Shown piece by piece: positions 1-64,000 of a DNA stretch of 64,000 nucleotides. The position numbers were made by a program, and so were the translations under genes. Positions within the stretch are counted from its first letter, which is position 1; the number at the start of each line of letters is the position of its first letter. The stretch lies in the NCBI GenBank assembly GCA_050288105.1, contig JBNKDE010000014.1, positions 10,539 through 74,538 of the forward strand. The letters are read 5' to 3'. The notes under the pieces were generated by a model that was given only the letters and a program-made list of their open reading frames with translations, was not told where the DNA came from and did not search any database. The DNA comes from Gammaproteobacteria bacterium (lineage in GTDB: Bacteria; Pseudomonadota; Gammaproteobacteria; GCA-001735895).

Positions 1-399
1 TTTCCTCATTATCTTTTCAGGTATGGCTACTGGTGCAAATCTATCCGCTGAAACACAACCGACCTTTACTTCGGCCTGGTTCACCAGTATTTTTTGATCG
101 CCCCTTTGTATATAAATGGCCTGATCGAAAATCAGGCTGACTTTTTTTAATCTCTTTATCTGACTTTGCACCAGCAGTAATTCATTGAATCTAGCTGCCT
201 GTTTAAAATCAACGCTTATATTACGTACTACAAACACGATGTTCTGGCGCAGCAACTCATCCTGCTCAAAACCCAGAGTGCGTAAAAATTCGGTACGCCC
301 GCGTTCATAAAAATTCAGGTAATTGGAATGATAGACAACACCACCCGCATCAGTGTCTTCAAAATAAACCCGACATTCCAGAGTCTGACCAGCTGACAC
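1..399 (-). CDS. ybgC: Acyl-CoA thioesterase YbgC (4HBT family), partial; 3' end at or just beyond the window edge
   Basis: This gene is not in the supplied ORF track because it runs off the window edge. My reverse-strand translation of 399->1 reads [44 protein letters not shown]..., which carries the YbgC/4HBT signature. A GTG start at 399 overlaps the ruvB stop (TAGTG). The position downstream of ruvB is the classic one for ybgC. Confidence 0.7.
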   Translation of the reverse strand, partial: MSAGQTLECRVYFEDTDAGGVVYHSNYLNFYERGRTEFLRTLGFEQDELLRQNIVFVVRNISVDFKQAARFNELLLVQSQIKRLKKVSLIFDQAIYIQRGDQKILVNQAEVKVGCVSADRFAPVAIPEKIMRK

Positions 400-1424
400 T
401 AAAATAATTCTCCATTGTTATGTGACTTTTTCACATCTAAACCGAAATGTGTATAGGCATGCGAGGTGACCAGCCTTCCTCTGGGTGTGCGCATCATAAA
501 ACCCTGCTGAATAAGAAAGGGTTCGATGACATCCTCTATCGTTCCTCGTTCTTCACCGATGGCAGCAGCCAAACTTTCTACGCCTACCGGGCCACCATCA
601 AATTTCTCGATCATGGCAAGGATCAGGCGCCTGTCCATGTGATCAAGCCCGCACTGGTCAACCTTCAGCATATTCAATGCATCGGCTGCAACCTTTTTAT
701 CTATCACACCATCGGCTTTCACTTCGGCATAATCGCGTGCACGACGTAACAAACGATTAGCGATACGCGGCGTACCTCGTGATCGACTCGCAATTTCTTT
801 TGCACCTGCTACTTCCAGCTGGATCTGTAGCAGACTGGATGAACGAGACACTATACTCGCCAGGTCATCCACATTATAAAACTCCAGGCGCTGTACAATT
901 CCGAAGCGGTCACGCAGGGGCGAGGTTAACAGACCCGCTCGTGTAGTCGCTCCAACCAACGTAAAAGGGGGCAGATCAAGTTTGATAGAGCGTGCCGCAG
1001 GGCCTTCACCAATCATGATATCCAGCTGATAATCTTCCATTGCTGGATACAGAATTTCTTCCACCACCGGGCTCAGGCGATGAATCTCATCAATGAATAA
1101 AACATCATTCGGTTCCAGGTTGGTCAGCAGTGCGGCAAGATCACCGGCTTTCTCCAGTACCGGACCGGAAGTCTGGCGCAGGTTTACCTGCATTTCATTC
1201 GCAATAATATGCGAGAGCGTCGTCTTACCCAGGCCCGGCGGGCCAAATATCAAAACATGATCCAGTGCTTCCCGGCGTTTACGTGCTGCCGAAATAAAAA
1301 TTTCCATCTGCTCACTGACCTGGGGCTGGCCGACGTAATCAGCGAGCATACGAGGTCTCAGCGCACGTTCCTGAACGGTCTCATCCAGTTCCAGCGAGGC
1401 ATCAATTAATCGTTTGTCATTCAT
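399..1424 (-). CDS. ruvB: Holliday junction branch migration helicase RuvB
   Basis: 341 aa with Walker [10 protein letters not shown] and Walker B FIDEIH, and an AAA+ plus winged-helix layout. It abuts ruvA, sharing nt 1424. Confidence 0.97.
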
Positions 1425-2035
1425 CAGGATTTAACCGCATTCTGTAAAGCCTGCTTGATCAAAGCACCAGCGCTATTTTCATCAGCACTTTGCGCCGCGG
1501 TTTTAACCATTTTGAGGGCGTCTGCAGGTTTATACCCCAGCGCCTGTAAAGCCTCTACCGCTTCATTCATGGGCGCTGACGAGGATCCAGCCAGGCTGGG
1601 CACAGTAGCGCTACCCGCTGACAGTGAGGAAATACCATCAACTTTATCCCGCATTTCAATAATCAGTCTTTCCGCAGTTTTTTTACCCACCCCCGGTAAT
1701 CGGGTCAAAGTCGCCACATCTCCCGACTGCACACAAAGTGCAAAATCCATATCGGAGATTCCTGACAGTATCGTTAATGCCATTTTTGGCCCTACCCCGT
1801 TAACCTTGATAAGCTGTCTAAATAACTGTCGTTCCTGCTCTGAATAAAAACCAACCAGGGAATGCTGGTCATCCTTAATGATTAAATGAGTCCACAGAGA
1901 AACCGCATCGCCCTGTCCGGGTAACTGGTAAAAAGTCGTCATTGAGACATCAACCTCGTAGCCCACGCCCTGACAGTCTATCAAGACCTGCGGCGCTCGC
2001 TTGATGGCAAGCATGCCATTTAACCGACCAATCAT
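1424..2035 (-). CDS. ruvA: Holliday junction DNA-binding protein RuvA
   Basis: 203 aa starting MIGRLNG, with HhH motifs ([22 protein letters not shown]). It lies between ruvC and ruvB. Confidence 0.95.
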
Positions 2036-2556
2036 CTACGCGTTCTCCGATTTCTTGAAAAGGCTTTTGCCGGGATACCCGTTTTATCCTGCATCGATTG
2101 ATGCTGTGCATGACAGATGGCAATCGCGAGAGCATCAGCTTCATCTGATTGCAATTCCTGGCGTAAACCGAGTAAGCGTAAAACCATATGCTGCACCTGT
2201 TGTTTGAGGGCACCACCCTTACCAACGATAGTGAGTTTAATTTCGCGTGGGGCATATTCAAATACCTCAACCCCTGCCTGGTAGCCTGCACAGATAGCTG
2301 CACCACGAGCCTGACCAAGTTTCAACGCTGAGTCTGCATTTTTATGCATGAAAACGCTTTCAACACCCATTTGCTGGGGCTGATACTGTTCGATAATCAC
2401 ACTGAGTTGCTGGAAGATATTACCCAGCTTCTGGGGTAAGGTATCCCCTGCGACCTTGATATACCCGCTATCCAGGTATTCCATCTTATTTGAAAGGTTG
2501 CGAATCAGCCCATAGCCGGTAACTCGCGAACCCGGATCGATTCCCAGGATGATCAT
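2032..2556 (-). CDS. ruvC: Crossover junction endodeoxyribonuclease RuvC
   Basis: 174 aa starting MIILGIDPGSRVTGYG (RNase H-fold catalytic Asp). It overlaps the ruvA start by 4 nt. Confidence 0.95.
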   Translation of the reverse strand: MIILGIDPGSRVTGYGLIRNLSNKMEYLDSGYIKVAGDTLPQKLGNIFQQLSVIIEQYQPQQMGVESVFMHKNADSALKLGQARGAAICAGYQAGVEVFEYAPREIKLTIVGKGGALKQQVQHMVLRLLGLRQELQSDEADALAIAICHAQHQSMQDKTGIPAKAFSRNRRTRR

Positions 2557-2689
2557 GATTGGTTGTCGTATTTACTACTCATTATCACAGCAATAGTCGT
2601 TTGCTAAAAATGCGCATATGTTAGCACTTTTAACGAGTTGCTGTAGACCGATTAGAAATAGTTTAATGCGACCGGATTAAGGGCCGGAT

Positions 2690-3355
2690 TTACCAGCCAG
2701 GGGGAAGCTTTTTCTCAATGGTAATTTGCTTACCTTCGATGGAGATATAACCGCCGGTTTTTAACTCCTTAAGGATACGATGCACCATCTCTCGTGTTGC
2801 ACCCACACGCAATGCAATATCCTGTTGGGTCAGCTTTTCCGTTACCAGCTTATCGCCCACTTTTTCAGCGTGCTTATACAGAATCCTGACCACGCGGTTA
2901 TATACATCTTCCAGCGCCAGGCTACTGACTTCCTCGGTAAGATCCTGAATCAGGCTGATCAGACGATCAATAATGCGCATACTAATCGTTGGCTTGGTTA
3001 GCAGGGTATCCATAAAAACCTGGCGGGAGATTACTGCCATTATCGACTTTTCGGTAGTGATAATACTCGCCTGTCGGGGAATACCACCAAGAGGAGCCAG
3101 CTCACCAAAAGAATCACACTCGCCCAGCGAATTTATAATGATTTCCTTACCCTTCTCGTTTTGCAGAAAAACATCAACCTTACCGCTGATGATCACATAT
3201 AAAGAGTCCGTTTCATCACCCTGGGTTACGACAACGGTATTTTTGGGATATTCTCGTGTAACAACCTGAGTTGCAATATGTTCAAGATCTTTCTGATCCA
3301 ATCCCTCAAATAATGAGTTATTTTTAAATGTTTCAATTACTTCATTCATTGTCAA
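2690..3355 (-). CDS. Crp/Fnr-family transcriptional regulator (cNMP-binding domain plus C-terminal HTH)
   Basis: 221 aa with a cNMP-binding beta-roll (FGELA...RQASI) and a C-terminal HTH (TQQDIALRVGATREMVHRILKEL). It lacks the Fnr-type N-terminal Cys cluster. Confidence 0.85.
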   Translation of the reverse strand: MTMNEVIETFKNNSLFEGLDQKDLEHIATQVVTREYPKNTVVVTQGDETDSLYVIISGKVDVFLQNEKGKEIIINSLGECDSFGELAPLGGIPRQASIITTEKSIMAVISRQVFMDTLLTKPTISMRIIDRLISLIQDLTEEVSSLALEDVYNRVVRILYKHAEKVGDKLVTEKLTQQDIALRVGATREMVHRILKELKTGGYISIEGKQITIEKKLPPGW

Positions 3356-3423
3356 GGATACCTGTAATAGTGAATCGAGAAACCATCGACCACTTTTTTA
3401 ATTTTTAGTATGTAACTATCAGG

Positions 3424-4968
3424 TCAGCCAGAATACTTTTCCAGTAACAGAGAGGTACCTTTCATCTCTTCCGGCTGAGCTATACCCATTAATTGTAGTA
3501 GAGTTGGCGCAATAGCAGACAAATTTTCTCCTGTTGTCAGGCGCCATGGTACTTCATCAATGACCAGACAGGGAACAGGATAGATCGTATGCTGAGTATG
3601 CGGCTCTCCGGTTACAGGGTCGACCATTTCATCACAGTTACCATGATCAGCGGTCAATATAACGGAATAACCCTCTTCTACCGCTACGTCCAGAACCCGT
3701 CCAACCTCTTTATCCAGAGTTTCTACTGCTTTTATCACCGCGTCGCGTACGGCAGTATGTCCGACCATATCACCATTCGCAAAGTTCACTACCAGAAAGC
3801 TGTAATCGTGCGATTTTAATGCCACGATCATTTCATCTGCTACCTTCTCAGCACTCATTTCCGGCATTAAATCGTAGGTAGAGACGTCAGGGGACTGGAT
3901 CATATTCCGATCCTCACCTGGAAAGCGATGCTCGCGTCCACCGTTAAAGAAAAATGTCACATGTGCATATTTCTCTGTTTCTGCGCAATGAAACTGCTTA
4001 AAACCGGACTGACTGATAATACTACCCAGTGTTACTTTGGGCCGCTCAGGAGGATAGGCAATAGGTGTCAGGAACTCGGGATCATATTGCGTCATACAGG
4101 TAACCGTAATCGGCTCATAATCGCCACGATCAAAACAGCTGAACTCACCATGACTCAACGCGGCTGTTAACTGGCGCGAGCGGTCATTACGAAAGTTAAA
4201 AAAGATCAGCTCATCACCTTTTTTAACAGGGATAAAATCTGGCATCACGGTGGGCTTGATAAACTCATCGGTTTCACCTGCTTCGTAGGCATCGTGCAAG
4301 GCCAGGGTGATATTTTTAGCCTGATTGCCTTCTCCGTGCACCATTGCTCGCCAGGACAGTTCGGTGCGATTCCAGCGGCGATCTCTATCCATTGCATAAT
4401 AGCGACCATGTAAAGTGCCGATGACCCCGCCATATTCGGAAAGCGCCAGCTCCAGATCGTGTAAAAAACTCATCGCAGACTTTGGCGGTGTATCACGCCC
4501 ATCGGTAATCAGGTGTACCTGAGGCAATACCCCATGCATAGAGCACAGCTTAATCAGCGCCAGCAGATGATTCAGATGGCTGTGCACCCCGCCATCAGAA
4601 ACCAGCCCTATCAGGTGTAACGGCCGCTCCGATTTCCTGGCATGATCAATCGCCGACAAAAAGGCAGGGTTGGAAAAAAAGCTTCCTTCTTTGATCGCAT
4701 CATCAATACGAACCAGATCCTGCTTTACAATCGACCCACAACCAATCGTCATATGGCCTACTTCTGAATTTCCCATTTGTCCTACTGGCAACCCCACCCC
4801 ACGGCCTGAGGCCTCAAGTGCGGTATGTGGATAGGAGGAAAAATAACGGTCCAGGTTGGGTGTATTAGCTTCGATTACCGCATTATTCACCTTGCTTGGA
4901 TTCAAGCCGAATCCATCCATGATAATTAAAACGGCTGGTCTACGCGGGACGGATCTCGCTTCTGGCAT
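3424..4968 (-). CDS. gpmI: 2,3-bisphosphoglycerate-independent phosphoglycerate mutase
   Basis: 514 aa with iPGM motifs (ILDGFG-like IMDGFG, NSEVGH, DGGVHSH, ADHGN). Confidence 0.95.
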   Translation of the reverse strand: MPEARSVPRRPAVLIIMDGFGLNPSKVNNAVIEANTPNLDRYFSSYPHTALEASGRGVGLPVGQMGNSEVGHMTIGCGSIVKQDLVRIDDAIKEGSFFSNPAFLSAIDHARKSERPLHLIGLVSDGGVHSHLNHLLALIKLCSMHGVLPQVHLITDGRDTPPKSAMSFLHDLELALSEYGGVIGTLHGRYYAMDRDRRWNRTELSWRAMVHGEGNQAKNITLALHDAYEAGETDEFIKPTVMPDFIPVKKGDELIFFNFRNDRSRQLTAALSHGEFSCFDRGDYEPITVTCMTQYDPEFLTPIAYPPERPKVTLGSIISQSGFKQFHCAETEKYAHVTFFFNGGREHRFPGEDRNMIQSPDVSTYDLMPEMSAEKVADEMIVALKSHDYSFLVVNFANGDMVGHTAVRDAVIKAVETLDKEVGRVLDVAVEEGYSVILTADHGNCDEMVDPVTGEPHTQHTIYPVPCLVIDEVPWRLTTGENLSAIAPTLLQLMGIAQPEEMKGTSLLLEKYSG

Positions 4969-5148
4969 TGATAAAACTCTTATTTATAGTCGACTTAAAT
5001 GAGCAGCCATTATACACCAATCGTCAGACTCTGTGAGCACACATATATCGGGAAATTTTTGCCTGATAATGGTGAATTTATTTAACACCGTAATTTGAAC
5101 AGCAGTTCTCGCGATACAAACATTCAACCCTAAATGCGTGTTACCAGT

Positions 5149-5673
5149 TCAGGCAAAGGTATCCAGTTGATTACCCAGTCTGGCATCTTCAGCAGCAGAT
5201 TGCTGAACTGTCGCCGACCTGGCTTGCTGAATCATGGAAGTTGCAACTGCAGCTACCTGCCGATCCTGTACTGAAGGGTTGACGGGTGCCAGAGCCGCCC
5301 TGAGAATGACCTGTGCCTTCACCAGAGTAGACTGCGGATCTCCTGGGATCTCACTGGTATCAATACTTACCTCACCCGAGGTTGCATAATTACGCCCGTC
5401 GGAGCCTCTTTCATATTGAAATCTCGCTCCTGAGGTAACGTAACGCCCACCCACGCTCTGGTGTGCAAGTTCATGCGCCCGTACAGCTCGATCAATCGCC
5501 CTTAATTGCTGTAACTGGCGCTGTTCATTAAATTTATTTTCAGCCTCGGCTGCTCGGGAAGATTCGCTGGGCTGAGTGGAAGTTTTATTATCGCTGGAGG
5601 GGTCAGATTTTGACCGAAAAGAGCTATTGGGCTGGTATGAAGTTAGATGACTGGAAGCATTGATTTGCATCAC
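5149..5673 (-). CDS. SprA-related family protein (putative HExxH metalloprotease, CJM1_0395-like)
   Basis: 174 aa. The N-terminal half is low-complexity and Ser/Gln-rich. It is followed by AHELAH (HExxH) and then GGRY..GA.F.YE.G.DG..YA..GEVSIDTS..PGDP..T, as I remember for the SprA-related family. No signal peptide is seen. Confidence 0.6.
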   Translation of the reverse strand: MMQINASSHLTSYQPNSSFRSKSDPSSDNKTSTQPSESSRAAEAENKFNEQRQLQQLRAIDRAVRAHELAHQSVGGRYVTSGARFQYERGSDGRNYATSGEVSIDTSEIPGDPQSTLVKAQVILRAALAPVNPSVQDRQVAAVATSMIQQARSATVQQSAAEDARLGNQLDTFA

Positions 5674-5691
5674 CCGTCTCTCTAGTCATAT

Positions 5692-5940
5692 TCAGGCCTG
5701 CACATCTAATAAGGTACCGATGCGTTCACCTGCCGCCTGTAAAGAACGTGCATTAGATTGCAGACTATTAACAATTTCGGTTTGTTCAGTGGTTGCTCTA
5801 TCCTGAGTCTGGATATCACGCGCGCGGGTAGATTCAGTACTTGCAACAGCACTAACATTCTGCTCAGGGTTCTGGCGTAGCGCCCTTACCCCTTGATAGG
5901 CGGCTGATACGGAACTTGAAATCTCCATTCCCATTCTCAA
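5692..5940 (-). CDS. Small hypothetical protein (82 aa) immediately upstream of the SprA-related gene
   Basis: An ORF with an 18-nt gap to the next gene on the same strand. It is polar and low-complexity, and I recognise no family. Coding status is uncertain. Confidence 0.35.
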   Translation of the reverse strand: MRMGMEISSSVSAAYQGVRALRQNPEQNVSAVASTESTRARDIQTQDRATTEQTEIVNSLQSNARSLQAAGERIGTLLDVQA

Positions 5941-6095
5941 AACAATTGTTGTTATTTGAATTCTAGCAAAAACGGTTAGTTAACCGCAAAAAACCATAGA
6001 GAATGGGGCCTAAATTACCGATTTAACCGATAAACGGTATAAAGAATCTGAAAAACAGCCGGTATTGACATCCTGATCACGAATGTTAACCGATA

Positions 6096-6626
6096 TTAAT
6101 AAGCAAGCTCGGAGTTTGCCGCCTGAAGTGCAGCCTGGGAGATTTTAAATTGCTGGTAATCATGCCTTAGCGCGGAAAGCTTTGCTGGCAACCCATACAT
6201 CAAACGGACTTTATAGCGCGACCAGTCCTGATATAGCCAGATCTGCACACCATCAGCTTGCCATTTATACTGAGCATCTGAGTGATACTTTGCACGGGTT
6301 TTCTGTGGTTTTCCGTATTTTGCAGTAAGCATCTTCAACAGCCCAGACTGGTCTAGACCGTCAAATGTGTACTCTGCAAACGCTATCTGATTGTCTTTCT
6401 TTTCATAGCCCAAATAGAGCCTCGAAGAGCCCGGCAATAACTTTTGACTATCATACTCATCAAAAAAGCCATCTTTTCCGGCTTCTTTTACCAGAATTGC
6501 TCCATTTTGCTTTACCGCGTTACGCATCGTATCCCGTGTTGCCTGCTGCAGATCTACACCAAACAGGGAGACCGCAAAAACTGGGGAAGAAAAAATAATA
6601 AGCGCGAACAGAGAGATCCTAAACAT
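6096..6626 (-). CDS. Secreted hypothetical protein
   Basis: 176 aa with an N-terminal signal peptide (MFRISLFALIIFSSPVFA). I recognise no family. Confidence 0.5.
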   Translation of the reverse strand: MFRISLFALIIFSSPVFAVSLFGVDLQQATRDTMRNAVKQNGAILVKEAGKDGFFDEYDSQKLLPGSSRLYLGYEKKDNQIAFAEYTFDGLDQSGLLKMLTAKYGKPQKTRAKYHSDAQYKWQADGVQIWLYQDWSRYKVRLMYGLPAKLSALRHDYQQFKISQAALQAANSELAY

Positions 6627-6707
6627 TTCAGCCTGCCGTTAATCCGATATCTCTTGTATCGGCACCCAGACTGAATCTTGAATCAACCAGTCGCTTCCTG
6701 TTTACGC

Positions 6708-7817
6708 TCAGGGCCCGAGATCTTCGGGGTCAGGAGGTGCAGATTTAGTCTTTTTTGAGGTATCTTCCATTGTTTCCTCTGCAGGGGAACTCTCGTCAGA
6801 AGCACCGGATTCATCCTGCTCCGCGTCTGCAGCCGTAGAGCTCTCACCAGTGCTATCATCGAACTCATCTTCAGCATCCAGGCGATCCAGTTCGGCATCC
6901 ATTTCTTCCTCGGTCAGAGGCTGATACTCCTGGTCACTGCTATCCAGGCCTGCTTCAGCGGGATCATCAATCACTTCGTAATCATCACCATAAGCTGAGC
7001 TTGCCGCATAGGCCTTTTCCTGCTCGGCTTCCTCGGCAGCCATTTCTGCTTCTTCCTGTTCCTGCTGCTTTAGACGCTCTGCAAACAGGTGGGCAGAAGC
7101 AATCACCCCGGCTTCGAACAATAGCCACATAGGGAAAGCCAGCAATACCTGCGAAATCACGTCAGGAGGCGTTAACAACATACCAATAACGAACGCCGCC
7201 ACAATCACATAAGGACGTTTTTCTGCCAGCTTCTGCGGTGTGGTCATACCCATAGCGACCAGCAGTATTGTTGCAATCGGCACCTCAAAGGCAATACCAA
7301 AACCCAGAAACAGCGATAACACAAAATCAAGGTAGCGACCAATATCGGTAGAGATACTGACAATCTCCGGCCCAACCGAGGTAAAGAACCCGAATACCAG
7401 CGGGAAAACCACGTAATAAGCGAACAGCATGCCGCAGTAAAACAGCACGATACTTGAAGCCAGTAACGGACCGGCCAGCCTTTTTTCGTGCTTGTACAGG
7501 CCCGGTGCGATAAAGCCCCAGATTTGATACAGGATAAATGGCATCGCAAGAAAAACCGATAACATGAGCACCAGTTTGAATGGCGTCAGAAACGGTGATG
7601 CCACATCAATGGCGATCATCTTGGAGCCTTCAGGCATGTGCTGAGTTAGCGGCTCAGCCAGATAGGTGTAGATATCATTTGCCCAGTAAAACAGGCACAG
7701 GAATATGAACAATACCGATAACACAACACGCAGCAGCCGGTCACGTAACTCGACCAGATGAGACATAAAGCTCATCGAACTGGATTCTTCGACGTTATCT
7801 GGATTTGTTTCTGACAT
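6708..7817 (-). CDS. tatC: Twin-arginine translocase subunit TatC with a long acidic C-terminal extension
   Basis: 369 aa. Residues 1-247 form a typical 6-TM TatC ([19 protein letters not shown]). Residues 248-369 are an Asp/Glu-rich low-complexity tail. The gene follows tatA-tatB. Confidence 0.9.
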
Positions 7818-8179
7818 TACGACTGGTTTATTTTATCTGCGGGCGCAGCTTCGGTTGAGTCCGTTTTCACCTCAGATTTGACATCGTCAACGACCTGCTC
7901 TACTTCCTTTTTGATCGCAGCCACGTCCGCATCATGACGTGTTTCATTGACAACTTCTTTCAGTGATTGCAGTTCATCCTGCTGTTGTTTGAGCATGCGC
8001 TGCAATTCGTCAGTGCGAAATTCACGTTCCACATCGGATCGAACATTCGATACAAAGCGACGCATACGAGCAACATAGGTTCCCGCTTTGCGCGCGACCG
8101 AAGGCAGACGCTCTGGCCCAATCACTAACAGTGCCACGATGCCGACGATCAGCATCTCGGCAAAACTGAAATCAAACAT
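7817..8179 (-). CDS. tatB: Twin-arginine translocase subunit TatB
   Basis: 120 aa with an N-terminal TM helix plus amphipathic helix ([26 protein letters not shown]). It lies between tatA and tatC. Confidence 0.85.
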
Positions 8180-8185
8180 ACAGGC

Positions 8186-8398
8186 TTAAACTTTATCTTT
8201 ATCTTCGGTAGCTTTACCTTCGATCACGTTACCTTCATCCGCTGGCGATTTTTCTTCTTCTTTTACCGCCTTTTTAAAGCTGCGAATGGCGCCCCCCAGA
8301 TCGTTACCGACATTACGTAATTTTTTTGTTCCAAACAGTAAAACCACGATTGCAAGAATTAACAATAAAGACCAAATACTTATTCCACCAAATCCCAT
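8186..8398 (-). CDS. tatA: Twin-arginine translocase subunit TatA
   Basis: 70 aa with [31 protein letters not shown], the canonical TatA/E N-terminus. Confidence 0.9.
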
Positions 8399-8401
8399 AT
8401 A

Positions 8402-8731
8402 TCACCTCGTTGAATGTTTTCTGGACGCTTTTTCTTCCAGTCCGGAGAGACCAAAACGTCGCTCTAGTTCTTGTAATACCTGATCCGCTGATAAGCCACT
8501 ATGCGCCAGCAGAACAAGGCAATGAAACCATAAATCGGCCATCTCATAGATGATCTGTTCATCATTACCGCCTTTTGCAGCGATGATGGTTTCAGCAGAT
8601 TCTTCGCCGATCTTTTTTAAAATGTTATCCAGGCCCTTGGCATACAGACTGGCCACATAGGATGAACCAGGCTCAGCCTGCTTACGCTCTTCAAGCACCT
8701 GCATCAATTGTGCGAGTATATCATCACTCAT
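8402..8731 (-). CDS. hisE: Phosphoribosyl-ATP pyrophosphatase
   Basis: 109 aa of MazG-like HisE ([22 protein letters not shown]). It overlaps the hisI stop by 4 nt. Confidence 0.9.
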
Positions 8732-9111
8732 TTATAAATCTCTGCTGGATCTTTAATAACCGCTTCATCGGTAACCCAGCTTCCGTTTTCAAGTACACGA
8801 AAGAAACAACGCTTTCTACCCGTATGGCAGGCGATACCGCCAATTTGTTCAACCTGCAATAAAACTACATCAGCATCGCAATCAATGCGTATTTCTTTCA
8901 GTTTCTGCACATGCCCTGATTCTTCACCTTTAAACCAGAGCTTCTGGCGTGAGCGCGACCAGTAAACGGCCTGTTGTTTTTCGATTGTTAACGCCAGCGA
9001 ATCCCGGTTCATCCACGCCATCATCAGAATCTCTCCTGACTGCGCATCCTGAGCTATTGCAGGCACCAGTCCATCGTTATCCCATTTAATCTGATCCAGC
9101 GCATCGGTCAT
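8728..9111 (-). CDS. hisI: Phosphoribosyl-AMP cyclohydrolase
   Basis: 127 aa with [26 protein letters not shown] and CDADV.L..V motifs. Confidence 0.93.
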
Positions 9112-9884
9112 TAATCTCTGACCTCGATACCACAGTCCTTCATGTATTGCTTGACTTCGCTGATACGGTATTCTCCGAAATGAAAGATACTGGCTGCCAG
9201 TACCGCATCGGCTTTACCTTCCAGCACACCATCAGCCATGTGCTGTAATGTGCCGACACCACCGGATGCAATGACAGGAATTTTCACTGTTTCAGAAACC
9301 TGGCGATTGAGTTCATTATCAAATCCCTGCTTGGTTCCATCGCGATCCATACTGGTCAACAGGATTTCTCCCGCACCATACTCATCCATACGCGCGACCC
9401 ACTCCAGCGCATCAATACCTGTCGGCTTGCGCCCACCATGGGTAAATATCTCCCATCGATTATCTTCACCGGGCTGGCTAACCTTTTTCGCATCCACCGC
9501 AACCACAATACACTGTGAACCGAAGCGATCAGCTGCCTGCTTAACAAAATCCGGGTTAAAAACTGCGGCAGTGTTGATACCAACCTTATCCGCGCCGGCA
9601 TTGAGCATGCGACGCACATCATTGATTTCACGTATTCCACCACCCACTGTCAGGGGAATGAACACTTCACTGGCGACATCTTCCACCACATGTACGATGG
9701 TTTCACGATTATCAGAGCTGGCAGTAATATCGAGGAAGGTAATTTCATCGGCACCTTCCAGATTATAGCGACGTGCATTTTCTACCGGATCCCCTGCGTC
9801 TCGTATTTCGACGAATTTAACGCCCTTGACCACGCGACCATTGTCAACATCAAGGCAGGGAATAATACGTTTTGCCAGTGACAT
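9111..9884 (-). CDS. hisF: Imidazole glycerol phosphate synthase cyclase subunit
   Basis: 257 aa with [17 protein letters not shown] and ASGG.G motifs. Confidence 0.97.
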
Positions 9885-9886
9885 GC

Positions 9887-10618
9887 TTAATGTCCGTCGA
9901 TATAACTTTGTGCTTCGCTTAGATTAATGGTGCGTTCGTACAACGCTCGCCCAATAATCACGCCTTCAATGCCCGAGCTTTTAACTTCATTCAGACGCTT
10001 GATATCGTCCAGGTCAGTGACCCCTCCAGAGGCAATCACCGGAATTGAAATTGCTTCAGCCAACTGGCGAGTCGCGTCAACGTTTACGCCCTGCATCATG
10101 CCGTCACGACTGATGTCGGTATATACAATACTGGCTACACCCTGGTCCTCAAACCGGATTGCAAGATCCAGCGCTGAGTGGCCGGATGATTCAGCCCAGC
10201 CCTGCACGGCCACCATACCATTCTTGGCGTCTATGCCAACGATCACATGGCCAGGAAACTCTGCACATAACTCGGTGACAAACTCAGGATTTTTAACCGC
10301 CTGGGTGCCAATGATGACGTATTCCACGCCTGCAGCCAGATAGGCTTCAACGGTTTCCACGGTTCGGATCCCCCCTCCAATCTGGATCGGAAGCTCCGGA
10401 AAAGCAGAAGATATACTTTCGATAACATCCGCATTCACCGGCTTACCTTCAAACGCACCATCCAGATCAACCAGATGCAGCCGTTTGGCACCTTGCATAA
10501 CCCACTTTTCCGCCATCGCGACTGGATCATCAGAGAAAACCGTACTGTCTTCCATATTGCCCTGGCGCAAGCGTACGCATTGCCCCTGTTTTAAATCAAT
10601 CGCTGGTATCAAGATCAT
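9887..10618 (-). CDS. hisA: ProFAR isomerase HisA
   Basis: The protein reads [17 protein letters not shown].... I prefer the ATG at 10618, which forms an ATGA overlap with the hisH stop. The track ORF extends to 10633. Confidence 0.95.
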
Positions 10619-11259
10619 GCCTGACCATCCCATTCAACAAAATTGGTTAATAACTGTAGACCTGCATCAGCACTTTTTTCCGGATGGCACTGCAGGGCAA
10701 AAACATTGTCTTTCGCCACAGCACAGGTAAATGTTCTGCCGTAACGACAGTTTCCCACTTCCAGGTCGGGAGATTCGGTCTCTAGATAGTAACTGTGCAC
10801 AAAATAAAAGCGACTATGGTCGTCAATCTTATGCCACAGCGGGTGCTCACGGGTCTGATTAACCTCATTCCAGCCCATATGCGGCACTTTCAGGCGCTCA
10901 CCATTTTCGGTTAAATGGTCACCAAAATAACGCACTTCACCGGGGTAAAAACCCATCAACTGGGTTCCCTGATTTTCCTCACTGGCATGCACCAGAACCT
11001 GCATCCCCATGCAGATCCCCAAAAAAGGTTTGTCACGCGCTGCCTGTAAAATCGTTTCGCGCAAAGAATATTCATCAATGGCATGCATACAGTCACGCGC
11101 AGCACCCTGACCCGGGAAAACGACTTTATCCGCGTTAGCCAGCTCGGTTTCAGAAGAGGTTAGAATGACCTTATCATTTTTTCCTGCAACATGTTCCAGT
11201 GCCTTGGTGACTGAGCGAAGATTGCCCATCCCATAATCAATAACTGCGATAACCTGCAT
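10615..11259 (-). CDS. hisH: Imidazole glycerol phosphate synthase glutamine amidotransferase subunit
   Basis: 214 aa with the class-I GATase triad context (GICMGMQ, HSYY). Confidence 0.95.
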
Positions 11260-11263
11260 GGGC

Positions 11264-11872
11264 TTATAAACTACCCTTGGTGGAAGGAATCATTCCCGCC
11301 ATGCGCTCATCCACGCTCATTGCAATACGGATTGCACGACCAAACGCCTTAAAAATCGTTTCAGCAATATGGTGGGCGTTTTTCCCCTGCAGATTATCAA
11401 TATGCAGGGTGGCGAGTGCATGATTGACAAAGCCCTGAAAAAACTCATGGATCAGGTCTACATCAAATGCACCAATAGTGCCGCGTGGATAGTCGACTCG
11501 ATATTCAATGCCGGGACGACCCGAAAAATCTATCACCACACGAGACAGCGCTTCGTCTAGCGGCACATAGGCGTGCCCGTATCTTTGCAGCCCTTTTTTA
11601 TCACCTAAAGCGCTGGCAAATGCCTGACCCAGTGTAATACCGATATCTTCGACGGTGTGATGATCATCAATGTGAGTGTCACCCTTCGCGCTGATTTCTA
11701 TATCCACCAGACCATGACGTGCGATCTGATCCAGCATATGCTCCAGAAAAGGAATACCGGTATCCAGTTTCGATTGGCCACTGCCATCCAGATTCACACT
11801 AACGGTGATCTGGGTTTCCAGTGTATTTCGGGTAATGGTTGCTGTGCGTTGCGGCATAGATAAGTACATCAA
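11264..11872 (-). CDS. hisB: Imidazoleglycerol-phosphate dehydratase (monofunctional)
   Basis: 202 aa with RNT.ET.I...NLDG, HH..E and the IGPD His-rich motifs. The true start may be the internal Met at 11857. Confidence 0.95.
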
Positions 11873-11930
11873 TCAAATTGGTTGCAGATAATAATCTGAG
11901 CGCTGCCAAAAATACAGCCTTTAACGGTAT

Positions 11931-12692
11931 TTATAATTGGCCCAGCCATTCTACAACCTGATCCAGCAGCGGTTCGCCCATATCAGTAAAATAATGATTT
12001 GCCTGAGGAATCTTGACCTGCTTCGATTTGGGGTTAGCGTCGCCCAGTACTTGCTGAGCTCTAATCGCCGCCAGTCTATGCACGGCCGGGTAATCATCAG
12101 CGCCAAATATATCCAGCAGCGGCTTGCTCATGCGCTCAAATGGAAAGGGCTCCCGCATCGGCTGTTTGTAATCGGTTGCCCCCATACCAATTCCGATAAA
12201 GGCATCATAATCCTGCTCGCCATTTTTACGGACATATTGCATCGCCATATGCGCACCGCAGCTATGTGCCAGCAGAATGACTTTGTCATTGCCCTGCTGC
12301 TTCAGAAAATCGATAGCAGCCTCAATGCGCGGCACTGCTTCATCAAAAACAGGTACATAATCGTAATACTTTGCGGTTTTATCCAGCACCGGCAACTGTA
12401 TTGAGAGCGTATTCCAGCCCTGTTCAGCCAGACCTACCCGCAACGGGTTTACCACATCCGCCCAGTCAGGATGAAACCCTCGCCCATGCAGTATAAGCAC
12501 AGCGCCTCTGGCATCTTCGGCCTGGGTATAGATAGAAAGAAACTCATGACCATCAGCGGTCAGCATTTCTACATCACCATCCAGTATGGCGTCCACAATC
12601 TGGTTATACATGCGCTTCTCACGCACCAGGTCAGAAGCCATTGACACCGACAGGTTACTTAGCATTAACAGTATTATTGTTATTTTTTTCAA
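11931..12692 (-). CDS. Secreted alpha/beta hydrolase family protein (DUF3530-like)
   Basis: 253 aa with a signal peptide, LILHG, and the nucleophile-elbow-like motif AHSCGA. Confidence 0.65.
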   Translation of the reverse strand: MKKITIILLMLSNLSVSMASDLVREKRMYNQIVDAILDGDVEMLTADGHEFLSIYTQAEDARGAVLILHGRGFHPDWADVVNPLRVGLAEQGWNTLSIQLPVLDKTAKYYDYVPVFDEAVPRIEAAIDFLKQQGNDKVILLAHSCGAHMAMQYVRKNGEQDYDAFIGIGMGATDYKQPMREPFPFERMSKPLLDIFGADDYPAVHRLAAIRAQQVLGDANPKSKQVKIPQANHYFTDMGEPLLDQVVEWLGQL

Positions 12693-12721
12693 CTCACCGA
12701 TCTCCCTAAATCGCTTGCTAT

Positions 12722-13159
12722 TTATTGTTTTAATATAAACGTCACTGGACCGTCATTCTGCAGGAAAACCTGCATATCTGCACCAAATTCACCATACGCA
12801 ACGGGTATCTCCAGTGTTTGAGACAACTGCATAAATTCAGCAAACAGGCGACTGCCCATGCCAGGATCAGCGGCTGAAGTAAAACTGGGCCTGCGCCCCT
12901 TTTCGGTATCCGCAGCCAGCGTAAACTGGGGAACCAGAAGTAAGCCACCCCGAATATCAGACAGACTCAGGTTCATTTTATCCTGCGCATCAGCAAACAC
13001 GCGATAATTGACAATACGCTCCAGCATCCTTTTAAGCTTTTGACTATCATCTGCCGGCTCGAATCCGACAAATGCCAGTAAGCCCTGCTGTATGCTTCCA
13101 ATTACATTTTGATTAACTTCGACCCTTGCAGACCTGACTCGCTGTATCAGGACAATCAT
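12722..13159 (-). CDS. dtd: D-aminoacyl-tRNA deacylase
   Basis: 145 aa with MIVLIQRV, SQFTL-like PQFTLAADT and GRRPSF motifs. It overlaps the pip stop by 4 nt. Confidence 0.93.
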   Translation of the reverse strand: MIVLIQRVRSARVEVNQNVIGSIQQGLLAFVGFEPADDSQKLKRMLERIVNYRVFADAQDKMNLSLSDIRGGLLLVPQFTLAADTEKGRRPSFTSAADPGMGSRLFAEFMQLSQTLEIPVAYGEFGADMQVFLQNDGPVTFILKQ

Positions 13160-14100
13160 GAAACAATCCCGATCATGGCATTAGTACTTTCAACCAGCGC
13201 CTGCGCGATACCCGGTTCAGATGCAGCATGGCCAGCATCCGGTATGATTTTTAGCTGGCTTTCCGGCCATTGTGCATTTAATGCGTAAGCCTGATCGATC
13301 GGGCAGATCGCATCATAGCGGCCATGCACGATGAATCCAGGGATATGGCTAATGCGATCCATATTGTCGAGCAACTGGTTCTCCTGCAAAAAACCCCGGT
13401 TGATGAAGTAATGGCACTCTATGCGCGCAATACTCAACGCCATATGCGGATCAGCAAAATAATCCAGCACCTGACCATTTGGACGCAGCGTTGCAGTGCT
13501 ACCCTCCCATATCGACCAGGCTTTGGCCGAAGCCATACGCTCCAGCTCATTATCACTGGTCAAACGACGGTGATAAGCAGCAATCATATCTTGCCTCTCC
13601 TGCTCAGGAATCGGTTGTAAAAATGCATCCCAGGCGTCAGGAAATAACCTGGAAGTTCCATATTCATAAAGCCAGCTGAGATCCTGTTGCCGACATAAAA
13701 ATATACCGCGTAAAACCATGCCCAGCACCCTGTCCGGGTGAGATTGTGCATACGCCAGCGCCAGTGTAGAACCCCAGGATCCACCGAATAAAACCCATTT
13801 TTCAATCCCCAGTTTCTGGCGGATTTTTTCCATATCATCGATTAGGTGCTGGGTTGTATTCTGATGCAGGCTGGCATGCGGACGGGATTTCCCACATCCA
13901 CGTTGATCAAACAGGATAATCCGGTATTTCTCAGGATCAAAAAAACGCCTGTGCACAGCCTCGCAGCATGCACCTGGACCACCATGCAGAAAAATGACAG
14001 GTATACCAGCGGCATTACCGCACAGCTCTATATAGAGCTCGTGCTGGCTGGAAACCTGCAAATAAAAATGGCTATCAGGCTGGATCGCAGGGAAAAGCAT
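13156..14100 (-). CDS. pip: Prolyl aminopeptidase (proline iminopeptidase)
   Basis: 314 aa with HGGPG, DQRGCGKS and GGSWGSTL (Ser nucleophile) motifs. Confidence 0.9.
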   Translation of the reverse strand: MLFPAIQPDSHFYLQVSSQHELYIELCGNAAGIPVIFLHGGPGACCEAVHRRFFDPEKYRIILFDQRGCGKSRPHASLHQNTTQHLIDDMEKIRQKLGIEKWVLFGGSWGSTLALAYAQSHPDRVLGMVLRGIFLCRQQDLSWLYEYGTSRLFPDAWDAFLQPIPEQERQDMIAAYHRRLTSDNELERMASAKAWSIWEGSTATLRPNGQVLDYFADPHMALSIARIECHYFINRGFLQENQLLDNMDRISHIPGFIVHGRYDAICPIDQAYALNAQWPESQLKIIPDAGHAASEPGIAQALVESTNAMIGIVS

Positions 14101-14113
14101 TCTTTATATTCCT

Positions 14114-14131
14114 TGTAGGATTAATCCTACA
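14114..14131. promoter_or_regulatory. Perfect 18-bp palindrome TGTAGGATTAATCCTACA; candidate GacA/UvrY upstream activating box
   Basis: I read this directly from the sequence. It matches the TGTAAG-N6-CTTACA box of rsmY/rsmZ/csrB promoters with one symmetric substitution per half-site. It lies about 55-60 bp upstream of the first GGA motif of the adjacent sRNA candidate and 14 bp from the pip start codon. Confidence 0.6.
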
Positions 14132-14182
14132 TAATCTATCTATACCCACCGACAAAAACAGAGGTAATCGACACTATATCCA

Positions 14183-14360
14183 GGGGATATTGCATGCGAT
14201 CATAGCGTCACGTTCTAGGGATAGAGCCCAAAAGGAGTTTCACCGCCGTAGCAGGATTGCTCGATAAGGATGGCACTATCTCAAGGATGTTAAATTAAGT
14301 CAATCACAGGCCAGGATGGCCATAAAGCCTCGATCAGGGATTTGATTGAGGCTTTTTTTT
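14183..14360 (+). ncRNA. Csr/Rsm-family (RsmY/RsmZ/CsrB-like) CsrA-sequestering small RNA candidate; 5' end approximate (+/-15 nt)
   Basis: A non-coding gap of about 175 nt holds 8 GGA motifs, mostly in A/CAGGAU-like contexts (14185, 14219, 14234, 14254, 14268, 14285, 14314, 14338). The last one lies in the loop of a strong intrinsic terminator. A GacA-type palindrome lies upstream. No ORF is present. Confidence 0.65.
14325..14360 (+). terminator. Rho-independent terminator (3' end of the sRNA candidate)
   Basis: The stem is AAGCCTCGATC / GATTGAGGCTT (11 bp with one G-U), the loop is AGGGATTT, and a T-run follows to 14360. Confidence 0.8.
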
Positions 14361-14409
14361 GCCTGCAATAACCCCTATTATCCCGGGCATCCCGAAAAGT
14401 GAAAATAAC

Positions 14410-15156
14410 ATGCCCACTCAACCTCCAAAAAAACTGTTACACCCGGTAGGAAAAGCCATCGCCGATTTCAGCATGATTAGAGACCATGATCGAATCCTGC
14501 TTGGTTTATCTGGTGGTAAAGATTCGTTATCCCTGTTACACATCCTGATGCATTTCCAGCGGCACGCGCCCATCAGTTTTGAAGTAGGTGCTGTAACCAT
14601 AGACCCGCAAAGTGATGACTTTGACCCCTCTCCGTTAATCGGCTACCTGAAATCACTGGAAGTGGACTATCACTTCGTCAGTGAGCCCGTGGTGAGGCTT
14701 GCTGAAGAGCATATGAAAAAAGATTCATTCTGCGCTTTCTGTTCCCGTATGCGCAGAGGGCTGATGTATAAAACAGCGCGCGCGAATGGATATAACGTCA
14801 TCGCCCTGGGCCAGCATCTGGATGACTTATGCGAAAGCTTTTTAATGTCAGCGCTGCACGGTGGACGACTGAAAACAATGAAAGCACATTATATTAACGA
14901 TGATGAAGATCTGAGGATAATTCGACCACTGGTCTACGCGCGTGAGCGCCAGCTCAGGGATTTTGCAACCCGCGCTGAATTACCCGTTATCGAAGATAAC
15001 TGCCCAGCCTGTTTCGCCAAACCTACCCAGCGCCAGCATATGAAGGAATTGCTGGCTGCGCAGGAAGCGGACTATCCAAACACCTTTAAAACCCTGCTTT
15101 CAACCATCCGCCCGTTAATGAGGGAAGGGTTACCAGCCCAGCTCAGTGAACAATAA
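14410..15156 (+). CDS. ttcA: tRNA 2-thiocytidine(32) synthetase TtcA
   Basis: PP-loop SGGKDS and CxxC pairs (CAFCSRMRRG, CPAC). I chose the ATG at 14410. The track's TTG start at 14359 would lie inside the terminator T-run. Confidence 0.9.
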   Translation: MPTQPPKKLLHPVGKAIADFSMIRDHDRILLGLSGGKDSLSLLHILMHFQRHAPISFEVGAVTIDPQSDDFDPSPLIGYLKSLEVDYHFVSEPVVRLAEEHMKKDSFCAFCSRMRRGLMYKTARANGYNVIALGQHLDDLCESFLMSALHGGRLKTMKAHYINDDEDLRIIRPLVYARERQLRDFATRAELPVIEDNCPACFAKPTQRQHMKELLAAQEADYPNTFKTLLSTIRPLMREGLPAQLSEQ

Positions 15157-15177
15157 TTCGATTCTCGCTGATGCAAG

Positions 15178-16629
15178 TCATTTCTTCCAGAAGCCCGGAG
15201 TAAAGAGTACCAGCAGGGTGAAAATTTCCAGTCGACCGAGCAACATGGCCAGACACAAAACCCATTTGGCAAAATCATTAATAGACTGGAAGTTCTGTCC
15301 CACTTCATCCAGGCCTGGCCCAAGGTTGTTCAGGCAAGCAGCGACTGCGGAAAACGCCGTATCCTGATTCAGACCACTCGCCATCAGTAACAGGATCATT
15401 ATGGCAGAGATCGCAAAATAAGCCGCAAAGAACCCCCACACCGCTTCAATAACATTATCAGGAACCGGTTTGCGTCCGATTTTTACCGCAAATTGAGCGG
15501 AGGGATGGACCAGTCGCTGTAACTCGCGTACTCCCTGCTTTACCAGCAGTAATATGCGGATGACCTTGATACCGCCTCCGGTAGATCCTGCACAGCCTCC
15601 CATGAAACTGATATACAACAGCAACACTGGGAGAAACCCTGGCCAGCTATAGTATTCCTGAGTGGTAAACCCGGTGGTCGTACCAATAGAGACAACCTGA
15701 AACAGACCTTCAATAATGCTATCCAGCGGAGACTCAAAGGTCTTGTTGAACAGCAGATACAGAATCGTGATCAGACTGACAACCAGCAGCACCATGAAAT
15801 AGGTCTTGAATTCGGCATCCTTGATATAAACCGTCAATCGATGCTGTCGCACGGCAGAAAAGTGCAGCGCAAAATTGACCCCGGACAGCAGCATAAACAC
15901 GATAGCAATCAACTCAATGCTTCGACTATTGAAATAGCCCATGCTCGCATCATGCGTTGAGAAACCACCAATCGCCACAGTAGAAAACGCATGAGCGATG
16001 GCGTCAAACGCATCCATTCCAGCCAGCCAGTAGGCGATCCCGCAGGTGACCGTCAACGTTAGATAGATATACCAGAGCGCCTTGGCTGTCTCCGTGATAC
16101 GCGGCGTCAACTTGGTATCCTTTACCGGCCCCGGTGTTTCAGCACGATATAGCTGCATCCCGCCTATGCCCAGCATGGGTAGTACTGCGACAGCCAGTAC
16201 GATGATTCCCATACCACCCATCCACTGCAGCTGCTGTCGATAAAAAAGGATTGAATGCGGTAACTCATCGATACCAACGATCACCGTAGCACCCGTAGTA
16301 GTCAGTCCGGAGATCGATTCGAACACTGAATCGGTTATGGAGATATCATCGACTCCTGACAGGTACAGGGGTAACCCACCAGCACTACCCAGCACAAACC
16401 AGAACATCACCACCACCATAAAACCATCACGCAGGCGCAATTCTTTTTTATGCCGTATGAGCGGAAGGAATAAGCAAAGCCCCCCCACCAGGAGCATTAG
16501 GAAAGCTTTAATAAACGGGATGCCGGTATTTTCCTGATAGATCAGGTCAACTAGAACCGGGGGCAACATGGTAGCACTGAACACCATCAGCAATAGCCCC
16601 AGAACTCTTATGATGACTAAAATTTGCAT
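15178..16629 (-). CDS. trkH: Trk-type potassium uptake protein TrkH
   Basis: 483 aa polytopic membrane protein with repeated TTTGF/GGS selectivity-filter-like loops (TTTGAT, GGFSTH, TTTGFT, GSTGGG). It is adjacent to trkA. Confidence 0.93.
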   Translation of the reverse strand: MQILVIIRVLGLLLMVFSATMLPPVLVDLIYQENTGIPFIKAFLMLLVGGLCLFLPLIRHKKELRLRDGFMVVVMFWFVLGSAGGLPLYLSGVDDISITDSVFESISGLTTTGATVIVGIDELPHSILFYRQQLQWMGGMGIIVLAVAVLPMLGIGGMQLYRAETPGPVKDTKLTPRITETAKALWYIYLTLTVTCGIAYWLAGMDAFDAIAHAFSTVAIGGFSTHDASMGYFNSRSIELIAIVFMLLSGVNFALHFSAVRQHRLTVYIKDAEFKTYFMVLLVVSLITILYLLFNKTFESPLDSIIEGLFQVVSIGTTTGFTTQEYYSWPGFLPVLLLYISFMGGCAGSTGGGIKVIRILLLVKQGVRELQRLVHPSAQFAVKIGRKPVPDNVIEAVWGFFAAYFAISAIMILLLMASGLNQDTAFSAVAACLNNLGPGLDEVGQNFQSINDFAKWVLCLAMLLGRLEIFTLLVLFTPGFWKK

Positions 16630-16644
16630 AGTGAATACAGTGAA

Positions 16645-18021
16645 TTAGAAATAAGTGATAGCGACCTGGAACAATTTCTCAACATCGGCAATATCACGTT
16701 TGTCAGTCAGAAACAGAATAACATGGTCTTCAGATTCGACCAGGGTATCATGATGCGCTATCAGAACCTCATCCCCTCTCACTATGGCACCAATAATAGT
16801 TCCCTTGGGAAGTTTCAAATCCATAATACGTCTGCCCACGACCTTGGAAGAGGTTTCATCGCCATGCGCAATAGCCTCTATGGCTTCTGCTGATCCACGA
16901 CGTAAGGCATGCACTGCAACCACATCACCGCGGCGTATATGCGCAAGCATCGCACCAATAGTTACCTGATGCGGCGATAAAGCGATATCGATCATACCGC
17001 TTTCTACCAGATCCACATAGGCCGGACGATTAATCAGCGACATGACCTTTCTTGCACCCAGGCGTTTCGCGAGCATAGCGGAAAGTATATTTGCTTCGTC
17101 ATCATTGGTTAGCGCGCAGAAAACATCCATAGATTCGATATTCTCTTCCAGTAGCAAATCCGGGTTTGCTGCGTCACCATACAGTACGATGCTGGAATCG
17201 AGATCACCCGCCAGTTGCGTCGCCTTCTGTTTGTCGCGTTCGATGATCTTGACCTGAAAGTTCTTTTCCAGGCTTTGCGCCAGCTGGCTACCAATATTGC
17301 CGCCACCGGCTAACATCACACGTTTGATCGGCTTATCCAGCTTACGCATCTCTGCAATGACCAGCGGGATATGTTTCCTTGCGGCGAGGAAAAAGACTTC
17401 GTCATCCGCTTCAATCACTCGGTCTGCGGTGGGCGCAATGGACTCCCCATTCCTGAAGATCGCCGCAACGCGCACATCAACTCCCGGGATATGCTTACGA
17501 ATAGTTTTCAGCGCATGCCCAACCAGAGGACCACCGTAATAGGCCTTTACTGCAACCAGTTGCACTTTGCCTTCAGCAAAATCCAGCACCTGCAGCGCAC
17601 TGGGGTGCTCTATCAGATGGTGAATATATTCGGTAACCAGATTCTCGGGACTGATACTGACGTCAACAGGGATCGCATCGGGGTGAAAAAGTGACTGATG
17701 CTGCATGTACTCCTGAGAGCGTATACGTGCAATTTTTGTGGGCGTACGGAATAAGGTGGAAGCGATCTGGCAGGCAACCATATTGATTTCATCGCTATTG
17801 GTTAAAGCGATCAGCATATCGGCATCATCAGCTCCTGCGCGCTTTAACACGCTGGGATAGGAGCCGTTGCCACAAATAGTTCGCAAATCCAGTCTATCCT
17901 GTAACTCGGACAAAATGCCCTGGTCAACATCAATAACTGTAATTTCGTTGCTGTCTTCTTTAGCCAGCTCGGTGGCAACCGAAGAGCCAACCTGACCAGC
18001 GCCGAGAATAATAATATTCAT
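16645..18021 (-). CDS. trkA: Trk system NAD-binding protein TrkA
   Basis: 458 aa with two RCK_N/RCK_C repeats (MNIIILGAGQVG and VMLAGGGNIG Rossmann motifs). Confidence 0.95.
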   Translation of the reverse strand: MNIIILGAGQVGSSVATELAKEDSNEITVIDVDQGILSELQDRLDLRTICGNGSYPSVLKRAGADDADMLIALTNSDEINMVACQIASTLFRTPTKIARIRSQEYMQHQSLFHPDAIPVDVSISPENLVTEYIHHLIEHPSALQVLDFAEGKVQLVAVKAYYGGPLVGHALKTIRKHIPGVDVRVAAIFRNGESIAPTADRVIEADDEVFFLAARKHIPLVIAEMRKLDKPIKRVMLAGGGNIGSQLAQSLEKNFQVKIIERDKQKATQLAGDLDSSIVLYGDAANPDLLLEENIESMDVFCALTNDDEANILSAMLAKRLGARKVMSLINRPAYVDLVESGMIDIALSPHQVTIGAMLAHIRRGDVVAVHALRRGSAEAIEAIAHGDETSSKVVGRRIMDLKLPKGTIIGAIVRGDEVLIAHHDTLVESEDHVILFLTDKRDIADVEKLFQVAITYF

Positions 18022-18110
18022 CGTTATTTAACTACTTATGATTCATGGTTTCGAATGTATGCAGAGGCGATACAGACGCAGCGTTTAAATTCAACCGAGA
18101 GTGTAACTGA

Positions 18111-19391
18111 TTATTTACGGTTATGTAGACCTAATGCCTTCAACTTACGATACAGATTGGTACGTTCCAGGCCGATTTTTCGAGCCAGATCCGATACATT
18201 GTTCTGGCATATTGCCAGTTGTCGACGCAAATATTCACGTTCAAAAACTTCTCGCGCATCGCGCATATCCAGATTTAAGTCTATCGACAGGTTTAACTGC
18301 GTCTCAGTCAGGGATGAAGTCGGCTGTTGCACATCGGTAAATACAGCGCGGATTTCTTCCAGCTCGACATTGTCCGCATCGCTATTGGTCAATAACTGCC
18401 GGATTACTGATTTAAGTTCGACCAGACCACCTGCCCACTGGTGGTTACGTATCATATTCTGAGCAGCTACACCAAAATGCCGATACGGCAACCCCTCCAG
18501 CTCTGCATACCAGTTGACATAGTACTCGAGCAATTCCGGGATATCCTCAATACGTTCATCCAGCGAAGGGATATAAACTGCGCGGCGCCAGTACTCCGCA
18601 AGCTCAGGCATCAACTCATTGTTTTCGCGTAACTCCTCATAACGAAACTGGCTGGCGACAATCAGGCGTCCACTTGAAGGCATATCAGACAGACGTTGCA
18701 ACAACGCGAGTAACACCTGCTGTCCGTGGCGGTTGAGGTCAGTTACCTCGTGAATATAAACATTGCCATTCAATCCCTGACGATAAAAGTTTTCGTCGGC
18801 CTGGAACGATTGCACTGGATACCCGGGTTTTCGCAGGTTAAACAGGTAATCTACCCAGATGCTCACCCCTGAGCCAGCCTGTCCTGTCAGGAATACCGTT
18901 TGATTATGCTGCGCCAGCTCCTGCATGGTGATCCTGAGCTGATGCATCTGCGCACTATTACCTATCGGTTCTTCAACCCGCTCGGCCTTAATACTCGAGC
19001 GGCCCTGCCGACTTTGCAACGCGGATTTAACCGTTCGTAACAGCTTAGCCATGGAAAGCGGCTTTTCGACAAAGTCAAAAGCTCCATACTTTGTGGCCTC
19101 TACCGCCGTTTCAACCGTACCATGTCCTGACATCATGACCACGGGAGCTGTCAGCTCCTTGTTTTCATTCCAGTACTTCAGCAGGCTCACGCCATCCATT
19201 TCGGGCATCCAGATATCCAGTAGTACCAGGTCAGGGTTGAAGCGCGGTTTTTGTTCAATTGCGTTGCGCGCATGCTCAGCGACTTCCACCTCATAGCCTT
19301 CATCTTCCAGAATGTCTTTCAATAATTCTCGGATATCAGGCTCATCATCTACCACCAGGATTTTACTTTTAACAGAAAGGGTATTTGTCAT
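18111..19391 (-). CDS. ntrX: NtrX-like response regulator (REC, degenerate sigma54-type AAA+ domain, Fis-type HTH)
   Basis: 426 aa. The REC domain is intact (ILVVDDEP...LLDIWMP). The central domain has GQAGSGVS in place of Walker A GxxGxGK and no GAFTGA loop. The C-terminal HTH reads NVSDLARKIGLERTNLYRKLK. The gene overlaps the ntrY stop by 4 nt. Confidence 0.8.
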   Translation of the reverse strand: MTNTLSVKSKILVVDDEPDIRELLKDILEDEGYEVEVAEHARNAIEQKPRFNPDLVLLDIWMPEMDGVSLLKYWNENKELTAPVVMMSGHGTVETAVEATKYGAFDFVEKPLSMAKLLRTVKSALQSRQGRSSIKAERVEEPIGNSAQMHQLRITMQELAQHNQTVFLTGQAGSGVSIWVDYLFNLRKPGYPVQSFQADENFYRQGLNGNVYIHEVTDLNRHGQQVLLALLQRLSDMPSSGRLIVASQFRYEELRENNELMPELAEYWRRAVYIPSLDERIEDIPELLEYYVNWYAELEGLPYRHFGVAAQNMIRNHQWAGGLVELKSVIRQLLTNSDADNVELEEIRAVFTDVQQPTSSLTETQLNLSIDLNLDMRDAREVFEREYLRRQLAICQNNVSDLARKIGLERTNLYRKLKALGLHNRK

Positions 19392-21550
19392 ATTTTTATT
19401 TCACCAACCACTTCAGCGGGTAAACGTAAAATGATCTCCGCACCCGCCTTTTTGCTATTTTGTGCGAGTACCATTCCGCCATGCTCTTCGACGATTTTCT
19501 TAACAATAGCCAGCCCCAGCCCACTGCCACTGCTTTTGGTCGTTACATAAGGTTCGAACAGCGTATCAACAATTTCCTCATCGATGCCTGCGCCGCTATC
19601 CAGTACCGACAACTCAACATATTCACAGCCGTATTCCTGCATGCAGCGCGTATTTAACTGGATCCAGCCTTTTTTGCCTACCGCTTCCAGTGCATTTTTG
19701 ACCAGGTTATGGATCAACTGCCTGACGCGCACGGTATCCGCATAAATTCGCGGGATGCGGGCATCCAGCTCGGTCTTAATCTCAACCTTTCGCTTATTGT
19801 CCCGATACAGGTCCAGCACTTCCCTGATAATCTGGTTCAGGTCAACCTGCTCCGGGTTTCTATCAGCCGTACTCGCATAATCGGTAAAGGTATTCACCAT
19901 CGACTTCATGGCCTCCACCTGCTGCACAATGGTGTGGGTGTATCGATCCAGTAAACTCTGGCGCTCCTCATCCACCTGTCCCGCCAGTTTGCGCTGCAAG
20001 CGTTCAGCTGATAACTGAATAGGGGTCAGCGGGTTTTTGATTTCATGAGCCAGGCGCCGCGCCATTTCGCTCCAGGCTGAATTTTTCTGCGCCTGGATCA
20101 GCTCGGTTAAATCATCGATAACAACAACCTGTTCGCTTAGCTCGTCCACGCGCTGATCCAGCTGGGTCCCCTGCAGGCGAAGAACTTTACGCCCACTTTT
20201 GCCATACACAATCACCTCTTCCTTCCAGTCTATCTGCGCTTTCATATTACGCCTGACCACTTCAAAAAAAGGTTTTAACTGGGGATACTTAATCAATACC
20301 TCAGTAATCGACTGATCGGTAAAACAGTTTGGCTCCAGGTCAAAAATCGATTCCGCACCACGGTTCCCCCGTTTGATCAAGCCAGCTTCATTGATCGTCA
20401 GCACACCTGAATTGATATGCTCGAGTACTGATTGCAGGTAATTTTTCTGCAAAGCTTCCATCAGCTGACTCTGATTCGCAACAGCGCGCGCACGTGACAG
20501 CTTACGTGTCATGGTATTGAATGATCGCGTTAAAAAGCTCAACTCATCTTCACCTGATACCTTAAGCTGCGTTTCATAATCACCCGCAGCAACTGCCTGG
20601 GTTCCCTCTACCAGATTATTGATCGGTGACACCAGCCGACGTGCAGACAGAAATGCAACATAGATTGCCGACAACACACTCAATAACCAGACCAGCGATA
20701 GCGCCAGCGTAAAACTGGTTTTCAGCGGGTCACGTAATACAGCCAGTTCACGATATCGCTCATACGCCTGCTGTACGCCCTGGGTCAATTCGTTGACCTG
20801 GTCAGTTACTGGAAACAGCGCCTGTAGCGTTTTATCCTGTTCTGTTGCTAGCAGGCCCCGCACCGGAACCACCACGCGTATACGAATTCCGCGATCCGAA
20901 GTATCTTCCATTTTCAGGTAATGGTTGTCCTGCCCCAGACTTCCAAAGGCCGTCTTTGCCAGTGTTTCCGGCAATTCGGATGAGTTTTCACTGCTGGAGG
21001 CCAAAATTTCACCATTCTTACCGACCAGGGTCAGTTCATTGGCGTTTTGCTGATTCCGAGCATCGTTCAGGTAAATAACCCTCAACTCTTCAGGGATGGT
21101 AGGAATTTCACTGGCAATTTGCAGCGTTTTTTTAAGCGCTTCGCGTTTACGTAAATCGATCGCACTGCGCCCCAGTTGCAGGGAATCCTCCAGCGCCTGT
21201 TCCACACCCACATCAAACCAGCTATCGATACTACGATGCAGAAAGGTCAATGAAAAATAATAAACAATACTGACCGGAATGATGGTCAATATGACGAAAG
21301 CGCCGATCATACGCGTAGTCAACCTGGAACCAACGGCCTTCAGGCGATACTGCAAAATCAGCTTGTAAAAATTATAAACAATTAGACCAATGAGCGTAAT
21401 CAATCCCAGCGCATTGAAAAACACCAGCAGGTTGTAATACTTTCCAAATGAAGCCGAGTTAGAGGTCGCATCACTGATGGAATACAGCGAAACAAACAGC
21501 AGAATCAACAATGCCATGATCGGTGCATAATTCTTCAGCATACGATTCAT
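19388..21550 (-). CDS. ntrY: NtrY-like sensor histidine kinase (multi-TM, HAMP, PAS, HisKA, HATPase)
   Basis: It has N-terminal TM helices, a HAMP domain (LVSPINNLVEGTQAVAAGDY), a PAS domain, the H-box ARRLAHEIKNPLTPI, and the G-boxes DSGAGI and GSGLGLAIV. I prefer the ATG at 21550, which forms an ATGA overlap with the upstream gene. The track ORF extends to 21574. Confidence 0.8.
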   Translation of the reverse strand: MNRMLKNYAPIMALLILLFVSLYSISDATSNSASFGKYYNLLVFFNALGLITLIGLIVYNFYKLILQYRLKAVGSRLTTRMIGAFVILTIIPVSIVYYFSLTFLHRSIDSWFDVGVEQALEDSLQLGRSAIDLRKREALKKTLQIASEIPTIPEELRVIYLNDARNQQNANELTLVGKNGEILASSSENSSELPETLAKTAFGSLGQDNHYLKMEDTSDRGIRIRVVVPVRGLLATEQDKTLQALFPVTDQVNELTQGVQQAYERYRELAVLRDPLKTSFTLALSLVWLLSVLSAIYVAFLSARRLVSPINNLVEGTQAVAAGDYETQLKVSGEDELSFLTRSFNTMTRKLSRARAVANQSQLMEALQKNYLQSVLEHINSGVLTINEAGLIKRGNRGAESIFDLEPNCFTDQSITEVLIKYPQLKPFFEVVRRNMKAQIDWKEEVIVYGKSGRKVLRLQGTQLDQRVDELSEQVVVIDDLTELIQAQKNSAWSEMARRLAHEIKNPLTPIQLSAERLQRKLAGQVDEERQSLLDRYTHTIVQQVEAMKSMVNTFTDYASTADRNPEQVDLNQIIREVLDLYRDNKRKVEIKTELDARIPRIYADTVRVRQLIHNLVKNALEAVGKKGWIQLNTRCMQEYGCEYVELSVLDSGAGIDEEIVDTLFEPYVTTKSSGSGLGLAIVKKIVEEHGGMVLAQNSKKAGAEIILRLPAEVVGEIKI

Positions 21551-22119
21551 GGTGTCACCTCCCACTCGTACCACTCACTTTTTAAGTCCCAGTTATTTTG
21601 CCAAAGAGAGGAAGACTTCAGGGGAATAGGTAACTGGGACTGATCCACCCCTAGACGAATCTGCGCATGGTAGGGTCCATCATCGGGCAGGTTATTTTTA
21701 TCCAGCAACGGGAAATCCAGTATTACGGATAAATGCTGGATGGCTTCCGTCAGCGTTGCGAAATATTGTCGCCTGCCCGAGTTCACGTTGTAGACCGATG
21801 TTGCATCCAGTAAAGGGTGGTAATTTAGCTGGTACTGCTGCTTGATGTAGACCACCTGCTCATCAAACCAGAAGGTTTTACTTTTGAAAATTTCAACTTC
21901 CATCAATAGCGGTAGATTAAACCCCTGATCGATCGCATCGGTAATATAGTAAGGAAGCTGTATCTCAAAAACAGCATTCAGGAAATAGACATTCTCTTTT
22001 AAATGCGTATTGACAGATTTGATGACAAACGCATCCCCCACCTGGGCTCTGACCACACCAGACTGCAGTGCCAGCATAAGACTAACTACCCAGATCAGTA
22101 TTAGTCTTTTTTGCCACAT
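21547..22119 (-). CDS. DUF4390-like periplasmic protein
   Basis: 190 aa with a signal peptide. It occupies the conserved position between rsmB and ntrY seen in beta- and gammaproteobacteria. Confidence 0.65.
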   Translation of the reverse strand: MWQKRLILIWVVSLMLALQSGVVRAQVGDAFVIKSVNTHLKENVYFLNAVFEIQLPYYITDAIDQGFNLPLLMEVEIFKSKTFWFDEQVVYIKQQYQLNYHPLLDATSVYNVNSGRRQYFATLTEAIQHLSVILDFPLLDKNNLPDDGPYHAQIRLGVDQSQLPIPLKSSSLWQNNWDLKSEWYEWEVTP

Positions 22120-22127
22120 TTTATTGA

Positions 22128-23465
22128 TCAGCCTCTTTTCTCAAGTAGTGCATAATAGAATCCGTCCATACTATATGACCCTGGCAGTATCTGCCGGCCA
22201 TGCGGTCGTCCGGAACCCCATTGTAGCGCGTTTAGCGGGCGCTCCACACAATCCGGCTGACGCTCGCAGAACCCTTCAATTTGCCGCTCATTCTCTGCTT
22301 TAAAAATCGAACAGGTACTGTACAGCATCAGCCCACCCGTTTTTAGCACCGGCCAAAGCGCATCCAGTAATTGCTTTTGTTGCTTTACCAGCGACGCAAT
22401 ATCGCCTGGCTGGCGCAGAATTCGAATATCTGGATGCCGCCTGATAATACCACTGGCGGAACAGGGTGCATCGAGCAGAATGCGATCAAACAGGGTTCCA
22501 TCAAACCAGCTCTGTATCTGAGCCGCATCCGCATGAATGAGTTCAGCGTTTAAGTTTGCTCTTCGGCAGTTTTGACCCACACGAGCCAGCCGCTGTTCAT
22601 CCTTGTCCAGCGCATAAACCACTAAATCAGCGGCTGATTGCAGAATATGCAAGGTTTTCCCCCCAGGTGCAGCACAGGCATCCAGTATCCGCATACCTGA
22701 TCGACAATCAAGAAGTTGAGCAGCAATCTGCGCAGACGCATCCTGTACACTCACCAGTCCCTGATCAAAGCCAGGGATCTCAGCCACTGCCAACGCCTGC
22801 TGCAGAACAACCGCTGTTGGAATAATTTCATGAGCCTGGGCAGTAATATCATGTTGCTGCAGGGTTTGCAGGTAGTGTTCACGAGACAGCTGCTGCGTAT
22901 CAACCCTGAGCACCAGGGGCGGGGGTTGATTGCCAGCCTGCATGATGGCGAACGCATTACTCCCCCAGTCCAGTTCAAACTGCTGTTGCATCCACTGCGG
23001 ATAGGCAAGAGCATGCTCATCATCATTCAGGCTGGCGGTATTTGCGTCATCCCCTGCCGCAAGCGCGCGCAGATAATTGCGCAACACAGCATTAACCAGT
23101 CCTCGTGCCCATTTTTTCCTGATTCGATTGACCAGATTAACCGTTTCATTAACTGCCGCATGATCATCCGTGCGCATAAAGCGAATCTGGTAAAGCCCGA
23201 GTAACAGGATGACCTGTACATCAAAATCCTTGGTTTTTAAGGGCTTGTTCAGCAGCGGCTTGAGTTCTTCATTCAGCACGAAGTAATAGCGGCAAAACCC
23301 ATAACACAGCTCACTACACAGGCCCTGGTCACGACTATTGTTGAGATGAATTAACTGTTTTTCTAACTGAGAACTAAGCGATTTGCCCTGGCTAACTACC
23401 GATTGACAGATCCTCAGGGCAAGCTCCCGAGCATTATATTTTTTATCCGTCAAAACATTCGCCAC
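22128..23465 (-). CDS. rsmB: 16S rRNA (cytosine967-C5)-methyltransferase RsmB
   Basis: 445 aa with an NusB-like N-terminus, the SAM motif DACAAPGGKT, and catalytic DAPCS and TCS motifs. The fmt-rsmB order is conserved. Confidence 0.93.
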   Translation of the reverse strand: MANVLTDKKYNARELALRICQSVVSQGKSLSSQLEKQLIHLNNSRDQGLCSELCYGFCRYYFVLNEELKPLLNKPLKTKDFDVQVILLLGLYQIRFMRTDDHAAVNETVNLVNRIRKKWARGLVNAVLRNYLRALAAGDDANTASLNDDEHALAYPQWMQQQFELDWGSNAFAIMQAGNQPPPLVLRVDTQQLSREHYLQTLQQHDITAQAHEIIPTAVVLQQALAVAEIPGFDQGLVSVQDASAQIAAQLLDCRSGMRILDACAAPGGKTLHILQSAADLVVYALDKDEQRLARVGQNCRRANLNAELIHADAAQIQSWFDGTLFDRILLDAPCSASGIIRRHPDIRILRQPGDIASLVKQQKQLLDALWPVLKTGGLMLYSTCSIFKAENERQIEGFCERQPDCVERPLNALQWGSGRPHGRQILPGSYSMDGFYYALLEKRG

Positions 23466-24372
23466 TCAGGTTGCGCGCATTTAACAACTGACCTGCCGCC
23501 TGACGCTTTTTGCCCGCAAACTGTAACTCAGTAATGCACAGCACCCCTTCTCCACAACTAACCCTGACACCTTCGCGGTCATGAACAATCACCCTGCCAG
23601 GATTTTCAGTAGCGCTCTCATCAGTACAAAAAGCTGACCAGACCTTTACAGGCAGCCCGTCCAGACTCGTAAAACTTACCGGCCAGGGATTGAATGCACG
23701 TACCTGGCGCGACAGCAGACCCGCAGACAGAGACCAGTTTATAGCCGCCTCCTGTTTGCTCAGTTTATCGGCATAGGTAGCCAGGCTGTTATCCTGAGGA
23801 ATACCTTGAATGCTCTGGTTTTCCAGTGCCTGCAGGTTATTTTTTAATAGTTCGGCACCCAACACACTGAGTTGATCGTGCAATTGCGCCGCCGTGCTGT
23901 GGTCAGAAATTGATATTGCAGACTTTGCCAGCATCATTCCTGTATCCAGGCCTGCGTCCATCTGCATCAGCGTAATCCCTGTTTCGCTGTCACCTGCGAG
24001 TATCGCTCGCTGGATTGGTGCTGCCCCACGCCACCTCGGCAGCAACGAGGCATGAATATTAATACAGCCCAGTGCAGGCGCATCCAGTACTGCCTGCGGC
24101 AGGATCAGGCCGTATGCGGCGACCACCATCAAGTCAGCCTGATAATCCAGCAAACACTGGCTGGCCTCTTCATTGCGCAATGACTGAGGTTGTTGCACAG
24201 GTAATTCAAATTGTTCGGCGCAGAGTTTTACGGGGCTGGCCTGTAACTTACGTCCGCGCCCGGCAGGACGGTCTGGTTGGGTATATACCGCTACCACTTG
24301 ATGATTTGACTGAGCGAGCATTTGCAGCGCAGGAACAGCGAATTCCGGCGTACCCGCATAGATGATTTTCAT
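23443..24372 (-). CDS. fmt: Methionyl-tRNA formyltransferase
   Basis: 309 aa with MKIIYAGTPEFAVP, NIHASLLPRWRGAAPI and formyl-transferase motifs. Confidence 0.95.
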   Translation of the reverse strand: MKIIYAGTPEFAVPALQMLAQSNHQVVAVYTQPDRPAGRGRKLQASPVKLCAEQFELPVQQPQSLRNEEASQCLLDYQADLMVVAAYGLILPQAVLDAPALGCINIHASLLPRWRGAAPIQRAILAGDSETGITLMQMDAGLDTGMMLAKSAISISDHSTAAQLHDQLSVLGAELLKNNLQALENQSIQGIPQDNSLATYADKLSKQEAAINWSLSAGLLSRQVRAFNPWPVSFTSLDGLPVKVWSAFCTDESATENPGRVIVHDREGVRVSCGEGVLCITELQFAGKKRQAAGQLLNARNLSGECFDG

Positions 24373-24403
24373 TAATCAGACACTCCTGACAGGGAAAAAT
24401 GAT

Positions 24404-24910
24404 TCAGGAGGCATCCTGTTTTTTTTGTTTTTCCAGTTTCTTTCGGATTCGGTCACGCTTCAGGCCAGAGATATAATCGACAAAAAGTTTACCTTCCAGG
24501 TGATCCATTTCATGCTGGATACAGACAGCTTCCAGCCCATCGGCAGTGATTTCAAAAAACTTCCCATCGGCATCCTGGGCGCGCACAGCTATTTTTTCTG
24601 CGCGTCTTACCGTCTCATAATATCCCGGTACGGAAAGACAGCCCTCATCCATTTCCTCTTCTCCTTCTCTGGACAGGAATTCAGGGTTTATCAACACCTT
24701 AGGCTCGTTCTTTTCTTCCGAAACATCCATCACTAACAAGCGCTTATGAACATTGACCTGAGTCGCTGCAAGACCAATTCCAGGCGCTTCATACATGGTT
24801 TCGAACATGTCACTAATCAGTGTCTTTAAACGATTGTCAAACTCAGTCACCGGGTCGGCTTTGGTACGCAAACGCGGGTCTGGATAATGTAAAATATTTA
24901 ATAATGCCAT
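24404..24910 (-). CDS. def: Peptide deformylase
   Basis: 168 aa with [13 protein letters not shown] and QHEMDH metal-binding motifs. Confidence 0.96.
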
Positions 24911-25048
24911 AATTTAAACTTCGAGAACATTTACAAGTTTTAGCTCCAAGCTTATGATTATAATAGAATCTTAACCATAAAAAAGGTTGTAGTTAGATAG
25001 AATTCAACTACAATCGCCGAATATAAATACACCAATCCAGGGGTTTCT

Positions 25049-26224
25049 ATGTATAACCTTAACAAGCGACTGTTACTACATGGACTGTTCATTTTCGCCG
25101 GTTTATCACTGCTAAATGGCTGTTCAACTACTCAAGAGCCATACGCTGTAGTAGAGGAAACGTCTGTTGAACCAACTGAAATTACAGTCAAAGCTGACCT
25201 GACCCCGCCACCGCCACGCGAAACGATCGTCTACGAGCCGGAGCATCCGCAGACCTATATTGTACAAAAAGGTGACACGTTATGGGATATTTCATCTCAC
25301 TTTTTACGTGACCCCTGGTACTGGCCAGAGATCTGGTACAAAAACCCACAAATTGAAAACCCCCACCTGATCTACCCCGGCGACGAACTTGCCATCATTT
25401 ATGTGGGTGGAGAAAAGCGCATCCAACTGCTAAGACGAGGTGAAACCGGCCAGGCACTGGCCACAGGTGGACTCAAAATCGTCAAGCTCTCTCCCAGAAT
25501 CAGGGCGCAGTCAATCGATGCCAGTATCCCCTCTATCCCTATAGAGTCGATTCGTCAATTGCTGGAAAAACCAATAATTATCGCTGAAGAAGATCTCGCC
25601 AAAGCGGCTTACGTACTTGACAGTCGCGACAACCATCTGGCGAATGCAATCGATGACACCCTGTATGTACGCAAACTGGATACCTCAACCGGAAATGGCA
25701 GATATCAGATATTTCGTCCTAATAAACCTCTGATCGATACCACCACTGGGGAAGTGCTGGGCTACGAAGCGCTGTACGTAGCTGAAGGCAAGCTTGAAAG
25801 AGGTGGCGATCCAGCTTCAGTTCGAGTGACCTCATCTACCCTGGAAATTCTACGTGATGACCGCCTGCTACCCATAGACAACACCACTATGGAGAGAGAC
25901 TTCTTTCCTCGCTCTCCCAAAGAAGAGGTTAATGGCCGCATCATTTCATTGCTGGATGGTATTTCCCAGCTGGGCCAGTACCAGACCGTAGTCGTTAACC
26001 TGGGGTTACGCGACAATATCGCTGTCGGCAATATCCTGGAAATTGAGAAAGAAGGTAAAGTGGTCATTGATCGTTACGAAGAAGAGAACAACTTTGCCGT
26101 GAAACTCCCCAACGAGCGTAGCGGCCTATTAATGATCATCCGTACTTACGAGAAAATGAGCTTCGGACTGATCATGCAGGCTGAAACCCCCATCCGACTA
26201 AACGATGCAGTAAAAACGCCATAG
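25049..26224 (+). CDS. LysM domain-containing peptidoglycan-binding lipoprotein
   Basis: 391 aa with a lipobox (LLNGC) and a LysM domain (YIVQKGDTLWDISSHFL...IYPGDEL). It holds the conserved position upstream of dprA, divergent from def. Confidence 0.8.
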   Translation: MYNLNKRLLLHGLFIFAGLSLLNGCSTTQEPYAVVEETSVEPTEITVKADLTPPPPRETIVYEPEHPQTYIVQKGDTLWDISSHFLRDPWYWPEIWYKNPQIENPHLIYPGDELAIIYVGGEKRIQLLRRGETGQALATGGLKIVKLSPRIRAQSIDASIPSIPIESIRQLLEKPIIIAEEDLAKAAYVLDSRDNHLANAIDDTLYVRKLDTSTGNGRYQIFRPNKPLIDTTTGEVLGYEALYVAEGKLERGGDPASVRVTSSTLEILRDDRLLPIDNTTMERDFFPRSPKEEVNGRIISLLDGISQLGQYQTVVVNLGLRDNIAVGNILEIEKEGKVVIDRYEEENNFAVKLPNERSGLLMIIRTYEKMSFGLIMQAETPIRLNDAVKTP

Positions 26225-26239
26225 GATATTATTCTAGGG

Positions 26240-27346
26240 ATGGCCAGGGATGACCTAGCCTGTTGCCTGGCACTCAACCAGTGCCCAGGCATCGGGCCAG
26301 CAAAATTTCGCCAGCTGACGACTGAAACCGGTTTCTCTGTCAGTGAACTATTCCAGCTCTCCAGTCACCAGCTCAGTCAGTTAAATTTAAAGCAGGAGCA
26401 GATCGGATATATTAAAAATCCAGACTGGAGTGCGGTCGACCAGGCACTTGACTGGCTTGTAGAAGATAGCTCTCACCATATCCTGACGATACTAGACCCT
26501 GATTACCCGGAACTGCTGAAAGACACGGTAGATGCCCCGCCCTTGCTGTACGCTATTGGTGACCAGGCTCTCCTCCTGACACCCCAGATTGCGATAGTGG
26601 GTAGCCGCAACTGTACGCCGGGAGGCGCTGATACGGCGAGTGAGTTTGCCCGCTACCTGAGTCGCTCAGGACTCACCATCACCAGTGGAATGGCATTAGG
26701 TATAGATCAACACGCACATCAGGCAGCATTGAACTGCGCTGGCAAGACCATTGCGGTGATCGGTACCGGTATCGATAGAATCTACCCTTCCAGAAATAAA
26801 CAGTTAGCATATGAGATTGCCGAGAAAGGCCTGATTATTTCCGAGTTTCCTCTTGGTACCCCACCGTTAAATACCAACTTCCCCAAAAGAAATCGTATTA
26901 TCAGCGGCCTGAGCCTGGCGGTTCTGGTGGTGGAGGCGACTCGAAAAAGTGGCTCATTAATAACCGCAAGAATGGGCATGGAACAGGGTCGGGAAGTGTT
27001 TGCCATCCCGGGATCCATTCACAACCCACAGAGCAAAGGCTGTCATCACCTGATACGTCAGGGAGCGAAACTGGTTGACCAGGCCTCCGATATTATTGAT
27101 GATATAGGGAGCCTGCTAGGCTTCATCGCAGAGCAGGTGGACACCCATGACGATTCGCAGCAGAGTTCTGTTTTAGATAGCGAATATCAGGCATTACTGG
27201 ATGCTATGGGCTATGATCCAGTATCAATAGATACTCTGGTAAACCGCAGTGGCTTGACCATTGACCAGCTTTCCTCCATGCTGTTAATACTCGAGTTAAA
27301 CGATCAAATTAAAACCGCACCTGGCGGGCTTTTCATCAGGTGTTGA
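26240..27346 (+). CDS. dprA: DNA-processing protein DprA
   Basis: 368 aa with a Rossmann-like DprA core (IAIVGSR.CT.GG, GLA.GID..AH, FP.RNRIISGLS, VVEA...SGSLITA). Confidence 0.93.
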   Translation: MARDDLACCLALNQCPGIGPAKFRQLTTETGFSVSELFQLSSHQLSQLNLKQEQIGYIKNPDWSAVDQALDWLVEDSSHHILTILDPDYPELLKDTVDAPPLLYAIGDQALLLTPQIAIVGSRNCTPGGADTASEFARYLSRSGLTITSGMALGIDQHAHQAALNCAGKTIAVIGTGIDRIYPSRNKQLAYEIAEKGLIISEFPLGTPPLNTNFPKRNRIISGLSLAVLVVEATRKSGSLITARMGMEQGREVFAIPGSIHNPQSKGCHHLIRQGAKLVDQASDIIDDIGSLLGFIAEQVDTHDDSQQSSVLDSEYQALLDAMGYDPVSIDTLVNRSGLTIDQLSSMLLILELNDQIKTAPGGLFIRC

Positions 27347-27359
27347 GATAGAGGTATAC

Positions 27360-27842
27360 ATGAAAGAAGGTGTTATAGACGTACTGATGTACATTTTTTC
27401 AAGCTATGCAGATAGTGATGACACCCTTCCAGAAGACCGTGAAAGCATTGATGCAGATTTACGTGAAGCAGGATTTGACCCCAATGAAATTGATAAAGCC
27501 TTTGACTGGTTAGACGGTCTGGCGCTGGCTGGGGATATTCCATCAATAAAGCAGTCAACAAAAGCCACACGCATCTATTCCAGCTCAGAAACTCTTCGAA
27601 TGGACACTAAAATCCAGGGTTTTCTGTACTTCCTTGAACAGTCTGGCGTCCTGACCCCTGAACTCAGAGAGCTCGTCATTAATCGAATTATGGCGCTCGA
27701 CGGCAGCGGCCCTGTAGATATGGAAGAGTTTAAATGGGTTGTGATGATGGTATTATTCAACAACGCAATCGATCAGGACGAAAATACCCTGATGCATTAC
27801 GAGGATATCGTGTTTGCAGATCAGCCCGCAATATTTCACTAA
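27360..27842 (+). CDS. smg: Smg protein (DUF494)
   Basis: 160 aa with VLMYIF, L.EAGF and RIY motifs. The dprA-smg-topA order is conserved. Confidence 0.85.
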   Translation: MKEGVIDVLMYIFSSYADSDDTLPEDRESIDADLREAGFDPNEIDKAFDWLDGLALAGDIPSIKQSTKATRIYSSSETLRMDTKIQGFLYFLEQSGVLTPELRELVINRIMALDGSGPVDMEEFKWVVMMVLFNNAIDQDENTLMHYEDIVFADQPAIFH

Positions 27843-27863
27843 AATAATTAAACGATCCAGCCT

Positions 27864-30314
27864 ATGAGTAGCAACCTCGTTATAGTTGAGTCACCTGCTA
27901 AAGCCAAAACTATAGAAAAATACCTCGGTAAAGATTTTAAAGTCCTTGCCTCCTACGGCCATGTGCGCGACCTGATTCCCAAGGAGGGTGCAGTAGAAAC
28001 CGACAACAACTTCAAAATGAACTATGAAGTTGTCGAGCGCAATGAAAAACACATTAAAAATATCGCCAAAGAATTAAAAAAAGCCGACACCCTGTATCTG
28101 GCAACGGATCCGGATCGCGAAGGGGAAGCGATATCCTGGCATTTATATCAATTGCTGCAGGATCGCAAATTGATGAAAAACAAGGAAGCCTACCGTGTTG
28201 TCTTCTATGAAATTACCAAACAGGCAGTGACCGAAGCTGTAGCAAACCCACGCGAAATCACCATGGACCTGGTGAACGCGCAACAGGCCAGACGTGCGCT
28301 GGACTACCTGGTTGGTTTCAACCTGTCACCTCTACTTTGGCGAAAAATCAGGCGAGGACTGTCTGCTGGGCGCGTACAAAGTCCGGCTCTTCGATTGATC
28401 GTAGAACGAGAGCTGGAAATTGAAGCCTTTAATCCTGAAGAATACTGGACCATAGAGTCAGACAATGAATTCGAAAAACAGAGTTTTGTTGCCAGGCTTA
28501 CCCAGTATCAGGGTGAAAAAGTAAAGCAATTTAGTATTACCAATGCGCAACAGGCTGAGCAGGCACACACCCTGTTAAACAAGGCAGCGGGCGGCAAGCT
28601 GACCGTAGCAGAGGTTGAGAAGAAACAACGCAAGCGTAATCCGGCTGCGCCGTTTACCACATCGACCCTGCAACAGGAAGCTTCGCGAAAACTTGGCTTT
28701 GGTGCACAACGCACCATGCGTATAGCTCAACGGTTATATGAAGGTATAGATATTGGCTCCGGTCAAACCGGCTTAATCTCCTACATGCGTACTGACTCTG
28801 TCTCCTTATCGGCTGAAGCTGTAGAAGATATTCGCACCCTGATCGTGAAGAAATACGGGGCAGACCTTATTCCTGAATCACCGCGAATATTCAAGACCAA
28901 ATCAAAAAATGCTCAGGAAGCGCATGAAGCCATACGCCCCACCAGTGCTATGAATACTCCTGAGCAGATCAAATCCTTCCTTAGTCAGGATGAATACAAA
29001 CTATATGATTTAATCTGGAAGCGCAGCATTGCCTGCCAGATGATCCATGCCACCATGGACACAGTAGCGGTAGACCTGAACGCTGATAGTAACAATACAT
29101 TCCGAGCCAATGGTTCAACCATTAGAAATCCCGGCTTTATGCTGGTGTATACCGAAAGCCAGGATGATGCCAAAAACGATGACGCCAAGGAAAATATCCT
29201 GCCTCCATTACATAAAGGCGATGTCGTCTCGCTCAAGGAAATACGTCTCGAGCAGCACTTTACCGAACCCCCACCACGCTTCAGCGAAGCAAGCCTGGTA
29301 AAAACCCTGGAAGAATACGGTATTGGCCGTCCGTCAACCTATGCATCCATCATTACCACCCTGCTAGACAGGGACTACGTCGAACTGGAAAGTAAAAGGT
29401 TCCACCCTACCGATGTCGGTCGAGTAGTGAACAAATTTCTGACTCAGCATTTCACGCGCTATGTGGATTATGACTTTACCGCTAAGCTTGAAGACACACT
29501 GGATGAAATATCGCGCGGTGAAAGTGAATGGCTACCCCTGATGCAGGACTTTTGGGCATCCTTCAAAGATCTGGTGGACGACAAGATGGAGTCTGTCAGC
29601 CGGGATGAAGCGCTGCAATCTCGTGAGCTGGGTACAGACCCCGACTCTGGCAAACCTGTTTCCGTCCGCATGGGACGCTATGGCCCGTTTGTTCAGATCG
29701 GTACGCGTGAAGATGAAGAGAAGCCTCGGTTTGCCGGACTACGCCCAGGACAGAAAATGGATCGAATTACCATGGAAGAAGCGATGCAGCTATTCAAACT
29801 GCCTCGTGAACTGGGAGAAACCGAAGAAGGTGAACCTGTTTCTACCAACATTGGTCGCTTTGGACCCTACGTCAAGTTTGGCAGCAAATATGTATCTCTT
29901 AAAACCAAAGAAGGAGACGACCCCTATACCCTTACACTAGAAAGGGCGCTGGAGCTGGTACGCGAAAAGAAAGAGTTTGAAGCAAACCGAGAAATCAAGG
30001 CTTTTGAAGGAACCGAAATTAAAATCCTTCGTGGTCGCTACGGTCCCTATATTACAGACGGCAATAAGAATGCGCGCATACCAAAAGATATTGAAGACCC
30101 TACCTCATTAGATCTTGCAATCTGCCAGGAGTTAATCGACAAAGCGCCTCTGCCCAAGTCCAAACGTAAAAAAGCGGCTACCAAAAAGAAAGCAGCAGTC
30201 AAGAAAAAAGCAGCCAGCAAGAAAAAGGCGGCGCCAAAGAAGAAAGCCGCTAGCAAAAAGAAGGCAAGCAGTAAAAAAGCCAGCGTCAAAAAAGCAGCCA
30301 AAGCGACCGCTTAA
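27864..30314 (+). CDS. topA: DNA topoisomerase I (type IA), zinc-ribbon-less, with C-terminal Lys/Ala-rich tail
   Basis: 816 aa with a TOPRIM domain (LVIVESPAKAKTI, ATDPDREGEAI) and catalytic Tyr context (LISYMRTDS). There are three GR(Y/F)GP(F/Y) C-terminal repeats. The whole protein has only 2 Cys. The tail reads KKAATKKKAAVKKKAASKKKAAPKKKAASKKK. Confidence 0.96.
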   Translation: MSSNLVIVESPAKAKTIEKYLGKDFKVLASYGHVRDLIPKEGAVETDNNFKMNYEVVERNEKHIKNIAKELKKADTLYLATDPDREGEAISWHLYQLLQDRKLMKNKEAYRVVFYEITKQAVTEAVANPREITMDLVNAQQARRALDYLVGFNLSPLLWRKIRRGLSAGRVQSPALRLIVERELEIEAFNPEEYWTIESDNEFEKQSFVARLTQYQGEKVKQFSITNAQQAEQAHTLLNKAAGGKLTVAEVEKKQRKRNPAAPFTTSTLQQEASRKLGFGAQRTMRIAQRLYEGIDIGSGQTGLISYMRTDSVSLSAEAVEDIRTLIVKKYGADLIPESPRIFKTKSKNAQEAHEAIRPTSAMNTPEQIKSFLSQDEYKLYDLIWKRSIACQMIHATMDTVAVDLNADSNNTFRANGSTIRNPGFMLVYTESQDDAKNDDAKENILPPLHKGDVVSLKEIRLEQHFTEPPPRFSEASLVKTLEEYGIGRPSTYASIITTLLDRDYVELESKRFHPTDVGRVVNKFLTQHFTRYVDYDFTAKLEDTLDEISRGESEWLPLMQDFWASFKDLVDDKMESVSRDEALQSRELGTDPDSGKPVSVRMGRYGPFVQIGTREDEEKPRFAGLRPGQKMDRITMEEAMQLFKLPRELGETEEGEPVSTNIGRFGPYVKFGSKYVSLKTKEGDDPYTLTLERALELVREKKEFEANREIKAFEGTEIKILRGRYGPYITDGNKNARIPKDIEDPTSLDLAICQELIDKAPLPKSKRKKAATKKKAAVKKKAASKKKAAPKKKAASKKKASSKKASVKKAAKATA
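30156..30311 (+). repeat. Imperfect roughly 18-nt tandem repeat encoding the (KKKAAx)n tail of TopA
   Basis: Reiterated aagaaaaaagcagcc-like units can be read directly. They are in frame with topA. Confidence 0.6.
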
Positions 30315-30315
30315 T

Positions 30316-30873
30316 GTGTCGCCCTGGCTACTTAATAAATATGCCCTGGAGATAGCCAAAGGCGCAGTCTTTGCCTACCCCACCGACACCATCTGGGGAC
30401 TGGGTTGCCACCCTGACTATCAACCTGCTGTAGAGCGAATTTTAGCCATCAAGAAGCGTCCCTTCGATAAAGGGATGATCTTGCTATCAAGCTCTATTGA
30501 CTATTGCCTGCCGTATATCGATGCAGACTATTTTCATACCCAGTATCATCAGATATCCAACCCTGAATCCCGCCCATCTACCTGGTTGCTCCCGGCAAGT
30601 GCAGATTGCCCGGCCTGGTTGACTGGAAAAAACAGTACCATAGCGATTCGCTTAACGCGGCTTGCCCATATAGGCACCCTGTGCGACAGGATTTCCTGCC
30701 CCCTGATCAGCACCAGTGCAAATTTCAGTGGACACAGACCCGCATCAAATGCCTATATAATTCATAAATACTTTCGAGATAAACTGGATTTCATCATAAG
30801 TGGTATCAACTCTGGGTCGAAACAGGCAAGTCGCATCATTGATAAACGAACCGGGGAAATAATTCGCGCCTAA
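30316..30873 (+). CDS. tsaC: L-threonylcarbamoyladenylate synthase type 1 TsaC (YrdC/RimN)
   Basis: 185 aa with a GTG start 2 nt after the topA stop. It carries YPTDT.WGLGC, IK.RP..KG.ILL and ISTSAN motifs of the Sua5/YrdC fold. Confidence 0.85.
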   Translation: MSPWLLNKYALEIAKGAVFAYPTDTIWGLGCHPDYQPAVERILAIKKRPFDKGMILLSSSIDYCLPYIDADYFHTQYHQISNPESRPSTWLLPASADCPAWLTGKNSTIAIRLTRLAHIGTLCDRISCPLISTSANFSGHRPASNAYIIHKYFRDKLDFIISGINSGSKQASRIIDKRTGEIIRA

Positions 30874-30880
30874 TGCAGTA

Positions 30881-30903
30881 TCCTGAACTGCACTGGTTCA
30901 GGA
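30881..30903 (+). terminator. Stem-loop downstream of tsaC (possible weak terminator)
   Basis: The stem is TCCTGAAC / GTTCAGGA (8 bp) with a 7-nt loop. No T-run follows, so it is not a canonical intrinsic terminator. Confidence 0.3.
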
Positions 30904-30947
30904 CACTCAACTGACGTGTTAAACTCGCCCACTACTATTAACCATAA

Positions 30948-32289
<1,342 letters not shown>

Positions 32290-32299
32290 AGTAACAGAG

Positions 32300-32905
32300 T
32301 CAACCTGCCGCCAGTAATTTTCGCAAATCGACGGCGATTATCTGTGGATCTTCTTCGTGAGGTTCGTAAAACTGGATTACCCCACGCTGGTCGATGAGAT
32401 AGATAACAGAACTGTGATCAATCACATAGCCCATCGCAGAATCTTTCAGAGGTACTTTCTCATAGATCACATTGTACTGACGCGCTATCTTATCGATATG
32501 TTCGCGGTTATCTCCAGTCAGGCCCACATAACCAGGGTTAAACCCCTTAACAAAGATATCCAGTGCTCTTGGTGTATCCCTTTCAAAATCTACCGAGACA
32601 AATATACCCTGTACCTTTGCTGCCTGTTCAGGAGAGAGTAATTTAATCGCTTCAGTCAGGTTATACAGAGAGGTCGGACAGATATCTGGACATGACATAT
32701 AACCGAAATAAAGCGCGACAACCTTACCCTTGTAGTCACTTAGGGATACGGGGCCATTCACAGACTGCAGTGTAAAATCCCCACCTGCGCCTGGGATAAG
32801 GTCGCTACCCTGTCTGACCAGGTATTGTTGTGCGAGTAAAATACCGCCAAAAAAACAGACGGCAATGACCCAGAAATAAACCGTTTTTGAGTTTTTCGCT
32901 TGCAT
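32300..32905 (-). CDS. SCO1/SenC-family copper chaperone (thioredoxin fold)
   Basis: 201 aa with an N-terminal TM anchor, CPDICP (CxxxC), and a conserved downstream His (IDHS). Confidence 0.88.
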   Translation of the reverse strand: MQAKNSKTVYFWVIAVCFFGGILLAQQYLVRQGSDLIPGAGGDFTLQSVNGPVSLSDYKGKVVALYFGYMSCPDICPTSLYNLTEAIKLLSPEQAAKVQGIFVSVDFERDTPRALDIFVKGFNPGYVGLTGDNREHIDKIARQYNVIYEKVPLKDSAMGYVIDHSSVIYLIDQRGVIQFYEPHEEDPQIIAVDLRKLLAAG

Positions 32906-32915
32906 GATTTTGATG

Positions 32916-33392
32916 CTAGTGTTTTTTGTTTTCGTGACCTTTCATAGCGGGCTTCATCATCACCCTGTGTATGGGCACCGAAATCAGCTGATGACTGCCA
33001 TCAGAAAATCCGAGATCAACATCTACCGATTCACCAACATTCAGATCGCGCAGCAGGCCAATAAACATAATATGCAGACCGCCGGGTTCAAGTACCACGG
33101 TTTGATTCGAAGGCAGGTCAATCTTATCGATCTTGCGCATGCGCATAACGCCACTGTCATTTACATGTGTATGCAGCTCGACTACCTTAGCTGCGTCGCT
33201 ACTCGCGCTAACCAGTTCTGCATGCTCACCCTGATTAGTAATCTGCATAAAAACGGCAGAGTTTCTCTGGTCCTTAATCGCAGAACGCGCGAACGCGTTG
33301 TCTATGACCAGATTATTGGATACTTCTGCCAGGGCTGGAAAACTAAACAGCAATACTGCAAGAAAATACAAACGTTTCATCAAAGCATCCAA
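32916..33392 (-). CDS. Copper chaperone PCu(A)C (DUF461)
   Basis: It has a signal peptide and an H-x10-M-x-M ... H-x-M pattern (LHTHVNDSGVMRMRK...GGLHIMF). The track start is a TTG at 33392. The ATG at 33380 (MKRLYF) is more likely. Confidence 0.85.
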   Translation of the reverse strand: MDALMKRLYFLAVLLFSFPALAEVSNNLVIDNAFARSAIKDQRNSAVFMQITNQGEHAELVSASSDAAKVVELHTHVNDSGVMRMRKIDKIDLPSNQTVVLEPGGLHIMFIGLLRDLNVGESVDVDLGFSDGSHQLISVPIHRVMMKPAMKGHENKKH

Positions 33393-33503
33393 TTGTAAAA
33401 AGGACTGGATATTACCCTAAACAGCCCTGCAGGTGTAGGGACAATTTGTCACAGCAAAGCGCACACAAAACATTCATTCTGTATCGAGCCCAGGCGGGAA
33501 GTC

Positions 33504-36500
33504 TCAGGCTAGCGAAACCCTGACGTTTTTAGGATTCGACTTAAGCTGCTGCAACTGGCTCTCGAGTCGATCCAGCACCTGTTTTGATGTCTCTTCAGGC
33601 TTCACCTCGGTCACTGACGCCACAAGGTCAAAATGCACACGGTGACCCAGATCATTGGACTGAATATCTTGCTGAATCGCGCTTAACATAGCTAGCGCCT
33701 GGTCACCATTCGAGCCTGGCAATACCAGCATGAAACAACTTTCATCCCAACGCGCCAGGATATCGGTGCCTTTTAAATGAGAATGGATAATATGCGAAAT
33801 CGACAGAATGACATCGTCGTATAGCTGATTTTCTAACTGATCCTTAATCGTTTTGATATCTATATCCATTAAAATCAAAGAGAGCGGTTCACATTGATAG
33901 TGACTGCGTTTTAGCTCCTGCTGCATAAATTCACACAAATACGAACGCGTCAGCGCCCCGGTTAATTCGTCACGGGGTTTATCGGTATGCCCTGTTAGAT
34001 CGACGATACGACGACTCATCACTTCAGATAGATTGCGATACAGCCGCATCGAGATCCTTGGATGAAATAAACCCAGCTGGCGGATACCGCTCCATTTCAT
34101 CTCCAGCGCGCGAACCTTTTCCTGCGCAGTTACTCGAGACATACGCTCACGCTGTGATAACTCCGCAACTTCCCCAAACAGATCCCCGGCCTTCAGGTAG
34201 CCCAGGGTGTGAACAGATCCATCGGAATCGCGATGTGTCGCTTTTGCAGAGCCTTCCAGCAATACAAAAAAGGTATCGCCCTGCACACCCTGGTCAACGA
34301 TCACATCCCCTCTTTTGAACTCTCGAATAGCCCCGGAAAGAATCGCGCGCTTAATTTGAAAGCTTTTCAGCCCTTTGAATACAGGGCTATTTTTTAATAC
34401 ATCATCTTTCAGGTTGAGTGAAAGCATATCCCATACTGAAATGAGCCGAATAAAGGACAACAAAACCGGTGTCAGTACAAAGGTTGAGAACATTGCCAGC
34501 ACCATTACCAGAGCGCTCAATGCCCCAAAGTAAATCACTGGCTGAAAACTCGACAGCATCAATGTTGCGAATCCCAGCGCCAGCGCAATAGAGGTCGTGG
34601 TAATCGGGGTTGCTTCATGCAGAATGGTTTTTCTAAGCGCCAGCTCAACATCGTCGGTACCACGGGTAAAGAAATGATAGCGTGTCAGAAAATGTATCGT
34701 GTCATCCACACAGATACCCAGAGCGATTACAGCCACCATGGTAGTACCTGAATCCAGTGGGATCTGGTAATACCCCATCACCCCAAACAGGACCACGACG
34801 GAAAAAACGTTAGGGACCAGCGCGATTATGCCAGCACGAAAATCCAGAAATAGAATAGACACCAGCAGCAATATCACCACCACCATTAAAAACAGTGACT
34901 GAATCTGCCCCCAGGCCAGCGCATCAGCGGCCTTGTTACTCAATACCGAGTCTCCGGTCAGGGTGATCTGCATACGCGACTTTAAATCGTGCCGGATATA
35001 GTCCTCAATTTCCTGGAAAGCCTGCTTCAACTTTTCCGAATTACCCTGGTTATGACGAACCAGAATGCGCGTACTGCTATAATCAGGGTTCACATAAGCG
35101 CTCACCGCACCAAACTGTACGAACTGCATGTACACCTCAATCACTTCATCCTCAAACGGCAGGCGGGGCTCACTAATGCCTTCCATGGCCTTATGCGTGA
35201 GCTTGATAAAATCTGCAAAAGAAAAGCTTTTATCGAACACACCCTGCTGCGCAATAAACTGTTGGATCTTTTCAATATCCTCCAGGTATCTTACTTTTTT
35301 AAAGGTACCCTCGATCGCAGAATCCAGGATGATGGAAAAGGTCTGCATGCCTGATAAATCCTGATGAATCTGATCAGCACGTTGACGCACCTCCGAATCG
35401 TCACTGAAATAGGCCATCGTATCGTTATTGACCTCTAAAAACTGCGCTCCCCAGGCAAAATACCCGGCAATAACCATTAACAGTAATAAGGTGGTTTTCT
35501 TGATGCGCATCACCACAGAAAAAATACCGACGGCGACACTCTGAAACTTGTTCTGCCTAAGTGTTAAATGCGTGTTTTTCCCGCCAAATAAACGCAGATA
35601 GGCAGGAACAAATAGTGTCGTGACCAGGAAGTTAATCCCCAACCCACCGGATACCAGCCAGCCGAACTCCTGCAATAGTTCGAGATCGCTCACCGTAATA
35701 GAGACAAAGCCAGCAGCCGTGGTTAAAAAAGCCAGCATCACTGCCAGATGCTGATTCACCGGAAGGCGCTTAACGGCTTCATCCCGCGACAGTCCTTCGC
35801 GCAGACCGCTGTGGTACTCAGCCATCAGATGTACATCTTCGGTTGAGCCGATAATAATCAGTAAAGCGGGAATAATAGAGGTTAGTACATTAACTGGAAT
35901 TTCCATCCAGGCCATGTAGGACAGGGTCAGGACGATACTGATAATCGCTGAAGAAAGCGGCACGATAGAACAGTTTAGTCTGCCCATACTCAGCCCCAGC
36001 ACGACCAGCAGCATGGCCAGGGCAGCAGGCATAATCGACTTCATATCGATCTGTATCTGTCGCGAAATCTGGTCTCGCACATAGGGGGAGCTCATCTGAA
36101 ATGCGTTATCCAGAACAGCCTTAAGGGGTTCCAGCTCACGCTCAATAGCCCCAGTGATTTCAGCATCCCTGCCCAGACGCTTGGAAGTCTGCTCAATGAA
36201 CAGATTAATCGCCATGGTCTGATGATCCGACGAGAGCAGGTTTTTATCCACCAGGGTATTGGCTGCGGCATCCTCCAGCAGCACTTTTATGTCTTCCACT
36301 TGCTGAGGAATTTCCAGCAGGAACGGCCTGGTTTCAATAAAACCATTCACCTCCTTTACATTCGGCACGTCAAATAACGAACTGGTCGAATGCACAAAAT
36401 CCAGTCGTTTCAGGCGCTTTACTGTTGCTCTGATCGCTTCCAGTTTAGCGGGTTGAAACAGGTCCTTATCCGACAGGATCAGCATAACAACGTTATCTGA

Positions 36501-36686
36501 TCCAAATTGCCTGACTGAATCCTGGTAAAACTTCCAGCTTGGGTCGGATTTTGCCAGCAGGCTTTGTGCCGAGATATCAAATTTAAGGTTCGAGATTTGT
36601 GGCGCAACCGAAGCTGTCAGCACCACCAGCGCCAGCAATACCAGACGCGGGTATAGAAAAGAAAAATTAAGTAACCACCTAACCAT
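33504..36686 (-). CDS. Fusion protein: RND-superfamily/MMPL-type exporter (12 TM, COG1033/HpnN-like), cNMP-binding domain and degenerate GGDEF domain
   Basis: 1060 aa. Residues 1-750 have a 1+5 / 1+5 TM layout with two large periplasmic loops. Residues 762-890 form a CAP-type cNMP-binding domain (FGEVAEL...RMSRVTA). Residues 905-1045 form a GGDEF fold (DELTGALTRS) in which RWDESCF replaces RxGGDEF. Confidence 0.8.
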   Translation of the reverse strand: MVRWLLNFSFLYPRLVLLALVVLTASVAPQISNLKFDISAQSLLAKSDPSWKFYQDSVRQFGSDNVVMLILSDKDLFQPAKLEAIRATVKRLKRLDFVHSTSSLFDVPNVKEVNGFIETRPFLLEIPQQVEDIKVLLEDAAANTLVDKNLLSSDHQTMAINLFIEQTSKRLGRDAEITGAIERELEPLKAVLDNAFQMSSPYVRDQISRQIQIDMKSIMPAALAMLLVVLGLSMGRLNCSIVPLSSAIISIVLTLSYMAWMEIPVNVLTSIIPALLIIIGSTEDVHLMAEYHSGLREGLSRDEAVKRLPVNQHLAVMLAFLTTAAGFVSITVSDLELLQEFGWLVSGGLGINFLVTTLFVPAYLRLFGGKNTHLTLRQNKFQSVAVGIFSVVMRIKKTTLLLLMVIAGYFAWGAQFLEVNNDTMAYFSDDSEVRQRADQIHQDLSGMQTFSIILDSAIEGTFKKVRYLEDIEKIQQFIAQQGVFDKSFSFADFIKLTHKAMEGISEPRLPFEDEVIEVYMQFVQFGAVSAYVNPDYSSTRILVRHNQGNSEKLKQAFQEIEDYIRHDLKSRMQITLTGDSVLSNKAADALAWGQIQSLFLMVVVILLLVSILFLDFRAGIIALVPNVFSVVVLFGVMGYYQIPLDSGTTMVAVIALGICVDDTIHFLTRYHFFTRGTDDVELALRKTILHEATPITTTSIALALGFATLMLSSFQPVIYFGALSALVMVLAMFSTFVLTPVLLSFIRLISVWDMLSLNLKDDVLKNSPVFKGLKSFQIKRAILSGAIREFKRGDVIVDQGVQGDTFFVLLEGSAKATHRDSDGSVHTLGYLKAGDLFGEVAELSQRERMSRVTAQEKVRALEMKWSGIRQLGLFHPRISMRLYRNLSEVMSRRIVDLTGHTDKPRDELTGALTRSYLCEFMQQELKRSHYQCEPLSLILMDIDIKTIKDQLENQLYDDVILSISHIIHSHLKGTDILARWDESCFMLVLPGSNGDQALAMLSAIQQDIQSNDLGHRVHFDLVASVTEVKPEETSKQVLDRLESQLQQLKSNPKNVRVSLA

Positions 36687-36742
36687 GCAATATTTGGTCT
36701 CACGCCTCGCGCAACAGGAAAATAGGCAGAACTGCCCATAAA

Positions 36743-36768
36743 GGTATATTAGATTTTGTTAATATACC
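36743..36768. promoter_or_regulatory. Inverted repeat GGTATATTA-N8-TAATATACC between marR and the exporter fusion gene (candidate operator)
   Basis: 9-bp perfect arms read directly. The repeat lies 57-82 bp upstream of the fusion gene ATG and about 95 bp downstream of the marR stop. Confidence 0.35.
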
Positions 36769-36860
36769 GCTGAAGTTTTAAATAGCAACCTTTTCTTATG
36801 GATAACAGCACCAGTTAACAAACTAGCCGATGAAAAGACCGCGTCAGACGGGGACTGAGG

Positions 36861-37295
36861 TTAAAAATCGATATGCTCTGACAACAATTGCATCACCTCG
36901 CGCCAGCTCTTTTCTGCTTCAGGGCCAACCTGCTGAAAAATCTCGCCAAAGCGTTTGCGCTGTTCGCCAGTTAATTGCGCCTCCAGTTCGGTTCCACTGC
37001 GAGTTAACGACAGGCGCTTTATGCGGCGGTCACTATCATCGGTTTGATACCGAATAAATTCATGATCAAGCAACTGCTTTAATGGTCGATTCAGGTATTG
37101 CTTGCTGACCTGCAGAATCTGCAATAGCTGGGAAATACTGCATTGCGGATTACGCCCGATAAAGTACAGCAGACGGTGATGTATACGACTCATTCCCAGC
37201 TTTGCCAGTCGTTGATCCTGTTTATAGACCATAGCCCTGAAACCAAAAAACATCGCTTCAAGCGCAAGATTTAATTCCTGTTCTCTATTCATCAT
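36861..37295 (-). CDS. MarR-family transcriptional regulator
   Basis: 144 aa with a winged HTH (ISQLLQILQVSKQYLNRPLKQLLDHEFI...D.RIKRLSLT). Confidence 0.88.
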   Translation of the reverse strand: MMNREQELNLALEAMFFGFRAMVYKQDQRLAKLGMSRIHHRLLYFIGRNPQCSISQLLQILQVSKQYLNRPLKQLLDHEFIRYQTDDSDRRIKRLSLTRSGTELEAQLTGEQRKRFGEIFQQVGPEAEKSWREVMQLLSEHIDF

Positions 37296-37307
37296 CGTAA
37301 TAAATAA

Positions 37308-37369
37308 GTCAATACTATTGACATTATAAAATGAGCTTCTGCATAATAATAGGTCATTATTATTGACCT
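37308..37369. promoter_or_regulatory. Two palindromes in the marR / aminotransferase divergent promoter region: GTCAATACTATTGAC (37308-37322) and AGGTCATTATTATTGACCT (37351-37369)
   Basis: The first is a perfect 7-1-7 palindrome and the second a 6-7-6 palindrome. Both share a TTGAC/GTCAA core, typical of MarR-type autoregulatory operators. Confidence 0.4.
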
Positions 37370-37383
37370 TTAAGGACGCACCT

Positions 37384-38256
37384 ATGAATCAACAAGCTGT
37401 TTGCTGGATGAACGGTCAAATCCAGCCTGCGCATCAGGCCCATATCTCAGTCTTTGACCACGGTTTACTGTACGGGGATGGTATATTTGAAGGATTAAGG
37501 TTTTATTATGGCAAGACCTTTATGCTGCATGCTCATCTGCAAAGACTGCAACAATCGGCTGATGCCATTGCCTTAACCCTGCCGTATTCAATGCCACAAA
37601 TCGAACAGGCTATTGAGCAATTGATTGCCCAGTATCACAGCGACTCCGGCTACCTGCGACTGGTGGTTACGCGCGGCAAGGGATCATTAGGTATAGATCC
37701 ATTGAAGTGTGAGAAAGCGTCCCTGTTCATCATCGCCGATGAACTGTCCGTGGTGAATAACAAACACCTCGAACAGGGCATTAAGCTGCACGTAGCCAGT
37801 ACCAGACGGACACCCGCGCAATGCCTGGACCCGAAGATTAAAAGCCTGAATTACCTGAACAATATCCTTGCACGCATCGAAGCCAATCATGCAGGTATGG
37901 ATGAAGCCCTTATGCTCAATCTGCAGGGCTATGTCAGCGAAGGCAGCGTAGATAATATATTTATTATCACCCAGGGTGGTTTAAAAACCCCGGCCCTGAG
38001 TGATGGCCTGTTGCAAGGCATCACCCGCGAAGTGATTATCAACATCGCCAGCGAGCTGGGCATAAGCTGTACGCAAACCAGTCTTACACCCGATGACCTA
38101 ATGCAGGCAGATGAGTGTTTCCTGACAGGGACAGGCGCTGAATTGATTGCGGTAAGCCAGATTGATCAACATGTTTTTACCGCACCGGCTAAACCCTTAC
38201 TACCCGATATTTCGCGCGCATTCCGGCACAGGATCCAGCAGCTATGTGCGACCTGA
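37384..38256 (+). CDS. Class IV (fold-type IV) PLP aminotransferase (branched-chain amino acid aminotransferase / aminodeoxychorismate lyase-like)
   Basis: HGLLYGDGIFEG, K.LNYL.N, EGS.DNIF and GITR motifs. I chose the ATG at 37384. The track uses an upstream alternative start at 37363. Confidence 0.85.
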   Translation: MNQQAVCWMNGQIQPAHQAHISVFDHGLLYGDGIFEGLRFYYGKTFMLHAHLQRLQQSADAIALTLPYSMPQIEQAIEQLIAQYHSDSGYLRLVVTRGKGSLGIDPLKCEKASLFIIADELSVVNNKHLEQGIKLHVASTRRTPAQCLDPKIKSLNYLNNILARIEANHAGMDEALMLNLQGYVSEGSVDNIFIITQGGLKTPALSDGLLQGITREVIINIASELGISCTQTSLTPDDLMQADECFLTGTGAELIAVSQIDQHVFTAPAKPLLPDISRAFRHRIQQLCAT

Positions 38257-38317
38257 GCCAGGCAGCCGCTATTCATGTAGAGGGTTGCAAGCTGCGATAT
38301 TGCGAATCGGGAATAAA

Positions 38318-39103
38318 TCAGGCGTGACGGAAAAATAAATCGTACAGCGTGAGTACAATTTCGATCACGATCAGAATGACAATATACCACTCCACGCGCA
38401 AGGTACGCCGGTCCTGCAACAGGCTGAGCAGGGTTTCGGCGGTGCTGCTGATCAACTCCAGTTTGCGTTCCAGTGCCAGTTGCCGCTCACCGATTTCGTA
38501 TTCACTTTCCAGGTGATGCCACAGGCGATCGAGCTCAGGGTGCTCCCAGAGTACATCGGGTTTCTCGCCTACCAGGGCCCGACCGGTCATACGATGCTGC
38601 AGTTGCAGGACCTCGCCGATATGATGCAGCAGGTCCTGTGCCCGGCCCTGCAGGCGGCCGGTCGAATGCATCCGTTCAGCCAGGGGTTCTATTCGATCAA
38701 ATGCGCGCGCAATCTTTTGTTCACAGTCATCCAGAAATACTGTTTTAGCCAGGATATCGGCAACCACCTGTAGCCGAGGCACCGAGATGTCGTGAATAAT
38801 GAAGCGCTCATTATCAATACGCTCTTCCATAGTCGGATCGACCACAATACTTAGCGTTTCCGACTGGGGCGGCTGCAGGGGTATGCGGACGTAGGGCTGT
38901 AACTCATTCAGAAAAGTCGCTTCGGCATCGGCAGGCGCATTAAAAAACACGGCCACGCCAAACCTGAAAAGCACCACAAACGACTGCTCTGCTAGCGCGA
39001 TGGTAGTCGGGTCACGTGAGAGTACTTTCATCTGCGAAATGCGACGTGGCTCGATGCTGTTGCCAAACAGCACGGCTCTTGCCTGGATAGTTGTTTCTGG
39101 CAT
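38318..39103 (-). CDS. RMD1/DUF155-family protein with a C-terminal TM helix
   Basis: 261 aa with a C-terminal hydrophobic helix (WYIVILIVIEIVLTLYDLFF). The overall pattern is as I recall for DUF155. The assignment is by recollection only. Confidence 0.6.
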   Translation of the reverse strand: MPETTIQARAVLFGNSIEPRRISQMKVLSRDPTTIALAEQSFVVLFRFGVAVFFNAPADAEATFLNELQPYVRIPLQPPQSETLSIVVDPTMEERIDNERFIIHDISVPRLQVVADILAKTVFLDDCEQKIARAFDRIEPLAERMHSTGRLQGRAQDLLHHIGEVLQLQHRMTGRALVGEKPDVLWEHPELDRLWHHLESEYEIGERQLALERKLELISSTAETLLSLLQDRRTLRVEWYIVILIVIEIVLTLYDLFFRHA

Positions 39104-39346
39104 GGATCTAGATCCCTGTAAAATTAGAAGCAGGCCCCGAACAGGACGTCTCCTGTGTGCCTGCTATAAGCCCGAGGAGTCGAATTTACGGCGCTATCAT
39201 GCGCCAGTATGAATCCAGTTTGCAATAGATATTTACTGCGCTAAAAAGGTAGTCTCCACAGCTAAAAAAGTACTGTACGCTTAGCCCTCAGCCAATTAAC
39301 ATATGCGCCTCGGCGCCATCCCGGCTCCTGTTTTTCGGGGATCAAA

Positions 39347-40441
39347 ATGAACCGTTCTCAAATATATTTTTCTTCTCTGCTGTTAGTGGTTTCAACGTTT
39401 GCCCGGGCCGAACAGGCCACGGTTAATATCTATAACTGGAATGATTACTTTGCTGAGGACACCCTGCAGCAGTTCGAATCTGCTACCGGGATCAAACCGG
39501 TTCTGGACCTGTACGATTCGAACGAGACTCTGGAAGCAAAATTACTCGCTGGCCATAGTGGTTATGATCTGGTATTTCCTACCGCCAGACCTTTTGCGGC
39601 GCGCCAGATTAAAGCAAAAATTTACCAGGCACCTGCGCGCAATAAGCTGAGCGGCTGGAATAACCTTGACCCACAATTATTACAGACTCTGGTGGATATA
39701 GATCCCGGAAACCAGTACCTGGTGCCCTATATGTGGGGAACCACTGGCATTGGGATCAACGCCACTAAGGTCAGACAGCTACTCGGCAAAGACATGCCTG
39801 TGGATAGCTGGGGATTAATTTTCGACCCTGCGATCAGTGCAAAACTAAAAGACTGCGGTATCAGTCTGATGGATGATTCTACCGAAGTATTCGCAGCCGC
39901 CCTGGCCTACCTCGGGCTGGACCCCAGTTCGACCCGCAAACAGGATATCCAGGCCGCGCAGGAATTAATCACTCAGGCCAGAGCCAATATCCGCTATTTT
40001 CACTCATCGCAATACATCTCGGACCTGGCTAATGGCGACCTCTGTGTTGCACACGCCTACTCAGGTGATGCACTGCAGGCCGGCGATAGAGCTGAAGAAG
40101 CCAAAAATGGGGTCGAAGTGTCCTACATCATCCCCAAAGAAGGTGCTGTGCTGTGGGTTGACGTGATGGCAATACCGGCAGATGCACCGCATCCCGAGCA
40201 GGCAATGGCCTTTATCGATTTCATGCTGCAACCTGCAAATATCGCTGCCGCATCCAACTATGTGTATTACGCCAACCCCAACCTGGCCGCCACTGAGTTA
40301 CTGGATGAGGAACTGCGTAATCATCCCGGCATCTACCCCACAGCAGAAGTCAAACAGAAACTTTTTGTACTGAAGGAACGCTCCGATAAGGAGATACGTA
40401 ACATCAATCGTTTATGGACCCGCATTAAAGCAAACCGCTAA
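39347..40441 (+). CDS. potF: Putrescine/spermidine ABC transporter periplasmic binding protein
   Basis: 364 aa with a signal peptide and PotD/PotF family motifs (NIYNW.DY, YDLV.P, W.TTGI). It is the first gene of an SBP-ATPase-permease-permease operon. Confidence 0.85.
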   Translation: MNRSQIYFSSLLLVVSTFARAEQATVNIYNWNDYFAEDTLQQFESATGIKPVLDLYDSNETLEAKLLAGHSGYDLVFPTARPFAARQIKAKIYQAPARNKLSGWNNLDPQLLQTLVDIDPGNQYLVPYMWGTTGIGINATKVRQLLGKDMPVDSWGLIFDPAISAKLKDCGISLMDDSTEVFAAALAYLGLDPSSTRKQDIQAAQELITQARANIRYFHSSQYISDLANGDLCVAHAYSGDALQAGDRAEEAKNGVEVSYIIPKEGAVLWVDVMAIPADAPHPEQAMAFIDFMLQPANIAAASNYVYYANPNLAATELLDEELRNHPGIYPTAEVKQKLFVLKERSDKEIRNINRLWTRIKANR

Positions 40442-40452
40442 AGGGCGAAGGT

Positions 40453-41586
40453 ATGGTTAAGGTACCTGGTCGCCTGATGGAGTCGTGGCAGGATCCTTCA
40501 TCCCAGCCTTATGTTCAGTTAAAACGGGTCACCCGTCAGTATGGTGACCTGTATGCGGTAGACGATGTCAGCCTGGATATCTACCAGGGTGAATTTTTTT
40601 CCTTACTGGGCAGCTCGGGTTGCGGCAAGTCGACGCTATTACGCATGCTTGCCGGACTTGAGATGCCGACCAGTGGACGTATTCTGATCGATGGGGTGGA
40701 CGTCACCGATGTGCCCCCCTATCGTCGCCCGGTAAATATGATGTTCCAGTCCTATGCGCTGTTTCCACACATGTCGGTGGAAAACAATATTGCGTTTGGC
40801 CTGAAGCAGGAAAAACTCTCTGCCGATGAGCGTAAAGAGCGCATTGAACAGATGCTCAAGCTGCTGCACATTGAGCCTTTGCGTCAACGCCGACCGGATC
40901 AGTTATCGGGAGGACAAAAACAACGCGTGGCCCTCGCCAGAAGCCTGGCCAAGCATCCCAAGCTGCTGTTGCTGGATGAGCCGCTGGGTGCACTGGATAA
41001 ACGCCTGCGTGAAAACACCCAGTTTGAGCTGGTCAACCTGCAGGAAAAACTGGGCATTACCTTTATCACGGTCACGCATGATCAGGAAGAGGCGATGACC
41101 ATGTCCTCGCGTATCGCCGTTATGCACGATGGGCATATCGTACAGGTGGATACACCATCTGGAATTTATGAATATCCCAACTCGCGATTCGTGGCCGGCT
41201 TTGTCGGCTCGATCAATCTGTTTGAAGGCAAGGTCATCGAGCGTAACGATGCAGAAGCGATCATCGAAGGTGCGGACGGTGAACAGTATCATATGCACTG
41301 CCTGCAACCACTGGCGCTGGGTTCACCAGTTGTGGTTGCGGTACGGCCAGAAAAAATTCGGCTCGCGCGCGAGGCTAACGACAGCGCAGTAAACCAGATC
41401 AGGGGTCGCGTAGAAGACATCGCCTACCTGGGTGATGTTTCCATCTTCCACCTCAAAACTGCCTCCGGGCGCAAGCTACAGATGACTCTTACCAATACCC
41501 GTCCAATCATCGAACAAACCCTGACCTGGGGTGAGCAAGTAGTGGTTGAATGGGACCCTGATGGTGGCGTGGTGCTAACCGAATGA
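40453..41586 (+). CDS. potG: Polyamine ABC transporter ATP-binding protein
   Basis: Walker A GSSGCGKST, signature LSGGQKQR, Walker B LLLLDEP, and a C-terminal TOBE-like domain. Confidence 0.92.
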   Translation: MVKVPGRLMESWQDPSSQPYVQLKRVTRQYGDLYAVDDVSLDIYQGEFFSLLGSSGCGKSTLLRMLAGLEMPTSGRILIDGVDVTDVPPYRRPVNMMFQSYALFPHMSVENNIAFGLKQEKLSADERKERIEQMLKLLHIEPLRQRRPDQLSGGQKQRVALARSLAKHPKLLLLDEPLGALDKRLRENTQFELVNLQEKLGITFITVTHDQEEAMTMSSRIAVMHDGHIVQVDTPSGIYEYPNSRFVAGFVGSINLFEGKVIERNDAEAIIEGADGEQYHMHCLQPLALGSPVVVAVRPEKIRLAREANDSAVNQIRGRVEDIAYLGDVSIFHLKTASGRKLQMTLTNTRPIIEQTLTWGEQVVVEWDPDGGVVLTE

Positions 41587-42506
41587 AGCTGAATCTGCAC
41601 ACTCTGCAGGACAGACTTTCCAGCGGCTGGGGACGCCGAATCAGCATAGGGTTACCTTATCTGTGGCTGGGTATTTTATTCCTGTTGCCTTTCCTGATTG
41701 TGCTGAAGATCAGTCTGGCTGAACCCATGCTCAACCAGCCGCCCTATACGCCGCTAACCACCCTGAGCGATGATTCCGTATTACAGATCAATATCAACCT
41801 GGGCAATTATGTACTGCTGAGCGAAGACCCACTCTACCTGGATGCCTTTATTAATTCGCTACGCGTGGCCGCCATCAGCACCCTGCTCTGCCTGCTTATC
41901 GGATATCCGATGGCGTACACCATTGCCACCGTCAAACAGAGCTGGCGTAATATCCTGCTAATGATGATTATCCTGCCTTTCTGGACCTCATTCCTGATCC
42001 GTGTCTACGCCTGGATTGGTATCCTTAAGCCGCAGGGCATACTCAATGATTTACTGCTGGCGCTAGGTGTCATTAACCATCCGCTGGCGATACTGCACAC
42101 CCAGCTCGCAGTTTACATCGGCATAGTATATTCCTATCTTCCGTTTATGATCCTTCCGCTGTACGCCAACCTGGCGAAGCTCGATCACAGCCTGCTGGAG
42201 GCTTCTGCAGATCTTGGTGCGCGCCCACTCACATCGTTTTTGCGTATCACTTTTCCGCTCTCTCTACCCGGAGTCATCGCGGGAAGCATGCTGGTTTTTA
42301 TCCCTGCGGTTGGCGAGTTTGTTATCCCGGACCTGCTGGGCGGGCCGGATAGCCTGATGGTAGGAAAGTTGATGTGGACTGAGTTTTTCTCCAATAAGGA
42401 CTGGCCGCTGGCATCCGCGCTGGCGATCTGCATATTGTTCCTGCTGGTAATCCCGTTTATCGCAATGCAGCGTCTGCACCAGCGATTCGAGGACAAATCC
42501 ATATGA
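41583..42506 (+). CDS. potH: Polyamine ABC transporter permease
   Basis: 307 aa with 6 TM helices and the EAA loop (EASADLGARPLTSFLRITFPL). It overlaps the upstream gene by 4 nt. Confidence 0.9.
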   Translation: MKLNLHTLQDRLSSGWGRRISIGLPYLWLGILFLLPFLIVLKISLAEPMLNQPPYTPLTTLSDDSVLQININLGNYVLLSEDPLYLDAFINSLRVAAISTLLCLLIGYPMAYTIATVKQSWRNILLMMIILPFWTSFLIRVYAWIGILKPQGILNDLLLALGVINHPLAILHTQLAVYIGIVYSYLPFMILPLYANLAKLDHSLLEASADLGARPLTSFLRITFPLSLPGVIAGSMLVFIPAVGEFVIPDLLGGPDSLMVGKLMWTEFFSNKDWPLASALAICILFLLVIPFIAMQRLHQRFEDKSI

Positions 42507-43294
42507 AGCTACGTCACCTGATGTTGGCAATAGTGGCATTTGGTTATGCCTTTCTCTACATTCCGGTGATGCTGCTGGTGCTGTACTCCTTTAATGAATC
42601 CCGCCTGGTCACGGTATGGGGCGGGTTTTCCATGAAATGGTATTCAGAATTAATCCATAATGAATCGCTGCTTAGCGCTGCCTGGCTGAGTTTGCGTATA
42701 GCCACCGTAAATGCCAGTTTTGCTGTGGTGCTGGGCACACTGGCTGCTTTCTCTCTTAATCGATACCGCAGGTTTCGCGGTCGCACCGGATTCGAGTTAT
42801 TACTATCGGCACCACTGGTGATGCCAGATGTCATTATCGGGCTTTCATTGTTGCTGTTATTTGTCTCGCTGGAGCAACTGATCGGGTGGCCCGCTGGTCG
42901 TGGTTTCACCACCATCAGCCTGGCCCATATTACATTTAGCCTGGCTTACGCAGCAGTCGTCATCCGCGGCAGAATCGGCCAGCTTGACCCGTTGCTGGAG
43001 CAGGCTGCAATGGATCTGGGTGCGCGTCCATTGACGGTATTTTTACAAATCACCCTCCCCCTGCTTACTCCAGCCCTGATTTCTGCCTGGTTGCTGGCGT
43101 TCACGCTGTCGCTGGATGATCTGGTGATCGCCAGCTTTGTCTCAGGCCCCGGCTCTACTACCCTGCCCATGTGGATTTATTCCAGTGTGCGTCTGGGCAT
43201 CACCCCTGAAATCAATGCACTGGCATCGCTGATGCTGCTTTTTGTTGGCATTGCGGTGGTTTCTTCCAACCGGCTGCTGAATAAAAAACAATAA
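42503..43294 (+). CDS. potI: Polyamine ABC transporter permease
   Basis: 263 aa with 6 TM helices and the EAA loop (EQAAMDLGARPLTVFLQITLPL). It overlaps the upstream gene by 4 nt. Confidence 0.9.
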   Translation: MKLRHLMLAIVAFGYAFLYIPVMLLVLYSFNESRLVTVWGGFSMKWYSELIHNESLLSAAWLSLRIATVNASFAVVLGTLAAFSLNRYRRFRGRTGFELLLSAPLVMPDVIIGLSLLLLFVSLEQLIGWPAGRGFTTISLAHITFSLAYAAVVIRGRIGQLDPLLEQAAMDLGARPLTVFLQITLPLLTPALISAWLLAFTLSLDDLVIASFVSGPGSTTLPMWIYSSVRLGITPEINALASLMLLFVGIAVVSSNRLLNKKQ

Positions 43295-43314
43295 CGCATG
43301 ACAACTGACCGGGC

Positions 43315-44283
43315 CTAGTACAGAGCCGCCATTTCAGCGATCAGATTTTTCAGCTTTAGCCTCAGGCTGGCGGGCCCCAGAACCTCAACCTCGGCACCAT
43401 GGCGCAAGATATCCATCAATAACTCGGGTTCCTGACTAAACGGCAATGACAGATAGTAGCGCCCCTCGTCATCGAAATGCGCCTGCTGCTGCGAATGCCA
43501 TTGCTCCTGGGCAACCCAACGCGCCCGCTCAGGACTAAAGCGCAACTCTGCCCACTGAATACTGGCACCGGAAAAAATACCATAGCCACTGGCCAGCTCC
43601 TGATTTAACACCACTTCATCAAGCTCAACCGCCTTATCGCTTAGCACCTCGACCTTGCTGATCGCATCTACCGCGAAACTTCGTATCGCCTCACGCTGGT
43701 GACACCAGCTATCGAGATACCAGTTATCACGATAAAAGGTTAGTCGTTGCGGTGAGACCACACGTTGGCTGGACTTCCCGGCACTGCGATTAAAATGCGT
43801 GATAGCTAACTGTCGCCGATTCAATAGTGCCTGACTGATCACCTGAAAGTGATTATCCCCCTGAATCAGGCGCGCCTGACTCAGAATCCGTATACGCCGG
43901 GTAATCTCTTCCACGCTGTGATCACCCTGATCCAGCAGCGCGCGGATACGTGCCTGCAAAGGCTGTATATGCTCAGACAATAGGCCCGGCTGCAGATTGT
44001 CCAGCCAGGCATTCATCGTTAATAGCGCATGTATTTCACCGGTATTGAACCACAGACCGGGTAATTGATAACTGCCCTGTTCTCCAGGCTGATGCTGATA
44101 GCAATAGGCGCGCTGCTCGCGATCCCACACAATGGGCGCACCCAGCCGATCGCGCAGGTATTCCAGATCGCGTTTGAAGGTTGCTGCTGACACCTCCAGG
44201 GTATCGAGAAATTTTTGCCGTGTCACATAACGCGAATTATTCAGCATTTGATCAATCAGGTGGAATCGCTCAGTTCTATCCAT
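43315..44283 (-). CDS. WYL-domain transcriptional regulator (HTH, WYL and C-terminal extension; YafY/PafBC-like)
   Basis: 322 aa with an N-terminal DeoR-type HTH (VTRQKFLDTLEVSAATFKRDLEYL) and a WYL motif (FYRDNWYLDSWCH). Confidence 0.8.
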   Translation of the reverse strand: MDRTERFHLIDQMLNNSRYVTRQKFLDTLEVSAATFKRDLEYLRDRLGAPIVWDREQRAYCYQHQPGEQGSYQLPGLWFNTGEIHALLTMNAWLDNLQPGLLSEHIQPLQARIRALLDQGDHSVEEITRRIRILSQARLIQGDNHFQVISQALLNRRQLAITHFNRSAGKSSQRVVSPQRLTFYRDNWYLDSWCHQREAIRSFAVDAISKVEVLSDKAVELDEVVLNQELASGYGIFSGASIQWAELRFSPERARWVAQEQWHSQQQAHFDDEGRYYLSLPFSQEPELLMDILRHGAEVEVLGPASLRLKLKNLIAEMAALY

Positions 44284-44323
44284 TGGCTACTCGCTTTTAA
44301 AAAAATAAACACAGGCTCACCTG

Positions 44324-44917
44324 GTGAGCTACTGGCTCAGGATAATAGCATTCATTCGAACAATGATGAGAACCCAAATTATGTCTTTTATGGAAACAGT
44401 TTTATTCAAGTGTTCTTCCTACCTACGCTGTCGAGTCATCCGTGGGGAGAACCAGCAACCGTACCTGGAACGCTACCACCTGTTACGTCTACCATTTGGT
44501 ATTCATATCTACCTGCATCGCTTTGTCGCCAGTGACCCCGGACGCGCACTGCACAATCATCCCTGGCGATCCGCGTTATCACTGGTTTTAAGCGGCAGCT
44601 ACCAGGAAACCCGACTCGGCGACAGCCGAAATGATTATGCGCTGGTGACCCGTAACATCAGCGCCGGACACCTTAATTTCATTAGCGGTAAAATCTATCA
44701 TCGCATTAACCTGGCACCCGGCCAGCAGGCCTGGACCCTGTTTATACACACTGCCAGCCATACCAGTTGGGGGTTTCTCAATACCGATGAGCGAAAGTTC
44801 AGTTATACCGACCATAACCAGGCTCTTAACAGTGTTAGCAACCCGTTATGGTGGAAAACAGCGCTGCGGCCATTACAAAATCCGCAGATGCGTGCGAGCC
44901 AACAACCCAGGTTTTAA
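44324..44917 (+). CDS. Hypothetical protein with an LHNHPW motif (possible small cupin-like fold); start uncertain
   Basis: The ORF is divergent from the WYL regulator. It contains the YLERYHLLRLPFGIHIYLHRF..D.GRALHNHPW pattern, which I recognise only as a recurrent uncharacterised family. The likely start is an internal ATG (44363-44390) rather than the GTG at 44324. Confidence 0.4.
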   Translation: MSYWLRIIAFIRTMMRTQIMSFMETVLFKCSSYLRCRVIRGENQQPYLERYHLLRLPFGIHIYLHRFVASDPGRALHNHPWRSALSLVLSGSYQETRLGDSRNDYALVTRNISAGHLNFISGKIYHRINLAPGQQAWTLFIHTASHTSWGFLNTDERKFSYTDHNQALNSVSNPLWWKTALRPLQNPQMRASQQPRF

Positions 44918-44990
44918 CTTTATTGAAGATCACGCCGGGTGTTATCATGCCGCCTGTAAAAATAAACCAGAATTAACGCAGACCGGCATC

Positions 44991-45527
44991 ATGCCCCCAT
45001 TCAGTAATACCCGAGTTCTTGGTTTCGCCGCCTATAGCGGAACCGGTAAAACAACGTTGCTCAAACAGCTCATTCCCCAGCTGCGCGCGCGTGGCCTACG
45101 TATTGCGGTGATTAAGCATTCACACCATGATTTTGAAATCGATCATCCCGGCAAAGACAGCTATGAATTACATCATGCCGGATCGCTGCAAACCCTGATT
45201 ACCTCGAAATACCGCAGTGCGCTTATCACCGAAAAACCAGAATTACCGGAGCCTGACTTTGCCACCACACTGGCCATGATTGACAGCGAGCGTGTTGATC
45301 TGGTGCTGGTAGAAGGTTTCAGGGATGAAACGCAATTAGCACGCATTGAACTGCATCGACCCGCGCTCAACAAACCGCTCATTCATCCTGATGCGGATAA
45401 TATAATTGCGATTGCGAGTGACCAGCCTGTACAGACGCATCTACCCGTATTAGACCTGAACCAGGTTTCTCAAATTGCCGATTTCATTGTCAACTGGTGT
45501 CAGCTGGAAAACGCGCCAGCGCTTTAA
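44991..45527 (+). CDS. mobB: Molybdopterin-guanine dinucleotide biosynthesis adapter protein MobB
   Basis: P-loop GFAAYSGTGKTTLL, then IKHSHH and LVEGF motifs. I chose the ATG at 44991. The track ORF's 68-aa N-terminal extension overlaps the previous gene and has no MobB counterpart. Confidence 0.85.
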   Translation: MPPFSNTRVLGFAAYSGTGKTTLLKQLIPQLRARGLRIAVIKHSHHDFEIDHPGKDSYELHHAGSLQTLITSKYRSALITEKPELPEPDFATTLAMIDSERVDLVLVEGFRDETQLARIELHRPALNKPLIHPDADNIIAIASDQPVQTHLPVLDLNQVSQIADFIVNWCQLENAPAL

Positions 45528-45806
45528 TTAGCATCCTGTTTTTGTTTATTTTATTAGTGCAAAGCGATTCATTTCTGCTTTACTTATAGTGCCGGATAAC
45601 TCGAAGTAAGCATATGATTACCAACGTCGTCATCAATCGACTGTTGGGTATAAGGCAGCGAAGCGTTTTCTACTTTTCATTTTATTACCACGGAAGAACT
45701 GTTTACGAATAATAGGACCAGCCATTATTCCGTATGCAACATTTATCATAGAGCAATGCGTCGTCAGCTCCGGGTTTAACTGGTGATATAAATTTTTGGA
45801 AACGCG

Positions 45807-48800
45807 ATGATTCAAAAACTGGTTCTTCTCAAAGCACTGCTAACTGCGGCCCTGGCATTAAGTGGCCTGCTGCTTTACGTTCCTGTCAGCCTCGCTCAGC
45901 AGGCTGAAAATACTGCTTTAAGAGAGGTCACTTTACAGCTGCTGTGGAAACACCAGTTTGAGTTTGCCGGATTCTATGCGGCAAAAGAGAAAGGTTTTTA
46001 CCAGGCTGCCGGCCTCAAGGTCAACATTCAACCCTTTATTCCCGGCGCAGACGCACCGATAAAAAAGGTTATTGATGGACAGGCGGACTTCGCTGTGGGT
46101 GATTCAACCCTTATCGTCAATCGCGCCAAAGGAGCTCCAGTAAAACTGCTGGCCAATATCTTCCAGCATAGCCCTTACGTGTTACTTACCCTGGCCGATT
46201 CAGGCATTCATTCACCAGCTCAAATGGTCGGCAAAAAAATTATGCTCGCCAAGCATGAAGAGTCTAATGCCGAGATTAAAGCCATGCTGGCCTCCGAGTC
46301 AGTTAGCCTGGACCAGATGCAGGTCATTGAACACAGCTTCCAGGTAGATTCATTAATCAATGGTGATGTGGATATCATGTCTGCATACGCATCCAATGAA
46401 CCGGCTGTTTTAAAGCAAAAGGGCATCAGATTTAACGTCATTAATCCACTCAACTATGGTATCGATTTTTACGGCAATAATATCTACACCAGTGAGCAAC
46501 TTGAGCAAAAAGACCCTGCATTAGCCGAAGCCTTTACGCTGGCGAGCCTCAGGGGCTGGCAGTACGCACTACAACATAAGGAAGAAATGATAGAGCTTAT
46601 CCTGCAGAAATATTCGCAGGAAAAATCCATTGAAGCACTTAAGTTTGAAGCCGATGCGATTGAACAATTCATTCTGCCTGATTACATTCCCATCGGCGAG
46701 GTAAACCTGGATCGCCTGCAGAGAATTGCCGACGTCTACAAACATCTGGGGGCTATTCCAAAAGATTTTTCACCTAAAGAAATTCTGAGTGAAAATATCC
46801 AGCAAGAGCAAAAGTTAAATTTAAGCTTGACTGAAAAACAGTGGATCAGCGAACATCGCAGCGTTGTCATTGGCGTAGACCCTGACTGGGCACCCTTTGA
46901 ATTTATCGACGAGGATGGCAATTATTCCGGTATGGCCTCTGAATATATCAAGCTGGTTTCTCAAAGAACCGGCCTGATATTTAAGGTACAGGATAATGAA
47001 ACCTGGCTAGATGTCATTAATAGTGCCAAAGCGGGCAAACTCGACCTGCTCCCCGCCATTAGCTGGTCTGCACAACGAAGTAACTACCTGAATTTTACCA
47101 GCCCGCATATGAGCTATCCCATGGTGATTTTAACCAATAAGGAAAGCGAGTTTATCAGCCAGATTGAGTCACTGGATGGTAAAAAAGTGGTTGTAGTCGA
47201 TGGCTATGTAACCGAGGAATTGTTACGCAGCAAACATCCGAATATTGAGTTAATAGAAGCAAAGAATATCAACCAGGCGCTGGACATACTTTCTTCGAAT
47301 GATGCCGATGCCTACATTGATAACCTGGCCAGCATTACCTACAGCGTGAATAAACGTGGCATAAACAATCTGCGTATATCAGGCACCACACCTTATGAAT
47401 TCTCACTGGGGTTTGCGGTTATTAAAAAGAATGATCAATTATTTAGTATATTGCAGAAAGCCATTAACTCAATAACTGACCAGGAACATCAGGCCATCCG
47501 CAACAAATGGATTAACCTGCGTGCTGAATCAGCCTTTCCTGTAGGAACCATACTGGAAATCACAGCAATTGCTGCATCGTTCCTGCTTATCATGCTGTTC
47601 TGGAACCGAAAACTCTCCGCAGAGGTTAAGCGCAGGAAAATTTTTGAAAAAGAGCTTGCTTCCAAGGAAAAAAGATTTCGCGAATTATTTGAAAATAACA
47701 AGGCAATAGAGTTAATTATTGACCCGCAAAGCGGGGTCATAGTCGATGCAAACAATGCTGCACTAGCTTACTATGGCTACTCTAAAGAAGAGATAAAACA
47801 GCAGAATATTACCGACATTAATACGCTGTCAAAGCAGCAGACACTGGCTCAGAGCAAACTGGCAGAGCTGCAGAAACAATCACATTTTTTCTTTAAACAT
47901 CGATTAAAAAATGGCGAGATAAGAGACGTTGAAATTCATTCTGGACCCATTAACTGGGATGGAAAACAGTTACTCTACTCGATTATTCATGACATTACTG
48001 ACCGGGTTATCGCTGAAAACGCCTTGATCAAGGCAAAGGCCGAAGCAGAGAAAGCCACACGTGTTAAGAGTGAATTCCTGGCTAATATGAGCCATGAATT
48101 ACGCACCCCCATGAATAGCGTCATTGGTATGACTGAACTGCTTATCGAAACCGATCTAGACCAGGAGCAGAAAAAGATGCTGGAGATTATTCAAAGCTCC
48201 GGCAAGGTTTTAATTTCAACGATTAACGACATCCTGGACTTTTCCAAACTGGAAGCGCAGCGTATGGAAATCGACCCACAGCTGTTTGAACTTAAGCCTT
48301 TTATCCAGGATATGTTCGAAACCATGCGTAGCCTGGCGAGGCAAAAGCCGCTCGAGCTGTTACTTGAATGCGACAATCAATGTGATGTGCTGATGTACTG
48401 CGACGAAACCAAACTGCGCCAGATTCTCACCAATCTGGTTAGCAATGCAATCAAGTTTACTCCGCAGGGGTCAGTTACCCTGAAAGTCAGCCGCAAAAGC
48501 ATTGATAACACACAGGCAAGCTTTCAGTTTCAGGTGATCGATACAGGTATCGGCATTTTCAGGGAACAGGTCGATCACCTGTTTGATTCCTTTACCCAGG
48601 CTGAGCAATCAACAACCCGGCAGTTTGGCGGAACCGGACTAGGGCTGGCGATCAGTAAAAAACTCAGCACTCTGCTTGGTGGCGATATCCAGGTCCAGTC
48701 CAGCCCTGGAAAAGGTTCCTGCTTCACGCTCACCATAGATACCGTTTACAGGCTGTCAACACCCGCGCAGCCAACACAGCAACAGCTGACGTCTCAGGCA

Positions 48801-49577
48801 GAACCTGCGAAAAGACAAAGCTTTAATGCCCAGATACTGGTGGCAGAGGATGTATTACCCAACCGCATCCTGGTTCAGAAAATGCTGGAGAAATTCGCGC
48901 TGAGCTGTGAGTTTGCGGAAAATGGGCAGGAAGCGGTTGAGTTGTTCAAAGCCCGCCACTACGACCTGATCCTGATGGATTGCCAGATGCCTATTCTGGA
49001 TGGTTATAGCGCCACAGAATTGATCAGAAAAATCGACCCCAAAATCCCGATTCTTGCACTAACAGCCAATGTCATGCGGGAAGACCGTGAAAAGGCTCTG
49101 GCCTGCGGAATGAATGATGTCATCACCAAACCGATACAGATAGACACACTGGGACAGTACCTGAATCAGTGGCTGGAGAATTACAAGATACCGCAAACCG
49201 ATGCCGAGCAAGCACAGGAGCAGGCTGCACAGCAGGCCCTGGACAATTTAATCGATTATCAGCAGCTGGATAAATTCAAACAGGATCTGGAAGAAGATTT
49301 TGCCGAAATTTTCCACGCAATCCTGTCCAGTATTCCCTCAATGATTGATGAACTTGCCGAGCAAACACAGGATACAGAAGCATTAACCCGTCTGTTTCAT
49401 AGCCTGAAATCACCCGCCGCCTCTATCGGCGCGATGGAATTATCCAGACTCGCAGAGAAATACGAATTGCAGTTGAAAAACAATCAGTTGCAGGATCTGT
49501 CGATTCCCATTCAATTGCTACGTGACCAGTTCAATGCGGTGAAAAAAGAACTGAAAGATTACCCTGTCAATGCCTGA
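45807..49577 (+). CDS. Hybrid sensor histidine kinase: signal/TM, NMT1/THI5-like binding domain, SBP_bac_3 (PBPb) domain, TM, PAS, HisKA, HATPase, REC, HPt
   Basis: 1256 aa with the H-box [14 protein letters not shown], the G-box [11 protein letters not shown], the REC domain ILVAEDV...LILMDCQMP, and the HPt domain [12 protein letters not shown]. Two periplasmic binding-protein folds precede the TM helix, giving a BvgS/EvgS-like logic. Confidence 0.9.
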
Positions 49578-49622
49578 TGCGTTGATCACCAGGCACCGAC
49601 AGGGCGTTTGATGGGTTAACCC

Positions 49623-51032
49623 TTAACCCAAAGCTTTTACCAGCTCATCCATATTGGACTTGGCATCGCCAAACAGCATGCGCGTGTTTTCCTTATGGAA
49701 CAGCGGATTCTCCACACCAGCATAACCGGTAGCCATACTACGCTTGAGCACCACGCACAGCTTACTCTTCCATACCTCCAGCACCGGCATTCCAGAGATT
49801 GGGCTACCCGGATCTTCCAGTGCAGCTGGATTCACCGTATCGTTTGCCCCGATGACCAGGGTTACGTCGACATTCGGGAAGTCGTCGTTAACCTCTTCCA
49901 TCTCGAATACCACATCGTAAGGCACCTTGGCTTCCGCCAGCAGTACATTCATATGCCCCGGCATACGACCCGCAACCGGATGAATACCAAAGATTACATG
50001 TACCCCTTTTCTCATCAGGATACTGGTCACTTCAGATACCGCACGCTGCGCCTGCGCCATCGCCATACCGTATCCGGGTACGATCATCACCTTCTTGGCA
50101 GCACTTAATTGCATGGCAACCTCTTCCACCGAAGTCGCGATAACTTCACCAGCCTCTTCACCAGCTGCTGAGCTTTTCTTGCTTGGCGTTCCAAAACCAC
50201 CTGCAATAACACTGAAGAAATTACGATTCATTGCGCGACACATGATGTAACTCAGAATCGCACCACTACTGCCCACCAGCGCACCGGTGACGATGAGTAA
50301 ATCGTTCGCCAACATAAATCCAGTTGCTGCTGCAGCCCAGCCGGAGTAACTGTTCAGCATCGAGATCACCACTGGCATATCGGCACCACCAATCGCGATA
50401 ACCATATGCACCCCAAATACCAGCGCAATAATGGTCATGACAATCAACGGGGTATAGGCATCCGCCATAGTTTCCGCACCGAGGAAATAATACCCGTAAA
50501 CAATCACGATCAGGAACATGATGAGGTTCAGCGTATGACGCGCCGGTAACAGCACCGGTCGTGAACCGATGATTGCACTCAGCTTGCCAAACGCGATGAC
50601 CGATCCGGAAAACGTCATAGCGCCGATAAAAACACCCAGATACACCTCGATATCATGGATGACCTTTTCCGCTCCCTGGAAATGCATCTCGGGATCCAGA
50701 TAAGTGGCATAGCCGACACTAACCGCCGCCAGACCCACCAGGCTGTGCAACAGTGCAACCAGCTGTGGCATCTGCGTCATCTTGACCTTTTTCGCAAGGA
50801 TATAGCCCAGTACCGCACCGGGAATCATACAGATGATGATGACCCAGTAACTGGTCACGACATTGCTAAATACCGTGGCGATAATCGCCAGTGCCATACC
50901 CAGCATGCCGAACAAATTCCCGCGGCGTGCGTTTTCGTTGCTGCTTAAACCACCCAGAGCGAGGATAAACAGGACGGCTGCGCCCAAATAAATCGCATTG
51001 ATTAAACCTGTAGACATATCCTTACTCCCCAA
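49623..51032 (-). CDS. pntB: NAD(P) transhydrogenase subunit beta
   Basis: 469 aa with an N-terminal multi-TM region plus a C-terminal NADP(H) dIII domain ([16 protein letters not shown]). Confidence 0.95.
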
Positions 51033-52602
51033 ACATCTTCAGCATGCGCTGAGTGACCGCAAAACCGCCAACGATATTGATGGTTGCTATTAATATCGCC
51101 AGCGCAGACAACAGCATAATCAGGCTGCTTTGCGATGAAACCTGGATCAGTGCACCAATAATAATGATGCTACTAATCGCATTGGTCACGCTCATCAACG
51201 GCGTATGCAGCGAAGGTGTTACGTTCCAGATCACCATGTAGCCGATAAAACAGGACAGCACAAACACAGTAAAATGGCCCATAAATGACGGTGGAGCGAA
51301 TGCACCCATGGCAAACAGGATCAGGCAGGCCAGTCCTATCGGCATAAGCTTTTTGAACACCTGAGCTATCACCGATGGTTCTTCATCTGCGGCCGGCTCG
51401 ACATTCGCTTCGGGTACTGCCTGCTCGCTATAACCGGGCTGGCGTGCAGCGACTTCGATAACTGGAGGCGGCCAGGTAATTTCACCGTTTTTAACCACGG
51501 TGGCGCCACGAATCACTTCATCCTCGAAATCCAGTTCAACCTCAGCGTTAACGTCTTTAACCAGCTCGTCGAGCATGTTAAGCAGGTTGGAGGCATACAG
51601 CTGACTTGCCTGTGCAGGCAAACGGCTTGGCAGGTCGGTGTAACCAACCAGTTTGACGCCATGCTTTTCAACCACTTTATGCGGTACGGTCAGCTCACAG
51701 TTACCACCCTGCTCCGCAGCCAGGTCGACGATGACGCTGCCCTGCTTCATGGATTGCACCATTTCTGCAGTAATCAGCTTGGGCGCGGGTTTGCCGGGGA
51801 TCAGCGCGGTGGTGATAATGATATCGACATCCTTTGCCTGCTCAGCAAACAAAGCCATTTCCGCTTCGATGAATTCCTTACTCATGACCTTGGCGTAACC
51901 GCCTGCTCCGGAACCGTCTTCTTCAAAATCCAGTTCCAGGAATTCCGCGTCCATACTCAGGATCTGGTCCTTAACCTCGGGACGCGTATCAAACGCACGC
52001 ACAATAGCGCCGAGAGATTTCGCGGTACCTATCGCCGCCAGACCCGCAACACCCGCACCAATAACCATAACCTTGGCTGGCGGCACCTTACCTGCTGCAG
52101 TAATCTGGCCGGTGAAGAATCGCCCAAACTGGTTCGACGCCTCAATTACCGCACGATAACCGGCGATGTTTGCCATCGAACTCAACGCATCCAGCTTCTG
52201 CGCGCGTGAGATACGCGGCACTGCATCTACCGACATCGCATTGATTCCTTTATCTGCCAGTGCCTGTAGCATCTCGGCGCTCTGCGCTGGCCATAGGAAA
52301 CAGATCAGCAATGCGCGTTTTGGAATCAGATCCAGTTCATGCACGCCCGTTTCAGGATGCTTCTGCGGTGCACGTACTTTCAGGATGATATCTGCACTGG
52401 CGTACAGATCCCTGGCCTCGGCAATAATTTCTACGCCAACCTCACGATAGGCTTCGTCGGCAAAGCTGGCCGCCATACCTGCCTGACTTTCGATGGCGAC
52501 GGTAAAACCTTTTTTTATCAGTTTTTCTGCAATGTCCGGTGTCGTGGCTACGCGTTTTTCGCCCGCCTGAATCTCTTTTGGAACGACTATTCTCATTTTC
52601 AT
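51022..52602 (-). CDS. pntA: NAD(P) transhydrogenase subunit alpha
   Basis: 526 aa with an alanine-dehydrogenase-like dI domain ([14 protein letters not shown]) plus 4 C-terminal TM helices. The real start is probably the third codon (MRIVVPKE, 52596). It overlaps the pntB start by 11 nt. Confidence 0.95.
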
Positions 52603-52807
52603 ACCCCTGTTATAAATTTAATCCTGTACCTGCCATAACCATTCCCCCCGGATGGGATGATAGATCTTTTCAACTCCAATGATTCAACTGCTGGAAAGTC
52701 TTTAACTATAGCCCGTCAACACGTTTTGGGCTAAATTTCCCATAAATCAGCGGAGTATATTAATATTCTCTTATGAAGATTGCCAGCGCTATCGAGTGAC
52801 AAATTTA

Positions 52808-53644
52808 TCAAATCGGCAAAATCGGTCGGTACTCCCTGTCCAGGAAAGCATCCAGAATCGAAAAATGGTGTGCTTTGTTGAGTAACTGAAAAGACACCTT
52901 GAAATGACGCTGCCAATGCTTCATTAATTCCTGGCTTTGCCTTTTATATTCGTCACTTTCCAGCTCACCAACAAATAACCTGAGCTTTATATCCTCTGCT
53001 GAGTGCGGTATCTCTGCATGCAGGGGACTATTATCCAGTGCACTTTGCTGAGTCAGTTTTAAGCCCTCATTGACCGAGGTGGGTATTAGCGGTTGCAGGT
53101 CATACAGGCCACTTAAGGCATTCAGCTGGCGTATCGGAGGCTGGGATCGCCCGAACTGGGTCCAGTCGCGCGTTAACAGGCTGGCCAATAAGTGTCCGCC
53201 CGCTGAATGTCCGGTGATCTGCATAGCTTCAGGGTCCCCGCCGTACTGCTCGATATGCCTGCTGATCCACACAACCGCCTGCAAAACCTGTTGCGCAATT
53301 TGTCCCAGGGTTACCTGAGGACACAGGTCATAATTCAGTATCACTGCACACTCGCCCTGTGCATTAAACTTTTCAGCCAGAAAACTGAAACTCTCTTTAT
53401 TTAGCGCCTGCCAGTACCCCCCATGAATAAAAATATGCACCGGCGATTTTTGCGTCGCAACGGGGAAGATATCCAGCAACGCGCGTTCTGTATCCCCATA
53501 AGCAATATTCAAATGCGCGTTATCGGCAAGTTTTCGAAAACTAGCGCTACGATCTATCCAGCTTTGTATAAATTCTCCGTGCTCAGGCACCGCCGCACGA
53601 TTGTTATATTGCTTTTCTAAATAAGGGTCAAAGTCCGTCATCAT
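52808..53644 (-). CDS. Alpha/beta hydrolase (HGGYW-type esterase / arylformamidase-like)
   Basis: 278 aa with the oxyanion motif HGGYW and the nucleophile elbow GHSAGGHL. Confidence 0.75.
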   Translation of the reverse strand: MMTDFDPYLEKQYNNRAAVPEHGEFIQSWIDRSASFRKLADNAHLNIAYGDTERALLDIFPVATQKSPVHIFIHGGYWQALNKESFSFLAEKFNAQGECAVILNYDLCPQVTLGQIAQQVLQAVVWISRHIEQYGGDPEAMQITGHSAGGHLLASLLTRDWTQFGRSQPPIRQLNALSGLYDLQPLIPTSVNEGLKLTQQSALDNSPLHAEIPHSAEDIKLRLFVGELESDEYKRQSQELMKHWQRHFKVSFQLLNKAHHFSILDAFLDREYRPILPI

Positions 53645-53883
53645 TTTACCGTATTATTTTCTTATTGATTTCAGTTTTCCTTTCTATTGTTCCACGCTAG
53701 CCAGATTCTGTTAACACAAATTTAACTGGCCGTTTGATAGCATTATTTAAATCACCCGATGTCAAAAACTTATATCCAACAAAATCTCCAACCCAGACAC
53801 CTAAAGAATAATTAATAATATATTAATGCACTTATTAATACGACTAAGTACGTAGTTATAGGTAGACTAAATCTTATAATCAA

Positions 53884-53902
53884 GGAAAAGATAATCATTT
53901 AA
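53884..53902. promoter_or_regulatory. Fur-box-like 19-mer (GGAAAAGATAATCATTTAA)
   Basis: It matches GATAATGATAATCATTATC at 13 of 19 positions by my count and contains GATAATCATT. It lies 140 bp upstream of the cytochrome-porin ATG. Confidence 0.25.
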
Positions 53903-54007
53903 TAACCCCGCGCTAATCCTAATTCACCCCGCTTACACCTCGATAAATAACTGAATTGACAACAGTTTTTCCCTGAGATTACTATCAGTAGTAATAACAA
54001 TAAAAAA

Positions 54008-54026
54008 CGTAATGATAATTATCACA
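54008..54026. promoter_or_regulatory. Fur-box-like site containing the perfect 12-bp palindrome TGATAATTATCA (54013-54024)
   Basis: The 19-mer CGTAATGATAATTATCACA matches the Fur consensus at 13 of 19 positions by my count. It lies between the likely promoter and the GAGGAA RBS of the gene starting at 54042. Confidence 0.35.
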
Positions 54027-54041
54027 AACTGAGGAAATACT

Positions 54042-55316
54042 ATGGGGATCTCACTTAAGAATGGTGTCATGCTCTCGCTGATATCGATAACTAGTCTGTT
54101 TACTTTTTTCCAATCCGCACATGCCGTTCCGGCTTTTGCCCGACAAATGGGGACAACGTGCGCCGCCTGTCATTTTCAAAACTTTCCTGCGTTAAATTCA
54201 TTTGGTCGGGTATTTCGCTCGAATGGATATACCATGCAGGGCGCGCAGACAATGATACAGGGTGAGGGTTTATCTCTACCTTCAACAATCAATGCGAGCG
54301 TAATCACCAAGATTCGTTACCAGGACAAGAAATCCAGTGATCGCGGAGAAATTCAATGGCCCGATGAAGCGGCCTTTCTGGTTGGCGGGCGTGCATCTGA
54401 AAACGTAGGCTTCCTGATGGAGTTGGGTCTGGGGCCTGTGGGTGCTGATGTAGAAACAGGAACGGGAGAAATCACAGGCGATACCAATGGAGATGGCATT
54501 AAGGATCCTGGTGAAAACTGGGTTATAAGTGGTGAAACCCACGGTACCTTTCTGTCTACCAAAGTGCACTTTAATGTGACCGATAGCTTTGCCATTATCC
54601 CATTCTCTACCGATGGACTGGGTGTAGGTTATGGTTACGAAATGCTGAATACTGGCGTGCAGAGATCACAACGACCGATAGAAAACCGTAAAGGATTCAG
54701 TGCCGGACAGGCACTGGGCACAGCCTCAGGTGAGGCCACAGGTATTGCCTTTATCTACAATACACCGGAATTTTTCGTCAACTACTCTCACTGGGCGCCG
54801 ACCTGGGGCAATGTTAATGCCGATATTTTTGGCGGACTAGCTCATTACCTGAGGGTCGCTTATATGCCCAATATCGGTGGCTGGGATACAGGGTTTGGTA
54901 TAAATGCGATGTCCGGCAGCGTAGAGTCCGGCGAGAATGACCCGGCAGATGAAACCTTTGTCGATAGCTGGGGAATTGATGCCCAGGCCCAGGGATTTGT
55001 GGGAGATATGACGCTCGGCATCTATGCAAGCTATGGCGAAGCTCCAAAAGGTACCTCAGCCGAGCCCAATAAATACAACAAGAGCACAACTGATGACGCC
55101 AGTTCGTTGGGGGTAGCTACAAAACTGGGAATTAACTCTAAAACGGCTGTCTATCTCGCCTATGCTTCACTGGATAAAAACGGAACCAAAGAATCCTCAA
55201 ACACCGTGGGCATACAATATCATTCAGCACAAAATATCAAGCTGGAAGCATTCACAGTGAGTGAATTTGACAGCGCAGATGACTACACCATGCTGATGTT
55301 GTTTGCTGGTTTCTAA
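54042..55316 (+). CDS. Cyc2-like fused monohaem cytochrome c / outer-membrane beta-barrel porin
   Basis: 424 aa with a signal peptide (..FQSAHA). The only two Cys in the protein form CAACH (54159-54173), followed by FPALNSFG. The remaining roughly 370 aa are Gly/Tyr/Ser-rich with amphipathic beta-strand periodicity, and the protein ends in a C-terminal Phe (LFAGF). Confidence 0.55.
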   Translation: MGISLKNGVMLSLISITSLFTFFQSAHAVPAFARQMGTTCAACHFQNFPALNSFGRVFRSNGYTMQGAQTMIQGEGLSLPSTINASVITKIRYQDKKSSDRGEIQWPDEAAFLVGGRASENVGFLMELGLGPVGADVETGTGEITGDTNGDGIKDPGENWVISGETHGTFLSTKVHFNVTDSFAIIPFSTDGLGVGYGYEMLNTGVQRSQRPIENRKGFSAGQALGTASGEATGIAFIYNTPEFFVNYSHWAPTWGNVNADIFGGLAHYLRVAYMPNIGGWDTGFGINAMSGSVESGENDPADETFVDSWGIDAQAQGFVGDMTLGIYASYGEAPKGTSAEPNKYNKSTTDDASSLGVATKLGINSKTAVYLAYASLDKNGTKESSNTVGIQYHSAQNIKLEAFTVSEFDSADDYTMLMLFAGF

Positions 55317-55347
55317 CACAATATTAAGGATAGACAATTATAAAATT

Positions 55348-55380
55348 TGAGCTGGTGATGCGAAGAGTTTCAGCAGCTCA
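55348..55380 (+). other. Intercistronic stem-loop between the cytochrome-porin and dihaem cytochrome genes
   Basis: The stem is TGAGCTG / CAGCTCA (7 bp) with a 19-nt loop. No T-run follows. Confidence 0.4.
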
Positions 55381-55397
55381 CAAACGAGGTTAAAACT

Positions 55398-56057
55398 ATG
55401 AAAAAATTAAGAATAGGCAAACTGGGCTTGATGTTAATTTCAGGCATAACTCTCTGCTTTAATGCCGCCGCAGATTTTTCCAAAAGCTTTGAGGGTTACA
55501 CGTTATTTAAAGCCAATTGTGTAATCTGTCATGGTGCAGACGGTACCGGTAACGGCATCCTTGCAGACAGACTGAAGCAAAAACCCGCAAATCTAACCAA
55601 CCCGGGGCTGGCAACAAAAACTGACCATGAAATATTTCAGATCATAGAAGGTACGGCACCTCATAGCAAAGTCACAAACTTCATGCCGCAATGGGGTTTA
55701 GCCATGCCGCAAAACCATATTGAGTCGCTGGTTAAATATGTACGCTACCTGAATCAATCCAAGCACAGAAGTACAGGCAACCCAATTGCAGGTAAAAAAG
55801 TATATGAAGAATTCTGCAGCATCTGTCACGGTGCGGATGGCAAAGGAAAAGGCGTTCTGGCCAGAGTCTATGATATGACTCCAGCTGATCACACCAACGC
55901 CGAGCAAATGGATAGACTGGATAACGACACGCTTAAGGCTTATATCAAATCGGGTGGCGATGATACGCTGATGCCTGGGTGGGAGGACGTATTAAGCGGT
56001 CAACAGCTCAATGACGTCATCAGCTATATTCGTCTGCTTTCTGCCAATGGCAAATAA
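55398..56057 (+). CDS. Secreted dihaem class-I cytochrome c (c4-like)
   Basis: 219 aa with a signal peptide and two CxxCH motifs (CVICH, CSICH). Each is followed by GADG.G.G and a distal Met context (FMPQWG, LMPGWE). Confidence 0.85.
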   Translation: MKKLRIGKLGLMLISGITLCFNAAADFSKSFEGYTLFKANCVICHGADGTGNGILADRLKQKPANLTNPGLATKTDHEIFQIIEGTAPHSKVTNFMPQWGLAMPQNHIESLVKYVRYLNQSKHRSTGNPIAGKKVYEEFCSICHGADGKGKGVLARVYDMTPADHTNAEQMDRLDNDTLKAYIKSGGDDTLMPGWEDVLSGQQLNDVISYIRLLSANGK

Positions 56058-56065
56058 ATAACGGC

Positions 56066-56530
56066 TTAAAGTTCCTGCAGAATTCGCTGGCGAATTTCTT
56101 CGAATTCCTTTTCGCTGATTAAGTCATCATCCCTGAGCGCCTGCAACTGTTGCAGGCGCTTTTTTATGGACGAAGTCGAGGCTTCAAGTGCTGCTACCGA
56201 CTGCTCGGATGTGCAATCCAGTTTGATATTCGCACCCTGGCTGATCATGGTGGCATTCACCATCAAGGTTCGGGGCTCACAGCCCGCCTTTTTTAAGGTA
56301 ATCCGTCCATAGTCATCAACTTCATCGTCTGCAAACGTTACCGGAAAAATCTGGCGCAAGCCCACTCTGACCGGTGTCAATCCCAGCTCCTGGCGCATGA
56401 CAATCACCGACGCGCCTGCTGGTATTGAAGACACCATGACATCTTCACTAGTTTTATGGAATAGCGTATTTCCACTACAGGCTGCTATCAGCAGGCAAAA
56501 GCTCACTGCAACGATAAATCGGATACTCAT
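56066..56530 (-). CDS. Lipoprotein with a PEGA-like N-terminal domain and a SHOCT-like C-terminus
   Basis: 154 aa with a lipobox (LLIAACSG), the PEGA-like segment SSIPAGASV, and the SHOCT-like tail LISEKEFEEIRQRIL. Confidence 0.55.
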   Translation of the reverse strand: MSIRFIVAVSFCLLIAACSGNTLFHKTSEDVMVSSIPAGASVIVMRQELGLTPVRVGLRQIFPVTFADDEVDDYGRITLKKAGCEPRTLMVNATMISQGANIKLDCTSEQSVAALEASTSSIKKRLQQLQALRDDDLISEKEFEEIRQRILQEL

Positions 56531-56743
56531 ATCTTATTTTTCCCTCAAACCTCTGTATGCACGTTACAAAGGCCCGCTCAACATAACGATGGCAAATAAC
56601 ACAGTCGAACAGGCCCTGCGTAGTTTTTGTGCAGCAACAATATAGTGAATGTTAGCCATTATGGAAAGAGCTGAGATCAGGTAAAATTATTCTTATTTAA
56701 AATTGCCTGCCTGTGTAGCCTGACTTAGGATTCTGTTTAATTT

Positions 56744-58546
56744 ATGTTGAATAAAGCACAAGCCAGTTCTGAAACCCTGGACTGGCAAAAAATAATCCAT
56801 CTCGCCAGTCACCACAAAAATACGCTAATCCGGGCGCATATCATCGCCATATTTGCCGCCATGATCCTGGTACCAGTGCCGATGCTGATGCCATTGCTGG
56901 TAGATGAAGTACTGCTCAACAAGCCGGATATTATTGTAGCTACCCAGCAGGCTATGTTTCCTGAATCCTGGCATGGCCCGGCACTCTATATCATCAGCAT
57001 TATGCTGCTCACCATCTGCTTACGATTGATCGGTACATCGCTATCCGTGTGGCAGACGCGTGAATTTACGCTGGTTGCGAAAGACATCACCTACCAGTTA
57101 CGCAAAGACCTGTTGCAGCGCCTGCAGACCATTTCTATGGCTGAATATGAAGTTTTGGGCAGTGGTGCAGTCGCCTCCCACCTGGTTACCGACATCGATA
57201 CCATTGATCAGTTTATTGGCAATGCGCTGAGCAAACTGCTGGTCGCGATTCTGCTGATTGCAGGCATTGCTATTACGCTGTTATGGATGCACTGGCAGCT
57301 GGCACTGTTCATTCTCATCATGAACCCCATCGTCATTTACTTCACCACCGTGATGGGAAAAAAGGTCAAGGAATTAAAGAAGCGCGAGAATTCAGCGGTG
57401 GAGCTCTTTCAGCAATCACTCACTGAAACCCTGGACGCCATTCAGCAAATACGCGCCAGTAATCGTGAACGACATTACCTGATGCGTGTGATCGATAAAG
57501 CGCGTGGCGTAAAAACCAGCTCAGCCAGTTTCAACTGGAAAAGCGATGCCGCCAACCGTCTGTCATTCTTTGTTTTTCTGATGGGGTTTGAGGTTTTTCG
57601 AGCAGTCAGCATGCTGATGGTGGTATTTTCCAGTCTGAGCATAGGCGAGATGTTTGCAGTATATGCCTACCTGTGGTTTATGATGACCCCGGTGCAGGAA
57701 ATTCTCGGTATCCAGTATAGCTATTTTTCAGCTAATGCCGCGTTACAGCGATTGAACCGAATCCTGCTGTTGAAGCAGGAACCTGTATACACACACCAGA
57801 TCAACCCCTTTGATCAACACCAAACGGCCAGCCTCAGGATTGAGAATATTCATTTTGCCTATGCGGATGGCGACAGGGTACTGGATGGCGTAACGCTGGA
57901 TATACGTGCCGGAGAGAAAATTGCACTGGTCGGCGCCAGCGGAGGCGGCAAGTCAACACTGGTACAGGTCATCCTGGGGCTTTATCCAGCCACTCAGGGA
58001 CATATTTATTTTAACGATGTGGCAGTGGAACAGATCGGGCTGGATATCGTCAGGCAAAATATCGCGACGGTACTCCAGCACCCGGCCCTATTTAATGACA
58101 GCATCCGCAACAACCTGACGATGGGGCTGGATGTTAGCGATGAAAAGCTGTGGCAGGCACTGGAGATTGCCCAGCTCAAAGACACTGTTAAAACCCTGCC
58201 GGATCAGCTGAATACCATTGTTGGCCGCAATGGCATCAGATTATCAGGGGGACAGCGACAACGCCTGGCGGTGGCGCGCATGATACTCAGTAATCCTAAG
58301 GTTGTGATACTGGATGAAGCCACATCTGCACTGGATACACAAACCGAAGAGCGACTACACAACGCCCTGCAGGAATTTTTAAAAAATCGTACCACATTGA
58401 TTATTGCTCACCGATTGAGTGCTGTAAAACAGGCTGACCGGGCCTATGTGTTTGATGGCGGACAGGTAATTGATGAAGGGCATCATACCGAACTGGTGCA
58501 ACGCGATGGGTTATATCAGCAACTTTACGGGGAAAGACAGCAATAA
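56744..58546 (+). CDS. ABC exporter, fused permease/ATPase (MsbA-like type I exporter)
   Basis: 600 aa with 6 N-terminal TM helices, Walker A GASGGGKST, signature LSGGQRQR and Walker B VILDEATS. Confidence 0.9.
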   Translation: MLNKAQASSETLDWQKIIHLASHHKNTLIRAHIIAIFAAMILVPVPMLMPLLVDEVLLNKPDIIVATQQAMFPESWHGPALYIISIMLLTICLRLIGTSLSVWQTREFTLVAKDITYQLRKDLLQRLQTISMAEYEVLGSGAVASHLVTDIDTIDQFIGNALSKLLVAILLIAGIAITLLWMHWQLALFILIMNPIVIYFTTVMGKKVKELKKRENSAVELFQQSLTETLDAIQQIRASNRERHYLMRVIDKARGVKTSSASFNWKSDAANRLSFFVFLMGFEVFRAVSMLMVVFSSLSIGEMFAVYAYLWFMMTPVQEILGIQYSYFSANAALQRLNRILLLKQEPVYTHQINPFDQHQTASLRIENIHFAYADGDRVLDGVTLDIRAGEKIALVGASGGGKSTLVQVILGLYPATQGHIYFNDVAVEQIGLDIVRQNIATVLQHPALFNDSIRNNLTMGLDVSDEKLWQALEIAQLKDTVKTLPDQLNTIVGRNGIRLSGGQRQRLAVARMILSNPKVVILDEATSALDTQTEERLHNALQEFLKNRTTLIIAHRLSAVKQADRAYVFDGGQVIDEGHHTELVQRDGLYQQLYGERQQ

Positions 58547-58602
58547 ACCCTGATTTGATCTAGAATCATTAAATAATCGAATATCAGGGGTGGAGTTTTA
58601 TT

Positions 58603-60897
58603 GTGCAGTTCGCGCGCAATTTTATTGTATCGAGCATATTCCTGCTGTTTGGCTTATTCAGCCAGCACTTATGGGCAGATAATGCCAACAACCAGGACAA
58701 GGTACAGCTTAAATTACTCTGGCACCATCAGTTCCAGTTTGCCGGATATTATATTGCCATGGAAAAAGGATACTATTCGGCATCAGGCCTGGATGTCGAA
58801 ATCTCAGAATATGAGGGTAGTGAAGACAACATAGCGCTGGTGTTGTCCGGGCAGGCAGACTTCGCGGTTGCCCGCTCTAATTTAATCATAGATCGAGCCA
58901 TGGGTAAGGATGTTGTCGCTCTGTATGCAACCTTTCAAACCTCACCATTGATGTTACTGACCAAAGGATTCACCGGTCTTAATTCACCTGCCGATTTAAA
59001 AGGGCACAGAATCATGATCACTACAGCTGCCCAGAGATCTGGCGAATTACTCGCAATGCTCGCTCAGGCAGGATTAAGTCCCAGCGATTACGTCAGGCAG
59101 GAGCACAGCTTTAACATTGCAGACCTGATCAATGATAAAACCGATGCCATTGCGTCGTATATTTCCAATGAGCCTTACCGACTGATTCAGCATGGTATTC
59201 CCTATAACATCCTGCACCCCGCTGATTACGGGTTCAAAATGTACTCTGACCTGCTATTCACCTCGGGCAAGCGGGTTCGGGAAAATCCAGCCATGGTTGA
59301 AAAATTTTATCAGGCGAGTATTGCCGGATGGAAATACGCATTTGCCAATATCCAGGAAACTGCTGAGATTATCTATAAAAAATACAACAACCATCAACGC
59401 AGTAGAGAAGCTTTACTATTCGAAGGACAGGAGTTAAAGAAACTGGCTTTCGACGGCGCCGGTAACTTTGGCACCTTATCCCCACAAAGACTGCAATCAA
59501 TGGCCCAGGTCTATCTATTGACCGGTTTTCTGGAAGAGGAGCCCGAGCTGGATGGATTTATCTATCATCCCCCTTTAAAACCGTTAAACCTGTCTTACGA
59601 AGAACTGGAATATATTAAACACAAAAAGTCTGTAAACATTTGCGTGCAAAGCCATTGGGAGCCCTTTGAACAACTGCGTAACGGTCAGTTTGAAGGCATA
59701 GTCGCAGACCTGCTGGATCTGGTGCGAGATAAAACAGGATTGTCACTGCAGTTCAAGCCAACCGATTCAAGACAGCAGGCAGTCACCCTGACCTCTCAGC
59801 AAATATGCGACGCAACGACCCTGTATAATGTAGCAAAAAACAATACTAACCTGCTGTTTACCGATCCCATTATTAACATCACACATGCCTACCTGATCAA
59901 CAATCGTGACAAGCAACGACAGGAGATTACGCGCCATGTGGCTATTCTAAACCAGCAATTCTGTAATTACTGTACCGATCAATTATTACCCTCCAGTAAA
60001 CTTACCCGAGTGAATAGCCTGACTACGGGTATTCGTTACCTTAGAGAACAACGCGTAGATAGCGTGTTTGCCTCGGAAGCACAACTTCAACTGGCATTAT
60101 CTAAACAGCAGATAGACGATCTTTATATTAACAAAGAGCTACTTCCCAACTCAGGGCTGAGTCTGGCGGTATTCAATCAGCCGGCACTGTTAAACATATT
60201 GAATAAGGGCATACAGGCGATTAGCCAGCAGGAACGTGACCGCATCTTCAGCCAGCGCATGATCGCACTACCAGACTCGGGCCTCAGGACAACCACTTAC
60301 TGGGTTATTATCGGCCTGATCGCGGTTATATCATTATTTTTTATCTATCGATTCTATCGTGAATCTATGCGCAACCGCTTGCTCAAGGAATTATCCGAGA
60401 CTGACCAGCTGACCGGTATTGCAAACCGTCGAAAAATCATTGAAGAGGTCAATAAGTTTATTAATCTCGCACTACGCTATAACAAAAAACTGTCGCTGGT
60501 TTATTTCGATATAGATGACTTTAAACTGGTGAATGATCAATTCGGTCATGAAGCCGGCGATATGGTGCTGGTTGAACTGACCGAACTGATCCTGAAAAAT
60601 ATTCGAAAAACCGATCTGTTTGGTCGTCTGGGTGGCGAGGAGTTCGTGATACTTAGTCCCGAATCCGATATTACCGACTGTAAAAACCTGCTTTCCGGTT
60701 TACGTAGAAAAATTGTAAGCCATCAATTTTCCATTAAACATCAGATTAGCTGCAGTTTCGGTATTGCACAGTTCAGACCTCAGGATACCAGTGACTCTCT
60801 AATCAATCGTGCTGATTCTGCCATGTACAAGGCCAAGCATTCGGGAAAAAACACAGTAGTAGCTGTAAACCAGGAAAACCAGTATCTGTATGATTAG
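58603..60897 (+). CDS. Diguanylate cyclase with a periplasmic NMT1/THI5-like plus SBP_bac_3-like tandem sensor
   Basis: 764 aa with a GTG start and a signal peptide. The N-terminal roughly 300 aa are clearly paralogous to the N-terminus of the 45807-49577 kinase (LLWxHQFxFAGxY, GQADFAV). After a TM helix there is an intact GGDEF domain (DQLTGIANRR, RLGGEEF). Confidence 0.9.
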   Translation: MQFARNFIVSSIFLLFGLFSQHLWADNANNQDKVQLKLLWHHQFQFAGYYIAMEKGYYSASGLDVEISEYEGSEDNIALVLSGQADFAVARSNLIIDRAMGKDVVALYATFQTSPLMLLTKGFTGLNSPADLKGHRIMITTAAQRSGELLAMLAQAGLSPSDYVRQEHSFNIADLINDKTDAIASYISNEPYRLIQHGIPYNILHPADYGFKMYSDLLFTSGKRVRENPAMVEKFYQASIAGWKYAFANIQETAEIIYKKYNNHQRSREALLFEGQELKKLAFDGAGNFGTLSPQRLQSMAQVYLLTGFLEEEPELDGFIYHPPLKPLNLSYEELEYIKHKKSVNICVQSHWEPFEQLRNGQFEGIVADLLDLVRDKTGLSLQFKPTDSRQQAVTLTSQQICDATTLYNVAKNNTNLLFTDPIINITHAYLINNRDKQRQEITRHVAILNQQFCNYCTDQLLPSSKLTRVNSLTTGIRYLREQRVDSVFASEAQLQLALSKQQIDDLYINKELLPNSGLSLAVFNQPALLNILNKGIQAISQQERDRIFSQRMIALPDSGLRTTTYWVIIGLIAVISLFFIYRFYRESMRNRLLKELSETDQLTGIANRRKIIEEVNKFINLALRYNKKLSLVYFDIDDFKLVNDQFGHEAGDMVLVELTELILKNIRKTDLFGRLGGEEFVILSPESDITDCKNLLSGLRRKIVSHQFSIKHQISCSFGIAQFRPQDTSDSLINRADSAMYKAKHSGKNTVVAVNQENQYLYD

Positions 60898-61138
60898 CTG
60901 CCAAACCCATGACTACCTCGAAATAGCCTGCCTGTATGGCTTTGCAGTCAGGATAAGGTTACACAGTGACGAACTGATTGAAGGAAAAGCAATAACGACT
61001 GAAACCTCAGCAGATAAACGTGAATGGCTAATCGTCGAACAGCACAGTGAGCGCATTAGTATTGAACTGCAACAGATTAAAAGTATGCAGGCTTTAAGTC
61101 CCAATCCGCACTTTGATCTAATAACATTTGAAGGTTGA
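60890..61138 (+). CDS. rof: Rof-like Rho-binding antiterminator family protein
   Basis: 82 aa starting MISCQTHDYLEIACLY, which corresponds to the C..YD.LE.AC opening of Rof/YaeO. The ATG overlaps the end of the upstream GGDEF gene by 8 nt. Confidence 0.6.
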   Translation: MISCQTHDYLEIACLYGFAVRIRLHSDELIEGKAITTETSADKREWLIVEQHSERISIELQQIKSMQALSPNPHFDLITFEG

Positions 61139-62263
61139 TTAAGACCTGATTGCTGCAATCAGTTCTACAACTTCATCAAGCTGCTGCACTGGCGTATAAA
61201 AATGCGGCGACAAACGTACGCCACCGCCACGCGCTGCACATAGTACTGAATGCTCACCCAGATGCCGATACAGATCGCTATCAGTAATCTTCTTATGCCT
61301 GAAGGTAACAATACCGGACAGGCGGCTGCTGCTATCAACTGAGATAACTTCAACATCGTTGATCGCCCGCAGTGCCTGCATCAGATGCAGACTGTTTTGC
61401 ACTACTCTGTCACCAATTTTGGACAGCCCGGTTTCCAGCAACAGCTGCAAACTGCTGTTGAGCGCATGTATGCCCATCATATTCGGACTACCGCACTCGA
61501 AGCGTCTGGCACTGTTCTCGATTTCAAATTCCTGCTGCGAATAGTCAGTCAGCTTCTGCGTCATACGCCAGCCATACTGCCTGATCGATAATCTATCCAT
61601 AATAGCCTGTCGTATGTAAAAAAGCCCCAGACCTTCCGGTGCCAGCATCCACTTATGACCGTCAGCTATCACAAAATCAGCCGCAATAGCCTGGACGTCA
61701 AACGGCAGTGCACCCAGCTGCTGGATGGCATCCACGCAAAACAGGATATTATGTTCACGACAGAATTCGCCTACTCGCGCGAGGTCCATGCGCAGTCCAT
61801 TATGGTATTGCACTGCGCTGATGGAAATGAGTCGAGTTTTCGCATCGCAGAGCTCAAACAGCGCCTGCTCAGGATCATTCGTTCCCCGTAAATCAAGCTT
61901 ACGGAATTCGACTCCCTGACTGGACAGGGACTCCCACACAAAGCGGTTGGAGGGGAACTCCTGCTGGATACCCACCACGTTCTCACCTGCCTTCCAGTCC
62001 AGTCCATAAGCCACAAAGGACAGACCTTCCGAAGTATTCTTCACCAACGCGATTTCATCAGCAGAGTGTGCATTAATCAAAGTTTTGCAGGCTTCGCGTA
62101 GTTCGCTTTCTACCTCCATCCACTGCAGGTAGTTAAGCGAGCCCTGCTGCACATTCTCATCGGCAAATTGTTTTACTACATCAGCTGTGCACTGAGGCCA
62201 GGGGCCTACGGCTGCATGATTCAGGTGGATCAGGCGCTCGATTACTGGAAATTGTCGTTGCAT
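61139..62263 (-). CDS. Class V aminotransferase-fold PLP enzyme (cysteine desulfurase / selenocysteine lyase-like)
   Basis: 374 aa with the PLP-Lys context ADGHKWMLAPEG and a class V fold pattern. Confidence 0.85.
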   Translation of the reverse strand: MQRQFPVIERLIHLNHAAVGPWPQCTADVVKQFADENVQQGSLNYLQWMEVESELREACKTLINAHSADEIALVKNTSEGLSFVAYGLDWKAGENVVGIQQEFPSNRFVWESLSSQGVEFRKLDLRGTNDPEQALFELCDAKTRLISISAVQYHNGLRMDLARVGEFCREHNILFCVDAIQQLGALPFDVQAIAADFVIADGHKWMLAPEGLGLFYIRQAIMDRLSIRQYGWRMTQKLTDYSQQEFEIENSARRFECGSPNMMGIHALNSSLQLLLETGLSKIGDRVVQNSLHLMQALRAINDVEVISVDSSSRLSGIVTFRHKKITDSDLYRHLGEHSVLCAARGGGVRLSPHFYTPVQQLDEVVELIAAIRS

Positions 62264-62349
62264 AAAACGTTTTACTATTAATACGGTAAGAGCGGACTAT
62301 ATCATTTTTCGTCGTCTGCTTTTAGCTACTTCAACATTCACTATCGGGC

Positions 62350-62381
62350 AAAAAAAAACCGCGATAATAATCGCGGTTTTT
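62350..62381 (-). terminator. Rho-independent terminator downstream of nhaD (A-run/T-run on both sides, potentially bidirectional)
   Basis: The stem is AAAACCGCGA / TCGCGGTTTT (10 bp) with a TAATAA loop. On the minus strand the hairpin is followed by a run of 9 T. It lies 20 nt after the nhaD stop. Confidence 0.8.
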
Positions 62382-62399
62382 CTACTCGAAGTAGCAACC

Positions 62400-63851
62400 T
62401 TAGAAGCGAGCCGAATTAATCAGCATATGTGCATAGATACTACCGGCGTAACCTAAGGCGATCACCGGGGTCCACTTTAAATGTCCGAAAAAAGTGTAAT
62501 AGCCTCGTGCCTGGCCCATCAATGCCACACCTGCTGCAGAACCCACCGAGAGCAGGCTTCCACCTACACCCGCAGTCAGGGTCACCAGCAACCACTGGCC
62601 CTGAGACATATCTGGATTCATGGTCAGCACCGCAAACATAACCGGAATATTATCGACAATCGCCGATAGCAGCCCTACCAGCACATTCGCATTGGTTGCA
62701 CCCAGATCGCTGTACATAAATTGCGAAGCCATCGCCAGATATCCGATCAGCCCCAGTCCACCCACACACAGGATTACGCCGTAAAAGAAAAACAGGGTAT
62801 CCCACTCAGCCAGTTTGACCTTATTAAAGATATCAAAGTAGTCATCACCCGAGGAGTCATCCAGTGCCTGGATACCGGTATCATGATCGACAATGTCTAC
62901 GTTCGCCGGATTCTGCCCATGTTTCTTCTTTTTCAGGTAATAGCCCATGAACATCAAATAGCTCAGGCCGGTCATCATGCCGGCAACTGGTGGCAAATGC
63001 ACAAAGTTATGGAAGCTAACCGCAGTAATAATGGTCAAAATAAACAATACGACAATTGCCGCGGCGCCATCTTTCATGACCACTTTTTCATCCAGAGCAT
63101 CCGGTTGATCATTAGAAACAAAAAACGACATGATTAATGCAGGGATAACAAAGTTAACCACAGAAGGGATGAATAACACAAAAAAGGTACCAAAGTCTAT
63201 GATACCCTTCTGCCACACCATCAGGGTGGTAATATCACCAAATGGACTGAAAGCACCACCCGCATTGGCGGCCACCACGATATTGATACAGGCAAGCAGA
63301 ATGAAGTTTTTATTGTCTCCACCTACCGACAGCACAACTGCACACATTAACAGCGCGGTGGTCAGGTTATCGGCTATAGGTGAAATAAAGAATGCCAGAA
63401 TACCGGTAATCCAGAACAGCTGGCGCAGCGTAAATCCCTTGGTTACCAGCCATGCCTTAAGCCGATCAAACACCAGGCGCTCTTCCATCGCGTTGATATA
63501 GGTCATTGCCACCAGCAGGAACAGAAATAGCTCGCCATACTCCAGAATATTATGGCGTATCGCCATCTCAGCTGTGTGATTATCACCATGCTGACTGTAC
63601 ACGATAGCAACCAGTAACCAGATCAGGCCTGCTGCCAGGATGACCGGCTTGGACTTACGCAAATGAATAAATTCTTCCATCATTACCAGCGAGTAAGCCG
63701 CTACGAAAATGATGATTGCGGTGATACCCACCCAATGACCGGTCAGGTCCAGTGTTTCACCCGTCGCAGTGGAAGCAAAACTGACTGCAGGCATCAATAA
63801 TCCCGCAAATATCGCAGACAGGAACCAAATTGGATTGACTCTGGATTTCAT
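62400..63851 (-). CDS. nhaD: NhaD-type Na+/H+ antiporter
   Basis: 483 aa polytopic membrane protein of the ArsB/NhaD permease superfamily. Its length and N-terminal signal-like segment are typical of NhaD. A strong RBS (AAGGAGAA) precedes the ATG. Confidence 0.72.
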   Translation of the reverse strand: MKSRVNPIWFLSAIFAGLLMPAVSFASTATGETLDLTGHWVGITAIIIFVAAYSLVMMEEFIHLRKSKPVILAAGLIWLLVAIVYSQHGDNHTAEMAIRHNILEYGELFLFLLVAMTYINAMEERLVFDRLKAWLVTKGFTLRQLFWITGILAFFISPIADNLTTALLMCAVVLSVGGDNKNFILLACINIVVAANAGGAFSPFGDITTLMVWQKGIIDFGTFFVLFIPSVVNFVIPALIMSFFVSNDQPDALDEKVVMKDGAAAIVVLFILTIITAVSFHNFVHLPPVAGMMTGLSYLMFMGYYLKKKKHGQNPANVDIVDHDTGIQALDDSSGDDYFDIFNKVKLAEWDTLFFFYGVILCVGGLGLIGYLAMASQFMYSDLGATNANVLVGLLSAIVDNIPVMFAVLTMNPDMSQGQWLLVTLTAGVGGSLLSVGSAAGVALMGQARGYYTFFGHLKWTPVIALGYAGSIYAHMLINSARF

Positions 63852-64000
63852 AGGTTCTCCTTATTTTTATAACCAGTTACAAACTGATAAACAGAATACA
63901 AAATAACGGCGCCCTGTTTATCACAAACCGGCAAAAGTCATTAGACAAAAAATCTATAATAGCTATAGCTTATTCTCGTTGTTAATCCAGTACGCGACTG

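Follow-up and report, generated by a model that had tools for sequence, protein, structure and literature searches.

The genes pip and ttcA are separated in the window, by which we mean the whole 64-kb stretch of DNA that was analyzed, by a gap that carries no evident protein-coding sequence on the plus strand. The gene pip lies on the minus strand, with its ATG at 14098-14100, while the ATG of ttcA is at 14410. No plus-strand open reading frame (ORF) of at least 30 amino acids occurs within 14119-14358, in keeping with an earlier sequence-only reading that described the gap as free of ORFs and highly structured. The gap contains a perfect 18-bp palindrome, a pair of promoter-like hexamers, and a GGA-rich region that ends in an intrinsic terminator, and these features outline a predicted small RNA (sRNA) (Table 1). 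The description of the gap as structured is likewise borne out, with the predicted sRNA folding more stably than shuffled sequences (z = -3.5). Our covariance model for the RNA, R1, scores 194.6 bits on 14187-14362 and 170-203 bits on the homologues described below, and a search of the window with this model returned no second copy.

Table 1 Features of the pip-ttcA gap, in window coordinates.
Feature	Position	Strand	Remarks
Perfect 18-bp palindrome TGTAGGATTAATCCTACA, putative GacA/UvrY-type activating box	14114-14131	.	TGTAGG-N6-CCTACA variant
Putative -35-like hexamer CCGACA	14149-14154	+	Position conserved; CCTACA or CTGACA in relatives
Putative -10-like hexamer CACTAT	14172-14177	+	T-A core invariant in 8-sequence alignment
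Predicted sRNA, ~175 nt	~14186-14362	+	5' end estimated; 3' end is the terminator T-run
Predicted long-range helix, 5' arm	14210-14228	+	Consensus fold; holds GGA motif 1 (14219-14221), predicted paired
GGA motif 2 (AAAGGA), predicted internal loop	14234-14236	+	In 13/13 members; window row offset by 1 column
Predicted hairpin AGC-AGGAUU-GCU	14250-14261	+	GGA motif 3 (14254-14256) in loop; stem invariant
GGA motif 4 (UAAGGAUGG), predicted single-stranded	14268-14270	+	Adjoins helix; GGA in 12/13 members
Predicted long-range helix, 3' arm	14272-14290	+	Invariant block GGCACUAUCUCA and GGA motif 5 (14285-14287), predicted paired
Block UUAAGUCAAUC, predicted single-stranded	14295-14305	+	Invariant in 13 members
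Predicted hairpin GGCC-AGGAU-GGCC	14309-14321	+	GGA motif 6 in loop; GGA invariant
Intrinsic terminator	14324-14362	+	Stem 14324-14355, then T8; GGA motif 7 (14338-14340) in loop

GGA motifs and predicted structure of the RNA

On the plus strand, GGA occurs at 14185, 14219, 14234, 14254, 14268, 14285, 14314, and 14338, or eight times in the 178 nt from 14183 to 14360. The background across the window is a mean of 2.1 (sd 1.5) per 178 nt on the plus strand, and 0.2% of stretches of this length reach eight. Within the same interval, GGAT is found seven times against a mean of 0.78, which is the window maximum on either strand, and A(N)GGA/AGGA ten times against a mean of 1.0, which is the maximum of the 64 kb on both strands. 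The A(N)GGA/AGGA density is still maximal when a further 20 kb of the contig is added, giving a background of 84 kb rather than of a whole genome. Measured against the RNA's own composition, the excess is more modest than against the window background, with seven motifs against 3.2 expected from shuffled sequences (~2.3-fold, p ~0.02). The eight motifs counted in the sequence-only reading are all present in the interval, but the first, GGGGAU at 14185, is conserved in no relative and coincides with the likely transcription start or follows it immediately, so that the RNA itself holds seven motifs and not eight. At one GGA per 25 nt, the density in the sRNA falls toward the bottom of the Csr/Rsm range.

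In the consensus fold, the internal region between the two arms of the long-range helix exposes motifs 2-4, while motifs 1 and 5 are sequestered in the helix, with unpaired probabilities near 0. Base-pair probabilities give an unpaired probability of ~1.0 for motifs 6 and 7, 0.34-0.93 for motif 2, and 0.75-0.95 in most members for motif 4, with motifs 2-4 together spanning 0.3-0.95. From these probabilities most of the GGAs are predicted not to be paired, five of the seven conserved motifs being mainly or partly exposed, which agrees with the earlier expectation that they would fall in loops. As modeled, the motif 6 hairpin is a classic CsrA-type site, and its stem shows a compensatory change from GGCC/GGCC to GACC/GGTC (three versus ten sequences), so that the form for the family is GRCC-AGGAY-GGYC. 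The loop that holds motif 3 is less constant, being GGA in 8/13 members, while the rest have GGG or UGG. The terminator, which the sequence-only reading had recognized as strong, with an 11-bp stem and a GGA in its loop, has 14 pairs when the A-U ends are counted and a GGGA loop; its stem and the GGA are invariant in the 13 homologues, and the bases that flank the GGA in the loop vary. Elsewhere covariation is thin, with double changes at three pairs and a slight signal at one column of the long helix. Because the family is too conserved, with only three covarying pairs, the long-range helix stays a prediction, drawn from folding energy and not from covariation. The folds of the sRNA region show no alternative pairing of the anti-terminator kind.

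Conservation of the RNA and its upstream box

Relatives of the locus were found by scanning genomes with the Pip protein and by scanning metagenomes with the conserved core pattern. Pip is 81-82% identical to that of the window in loci L001-L003 and 69-73% identical in L004-L006 and L068; more distant Pip relatives include Sedimenticolaceae. The gene order trkH-ttcA-gap-pip-dtd is common to L001-L006 and L068, and their gaps are homologous to that of the window. The metagenome scan added eight further contigs, to give 13 distinct homologous sequences in all, from related metagenome-assembled genomes and marine metagenomes. The names of the contigs alone (e.g. SI039, NIOZ-UU) suggest low-oxygen marine water columns.

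Four of the motif positions have an invariant GGA across the 13 homologues, and a fifth is present in every member with the alignment shifted by one column; the sixth is kept in 12 of the 13 sequences and the seventh in eight. The bases beside the GGA are variable, as in CAGGAU, CAGGAC, and CAGGAA, or UCAGGGAU, UCAAGGAC, and UCACGGAU. Invariance is commoner in GGA columns than in other columns of the alignment (Fisher p = 0.014), and, as judged from this pattern, selection acts on the GGA motifs themselves.

The palindrome TGTAGGATTAATCCTACA is unique in the 64-kb window and lies 13 nt from the ATG of pip; the first GGA follows after 54 nt, close to the ~55 bp given in the sequence-only reading, which had identified the palindrome as a perfect 18-bp repeat. 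Its CCTACA half-site is invariant in all homologues, and its TGTAGG half-site is kept in every member that includes it except L082, which has CGTAGG. In contrast to these half-sites, the 6-nt spacer is free (ATTAAT, ATTTAC, ATTATC, ATTTGC, ACGCGG, ACAAAT, or AAAAAT), and this combination of fixed half-sites and free spacer is the signature of a site for a dimeric protein, for which the box is thus a candidate. Among regulators of this type, CRP has a 16-bp box, the lux box is 20 bp, and NarL sites have a 7-2-7 arrangement; these were set aside for misfits of spacing or orientation with those generally known geometries, while the 18-bp GacA geometry fits. The box TGTAGG-N6-CCTACA agrees at 10 of 12 positions with the GacA/UvrY consensus TGTAAG-N6-CTTACA (PMC4682653, PMC3171408, PMC8523701), with one symmetric change per half-site. 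Reports of the TGTAGG half-site place it beside the UvrY site of Escherichia coli csrB (PMC4682653) and, in Marinomonas, within a GacA-like box ahead of csrA1 (PMC8523701). These published half-sites, and a hybrid box described below, uphold the likeness to the GacA/UvrY box that had been noted from the window alone.

Between the box and the body of the RNA, the -35-like and -10-like hexamers, which are 17 nt apart, are the sole conserved features, and conservation resumes with the RNA body ~10-15 nt downstream of the -10-like hexamer. The hexamers and the point at which conservation resumes would place the transcription start near 14184-14187 and the center of the box at about -62. The CCGACA-17-CACTAT promoter was not called by a strict promoter scan. 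As background to which we attach no evidential weight, the activating sequence of rsmY and rsmZ is at about -70.

The box and the GGA-rich RNA also occur together in relatives that cannot be aligned with the window. In L036 (Pip 60% identical), the box TGTAGGAAAAATCCTACA remains in the pip-ttcA gap, at a distance of ~170 nt from pip, and is followed by a GGA-rich RNA with a GGA in its terminator loop. In L018, the box TGTAAGAATCATCCTACA precedes a GGA-rich, terminated RNA, but an unrelated ORF separates the box from pip and unrelated small ORFs lie downstream. The L018 box is the hybrid mentioned above, TGTAAG...CCTACA, with one canonical and one variant half-site, and connects the variant with the canonical form of the GacA box. 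In L026, a complete chromosome, the box TGTAGGACAAATCCTACA and an imperfect second box accompany two GGA-rich RNA units in tandem, each encoded on the sRNA strand. A terminator closes copy 1, and the next gene encodes a CI-like repressor and is not ttcA. Model R1 ties this first copy to the family of the window with E ~7e-4. L036, L018, and L026 therefore differ in distance to pip, downstream gene, and copy number, and they lack the 11-mer UUAAGUCAAUC, but all keep the same type of box and the GGA density. At each match to TGTRRG-N6-CYYACA in 80 loci and the window, one strand then carries 8-12 A(N)GGA per 300 nt and the other 1-4. Since the box is followed by GGA-rich RNA in all three distant relatives and there are no stray boxes, the box belongs to the RNA and not to pip or ttcA. 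The sequence-only reading had made its proposal depend on conservation of the GGA pattern and palindrome in related genomes, and both are kept in the 13 homologues and in the relatives that cannot be aligned. To judge from these loci, what is kept over evolutionary distance is the box, the GGA richness, and the terminator, and no particular sequence. Such a mode of evolution is known from the Csr/Rsm sponge RNAs.

Assignment to the Csr/Rsm class and alternatives

Five sequence features have been put forward as defining the sRNAs that regulate CsrA: an intergenic position, a high density of AGGA/ARGGA, a rho-independent terminator, GGA in loops and free regions, and a conserved 18-bp upstream UvrY/GacA site (Kulkarni et al, 2006; PMC1488887). 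All five are found at this locus. There is no plus-strand ORF of at least 30 amino acids between pip, which ends at 14100, and ttcA. The A(N)GGA/AGGA density of 10 per 180 nt is the maximum of the 84-kb background, and the terminator stem and T8 are invariant in the 13 homologues. Prediction leaves five of the seven GGAs unpaired and two paired, with the thin covariation noted above, and the upstream site agrees by sequence with 10 of the 12 consensus positions. The pip-ttcA gap thus probably encodes an independent plus-strand sRNA of ~175 nt of the CsrB/RsmY/RsmZ class. This is the inference of a Csr/Rsm sponge made in the sequence-only reading, and it gains support from the five features, the 13 homologues, and the linkage of box and RNA. 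The reading had also looked to Rfam, and here the result was negative. Across the entire window and 16 related loci, no Rfam model, including those for CsrB, CsrC, RsmX, RsmY, and PrrB_RsmZ, matched at its gathering threshold, and the Csr/Rsm models gave no match at 13950-14500 even at E <= 10. The L026 copies score below threshold with RsmY (24.6 bits, E 7e-4, threshold 57) and PrrB_RsmZ (19.1 bits, threshold 44). With no Rfam match, the RNA is not in a curated family and would add a new sequence family to a functional class that has been described before. The sponge type of regulator and its mechanism are already known; it is the sequence family that is new and uncatalogued.

Searches for the partner proteins were made in the DNA at hand. 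With E. coli CsrA and Pseudomonas aeruginosa RsmA and GacA as queries, tblastn found only generic receiver domains in the window and 91 loci, and an NCBIfam scan of response-regulator-sized and large ORFs gave no UvrY/GacA. No clear gacS occurs in 84 kb of the contig; a 1256-aa hybrid kinase encoded in the window reaches 402 bits with BarA, far short of the cutoff of 890. A further 10 kb on each side of the window contains no csrA, gacA, second box, or second GGA-dense region. One copy of the sRNA is accordingly seen in the window and the additional 20 kb of contig; many species have two or more Csr/Rsm sRNA copies. According to published accounts, CsrA and BarA/UvrY (GacS/GacA) are well conserved among gammaproteobacteria (PMC3171408, PMC5109040), and the presence of csrA and gacA in the host genome is an expectation, not a result.

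The features suggest a mechanism in which a phosphorylated response regulator of the GacA/UvrY type would bind TGTAGG-N6-CCTACA, centered ~62 bp upstream of the start, and activate the weak sigma-70-type promoter CCGACA-17-CACTAT. Transcription would stop at the strong intrinsic terminator, which is evident from the sequence. The RNA is predicted to display seven conserved GGAs with four or five exposed, two of them in hairpin loops including that of the terminator, one in the loop of a 3-bp hairpin, and two in unpaired stretches. These motifs would bind and titrate CsrA/RsmA dimers, and thereby relieve CsrA control of target mRNAs. Observed in this scheme are the features, their conservation, and the linkage of box and RNA, whereas we infer that the RNA is transcribed, which regulator acts on it, and that it binds CsrA.

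The opposite strand of the sRNA gene carries a promoter-like site of its own, with TTGACT at 14303-14298, a 17-nt spacer, and TGaGATAGT, in which the -10 hexamer is at 14280-14275. Its hexamers are invariant and its spacer length is fixed in 13/13 sequences, while the bases of the spacer vary, and the -35-like TTGACT falls within the UUAAGUCAAUC block. This site may drive pip, and an opposite-strand promoter could explain part of the sequence conservation of the sRNA gene. With a pip-dtd promoter inside the sRNA gene, the pip mRNA and the sRNA would overlap head-to-head by ~80 nt, pip transcription would cross the box, and pip-dtd would be coupled to a Gac-type input. It is conceivable, though doubtful, that the two form a compact bidirectional module, in which the sRNA titrates CsrA and, at the same time, GacA binding or sRNA transcription directly represses pip-dtd through a roadblock, transcriptional interference, or antisense pairing. 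Such a module would make the RNA a dual-function Csr sRNA, with its invariant non-GGA blocks dual-coded.

The principal alternative to a CsrA sponge is a real, independent sRNA of another kind, with a different NarL/LuxR-family regulator or an unrelated dimeric regulator on the palindrome, and with an action by base-pairing or through another protein, for example via UUAAGUCAAUC. The missing Rfam Csr/Rsm match, the one-position difference between the half-site and the canonical GacA box, and the moderate GGA excess over the RNA's own composition would all fit such an RNA, as would the 11-nt block UUAAGUCAAUC, which is invariant, unpaired, and without GGA, and is unexplained by CsrA binding. 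However, it is GGA, at 5-7 sites with variable flanks, that is fixed in preference to longer seed-like blocks, and the relatives that cannot be aligned keep the GGA density and box and lose the 11-mer. The hybrid canonical/variant box and the TGTAGG half-sites at UvrY/GacA-type sites (PMC4682653, PMC8523701) also argue for a GacA-type input, and the opposite-strand promoter may account for the invariant blocks. We therefore regard an sRNA unconnected with CsrA as unlikely.

The minus-strand site raises the further alternative that conservation reflects mainly the promoter and 5' UTR of pip, with the palindrome as a pip operator and the plus-strand GGA incidental. TTGACT-17-TGaGATAGT does coincide exactly with two invariant non-GGA blocks, and in the close relatives, as in the window, 13 nt separate the palindrome from the pip ATG. 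This explanation is nonetheless very unlikely given that the terminator is specific to the plus strand, with T8 on one side only and no plus-strand ORF before it, that the box in L036, L018, and L026 keeps its distance to the GGA-rich RNA and not to pip, that GGA is conserved outside the promoter hexamers, and that L026 has tandem duplicated units. A pip promoter or operator can coexist with the sRNA rather than replace it. We consider it extremely unlikely that the RNA is instead a cis-acting leader or attenuator of ttcA, transcribed from the same promoter, with a regulated terminator that governs read-through. The terminator does end 48 nt before the ttcA ATG, and ttcA is downstream in the window, L001-L006, L068, and L036, but the distance from terminator to ttcA ranges from ~50 to ~180 nt and the intervening stretch is unconserved beyond the closest relatives. 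A leader of this kind calls for a constant downstream gene and an anti-terminator, whereas a CI-like repressor gene follows in L026 and unrelated small ORFs in L018, the folds offer no anti-terminator pairing, and no Rfam leader or riboswitch reaches threshold.

If the locus does encode a Csr/Rsm sponge RNA, it would point to a global post-transcriptional switch of the Gac/Csr type in an uncultured marine gammaproteobacterial lineage, and would document TGTAGG/CCTACA as a natural variant of the GacA/UvrY half-site. The family would also provide annotators with a new covariance model from at least 13 sequences, none of them covered by Rfam. Because the mechanism is a textbook one, the finding would be useful to specialists rather than surprising.

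Comparison with known Csr/Rsm RNAs

One close likeness is to RsmY, RsmZ, and RsmX of Pseudomonas (RF00195, RF00166, RF02144; clan CL00106), which like the present sRNA are short (100-180 nt) and intergenic, and have ~7 GGA motifs, several of them in hairpin loops, with a GGA in or near the terminator hairpin. They also share an 18-bp palindromic upstream site, TGTAAG-N6-CTTACA, close to the promoter (PMC4353343, PMC2375449), and the distant relative L026 gives weak matches to RsmY and RsmZ. In contrast to these RNAs, the locus in the window has no significant covariance-model match, its half-sites are TGTAGG/CCTACA and not TGTAAG/CTTACA, and its sRNA exceeds them in length by ~50 nt, is less dense in GGA, and has a predicted long-range helix that hides two GGAs.

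CsrB and CsrC (RF00018, RF00084), from Enterobacteria, Vibrio, Shewanella, and Marinomonas, belong to the same functional class by the same five criteria (PMC1488887). As proposed for the present box, UvrY binds an 18-nt upstream inverted repeat in that system, and the E. coli csrB promoter has a partial half-site, TGTAGGAGA (PMC4682653). The tandem units of L026 resemble the tandem or multiple copies in Shewanella and Vibrio (PMC3171408, PMC1488887). CsrB differs in its length of 360-420 nt and its 16-22 sites (PMC1488887), and the E. coli repeat is centered near -183 and needs IHF (PMC4682653), whereas the box described here would be centered near -62. The present sRNA has no sequence or model similarity to CsrB or CsrC, with which it would share its functional class.

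Minus-strand promoter-like site within the predicted sRNA gene

The two invariant blocks of the predicted sRNA gene other than its GGA motifs, GGCACTATCTCA and TTAAGTCAATC, which are retained in all 13 distinct sequences of the homologous family, coincide with the hexamers of a promoter-like site on the opposite strand (see table). This site is a candidate promoter for pip. If it serves in this way, the pip 5' UTR would be ~168 nt long, would be antisense to nucleotides 1-82 of the sRNA, and would read across the GacA-type box.

Coordinates and strands of the features discussed
Feature	Location	Strand	Remark
-35-like hexamer, predicted sRNA promoter	window 14149-14154	plus	starts 17 nt past the box
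Promoter-like site, TTGACT-17 nt-TGaGATAGT (extended -10)	window 14275-14303	minus	opposite strand within the sRNA gene
A(N)GGA-dense stretch, 8 per 180 nt	window about 41975-42170	minus	second-densest in the window
Hybrid histidine kinase with receiver domain, 1256 aa	window 45807-49577	plus	
Shorter GGA-rich stretch upstream of pip	L007 3720-3920	minus	Sedimenticolaceae MAG
Two tandem GGA-rich predicted sRNA units	L026 3280-3910	minus	complete MAG chromosome OZ246012.1
Hybrid GacA-type box TGTAAGAATCATCCTACA, then GGA-rich terminated predicted RNA	L018 3020-3253	minus	

Other features of the window

GenBank annotates ttcA (265 aa) from a TTG at 14359, within the T-run of the sRNA terminator. 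An ATG at 14410, giving a protein of 248 aa, is the more plausible start, and the PP-loop domain begins at residue 29 of this form. The stretch that ranks second in the window for A(N)GGA density falls inside the ORFs at 41583-42506 and 40453-41586, in antisense orientation, and probably owes this density to codon composition. The hybrid histidine kinase has BarA as its top NCBIfam match. The score is 402 bits, where the cutoff is 890, and TorS, LuxQ, and ArcB follow closely; the name GacS/BarA is not justified.

GGA-rich stretches in other genomes

The L007 stretch, which carries the motifs CGGAUG, CAAGGAC, CAGGGAGGAG, and CAAGGAC, is closed by a terminator whose loop contains GGA and has only a CCTACA half-site upstream; it may be a diverged homologue. 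In the distant relative L026, each of the two units is preceded by a TGTAGG...CCTACA-type box, a terminator closes copy 1, and a gene for a CI-like S24 repressor comes after both. Copy 1 matches RsmY at 24.6 bits and copy 2 matches PrrB_RsmZ at 19.1 bits, both sub-threshold. In L018, also distant, another CCTACA half-site and further GGA motifs directly downstream of the RNA's terminator suggest a possible second unit near 2880-2990.

Half-site copies at the -35-like position

In 8 of the 13 family members (L004, L005, L006, L068, L083, L085, L088, and L089), the -35-like hexamer of the predicted sRNA promoter is CCTACA, which repeats the box half-site exactly and makes a third copy of it. The same alignment position holds CCTACG in L082, CCGACA in the window, and CTGACA in L001-L003. 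CCTACA at this position may act as an additional regulator half-site, resembling the situation in E. coli csrB and csrC, where partial half-sites adjoin the UvrY sites (PMC4682653).

Follow-up and report, generated by a model that had tools for sequence, protein, structure and literature searches.

A putative RND/MMPL exporter fused to a cyclic-nucleotide-binding domain and a catalytically dead GGDEF domain in a gammaproteobacterium

A 64,000-nucleotide stretch of a gammaproteobacterial contig (hereafter, the window) encodes a single protein in which an RND/MMPL-type transporter is followed by a CRP-type cyclic-nucleotide-binding domain (CNBD) and a GGDEF domain that has lost its catalytic motif. 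We favor, with moderate confidence, the reading that this protein is an exporter of a lipid or other hydrophobe gated by a cyclic mononucleotide (cNMP), and that the dead GGDEF domain is an accessory part which, in this case, probably does not respond to c-di-GMP. The RND superfamily includes drug-efflux pumps, mycobacterial MmpL, HpnN, and the eukaryotic proteins Patched and NPC1; the known regulation of RND transporters acts at the level of transcription or through small accessory proteins, and to our knowledge no second-messenger control acting directly on them has been described. A 2023 review of transporter modulation names only small proteins as RND regulators and mentions CNBD fusions just for MFS transporters (PMC10710835), consistent with the earlier remark that cytoplasmic nucleotide sensors do not normally gate transporters of this superfamily. 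In the literature searched, we found no description of a CNBD-bearing member of the RND superfamily and, as had been suspected, no characterized example of the MMPL-cNMP-GGDEF fusion.

Results

Architecture and distribution of the family

33504..36686, minus strand: exporter-sensor ORF, 1060 aa, RND/MMPL exporter with cNMP-binding and degenerate GGDEF domains

The ORF is present at these positions, and the three-part architecture proposed for it was borne out, with MMPL, cNMP_binding, and GGDEF all scoring above the Pfam gathering thresholds. The positions assigned earlier to the cNMP domain (residues 762–890, nt 34017–34403) and to the RWDESCF motif (residues 979–985) are also correct. Homology searches recovered 84 proteins with all three domains and approximately 30 with the RND and cNMP parts only (hereafter, two-domain forms), mainly from marine sulfur-oxidizing Gammaproteobacteria and including chemosynthetic symbionts (Thiodiazotropha and tubeworm endosymbionts). 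It had been allowed that the architecture might turn out to be common and already characterized; it is common, occurring in hundreds of species, but it is not characterized. In the tree the two-domain forms branch basally, and the cNMP fusion is therefore the older event. A profile search also found stand-alone active cNMP-GGDEF proteins (P0228 and P0159). Residue counts given below refer to 115 homologues overall or, for the GGDEF domain, to the 84 three-domain proteins, and are phylogenetically non-independent.

The cNMP-binding domain looks competent, and two-domain relatives adjoin cyclase genes

33993..34403, minus strand: CRP-type CNBD, residues 762–898, with a long C-helix at 876–897 (Pfam, PDB, Foldseek)
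34125..34178, minus strand: phosphate-binding cassette (PBC), F837-G-E-V-A-E-L-S-Q-R-E-R848-M-S-R-V-T-A854, aligned with PKG FGE..PR(S/T)A
34362..34454, minus strand: juxtamembrane linker joining TM12 and the cNMP domain, residues 745–775, core L748..V-W752-D753-x-L-S756 (conservation)

Pfam cNMP_binding (PF00027) matches residues 788–871 (1.8e-16, 60.3 bits, cut-off 27.5). The cNMP domain matched PKG, PKA-R, and CRP in a phmmer search of the PDB (down to 4e-18) and MtbCRP, GlxR, and PKG in Foldseek. It is the slowest-evolving part of the protein (pN 0.027–0.053), and the linker that joins it to the membrane is nearly invariant (L748 and F770 115/115, W752 and D753 111/115), with a pN of 0.03–0.06 against close orthologues. 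Within the PBC, G838, E839, and R848 also align with their PKA equivalents and are found in 114, 96, and 107 of the 115 homologues, respectively, with all three together in 92. The residue after the PBC Arg is Met849 and not the usual Ser, Thr, or Ala; across the family this position is T in 35, M in 31, S in 17, I in 10, and L in 9 sequences, and Met849 may make nucleotide affinity or specificity unusual. One Thiodiazotropha-like clade of 12 sequences has no PBC Glu. With its PBC kept, its slow evolution, and its nearly invariant linker, the cNMP sensor looks competent.

Genes for PF00211 class III nucleotidyl cyclases adjoin two-domain exporter genes in seven loci. The cyclase gene ends 2–6 nt before the exporter gene in L033, L038, and L068, and in Desulfospira joergensenii DSM 10085 one operon runs in the order PAS-cyclase, LolA-like gene, exporter. 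The linked cyclases carry four unrelated sensor parts, namely CHASE2, MASE6-like, PAS, and dCache-HAMP. No cyclase gene was found in the 64-kb window or in any of 45 three-domain loci, versus 7 of 42 two-domain loci. The adjacency in these seven loci therefore ties the RND-CNBD family to cNMP signaling, and the control by cAMP or cGMP originally proposed, with the ligand still a prediction, gains independent support from these loci and from the kept PBC. Across the loci examined, no partner gene proved conserved other than the LolA-like one that a few two-domain loci have, and there are no hopanoid genes near the window exporter.

Some of these observations would also suit a cytoplasmic module that no longer senses nucleotides and acts as a scaffold for oligomerization, localization, or partner binding, or a CNBD with a non-nucleotide ligand: Met849 follows the PBC Arg, the GGDEF A-site and I-site are both degenerate in the window protein (see below), cyclase genes are absent near all three-domain loci examined, the Thiodiazotropha-like clade has lost the PBC Glu, and CRP/FNR-fold domains elsewhere bind haem, 2-oxoglutarate, chlorophenols, and other non-nucleotide ligands. 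We nevertheless judge this alternative unlikely, given that the PBC trio is retained in most homologues within the most constrained domain of the protein, that the tightly linked cyclase genes belong to close two-domain relatives nested in the same clade, and that no member with a complete sequence is missing both candidate sites.

The GGDEF domain is dead as a cyclase and kept by selection

33525..33974, minus strand: degenerate GGDEF domain, residues 905–1054 (Pfam, AF2, Foldseek, dN/dS)
33732..33752, minus strand: R979-W-D-E-S-C-F985 in place of RxGG(D/E)EF, a dead A-site (HMMER alignments to 6hbz, SiaD, and DgcR)
33762..33773, minus strand: K972-G-T-D975 where the I-site RxxD is expected, with A1003 (33678–33680) equivalent to PleD R390 (gap-free PleD register and alignments)

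Pfam GGDEF (PF00990) matches residues 905–1054 (1.4e-16, 61.1 bits, cut-off 23.8), the AF2 model of the tail contains a GGDEF fold (pLDDT 80), and Foldseek matched it to SiaD, DgcB, DgcR, and PleD. HMMER alignments to solved diguanylate cyclases confirmed the motif losses noted earlier (DESC for GGEE, KGTD for RxxD, and T-R-S for N-R-R). All 84 three-domain homologues lack the GG(D/E)EF motif; R979 (81/84), W980 (76/84), and F985 (78/84) are retained in them. The call of a catalytically dead domain thus stands, with DESCF where GG(D/E)EF is expected, and, judged by its motifs, the window protein is not a diguanylate cyclase. That every signature is lost and no DxD-FK remains was an overstatement: in the alignments the DxD metal motif is matched by D941-I-D943, the FK Lys by K945, the GD Asp by D957, and the K...R of KxxGRN by K1049 and K1053. 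The DxD remnants are poorly conserved (D941 49/84, D943 30/84); the A-site remnants being so weakly held, the suggested binding of GTP at the A-site finds no support.

The I-site triad of PleD (R359, D362, and R390) corresponds to K972, D975, and A1003, so that only one of the three primary I-site residues remains and the suggested binding of c-di-GMP is unlikely in the window protein. Family-wide, R972 occurs in 57/84, D975 in 83/84, and R1003 in 47/84 sequences; the positions equivalent to PleD R359 and R390 co-vary (45/12/2/25), and the full R-D-R triad is present in 45/84, in which c-di-GMP binding is plausible on sequence grounds. The domain is under purifying selection, with a dN/dS of approximately 0.09–0.11 (0.088 vs. 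0.072 for the RND part), and D906, G910, D975, R979, W980, and F985 are conserved across the 84 proteins. Of the two putative nucleotide sites (PBC and I-site), 83/84 proteins retain one or both, the exception being a C-terminally truncated sequence. By the evidence of selection, conserved residues, I-site co-variation, and the retained sites, the dead GGDEF domain is functional.

Its function could in principle be to sense c-di-GMP, GTP, or another nucleotide, in which case the window exporter would integrate two messengers, but we regard this as decidedly unlikely. D975, R979, and W980 are almost invariant and K972 is a conservative replacement for Arg; yet both I-site Arg residues are replaced (K972, A1003), at positions that co-vary as if lost together. 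D941/D943, D957, K1049, and K1053 still occupy A-site positions, whereas these remnants are unconserved even within the close clade and D-E replaces the GG turn by which the phosphates of GTP are held. The full triad belongs to relatives, one of which (P0049, locus L002) is flanked by a GGDEF-EAL gene and an HD-GYP-like gene.

The RND core looks like an active transporter

34437..36686, minus strand: RND core, residues 1–750, 12 TM helices, PD1 (~34–215) and PD2 (~418–595) (Pfam, AF2, Foldseek, hydropathy)
35829..35849, minus strand: TM4 motif G280-S-T-E-D-V-H286, with the putative proton-relay pair E283/D284 (conservation)
34692..34718, minus strand: TM10 motif G657-I-C-V-D-D-T-I-H665, pseudo-symmetric partner of TM4 (conservation)

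Pfam MMPL matches the protein in two stretches (4.9e-28, 98.5 bits, cut-off 20.5). By both hydropathy and the AlphaFold model the protein has 12 TM helices, and its two large loops fall at residues 34–215 and 418–595, between TM1-2 and TM7-8; an internal two-fold duplication is present, and the second half of the protein matches the first half of the TIGR00921 model. The best NCBIfam match is TIGR00921 (HAE3) at 236.7 bits, below the curated cut-off of 351.9, while two HpnN models gave 67.4 against 751.85 (TIGR03480) and 33.3 against 1100, and TIGR00833 gave 98.2 bits against 874.7. By these model scores, the protein is of the MMPL/RND fold class and lies outside every curated subfamily. The AF2 model of the core has a pLDDT of 83.4, and Foldseek on residues 1–750 gave MmpL4 (4e-24, TMt 0.80), MmpL5, and MmpL3 as best matches, along with HpnN, NPC1, and NPC1L1. 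Among the 115 homologues, the patterns GSTEDxH (TM4) and GxxVDDTxH (TM10) show little or no variation: G280, T282, D284, and H286 never vary and E283 is found in 113, and likewise G657, D661, and H665 never vary and D662 is found in 100. A putative role of both motifs in proton transfer follows from MmpL3 and HpnN, and with its acidic and His motifs intact the transporter part looks active.

That the RND part is a lipid sensor and not a pump, reporting the state of the membrane or its lipids through the C-terminal module in the manner of Patched or SCAP, seems to us highly doubtful. Although the Pfam Sterol-sensing and Patched SSD models match residues 239–364, Patched is the best PDB sequence match over TM8–12, and the tail is laid out like a signaling protein (CNBD, helix, GGDEF; compare XC_0249, PMC3770947), none of the 84 members has an enzymatically live output domain, which leaves no obvious signal to emit; the invariant relay motifs are those expected of an energized transporter, and the LolA-like periplasmic lipid carrier co-encoded with two-domain relatives fits export.

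The gene is continuous and conserved

The 1060-aa ORF is a real, continuous, and conserved gene. It shows no gap in independent assemblies and no stop or frameshift that would split it: one contig from run X1 is identical to the window, and one from run X3 differs over 33400–36900 by 52 substitutions and 0 gaps. Many orthologues are exactly 1060 aa long, equal-length ones extending down to ~60% identity, and one homologue (P0003) differs from the window protein at only six residues. An assembly chimera or a decaying pseudogene, which might be feared since the window derives from a metagenome-assembled genome and a few database relatives end at contig ends (P0066, P0104), is effectively refuted by the gap-free contigs from separate runs with an indel-free strain variant, by more than 80 full-length homologues in many assemblies, P0003 among them, and by strong purifying selection across all three parts.

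The putative promoter region carries a conserved palindrome

36861..37295, minus strand: MarR-family regulator, 174 bp upstream of the exporter (Pfam MarR_2, 9.2e-15)
36743..36788, minus strand: promoter-like site, −35 TTGCTA and −10 TATATT (promoter scan)
36743–36768, minus strand: palindrome GGTATATTAAC-N-TAATATACC, overlapping the exporter promoter-like site

The MarR-family gene lies upstream of the exporter on the same strand, as described before; marR is also upstream in the orthologous loci L001, L008, L010, L013, L014, and L017, but this linkage is confined to the close clade and is not a family trait. The palindrome core, ATATTAA-N6-TAATAT, occurs once in the window (0.01 expected) and recurs, with or without marR, in 12 loci of the clade of at least 60% identity, where it lies ~66–88 bp upstream of the exporter orthologue.

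Discussion

Under the reading of a cNMP-gated exporter, the gene product would be a proton-driven exporter of the lipid-transporting RND branch (MmpL/HpnN/HAE3-like), the substrate being predicted from that kinship, and the fused cytoplasmic module would set its activity after translation. A few residues past TM12, the CRP-type CNBD would bind a cyclic mononucleotide, presumably cAMP or cGMP, and the signal would travel by way of the long C-helix and the juxtamembrane segment (L748..VWDxLS), itself nearly invariant, into the TM bundle, which holds the putative proton relay of E283/D284 and D661/D662. As to whether the effect is activation or inhibition, and as to the oligomeric state, we can only infer. 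The C-terminal GGDEF domain cannot make c-di-GMP and, in the window protein, is also without the I-site arginines; its role there would most likely be structural and accessory, pairing or locking the sensor much as the unit of stalk and GGDEF does in real cyclases. Roughly half of the relatives have an intact I-site in this domain, through which c-di-GMP could act as a further input. Transcription would start from the gene's own promoter, bearing the conserved palindrome as a probable operator.

A broader and tentative proposal, which we think unlikely to hold in full, is that the family consists of RND lipid exporters gated directly by two inputs, cNMP acting on the CNBD and c-di-GMP on the dead GGDEF domain at its I-site. 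These exporters would remodel the outer envelope in free-living and symbiotic sulfur-oxidizing Gammaproteobacteria, some lineages, such as that of the window, having specialized to a single input. If this is true, nucleotides would be seen for the first time to control an RND-superfamily transporter directly, and envelope remodeling would be relevant to symbiosis in the chemosynthetic symbionts.

The family of the window protein may be the first case of an RND pump under direct second-messenger control, and it would extend the short list of cAMP/cGMP targets in bacteria by an effector of a new type. The fusion of a pump with a cNMP sensor, with the cyclase co-transcribed in some lineages, offers a concrete and testable case of post-translational gating by nucleotides. 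Two-domain forms, three-domain forms with an I-site, and three-domain forms without one provide a natural series for the role of the dead GGDEF domain, and experiments are feasible because a cultured strain, Desulfospira joergensenii DSM 10085, carries the operon of cyclase, LolA-like gene, and exporter.

Among known systems, HpnN (Burkholderia multivorans, Rhodopseudomonas palustris) and HAE3 proteins resemble the window protein in their 12 TM helices and pair of periplasmic domains and in the lack of a partner gene for a membrane-fusion or outer-membrane component. HpnN matches it well by Foldseek (E 2e-21) but only marginally in sequence (PDB phmmer 1.4e-4), and has no cytoplasmic sensor domains. 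The mycobacterial lipid and siderophore exporters MmpL3, MmpL4, and MmpL5 are the best structural matches (TM-score ~0.8 on the target) and share the proton relay of acidic TM4 and TM10 residues and the Pfam MMPL match; they differ in sequence (12–14% identity), in C-terminal cytoplasmic domains unrelated to CNBD or GGDEF, and in the host, which is Gram-negative for the window protein. MmpL4 and MmpL5 depend on MmpS partners.

For the cytoplasmic module, PelD/PopA-type receptors offer a parallel in a GGDEF fold with a dead A-site retained by selection and, among the relatives (45/84), in an intact RxxD and second Arg; the window protein, with K-G-T-D and an Ala at the second Arg, is without those defining binding residues. 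Compared by architecture alone, XC_0249 of Xanthomonas campestris, a cGMP-activated diguanylate cyclase (PMC3770947), has the same order of CNBD and GGDEF, and it adjoins the class III cyclase XC_0250 much as the two-domain exporter relatives are cyclase-linked; XC_0249 is soluble and active, whereas the window module is welded to an RND pump, has RWDESCF at its GGDEF motif, and has no adjacent cyclase. MloK1, SthK, HCN and CNG channels and CNBD-fused MFS transporters (PMC10710835) likewise carry a C-terminal CNBD and a conserved linker to the last TM helix; although these are channels or MFS carriers and not RND proteins, in them that attachment puts a membrane transport protein under direct allosteric control.

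The exporter gene is one continuous reading frame with three domains

The original prediction read the exporter gene as a 1060-aa fusion of an RND/MMPL-type pump, a cyclic-nucleotide-binding domain (CNBD), and a catalytically dead GGDEF domain. We found that all three domains score above the Pfam gathering scores: MMPL (4.9e-28, in two stretches), cNMP_binding (residues 788–871, 1.8e-16), and GGDEF (residues 905–1054, 1.4e-16). The top NCBIfam model was TIGR00921 (HAE3 family of RND transporters), whose 236.7 bits lie below its cut-off of 351.9. The coordinates proved exact:

33504–36686, minus strand: fusion gene, stop-free ORF of 1060 residues
34017–34403: cNMP-binding domain, residues 762–890
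33732–33752: RWDESCF, residues 979–985

An assembly fusion or a pseudogene was ruled out by gap-free contigs from separate runs, an indel-free strain variant, and orthologues of equal length. One public run contains an identical 14-kb contig; a second contains an 8.6-kb contig that differs by 52 substitutions, without a gap, over 33400–36900. A database protein is 99% identical (6 residues differ), and dozens of orthologues from other assemblies measure 1058–1062 aa, many of them exactly 1060 aa. Taken together, these results confirm the initial observation with small corrections only.

The pump resembles lipid-handling RND transporters

Hydropathy and an AlphaFold2 model (104 homologues as input, mean pLDDT 83.4, pTM 0.68) agree on 12 transmembrane (TM) helices and two large extracytoplasmic domains (residues ~34–215 and 418–595). 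A Foldseek search of the PDB with the pump core returned MmpL4, MmpL5, and MmpL3 first (E down to 4e-24; TM-score ~0.8 on the target), followed by HpnN, NPC1/NPC1L1, and Dispatched. By sequence, the core is distant from solved structures (Patched, 1.7e-5; HpnN, 1.4e-4). By its modeled fold, the pump belongs to the RND branch that handles lipids. TM4 carries the motif GSTEDxH and TM10 its pseudo-symmetric counterpart GxxVDDTxH; both show little or no variation across 115 homologues. A working proton relay would be expected to look this way, the role being assigned by comparison with MmpL3 and HpnN. From the fold class and a LolA-like partner in some relatives, the exported substrate is probably a lipid or some other hydrophobic molecule of the envelope.

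The CNBD retains its phosphate-binding cassette

A separate model of the tail (residues 745–1060, pLDDT 80.4) shows a CRP-like beta-roll, a long C-helix (876–897, full-length numbering), and then the GGDEF fold; on the CNBD side, Foldseek matched it to M. tuberculosis CRP and GlxR. In the HMMER alignment, F837-G-E...R848 aligns with the phosphate-binding cassette (PBC) FGE..PR(S/T)A of PKG and PKA, with the Gly, Glu, and Arg all present and Met after the Arg. The linker from TM12 to the CNBD is nearly invariant (L748 and F770 in 115/115 homologues, W752 and D753 in 111/115), and no part of the protein shows less non-synonymous divergence than the cNMP domain (pN 0.027–0.053).

The GGDEF domain is catalytically dead and maintained by selection

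On the GGDEF side, the Foldseek matches of the tail are SiaD, DgcB, DgcR, WspR, and PleD, cyclases with a helical stalk. The HMMER alignment puts D981-E-S-C at the position of G-G-E-E, T913-R-S at that of N-R-R, and K972-G-T-D975 at that of the I-site RxxD. The register with PleD is gap-free; therefore, A1003 corresponds to R390, the second arginine of the I-site. The absence of catalysis stands, with D-E-S-C in place of G-G-E-E, and none of the 84 three-domain proteins carries GG(D/E)EF, which makes its loss ancient. The statement that every signature is gone, including DxD and FK, was too strong: D941-I-D943, K945, D957, K1049, and K1053 still sit where DxD, FK, GD, and KxxGR are expected; relatives do not conserve these remnants.

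Across the 84 three-domain proteins, D906, G910, D975, R979, W980, and F985 are nearly invariant. In L001 versus L009, the sole orthologue pair with usable dN/dS (synonymous sites are saturated in most other pairs), the ratio is 0.088 for the GGDEF domain versus 0.072 for the pump. The dead domain is not decaying, and purifying selection acts on all parts of the fusion protein.

The full I-site triad R-D-R (PleD R359/D362/R390) is present in 45/84 three-domain members, P0049 and P0082 among them, and the clade of the window protein reads K-D-A. The two arginines are retained as a pair or lost as a pair (45/12/2/25 among the 84 members; the Fisher test is descriptive and ignores phylogeny). An input of c-di-GMP or GTP through the degenerate domain, part of the original prediction, is weakened for the window protein by its K-D-A I-site and the poor conservation of the A-site remnants.

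Two candidate ligand sites

We then cross-tabulated the PBC residues (G-E-R) and the I-site triad (R-D-R). The counts are not phylogenetically independent and are descriptive only.

Retention of the two candidate sites in three-domain proteins
PBC kept, I-site triad kept: 34 members
PBC kept, I-site triad lost: 38 members, the window protein among them
PBC lost, I-site triad kept: 11 members
PBC lost, I-site triad lost: 1 member

The 11 members with the I-site alone form a Thiodiazotropha-like clade in which the PBC Glu is Val or Ile, and the sequence of the lone member lacking both sites is truncated at its C-terminus. To judge from these residues, the pattern fits two real ligand sites, one of which may be dispensable to a lineage.

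The family is sizeable, and its cNMP fusion is old

A search of 5.8 billion clustered proteins found 174 homologues; 115 are at least 850 aa long, comprising 84 three-domain proteins and 31 with exporter and cNMP domain only. Scanning one genome per GTDB species revealed 390 encoded relatives. The best 80 of these come almost entirely from uncultured marine Gammaproteobacteria, with hosts such as Candidatus Thiodiazotropha, Sedimenticola, Thiolapillus, Chromatiales, Thiotrichales, and an Escarpia tubeworm endosymbiont; two-domain forms extend to Desulfobacterales and Syntrophaceae. The fusion protein belongs to a sizeable family, as yet uncharacterised, and is no singular oddity.

A FastTree phylogeny of the pump and cNMP region places two-domain forms at the base and groups three-domain forms in a single large clade; the terminal domain was gained or lost about nine times. 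It follows that the cNMP fusion came first and is the more constant of the two features. A tail profile run against 1.84 billion representatives also recovered soluble cNMP-GGDEF proteins with an intact GGEEF, as well as a distant RND-CNBD-dead-GGDEF branch with a pump 22–25% identical and the motif SRIDxxTF. Members of this second branch (P0175, 1068 aa; P0254, 1077 aa; P0186; P0225) have an intact RxxD, reading RRTD.

'RND-only' relatives were rejected as a separate architecture, being truncations: P0066 and P0104 stop a few residues into the CNBD, P0104 breaks off within 90 nt of a contig end, and P0112 lies on a 2.4-kb contig. Short 'stand-alone' matches to the tail module were likewise mostly N-terminally truncated pieces of fused proteins. 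A true exception is P0126 (L088:1025–1885, 286 aa; also in L089), which consists of a cNMP and a dead GGDEF domain alone and shares 48% identity with the tail of the window protein. It occupies a locus where relatives have the complete fusion; SAICAR synthase, purE, and purK lie downstream, and a 297-aa ORF without Pfam match or pump similarity precedes it. In two samples the contigs stop ~1 kb upstream, perhaps a sign of a repeat or a rearrangement.

Several genomes encode two family paralogues (L065/L066 in Milos-ODIII6, L010/L029, L012/L019, L011/L052, and L031/L037). In Gammaproteobacteria bacterium Milos-ODIII6, for example, the L065 copy has three domains and the L066 copy has two. Such pairs suggest a division of labour between differently regulated exporters.

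Nucleotidyl cyclase genes adjoin some two-domain relatives

In the window, the gene order is marR, fusion gene, PCuAC, and SCO1, with a divergent class IV aminotransferase gene upstream; the predicted MarR regulator indeed lies upstream on the same strand.

36861–37295, minus strand: MarR gene, 174 bp upstream of the fusion gene
32916–33392, minus strand: PCu(A)C copper chaperone, directly downstream of the fusion gene
32300–32905, minus strand: SCO1/SenC copper chaperone, downstream of the fusion gene

The pairing of PCu(A)C with SCO1/SenC is ordinary and syntenic in close relatives only. We examined 7 annotated loci and clustered all flanking ORFs of 87 loci. The marR/aminotransferase/PCuAC-SCO1 order is clade-specific, the neighbours differing at 64%, 54%, 40%, and 38% identity, and the search for an operon partner from which to infer the substrate found nothing that recurred in more than 8 of the 87 loci. 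The informative neighbours, cyclases and a LolA-like gene, accompany two-domain forms only. In 7 loci, a gene for a class III nucleotidyl cyclase (PF00211) lies next to the exporter gene:

L033, 615–1865: cyclase, ends 2–6 nt before exporter start
L038 (Escarpia endosymbiont), 1700–2995: cyclase, ends 2–6 nt before exporter start
L068, 357–1703: cyclase, ends 2–6 nt before exporter start
L064, 728–2953: CHASE2-cyclase, ends 48 nt upstream of exporter
L083 (Desulfospira joergensenii DSM 10085), 707–2020: PAS-cyclase, then LolA-like carrier, then exporter
L036, 713–2797, minus strand: dCache-HAMP cyclase, divergent from exporter
L081, 6943–9114: CHASE2-cyclase, after exporter

These cyclases carry four unrelated kinds of sensor (MASE6-like, CHASE2, PAS, and dCache-HAMP), which argues for repeated recruitment. 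Their base-specifying residue, which bears on adenylate versus guanylate, varies (K, R, E, Q, or D). All seven loci are two-domain (7/42 two-domain vs 0/45 three-domain), and tblastn found no cyclase gene within the 64-kb window. This linkage is the strongest evidence for a fused domain that reads a cyclic mononucleotide. The proposed control by cAMP or cGMP is thus better grounded, through cyclase operons in two-domain relatives and the kept PBC, but the window itself supplies no cyclase.

In Desulfobacterales-type loci, the gene directly preceding the two-domain RND-CNBD gene encodes the LolA-like periplasmic carrier (PF17131/DUF1329; L083:2001–2963, also L007:5162–5971), which may be the periplasmic acceptor of the exported hydrophobe. 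The gene for P0049, a three-domain protein with intact R-D-R, lies between a GGDEF-EAL gene (L002:2523–4745) and an HD-GYP-like (DUF3391+HD_5) gene (L002:9916–10923), an anecdotal link to c-di-GMP turnover.

The exporter gene has its own predicted promoter and operator

A promoter scan of the gap between marR and the exporter gene, together with a search for palindromes, identified two elements:

36788–36761, minus strand: sigma-70-like site, TTGCTA, 16 nt, TATATT
36743–36768, minus strand: perfect palindrome overlapping the −10 of the exporter promoter

The palindrome core, ATATTAA-N6-TAATAT, is found a single time in the 64-kb window versus 0.01 expected, and 12 loci of the clade with at least 60% identity have it ~66–88 bp upstream of their orthologue (L001:5915–5934, L005:5913–5932, and equivalent positions in L008–L016 and L018). 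These elements indicate that a conserved promoter and operator belong to the exporter gene itself. Instead of marR, some of the 12 loci carry a WYL regulator or other genes; MarR is a candidate binder of the operator and not the sole one.

A proposed nucleotide-gated exporter compared with known systems

We read the protein as a cNMP-gated exporter of a lipid or hydrophobe with the dead GGDEF domain as an accessory, an interpretation we rate slightly better than even. A cyclic mononucleotide would bind the CNBD, and a shift of the C-helix and juxtamembrane linker would alter how the pump cycles through its conformations. The sensor would be stabilised or paired by the dead GGDEF domain, which, in relatives with an intact I-site, may take c-di-GMP as a second input. 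The original interpretation is partly supported: the cNMP input has gained ground, but the c-di-GMP or GTP input has lost it in the window protein.

Full-text literature searches for a combination of RND, cNMP, and GGDEF domains returned nothing relevant. PelD and PopA are I-site receptors with RxxD, and in this respect the tail of the window protein differs from them. Control by a CNBD is known for channels. It has also been noted for MFS carriers in a 2023 review on how transporters are modulated, which lists only small proteins as RND regulators (PMC10710835). XC_0249 is a cGMP-activated cyclase with a cNMP domain followed by GGDEF (PMC3770947); the fusion protein's tail has the same domain order but is catalytically dead. 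The characterised HAE3 members are HpnN and AmeD only (PMC6394551). The pump would work like HpnN and the MmpL proteins, yet it passes no curated subfamily threshold. Nucleotide gating, if true, would have no precedent in the RND superfamily, and the hypothesis is directly testable.

What the first reader, a model, noticed from the sequence alone, without database searches (positions are those of the whole stretch)
54042..56057. Compact Cyc2-like cytochrome-porin plus dihaem cytochrome c module (candidate extracellular Fe(II)/electron-exchange conduit)
The 424-aa ORF has a Sec signal peptide. Its only two cysteines form a single CAACH haem-c motif 13 residues into the mature protein, followed by FPALNSFG. 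The remaining roughly 370 aa have a beta-barrel-like character and end in a C-terminal Phe. A monohaem cytochrome fused to an outer-membrane porin of about 400-450 aa is the defining architecture of Cyc2. Cyc2 is the outer-membrane Fe(II) oxidase of Acidithiobacillus ferrooxidans and of neutrophilic iron oxidisers such as Mariprofundus and the Gallionellaceae. A secreted dihaem c4-like cytochrome (CVICH, CSICH) starts 81 bp downstream. This reproduces the cyc2-cyc1 order of the A. ferrooxidans rus operon. No oxidase, cupredoxin or other respiratory partner is adjacent, and both flanks are unrelated genes. The pair therefore looks like a self-contained insertion in an otherwise housekeeping region. 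Its function in this organism (iron oxidation, other extracellular redox chemistry, or iron acquisition) is open.
Basis: partly seen in the sequence, partly recalled or inferred. Interest (0 to 1): 0.75.

Follow-up and report, generated by a model that had tools for sequence, protein, structure and literature searches.

The report
Cyc2-type cytochrome-porin electron conduit module
This is a genuine member of the known Cyc2 family of outer-membrane iron-oxidising cytochrome-porins, encoded with a periplasmic two-haem cytochrome and a conserved small lipoprotein in an uncultured marine gammaproteobacterium; the kind is known and the new details are modest.

Summary
The 424-aa ORF (54042-55316) is a Cyc2-family fused monohaem cytochrome-porin. 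It carries the family-defining motifs (AVPAFARQ, 4 residues, CAACH, 4 residues, PAL), and these are invariant in its homologues. Profile comparison with Cyc2-type proteins of Sideroxydans, Gallionellaceae and Zetaproteobacteria gives probability 100 %, E 1e-74, over the full length. Comparison with Acidithiobacillus rus-operon Cyc2 gives 98 %, E 1e-13. The model is a roughly 16-strand porin-like barrel. In a distance tree the clade falls with the Cluster-1-type sequences of neutrophilic iron oxidisers (185/200 bootstraps).

ORF B (55398-56057) is a periplasmic dihaem class-I cytochrome c. It resembles Cyc1 in layout but is not its orthologue.

The downstream flank is not unrelated: the convergent lipoprotein gene (56066-56530, PEGA-like plus SHOCT-like) is a conserved partner. 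Nothing indicates a mobile insertion.

In 12 related loci the module lies 3-10 kb from the ccoNOQP-ccoGHI (cbb3 oxidase) cluster, which fits a path from Cyc2 through a periplasmic cytochrome c to cbb3.

Cyc2 homologues in sulfur-oxidising Gammaproteobacteria are already published. This is a new member of a known kind, and Fe(II) oxidation by it remains inferred.

The parts
53956..53985 (+). Sigma-70-type promoter of the cyc2-like operon (TTGACA, 18 nt, TACTAT)
   Evidence: Consensus scan, 10/12 matches. The -35 box is invariant and the -10 box nearly invariant in the three closest genome loci L001, L002 and L009. Function is inferred.
54042..55316 (+). ORF A: Cyc2-family fused monohaem cytochrome c and outer-membrane porin, 424 aa
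54042..54125 (+). Signal peptide (aa 1-28, predicted cleavage after AHA)
   Evidence: Read from the sequence. Modelled as helix 2-21. No dedicated signal-peptide predictor was available.
54126..54251 (+). Cyc2 cytochrome module (aa 29-70): AVPAFARQ-MGTT-CAACH-FQNF-PAL-NSFGR; the CAACH codons are 54159-54173
   Evidence: Matches the published AXPXFAR[Q/K][T/Y] ... CXXCH ... PXL signature. Invariant in the family. Same FARQ-to-Cys spacing as Acidithiobacillus Cyc2.
54291..55313 (+). Porin-like beta-barrel (aa 84-424, about 16 strands, C-terminal Phe)
   Evidence: AF2 model with pLDDT 70.9 and pTM 0.69. Foldseek hits to the porins OmpT, OmpU, OmpF, OprP 2o4v and OprO 4rjw at E 1e-11 to 1e-8.
54432..54545 (+). 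Clade-specific acidic insert in the second long loop (aa about 131-168, ...GDTNGDGIKDPGE...), probably surface-exposed
   Evidence: Hypervariable within the family. Absent from the Sideroxydans, Gallionellaceae and Zetaproteobacteria Cyc2-type proteins. Low model confidence. Topology is inferred from strand order.
54612..54734 (+). Conserved third long loop (aa about 191-231) with invariant QRSQRPIENR; occupies the position of the lumen-folding loop L3 of classical porins
   Evidence: Invariant columns. A diverged counterpart, VRSIRWAEHRKE, occurs in Sideroxydans. Position from the strand order of the model. Its role is inferred.
55398..56057 (+). ORF B: secreted dihaem class-I cytochrome c (two tandem domains, CVICH and CSICH, each with an MP.W Met-ligand motif)
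   Evidence: Pfam Cytochrome_CBB3 and Cytochrom_C, two stretches each. Best solved-structure matches are 6h5l_B (annotated conserved hypothetical cytochrome protein, E 3e-9) and cbb3 CcoP (3mk7_C, E 6e-9). The two halves are 28 % identical, E 3e-14. Directly downstream of ORF A in 23 of 29 genome loci.
56066..56530 (-). ORF C: conserved convergent lipoprotein (lipobox LIAAC at Cys18; PEGA-like beta-domain aa 30-105; linker; SHOCT-like helical hairpin aa 122-152)
   Evidence: Synteny. Family alignment. Pfam hits below cut-off for the window protein, but precomputed PF09851 and PF08308 hits on homologues. AF2 model. Reciprocal linkage test in metagenomes.
56135..56170 (+). Terminator-like hairpin (12-bp stem, 7 G-C pairs) plus T-run for the ORF A-ORF B transcript, embedded in the 3' coding part of ORF C
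   Evidence: Scan. The stem is perfectly conserved in L001, L002, L009 and L295, whereas distant loci have ordinary intergenic terminators after ORF B. Function is inferred.

Best explanation
ORF A is a Cyc2-family (Cluster-1-type) outer-membrane protein. A short N-terminal monohaem c-type cytochrome module is fused to a roughly 16-strand porin barrel. By analogy with the biochemically tested Cyc2 of Mariprofundus ferrooxydans PV-1 and of Acidithiobacillus ferrooxidans, it takes single electrons from an extracellular donor at the cell surface. The most likely donor is dissolved Fe(II), which leaves Fe(III) outside the cell. The electrons pass to ORF B, a soluble periplasmic dihaem cytochrome c that is co-transcribed from a conserved promoter. 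ORF B carries them to an inner-membrane acceptor, most plausibly a cbb3-type oxidase. ORF C, a small outer-membrane lipoprotein with a beta-sandwich domain and an oligomerising helical hairpin, is a conserved accessory partner. I infer that it stabilises the barrel or helps the periplasmic cytochrome dock.

Shown here: family membership, the fold class, the conserved three-gene synteny, and the linkage to cco genes in relatives. Inferred: covalent haem attachment, Fe(II) as the substrate, the direction of electron flow, cbb3 as the acceptor in this organism, and any role of ORF C.
For: Family-defining motifs are present and invariant. BLASTP to rus-operon Cyc2 gives E 1e-10 to 1e-13 in pairwise searches, with a collinear weak barrel match. 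Full-length BLASTP hits of 27-32 % identity, E 1e-26 to 1e-58, go to Sideroxydans, Gallionellaceae, Nitrosomonadales and other Cluster-1-type proteins. hhalign gives probability 100 %, E 1.3e-74 over 356 columns against the iron-oxidiser set, and 98.1 %, E 1e-13 against Acidithiobacillus Cyc2. The neighbour-joining tree places the clade inside the Sideroxydans/Gallionellaceae/Zetaproteobacteria group in 185 of 200 bootstraps. The model is a porin barrel that matches OprP and OprO among others. ORF B is adjacent in 23 of 29 loci, and ORF B-like dihaem cytochromes also sit next to distant cyc2-type genes in Acidobacteriota, Nitrospirales and Binatia. The ccoNOQP-ccoGHI cluster lies 3-10 kb from the module in 12 related loci. 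The promoter is conserved and terminators follow ORF B. Published work shows Fe(II) oxidation by Cluster-1 Cyc2 (PMC8406198).
Against: No experiment exists for this clade. The host lineages (Thiohalomonadaceae, Sedimenticolaceae, Chromatiales, a tubeworm endosymbiont) are known as sulfur oxidisers, not iron oxidisers, and the literature states that the function of Cyc2 in such symbionts is undemonstrated (PMC12442345). In the window itself no oxidase is adjacent. The cco linkage is confined to one sub-branch and could be inherited synteny. The haem region and the conserved loop are modelled with low confidence.
Confidence: 0.6

Rival explanations
1. The protein is a Cyc2-family conduit, but it is used for general extracellular electron uptake (reduced minerals, electrodes, redox-active organics) rather than specifically for dissolved Fe(II) oxidation.
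For: In the marine gammaproteobacterium 'Ca. Tenderia electrophaga' the cyc2 homologue is expressed more strongly at the less favourable cathode potential and is proposed to act in electron uptake from an electrode (PMC5371394). He et al. 2017 suggest extracellular electron transfer for tubeworm symbionts that carry Cyc2-like genes. ORF A's clade has a specific, variable, acidic surface loop of unknown role.
Against: Keffer et al. argue from structure that a monohaem Cyc2 oxidises dissolved Fe2+, whereas multihaem conduits handle solids (abstract). No multihaem cytochrome is linked to the module. I could not establish whether the Tenderia protein belongs to this clade.
Confidence: 0.2
2. The module oxidises Fe(II) mainly to detoxify it or to keep it out of the periplasm in sulfidic, iron-rich habitats, without meaningful energy conservation.
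For: The hosts are sulfur oxidisers with other energy sources. He et al. cite a proposed Fe(II)-detoxifying role for Zetaproteobacterial epibionts. In the window the module is compact and not embedded in a respiratory operon.
Against: The linkage to the cbb3 oxidase cluster in 12 loci suggests that electrons reach a proton-pumping terminal oxidase, which conserves energy by default. No stress or detoxification genes are conserved nearby.
Confidence: 0.12
3. The module serves iron acquisition, as an outer-membrane redox step that mobilises or imports iron.
Against: The Fur-box-like sequences upstream are at chance level (13/19, reached in about 18 % of shuffles) and are not conserved in orthologous promoters. 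No TonB receptor, feo or siderophore genes are conserved next to the module in 30 loci. The conserved linkage is to cytochromes and cbb3 oxidase genes instead.
Confidence: 0.04
4. ORF A is an ordinary porin whose CXXCH is fortuitous or does not bind haem.
For: There are no Pfam, NCBIfam or PDB sequence hits, and the structural matches are to haem-free porins.
Against: Genuine Cyc2 proteins also get no Pfam or NCBIfam hits, because those libraries lack a Cyc2 model. CXXCH and the flanking signature are invariant across the family and across 111 motif-bearing proteins from many phyla. A cytochrome partner is consistently linked.
Confidence: 0.02

Closest known systems
Cyc2 Cluster 1 (Cyc2 of Mariprofundus ferrooxydans PV-1; Cyc2 of Gallionellaceae such as Sideroxydans), the fused cytochrome-porin Fe(II) oxidase of neutrophilic iron oxidisers (Keffer et al. 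2021, PMC8406198)
   Same: Signal peptide; a single CXXCH with the AXPXFARQ[T/Y] and PXL signature at the same spacing; a length of about 400-430 aa; a roughly 16-strand porin barrel; an aromatic C-terminus. Full-length homology (hhalign probability 100 %, E 1e-74, 33 % identity). Falls in the same tree clade.
   Different: ORF A belongs to a distinct, tight gammaproteobacterial subclade (200/200 bootstraps) with much stronger barrel conservation (RGEIQWPDEA and QRSQRPIENR are invariant). It has a clade-specific acidic insert of about 35 aa. It has an adjacent dihaem cytochrome and a lipoprotein that were not found next to cyc2 in the Sideroxydans, Gallionellaceae or Zetaproteobacteria loci examined, although those loci are short. 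The hosts are sulfur-oxidiser lineages, and no activity data exist.
Cyc2-Cyc1 of the Acidithiobacillus ferrooxidans rus operon (Cluster 2)
   Same: The gene order, cyc2 followed directly by a dihaem c-type cytochrome of about 220-230 aa (L033: cyc2 3127-4584, cyc1 4596-5285). The homologous cytochrome module and first strands.
   Different: Beyond roughly residue 130 the barrel is only weakly similar. ORF B is not a Cyc1 orthologue, since it matches only at the haem motifs. There is no rusticyanin, cup or aa3 oxidase. In relatives the linked oxidase is cbb3. The organism is presumably neutrophilic and marine rather than acidophilic.
Cyc2-like genes of gammaproteobacterial chemosynthetic symbionts and 'Ca. 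Tenderia electrophaga' (He et al. 2017, PMC5566968; PMC12442345; Eddie et al. 2017, PMC5371394)
   Same: The same kind of host (marine sulfur-oxidising or electroautotrophic Gammaproteobacteria). ORF A's clade includes a Lamellibrachia tubeworm endosymbiont and Sedimenticolaceae. The function is equally unproven in those organisms.
   Different: I could not compare sequences directly with the published Riftia, Tevnia, lucinid-symbiont or Tenderia proteins, so membership of the same subclade is inferred. In the papers I read and the text search I ran I found no description of the lipoprotein partner or of the cco adjacency.
Porin-cytochrome conduits MtoAB/PioAB/MtrCAB
   Same: The overall logic of moving electrons across the outer membrane through a barrel that holds haem, with a lipoprotein component in the case of MtrC.
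   Different: Those systems use a separate decahaem cytochrome threaded through a 26-strand barrel. Here a single haem is fused to a 16-strand barrel. There is no sequence relationship, and ORF C has no haem motif.

Membership tests
Cyc2 fused cytochrome-porin family | N-terminal signal peptide | tested here: met
   By inspection: a charged n-region, a hydrophobic h-region and an AHA|VP cleavage motif, modelled as helix 2-21. No SignalP-type tool was available.
Cyc2 fused cytochrome-porin family | A single CXXCH haem-c motif near the N-terminus | tested here: met
   One CAACH at residues 40-44, and these are the only two cysteines. Invariant in 38 homologues.
Cyc2 fused cytochrome-porin family | AXPXFAR[Q/K][T/Y] motif upstream of CXXCH, stated to be unique to Cyc2 (PMC8406198) | tested here: met
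   A-V-P-A-F-A-R-Q-M in the window protein. The last position is M rather than T/Y, but the family consensus has T. The FARQ-to-Cys spacing equals that of Acidithiobacillus Cyc2.
Cyc2 fused cytochrome-porin family | PXL motif 4 residues downstream of CXXCH | tested here: met
   CAACH-FQNF-PAL, with P49 and L51 invariant.
Cyc2 fused cytochrome-porin family | Length of at least 365 aa (the FeGenie filter) | tested here: met
   424 aa.
Cyc2 fused cytochrome-porin family | A roughly 16-strand porin barrel with structural similarity to OprO and OprP | tested here: met
   The AF2 model has 16-17 strand elements over residues 84-423, pTM 0.69. Foldseek finds 16-strand porins at E 1e-11 and includes 2o4v and 4rjw. 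Confidence is moderate.
Cyc2 fused cytochrome-porin family | Sequence homology to functionally verified or canonical Cyc2 | tested here: met
   hhalign probability 98.1 %, E 1e-13 against rus-operon Cyc2. Probability 100 %, E 1.3e-74 against Sideroxydans, Gallionellaceae and Zetaproteobacteria Cyc2-type proteins.
Cyc2 Cluster 1 | Phylogenetic placement with Zetaproteobacteria, Gallionellaceae and Chlorobi Cyc2 | tested here: met
   Neighbour-joining tree of 112 sequences, clade support 185/200.
Cyc2 fused cytochrome-porin family | A score above the FeGenie Cyc2 HMM cut-offs | not testable with these tools
   The FeGenie HMMs are not among the libraries. Pfam and NCBIfam have no Cyc2 model, because genuine Cyc2 also scores nothing in them.
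Cyc2 fused cytochrome-porin family | Covalent haem, outer-membrane location and Fe(II)-oxidising activity | not testable with these tools
   These need expression, haem staining, fractionation and an Fe(II) oxidation assay.
Cyc1 / cytochrome c4 of iron oxidisers (ORF B) | Orthology to A. ferrooxidans Cyc1 | tested here: not met
   BLASTP against the Cyc1 that lies downstream of cyc2 in L033 matches only 18-22 residues around the haem motifs. ORF B is a dihaem class-I cytochrome of the PF13442 type, and its closest solved relatives include cbb3 CcoP.
PEGA domain / SHOCT domain proteins (ORF C) | Pfam PF08308 and PF09851 above the gathering score | tested here: inconclusive
   The window protein scores 17.6 bits (cut-off 20.8) and 20.2 bits (cut-off 27). 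Homologues carry precomputed PF09851 or PF08308 hits. The model shows a beta-sandwich-like domain plus a helical hairpin, and only weak transthyretin-like fold matches.

The most novel reading that the evidence does not exclude
The PEGA/SHOCT lipoprotein (ORF C) is a previously unrecognised third component of many Cyc2-type electron conduits. It would be an outer-membrane-anchored periplasmic partner needed for assembly or stability of the cytochrome-porin, or for docking of the periplasmic cytochrome. The evidence is that it is genetically linked to cyc2-type genes of two very different Cyc2 clades in two different gene arrangements: convergent with the PAFARQTG type, and co-directional immediately downstream of the P.FAR[KR]Y type.
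Probability: 0.3. Interest if true: 0.55.

Novelty: new member of a known kind. Interest (0 to 1): 0.35.

Why it matters
Cyc2 is the main genetic marker used to infer microbial iron oxidation from genomes, yet its function outside the classical iron oxidisers is untested. This locus belongs to a large and strongly conserved clade (more than 500 sequence clusters) in marine sulfur-oxidising Gammaproteobacteria, including an animal symbiont. The clade sits next to the best-validated Cyc2 cluster in the tree. If it is active, these widespread sulfur oxidisers would also draw electrons from Fe(II) or other extracellular donors, which bears on iron and sulfur cycling in sediments, vents and symbioses. 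The module is compact (two co-transcribed genes plus one lipoprotein gene), which makes it a convenient candidate for heterologous testing. The lipoprotein linkage and the adjacency to cbb3 oxidase genes give concrete hypotheses about partners that the Cyc2 papers I examined do not mention.

Tried and rejected
(1) Pfam, NCBIfam and PDB sequence searches of ORF A found nothing. The control showed that genuine Cyc2 also scores nothing, so this is uninformative.

(2) Fur-box regulation. AATGATAATTATC between the promoter and the ribosome-binding site looked suggestive. The best matches are 13/19, a level reached in about 18 % of shuffles. They are not conserved upstream of orthologues, and similar scores occur throughout the window. 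Rejected.

(3) Mobile insertion. There is no GC anomaly, no flanking repeat and no tRNA gene, and a related MAG has the same gene order. Rejected.

(4) ORF B as a Cyc1 orthologue. Rejected.

(5) Automatic locus search with the ORF C alignment failed because no stretch was conserved enough.

(6) My hand-written ORF C DNA pattern contained one N too many (145 nt instead of 144). The corrected pattern was validated on 21 known genes and used on metagenomes.

(7) The fold search of ORF C gave no significant match.

(8) A first tree attempt timed out, and a second had saturated distances and gave an invalid result. Only one search is used.

(9) There was no Rfam match in the window.
Full report
**1. 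The observation**

The ORFs are as described.
- ORF A (54042-55316, +) encodes 424 aa. It has a signal-peptide-like N-terminus and exactly two cysteines (C40, C43) in one CAACH, followed by FQNFPALNSFG. It ends in LFAGF.
- ORF B (55398-56057, +) starts 81 nt downstream. It encodes a 219-aa secreted protein with CVICH and CSICH.
- Pfam assigns ORF B two Cytochrome_CBB3 / Cytochrom_C domains.
- These are the only CXXCH-bearing ORFs of at least 70 aa in the window.
- The rest of the window is housekeeping: ruvB, tatC, trkAH, fmt, rsmB, dprA, topA, hemF, pntAB, ABC transporters and signalling proteins. There are no RNA-family or tRNA hits.

**2. What ORF A is**

ORF A has no Pfam, NCBIfam or PDB sequence match. 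That is not evidence against the Cyc2 reading. Genuine Cyc2 from an Acidithiobacillus rus operon, and the Cyc2-type proteins of Sideroxydans and Zetaproteobacteria, also score nothing in those libraries.

ORF A has 542 homologous clusters at E <= 1e-3 in the large protein collection, and every named one is 'hypothetical'. A profile of the family finds 3,493 representative clusters at E <= 1e-3 and 214 at E <= 1e-30.

Keffer et al. 2021 (PMC8406198) define Cyc2 by:
- a signal peptide
- a single CXXCH
- an AXPXFAR[Q/K][T/Y] motif upstream of it, said to be unique to Cyc2
- a PXL motif 4 residues downstream
- a length of at least 365 aa
- a 16-strand porin resembling OprO and OprP

ORF A reads AVPAFARQ-MGTT-CAACH-FQNF-PAL. 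In 38 aligned homologues V29, P30, F32, Q35, C40, C43, H44, P49 and L51 are invariant, and the consensus is AVPAFARQTGMAC.SCHFQNFPALNSFGR.

To compare with real Cyc2, I fetched rus operons using rusticyanin as the query. I first checked that sequence against PDB entry 1CUR. Cyc2 lies upstream of rus with the N-terminus ALPSFARQTGWSCAACHTSYPQL. The comparisons gave:
- **BLASTP, ORF A against rus-operon Cyc2:** E 1e-10 to 1e-13 over residues 1-128, plus a collinear weak barrel match. These E-values are for tiny pairwise databases.
- **Motif scan of all genomes:** It yielded 111 motif-bearing ORFs from many phyla, mostly 380-510 aa long with aromatic C-termini.
- **Full-length BLASTP matches outside ORF A's own clade:** a Sideroxydans MAG (32 % over 411 aa, E 6e-58), Gallionellaceae, Nitrosomonadales, a vent gammaproteobacterium, Helicobacteraceae, Burkholderiaceae and Nitrospinota. 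Zetaproteobacteria match in two collinear segments.
- **Profile-profile comparison:** probability 100 %, E 1.3e-74, 356 columns against the iron-oxidiser set; 98.1 %, E 9.7e-14, 121 columns against Acidithiobacillus Cyc2.
- **Neighbour-joining tree (112 sequences, 371 columns, 200 bootstraps):** ORF A's family is monophyletic (200/200). It lies inside the Sideroxydans/Gallionellaceae/Zetaproteobacteria clade (185/200). Acidithiobacillus Cyc2 falls in a separate clade, and the two clades join at 182/200. This mirrors the published Clusters 1, 2 and 3. I inferred the cluster labels from the taxa involved, not from published reference sequences.

The AF2 model (pLDDT 70.9, pTM 0.69) has about 16 long strands over residues 84-423. 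The haem region is modelled with low confidence, which is expected because no haem is included. Foldseek returns 16-strand porins at E 1e-11 to 1e-8, including OprP 2o4v and OprO 4rjw.

Compared with iron-oxidiser Cyc2, this clade has an extra acidic insert of about 35 aa (residues about 131-168). The insert is variable: DTNGDG..DPGE in some members and a Cys pair in others. The clade also has unusually invariant barrel motifs (RGEIQWPDEA, QRSQRPIENR), which have diverged counterparts in Sideroxydans. By strand order, QRSQRPIENR sits in the third long loop. In classical porins that loop folds into the lumen. This assignment is an inference.

**3. The module and its context**

Genome loci with ORF A relatives are all uncultured Gammaproteobacteria: Thiohalomonadaceae, Sedimenticolaceae, Chromatiales and the endosymbiont of Lamellibrachia barhami.

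*ORF B.* It follows ORF A in 23 of 29 loci. It consists of two tandem class-I cytochrome c domains, each with CXXCH and an MP.W motif. Its best solved-structure matches are 6h5l_B (E 3e-9) and the cbb3 subunit CcoP (3mk7_C, E 6e-9). It matches Acidithiobacillus Cyc1 only at the haem motifs, so the layout resembles cyc2-cyc1 but the proteins are not orthologous. ORF B-like dihaem genes also sit beside distant cyc2-type genes in Acidobacteriota, Nitrospirales and Binatia. They were not seen in the short Sideroxydans, Gallionellaceae or Zetaproteobacteria loci.

*ORF C.* The convergent ORF C (56066-56530, -) is conserved in 19 loci, including two that lack ORF B. Homologues also lie beside cyc2-type genes in a Burkholderiaceae MAG and in Wenzhouxiangella. 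It is a lipoprotein (lipobox Cys18) with three parts: a confidently modelled beta-domain (residues 30-105), a disordered linker, and a helical hairpin. Pfam PEGA and SHOCT hits are below cut-off for the window protein, but precomputed hits are on record for homologues. Fold matches are weak and transthyretin-like.

- 43 have a cyc2-motif gene within 4.5 kb. In 26 of these ORF C is co-directional and immediately downstream of P.FAR[KR]Y-type genes. In 17 it is convergent with PAFARQTG-type genes.
- Among the 13 loci with at least 3.5 kb on both sides, 10 have a cyc2-type gene and 3 do not.
- No paper in the library links Cyc2 with PEGA or SHOCT.

*cbb3 linkage.* In 12 loci (L012-L019, L022, L023, L025, L029) the module is followed by two Pfam-less genes. 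The cbb3 cluster follows on the opposite strand, 3-10 kb from the cyc2-type gene: a CcoI-type Cu-ATPase, FixH, FixG, FixP, FixQ, FixO and CcoN. Every one of these loci that extends far enough shows this. The window and its closest relatives lack this adjacency.

*Transcription signals.* A TTGACA-18-TACTAT promoter at 53956-53985 is conserved in the closest relatives. ORF B and ORF C are 8 nt apart. The only terminator-like hairpin (56135-56161, plus a T-run) lies inside ORF C, where it encodes KKRLQQLQAL. Its stem is perfectly conserved in four relatives. Distant loci have ordinary intergenic terminators after ORF B. This supports a two-gene ORF A-ORF B operon.

**4. Mechanism**

The best-supported explanation is as follows.
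- A Cyc2-type outer-membrane monohaem cytochrome-porin takes electrons from an extracellular donor. The most likely donor is dissolved Fe(II), as shown for Cluster-1 Cyc2 of Mariprofundus PV-1 (PMC8406198).
- It passes them to the periplasmic dihaem cytochrome ORF B.
- ORF B passes them to an inner-membrane acceptor, plausibly cbb3 oxidase.
- ORF C acts as an accessory lipoprotein.

Family membership, fold class and the genetic linkages are shown here. The substrate, haem attachment, the direction of electron flow, the acceptor in this organism and the role of ORF C are inferred.

The rivals are:
- general extracellular electron uptake, as proposed for cyc2 of 'Ca. Tenderia electrophaga' (PMC5371394)
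- Fe(II) detoxification
- iron acquisition, which is disfavoured because there is no credible Fur box and no linked iron-transport genes
- a haem-free porin, which is disfavoured by motif invariance

**5. Comparison with what is known, and novelty**

Cyc2-like genes are already reported in gammaproteobacterial symbionts:
- the Riftia, Tevnia and Ridgeia tubeworm endosymbionts (He et al. 2017)
- lucinid 'Ca. Thiodiazotropha', where the authors note that iron oxidation has not been demonstrated (PMC12442345)

Stand-alone cyc2-cyc1 pairs are known in Acidithiobacillus (PMC10654088).

The finding is therefore a new member of a known kind. The modest new points are the conserved lipoprotein partner, the cbb3 adjacency in one sub-branch, and the clade-specific loop.

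GC content is unremarkable, there are no flanking repeats or tRNA genes, and the related MAG GCA_050295535.1 has the same gene order.

**6. Caveats**
- Pairwise BLAST E-values refer to tiny databases.
- The loci from classical iron oxidisers are short, so absence of partner genes there is weak evidence.
- One genome scan was wasted on a mistyped pattern.

Noticed in passing
window 56135-56170 (+), inside ORF C: A perfect 12-bp hairpin plus T-run that would terminate the ORF A-ORF B transcript is built from the palindromic codons for KKRLQQLQAL of the convergent gene. The stem is identical in four relatives, while distant loci use ordinary intergenic terminators.
   Followed up: partly
window 33504-36686 (-): A 1060-aa protein that joins an MMPL/RND-type membrane transporter domain to a cyclic-nucleotide-binding domain and a GGDEF diguanylate cyclase domain. 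This is an unusual fusion.
   Followed up: no
window 45807-49577 (+) and 58603-60897 (+): A hybrid histidine kinase and a GGDEF protein share the same NMT1/THI5 plus SBP_bac_3 periplasmic sensor module. They bracket the pntAB-esterase-cyc2 region.
   Followed up: no
L022:12617-13117 and 13175-13852 (also in L012-L019, L023, L025, L029): Two conserved genes without Pfam matches, one encoding a membrane protein, always sit between the ORF C lipoprotein gene and the cbb3 oxidase maturation genes in 12 loci. They are absent from the window.
   Followed up: partly
window 54432-54545 (ORF A aa about 131-168); alignment A1 columns about 150-205: A hypervariable, clade-specific loop. Some members have a Ca-binding-like DTNGDG..DPGE sequence, others have a Cys pair (C..NPADATTC), and a few lack the loop. 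It is probably surface-exposed.
   Followed up: partly
L179, L183, L276: A subgroup of ORF C homologues (N-terminus MFLKHSGKALALFNLLL.AGCSS) has no cyc2-type gene within 3.5-4.5 kb. The lipoprotein family is therefore not exclusively linked to Cyc2.
   Followed up: partly
L030 (A. ferruginosus CF3 plasmid pCF3-2) and L033 (A. ferrianus MG plasmid p1MG): In these two genomes, rus loci containing cyc2 (with cyc1 also read in L033) and rusticyanin lie on plasmids.
   Followed up: no
L128 (Zetaproteobacteria MAG), positions 13-57 and 3293-3337: Two cyc2-type genes in tandem on the same strand.
   Followed up: no
L133 (Nitrosomonadales MAG), about 1-538 (-): A different two-CXXCH cytochrome gene lies directly downstream of a Cluster-1-type cyc2. 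It is not detectably related to ORF B at E 1e-3.
   Followed up: no
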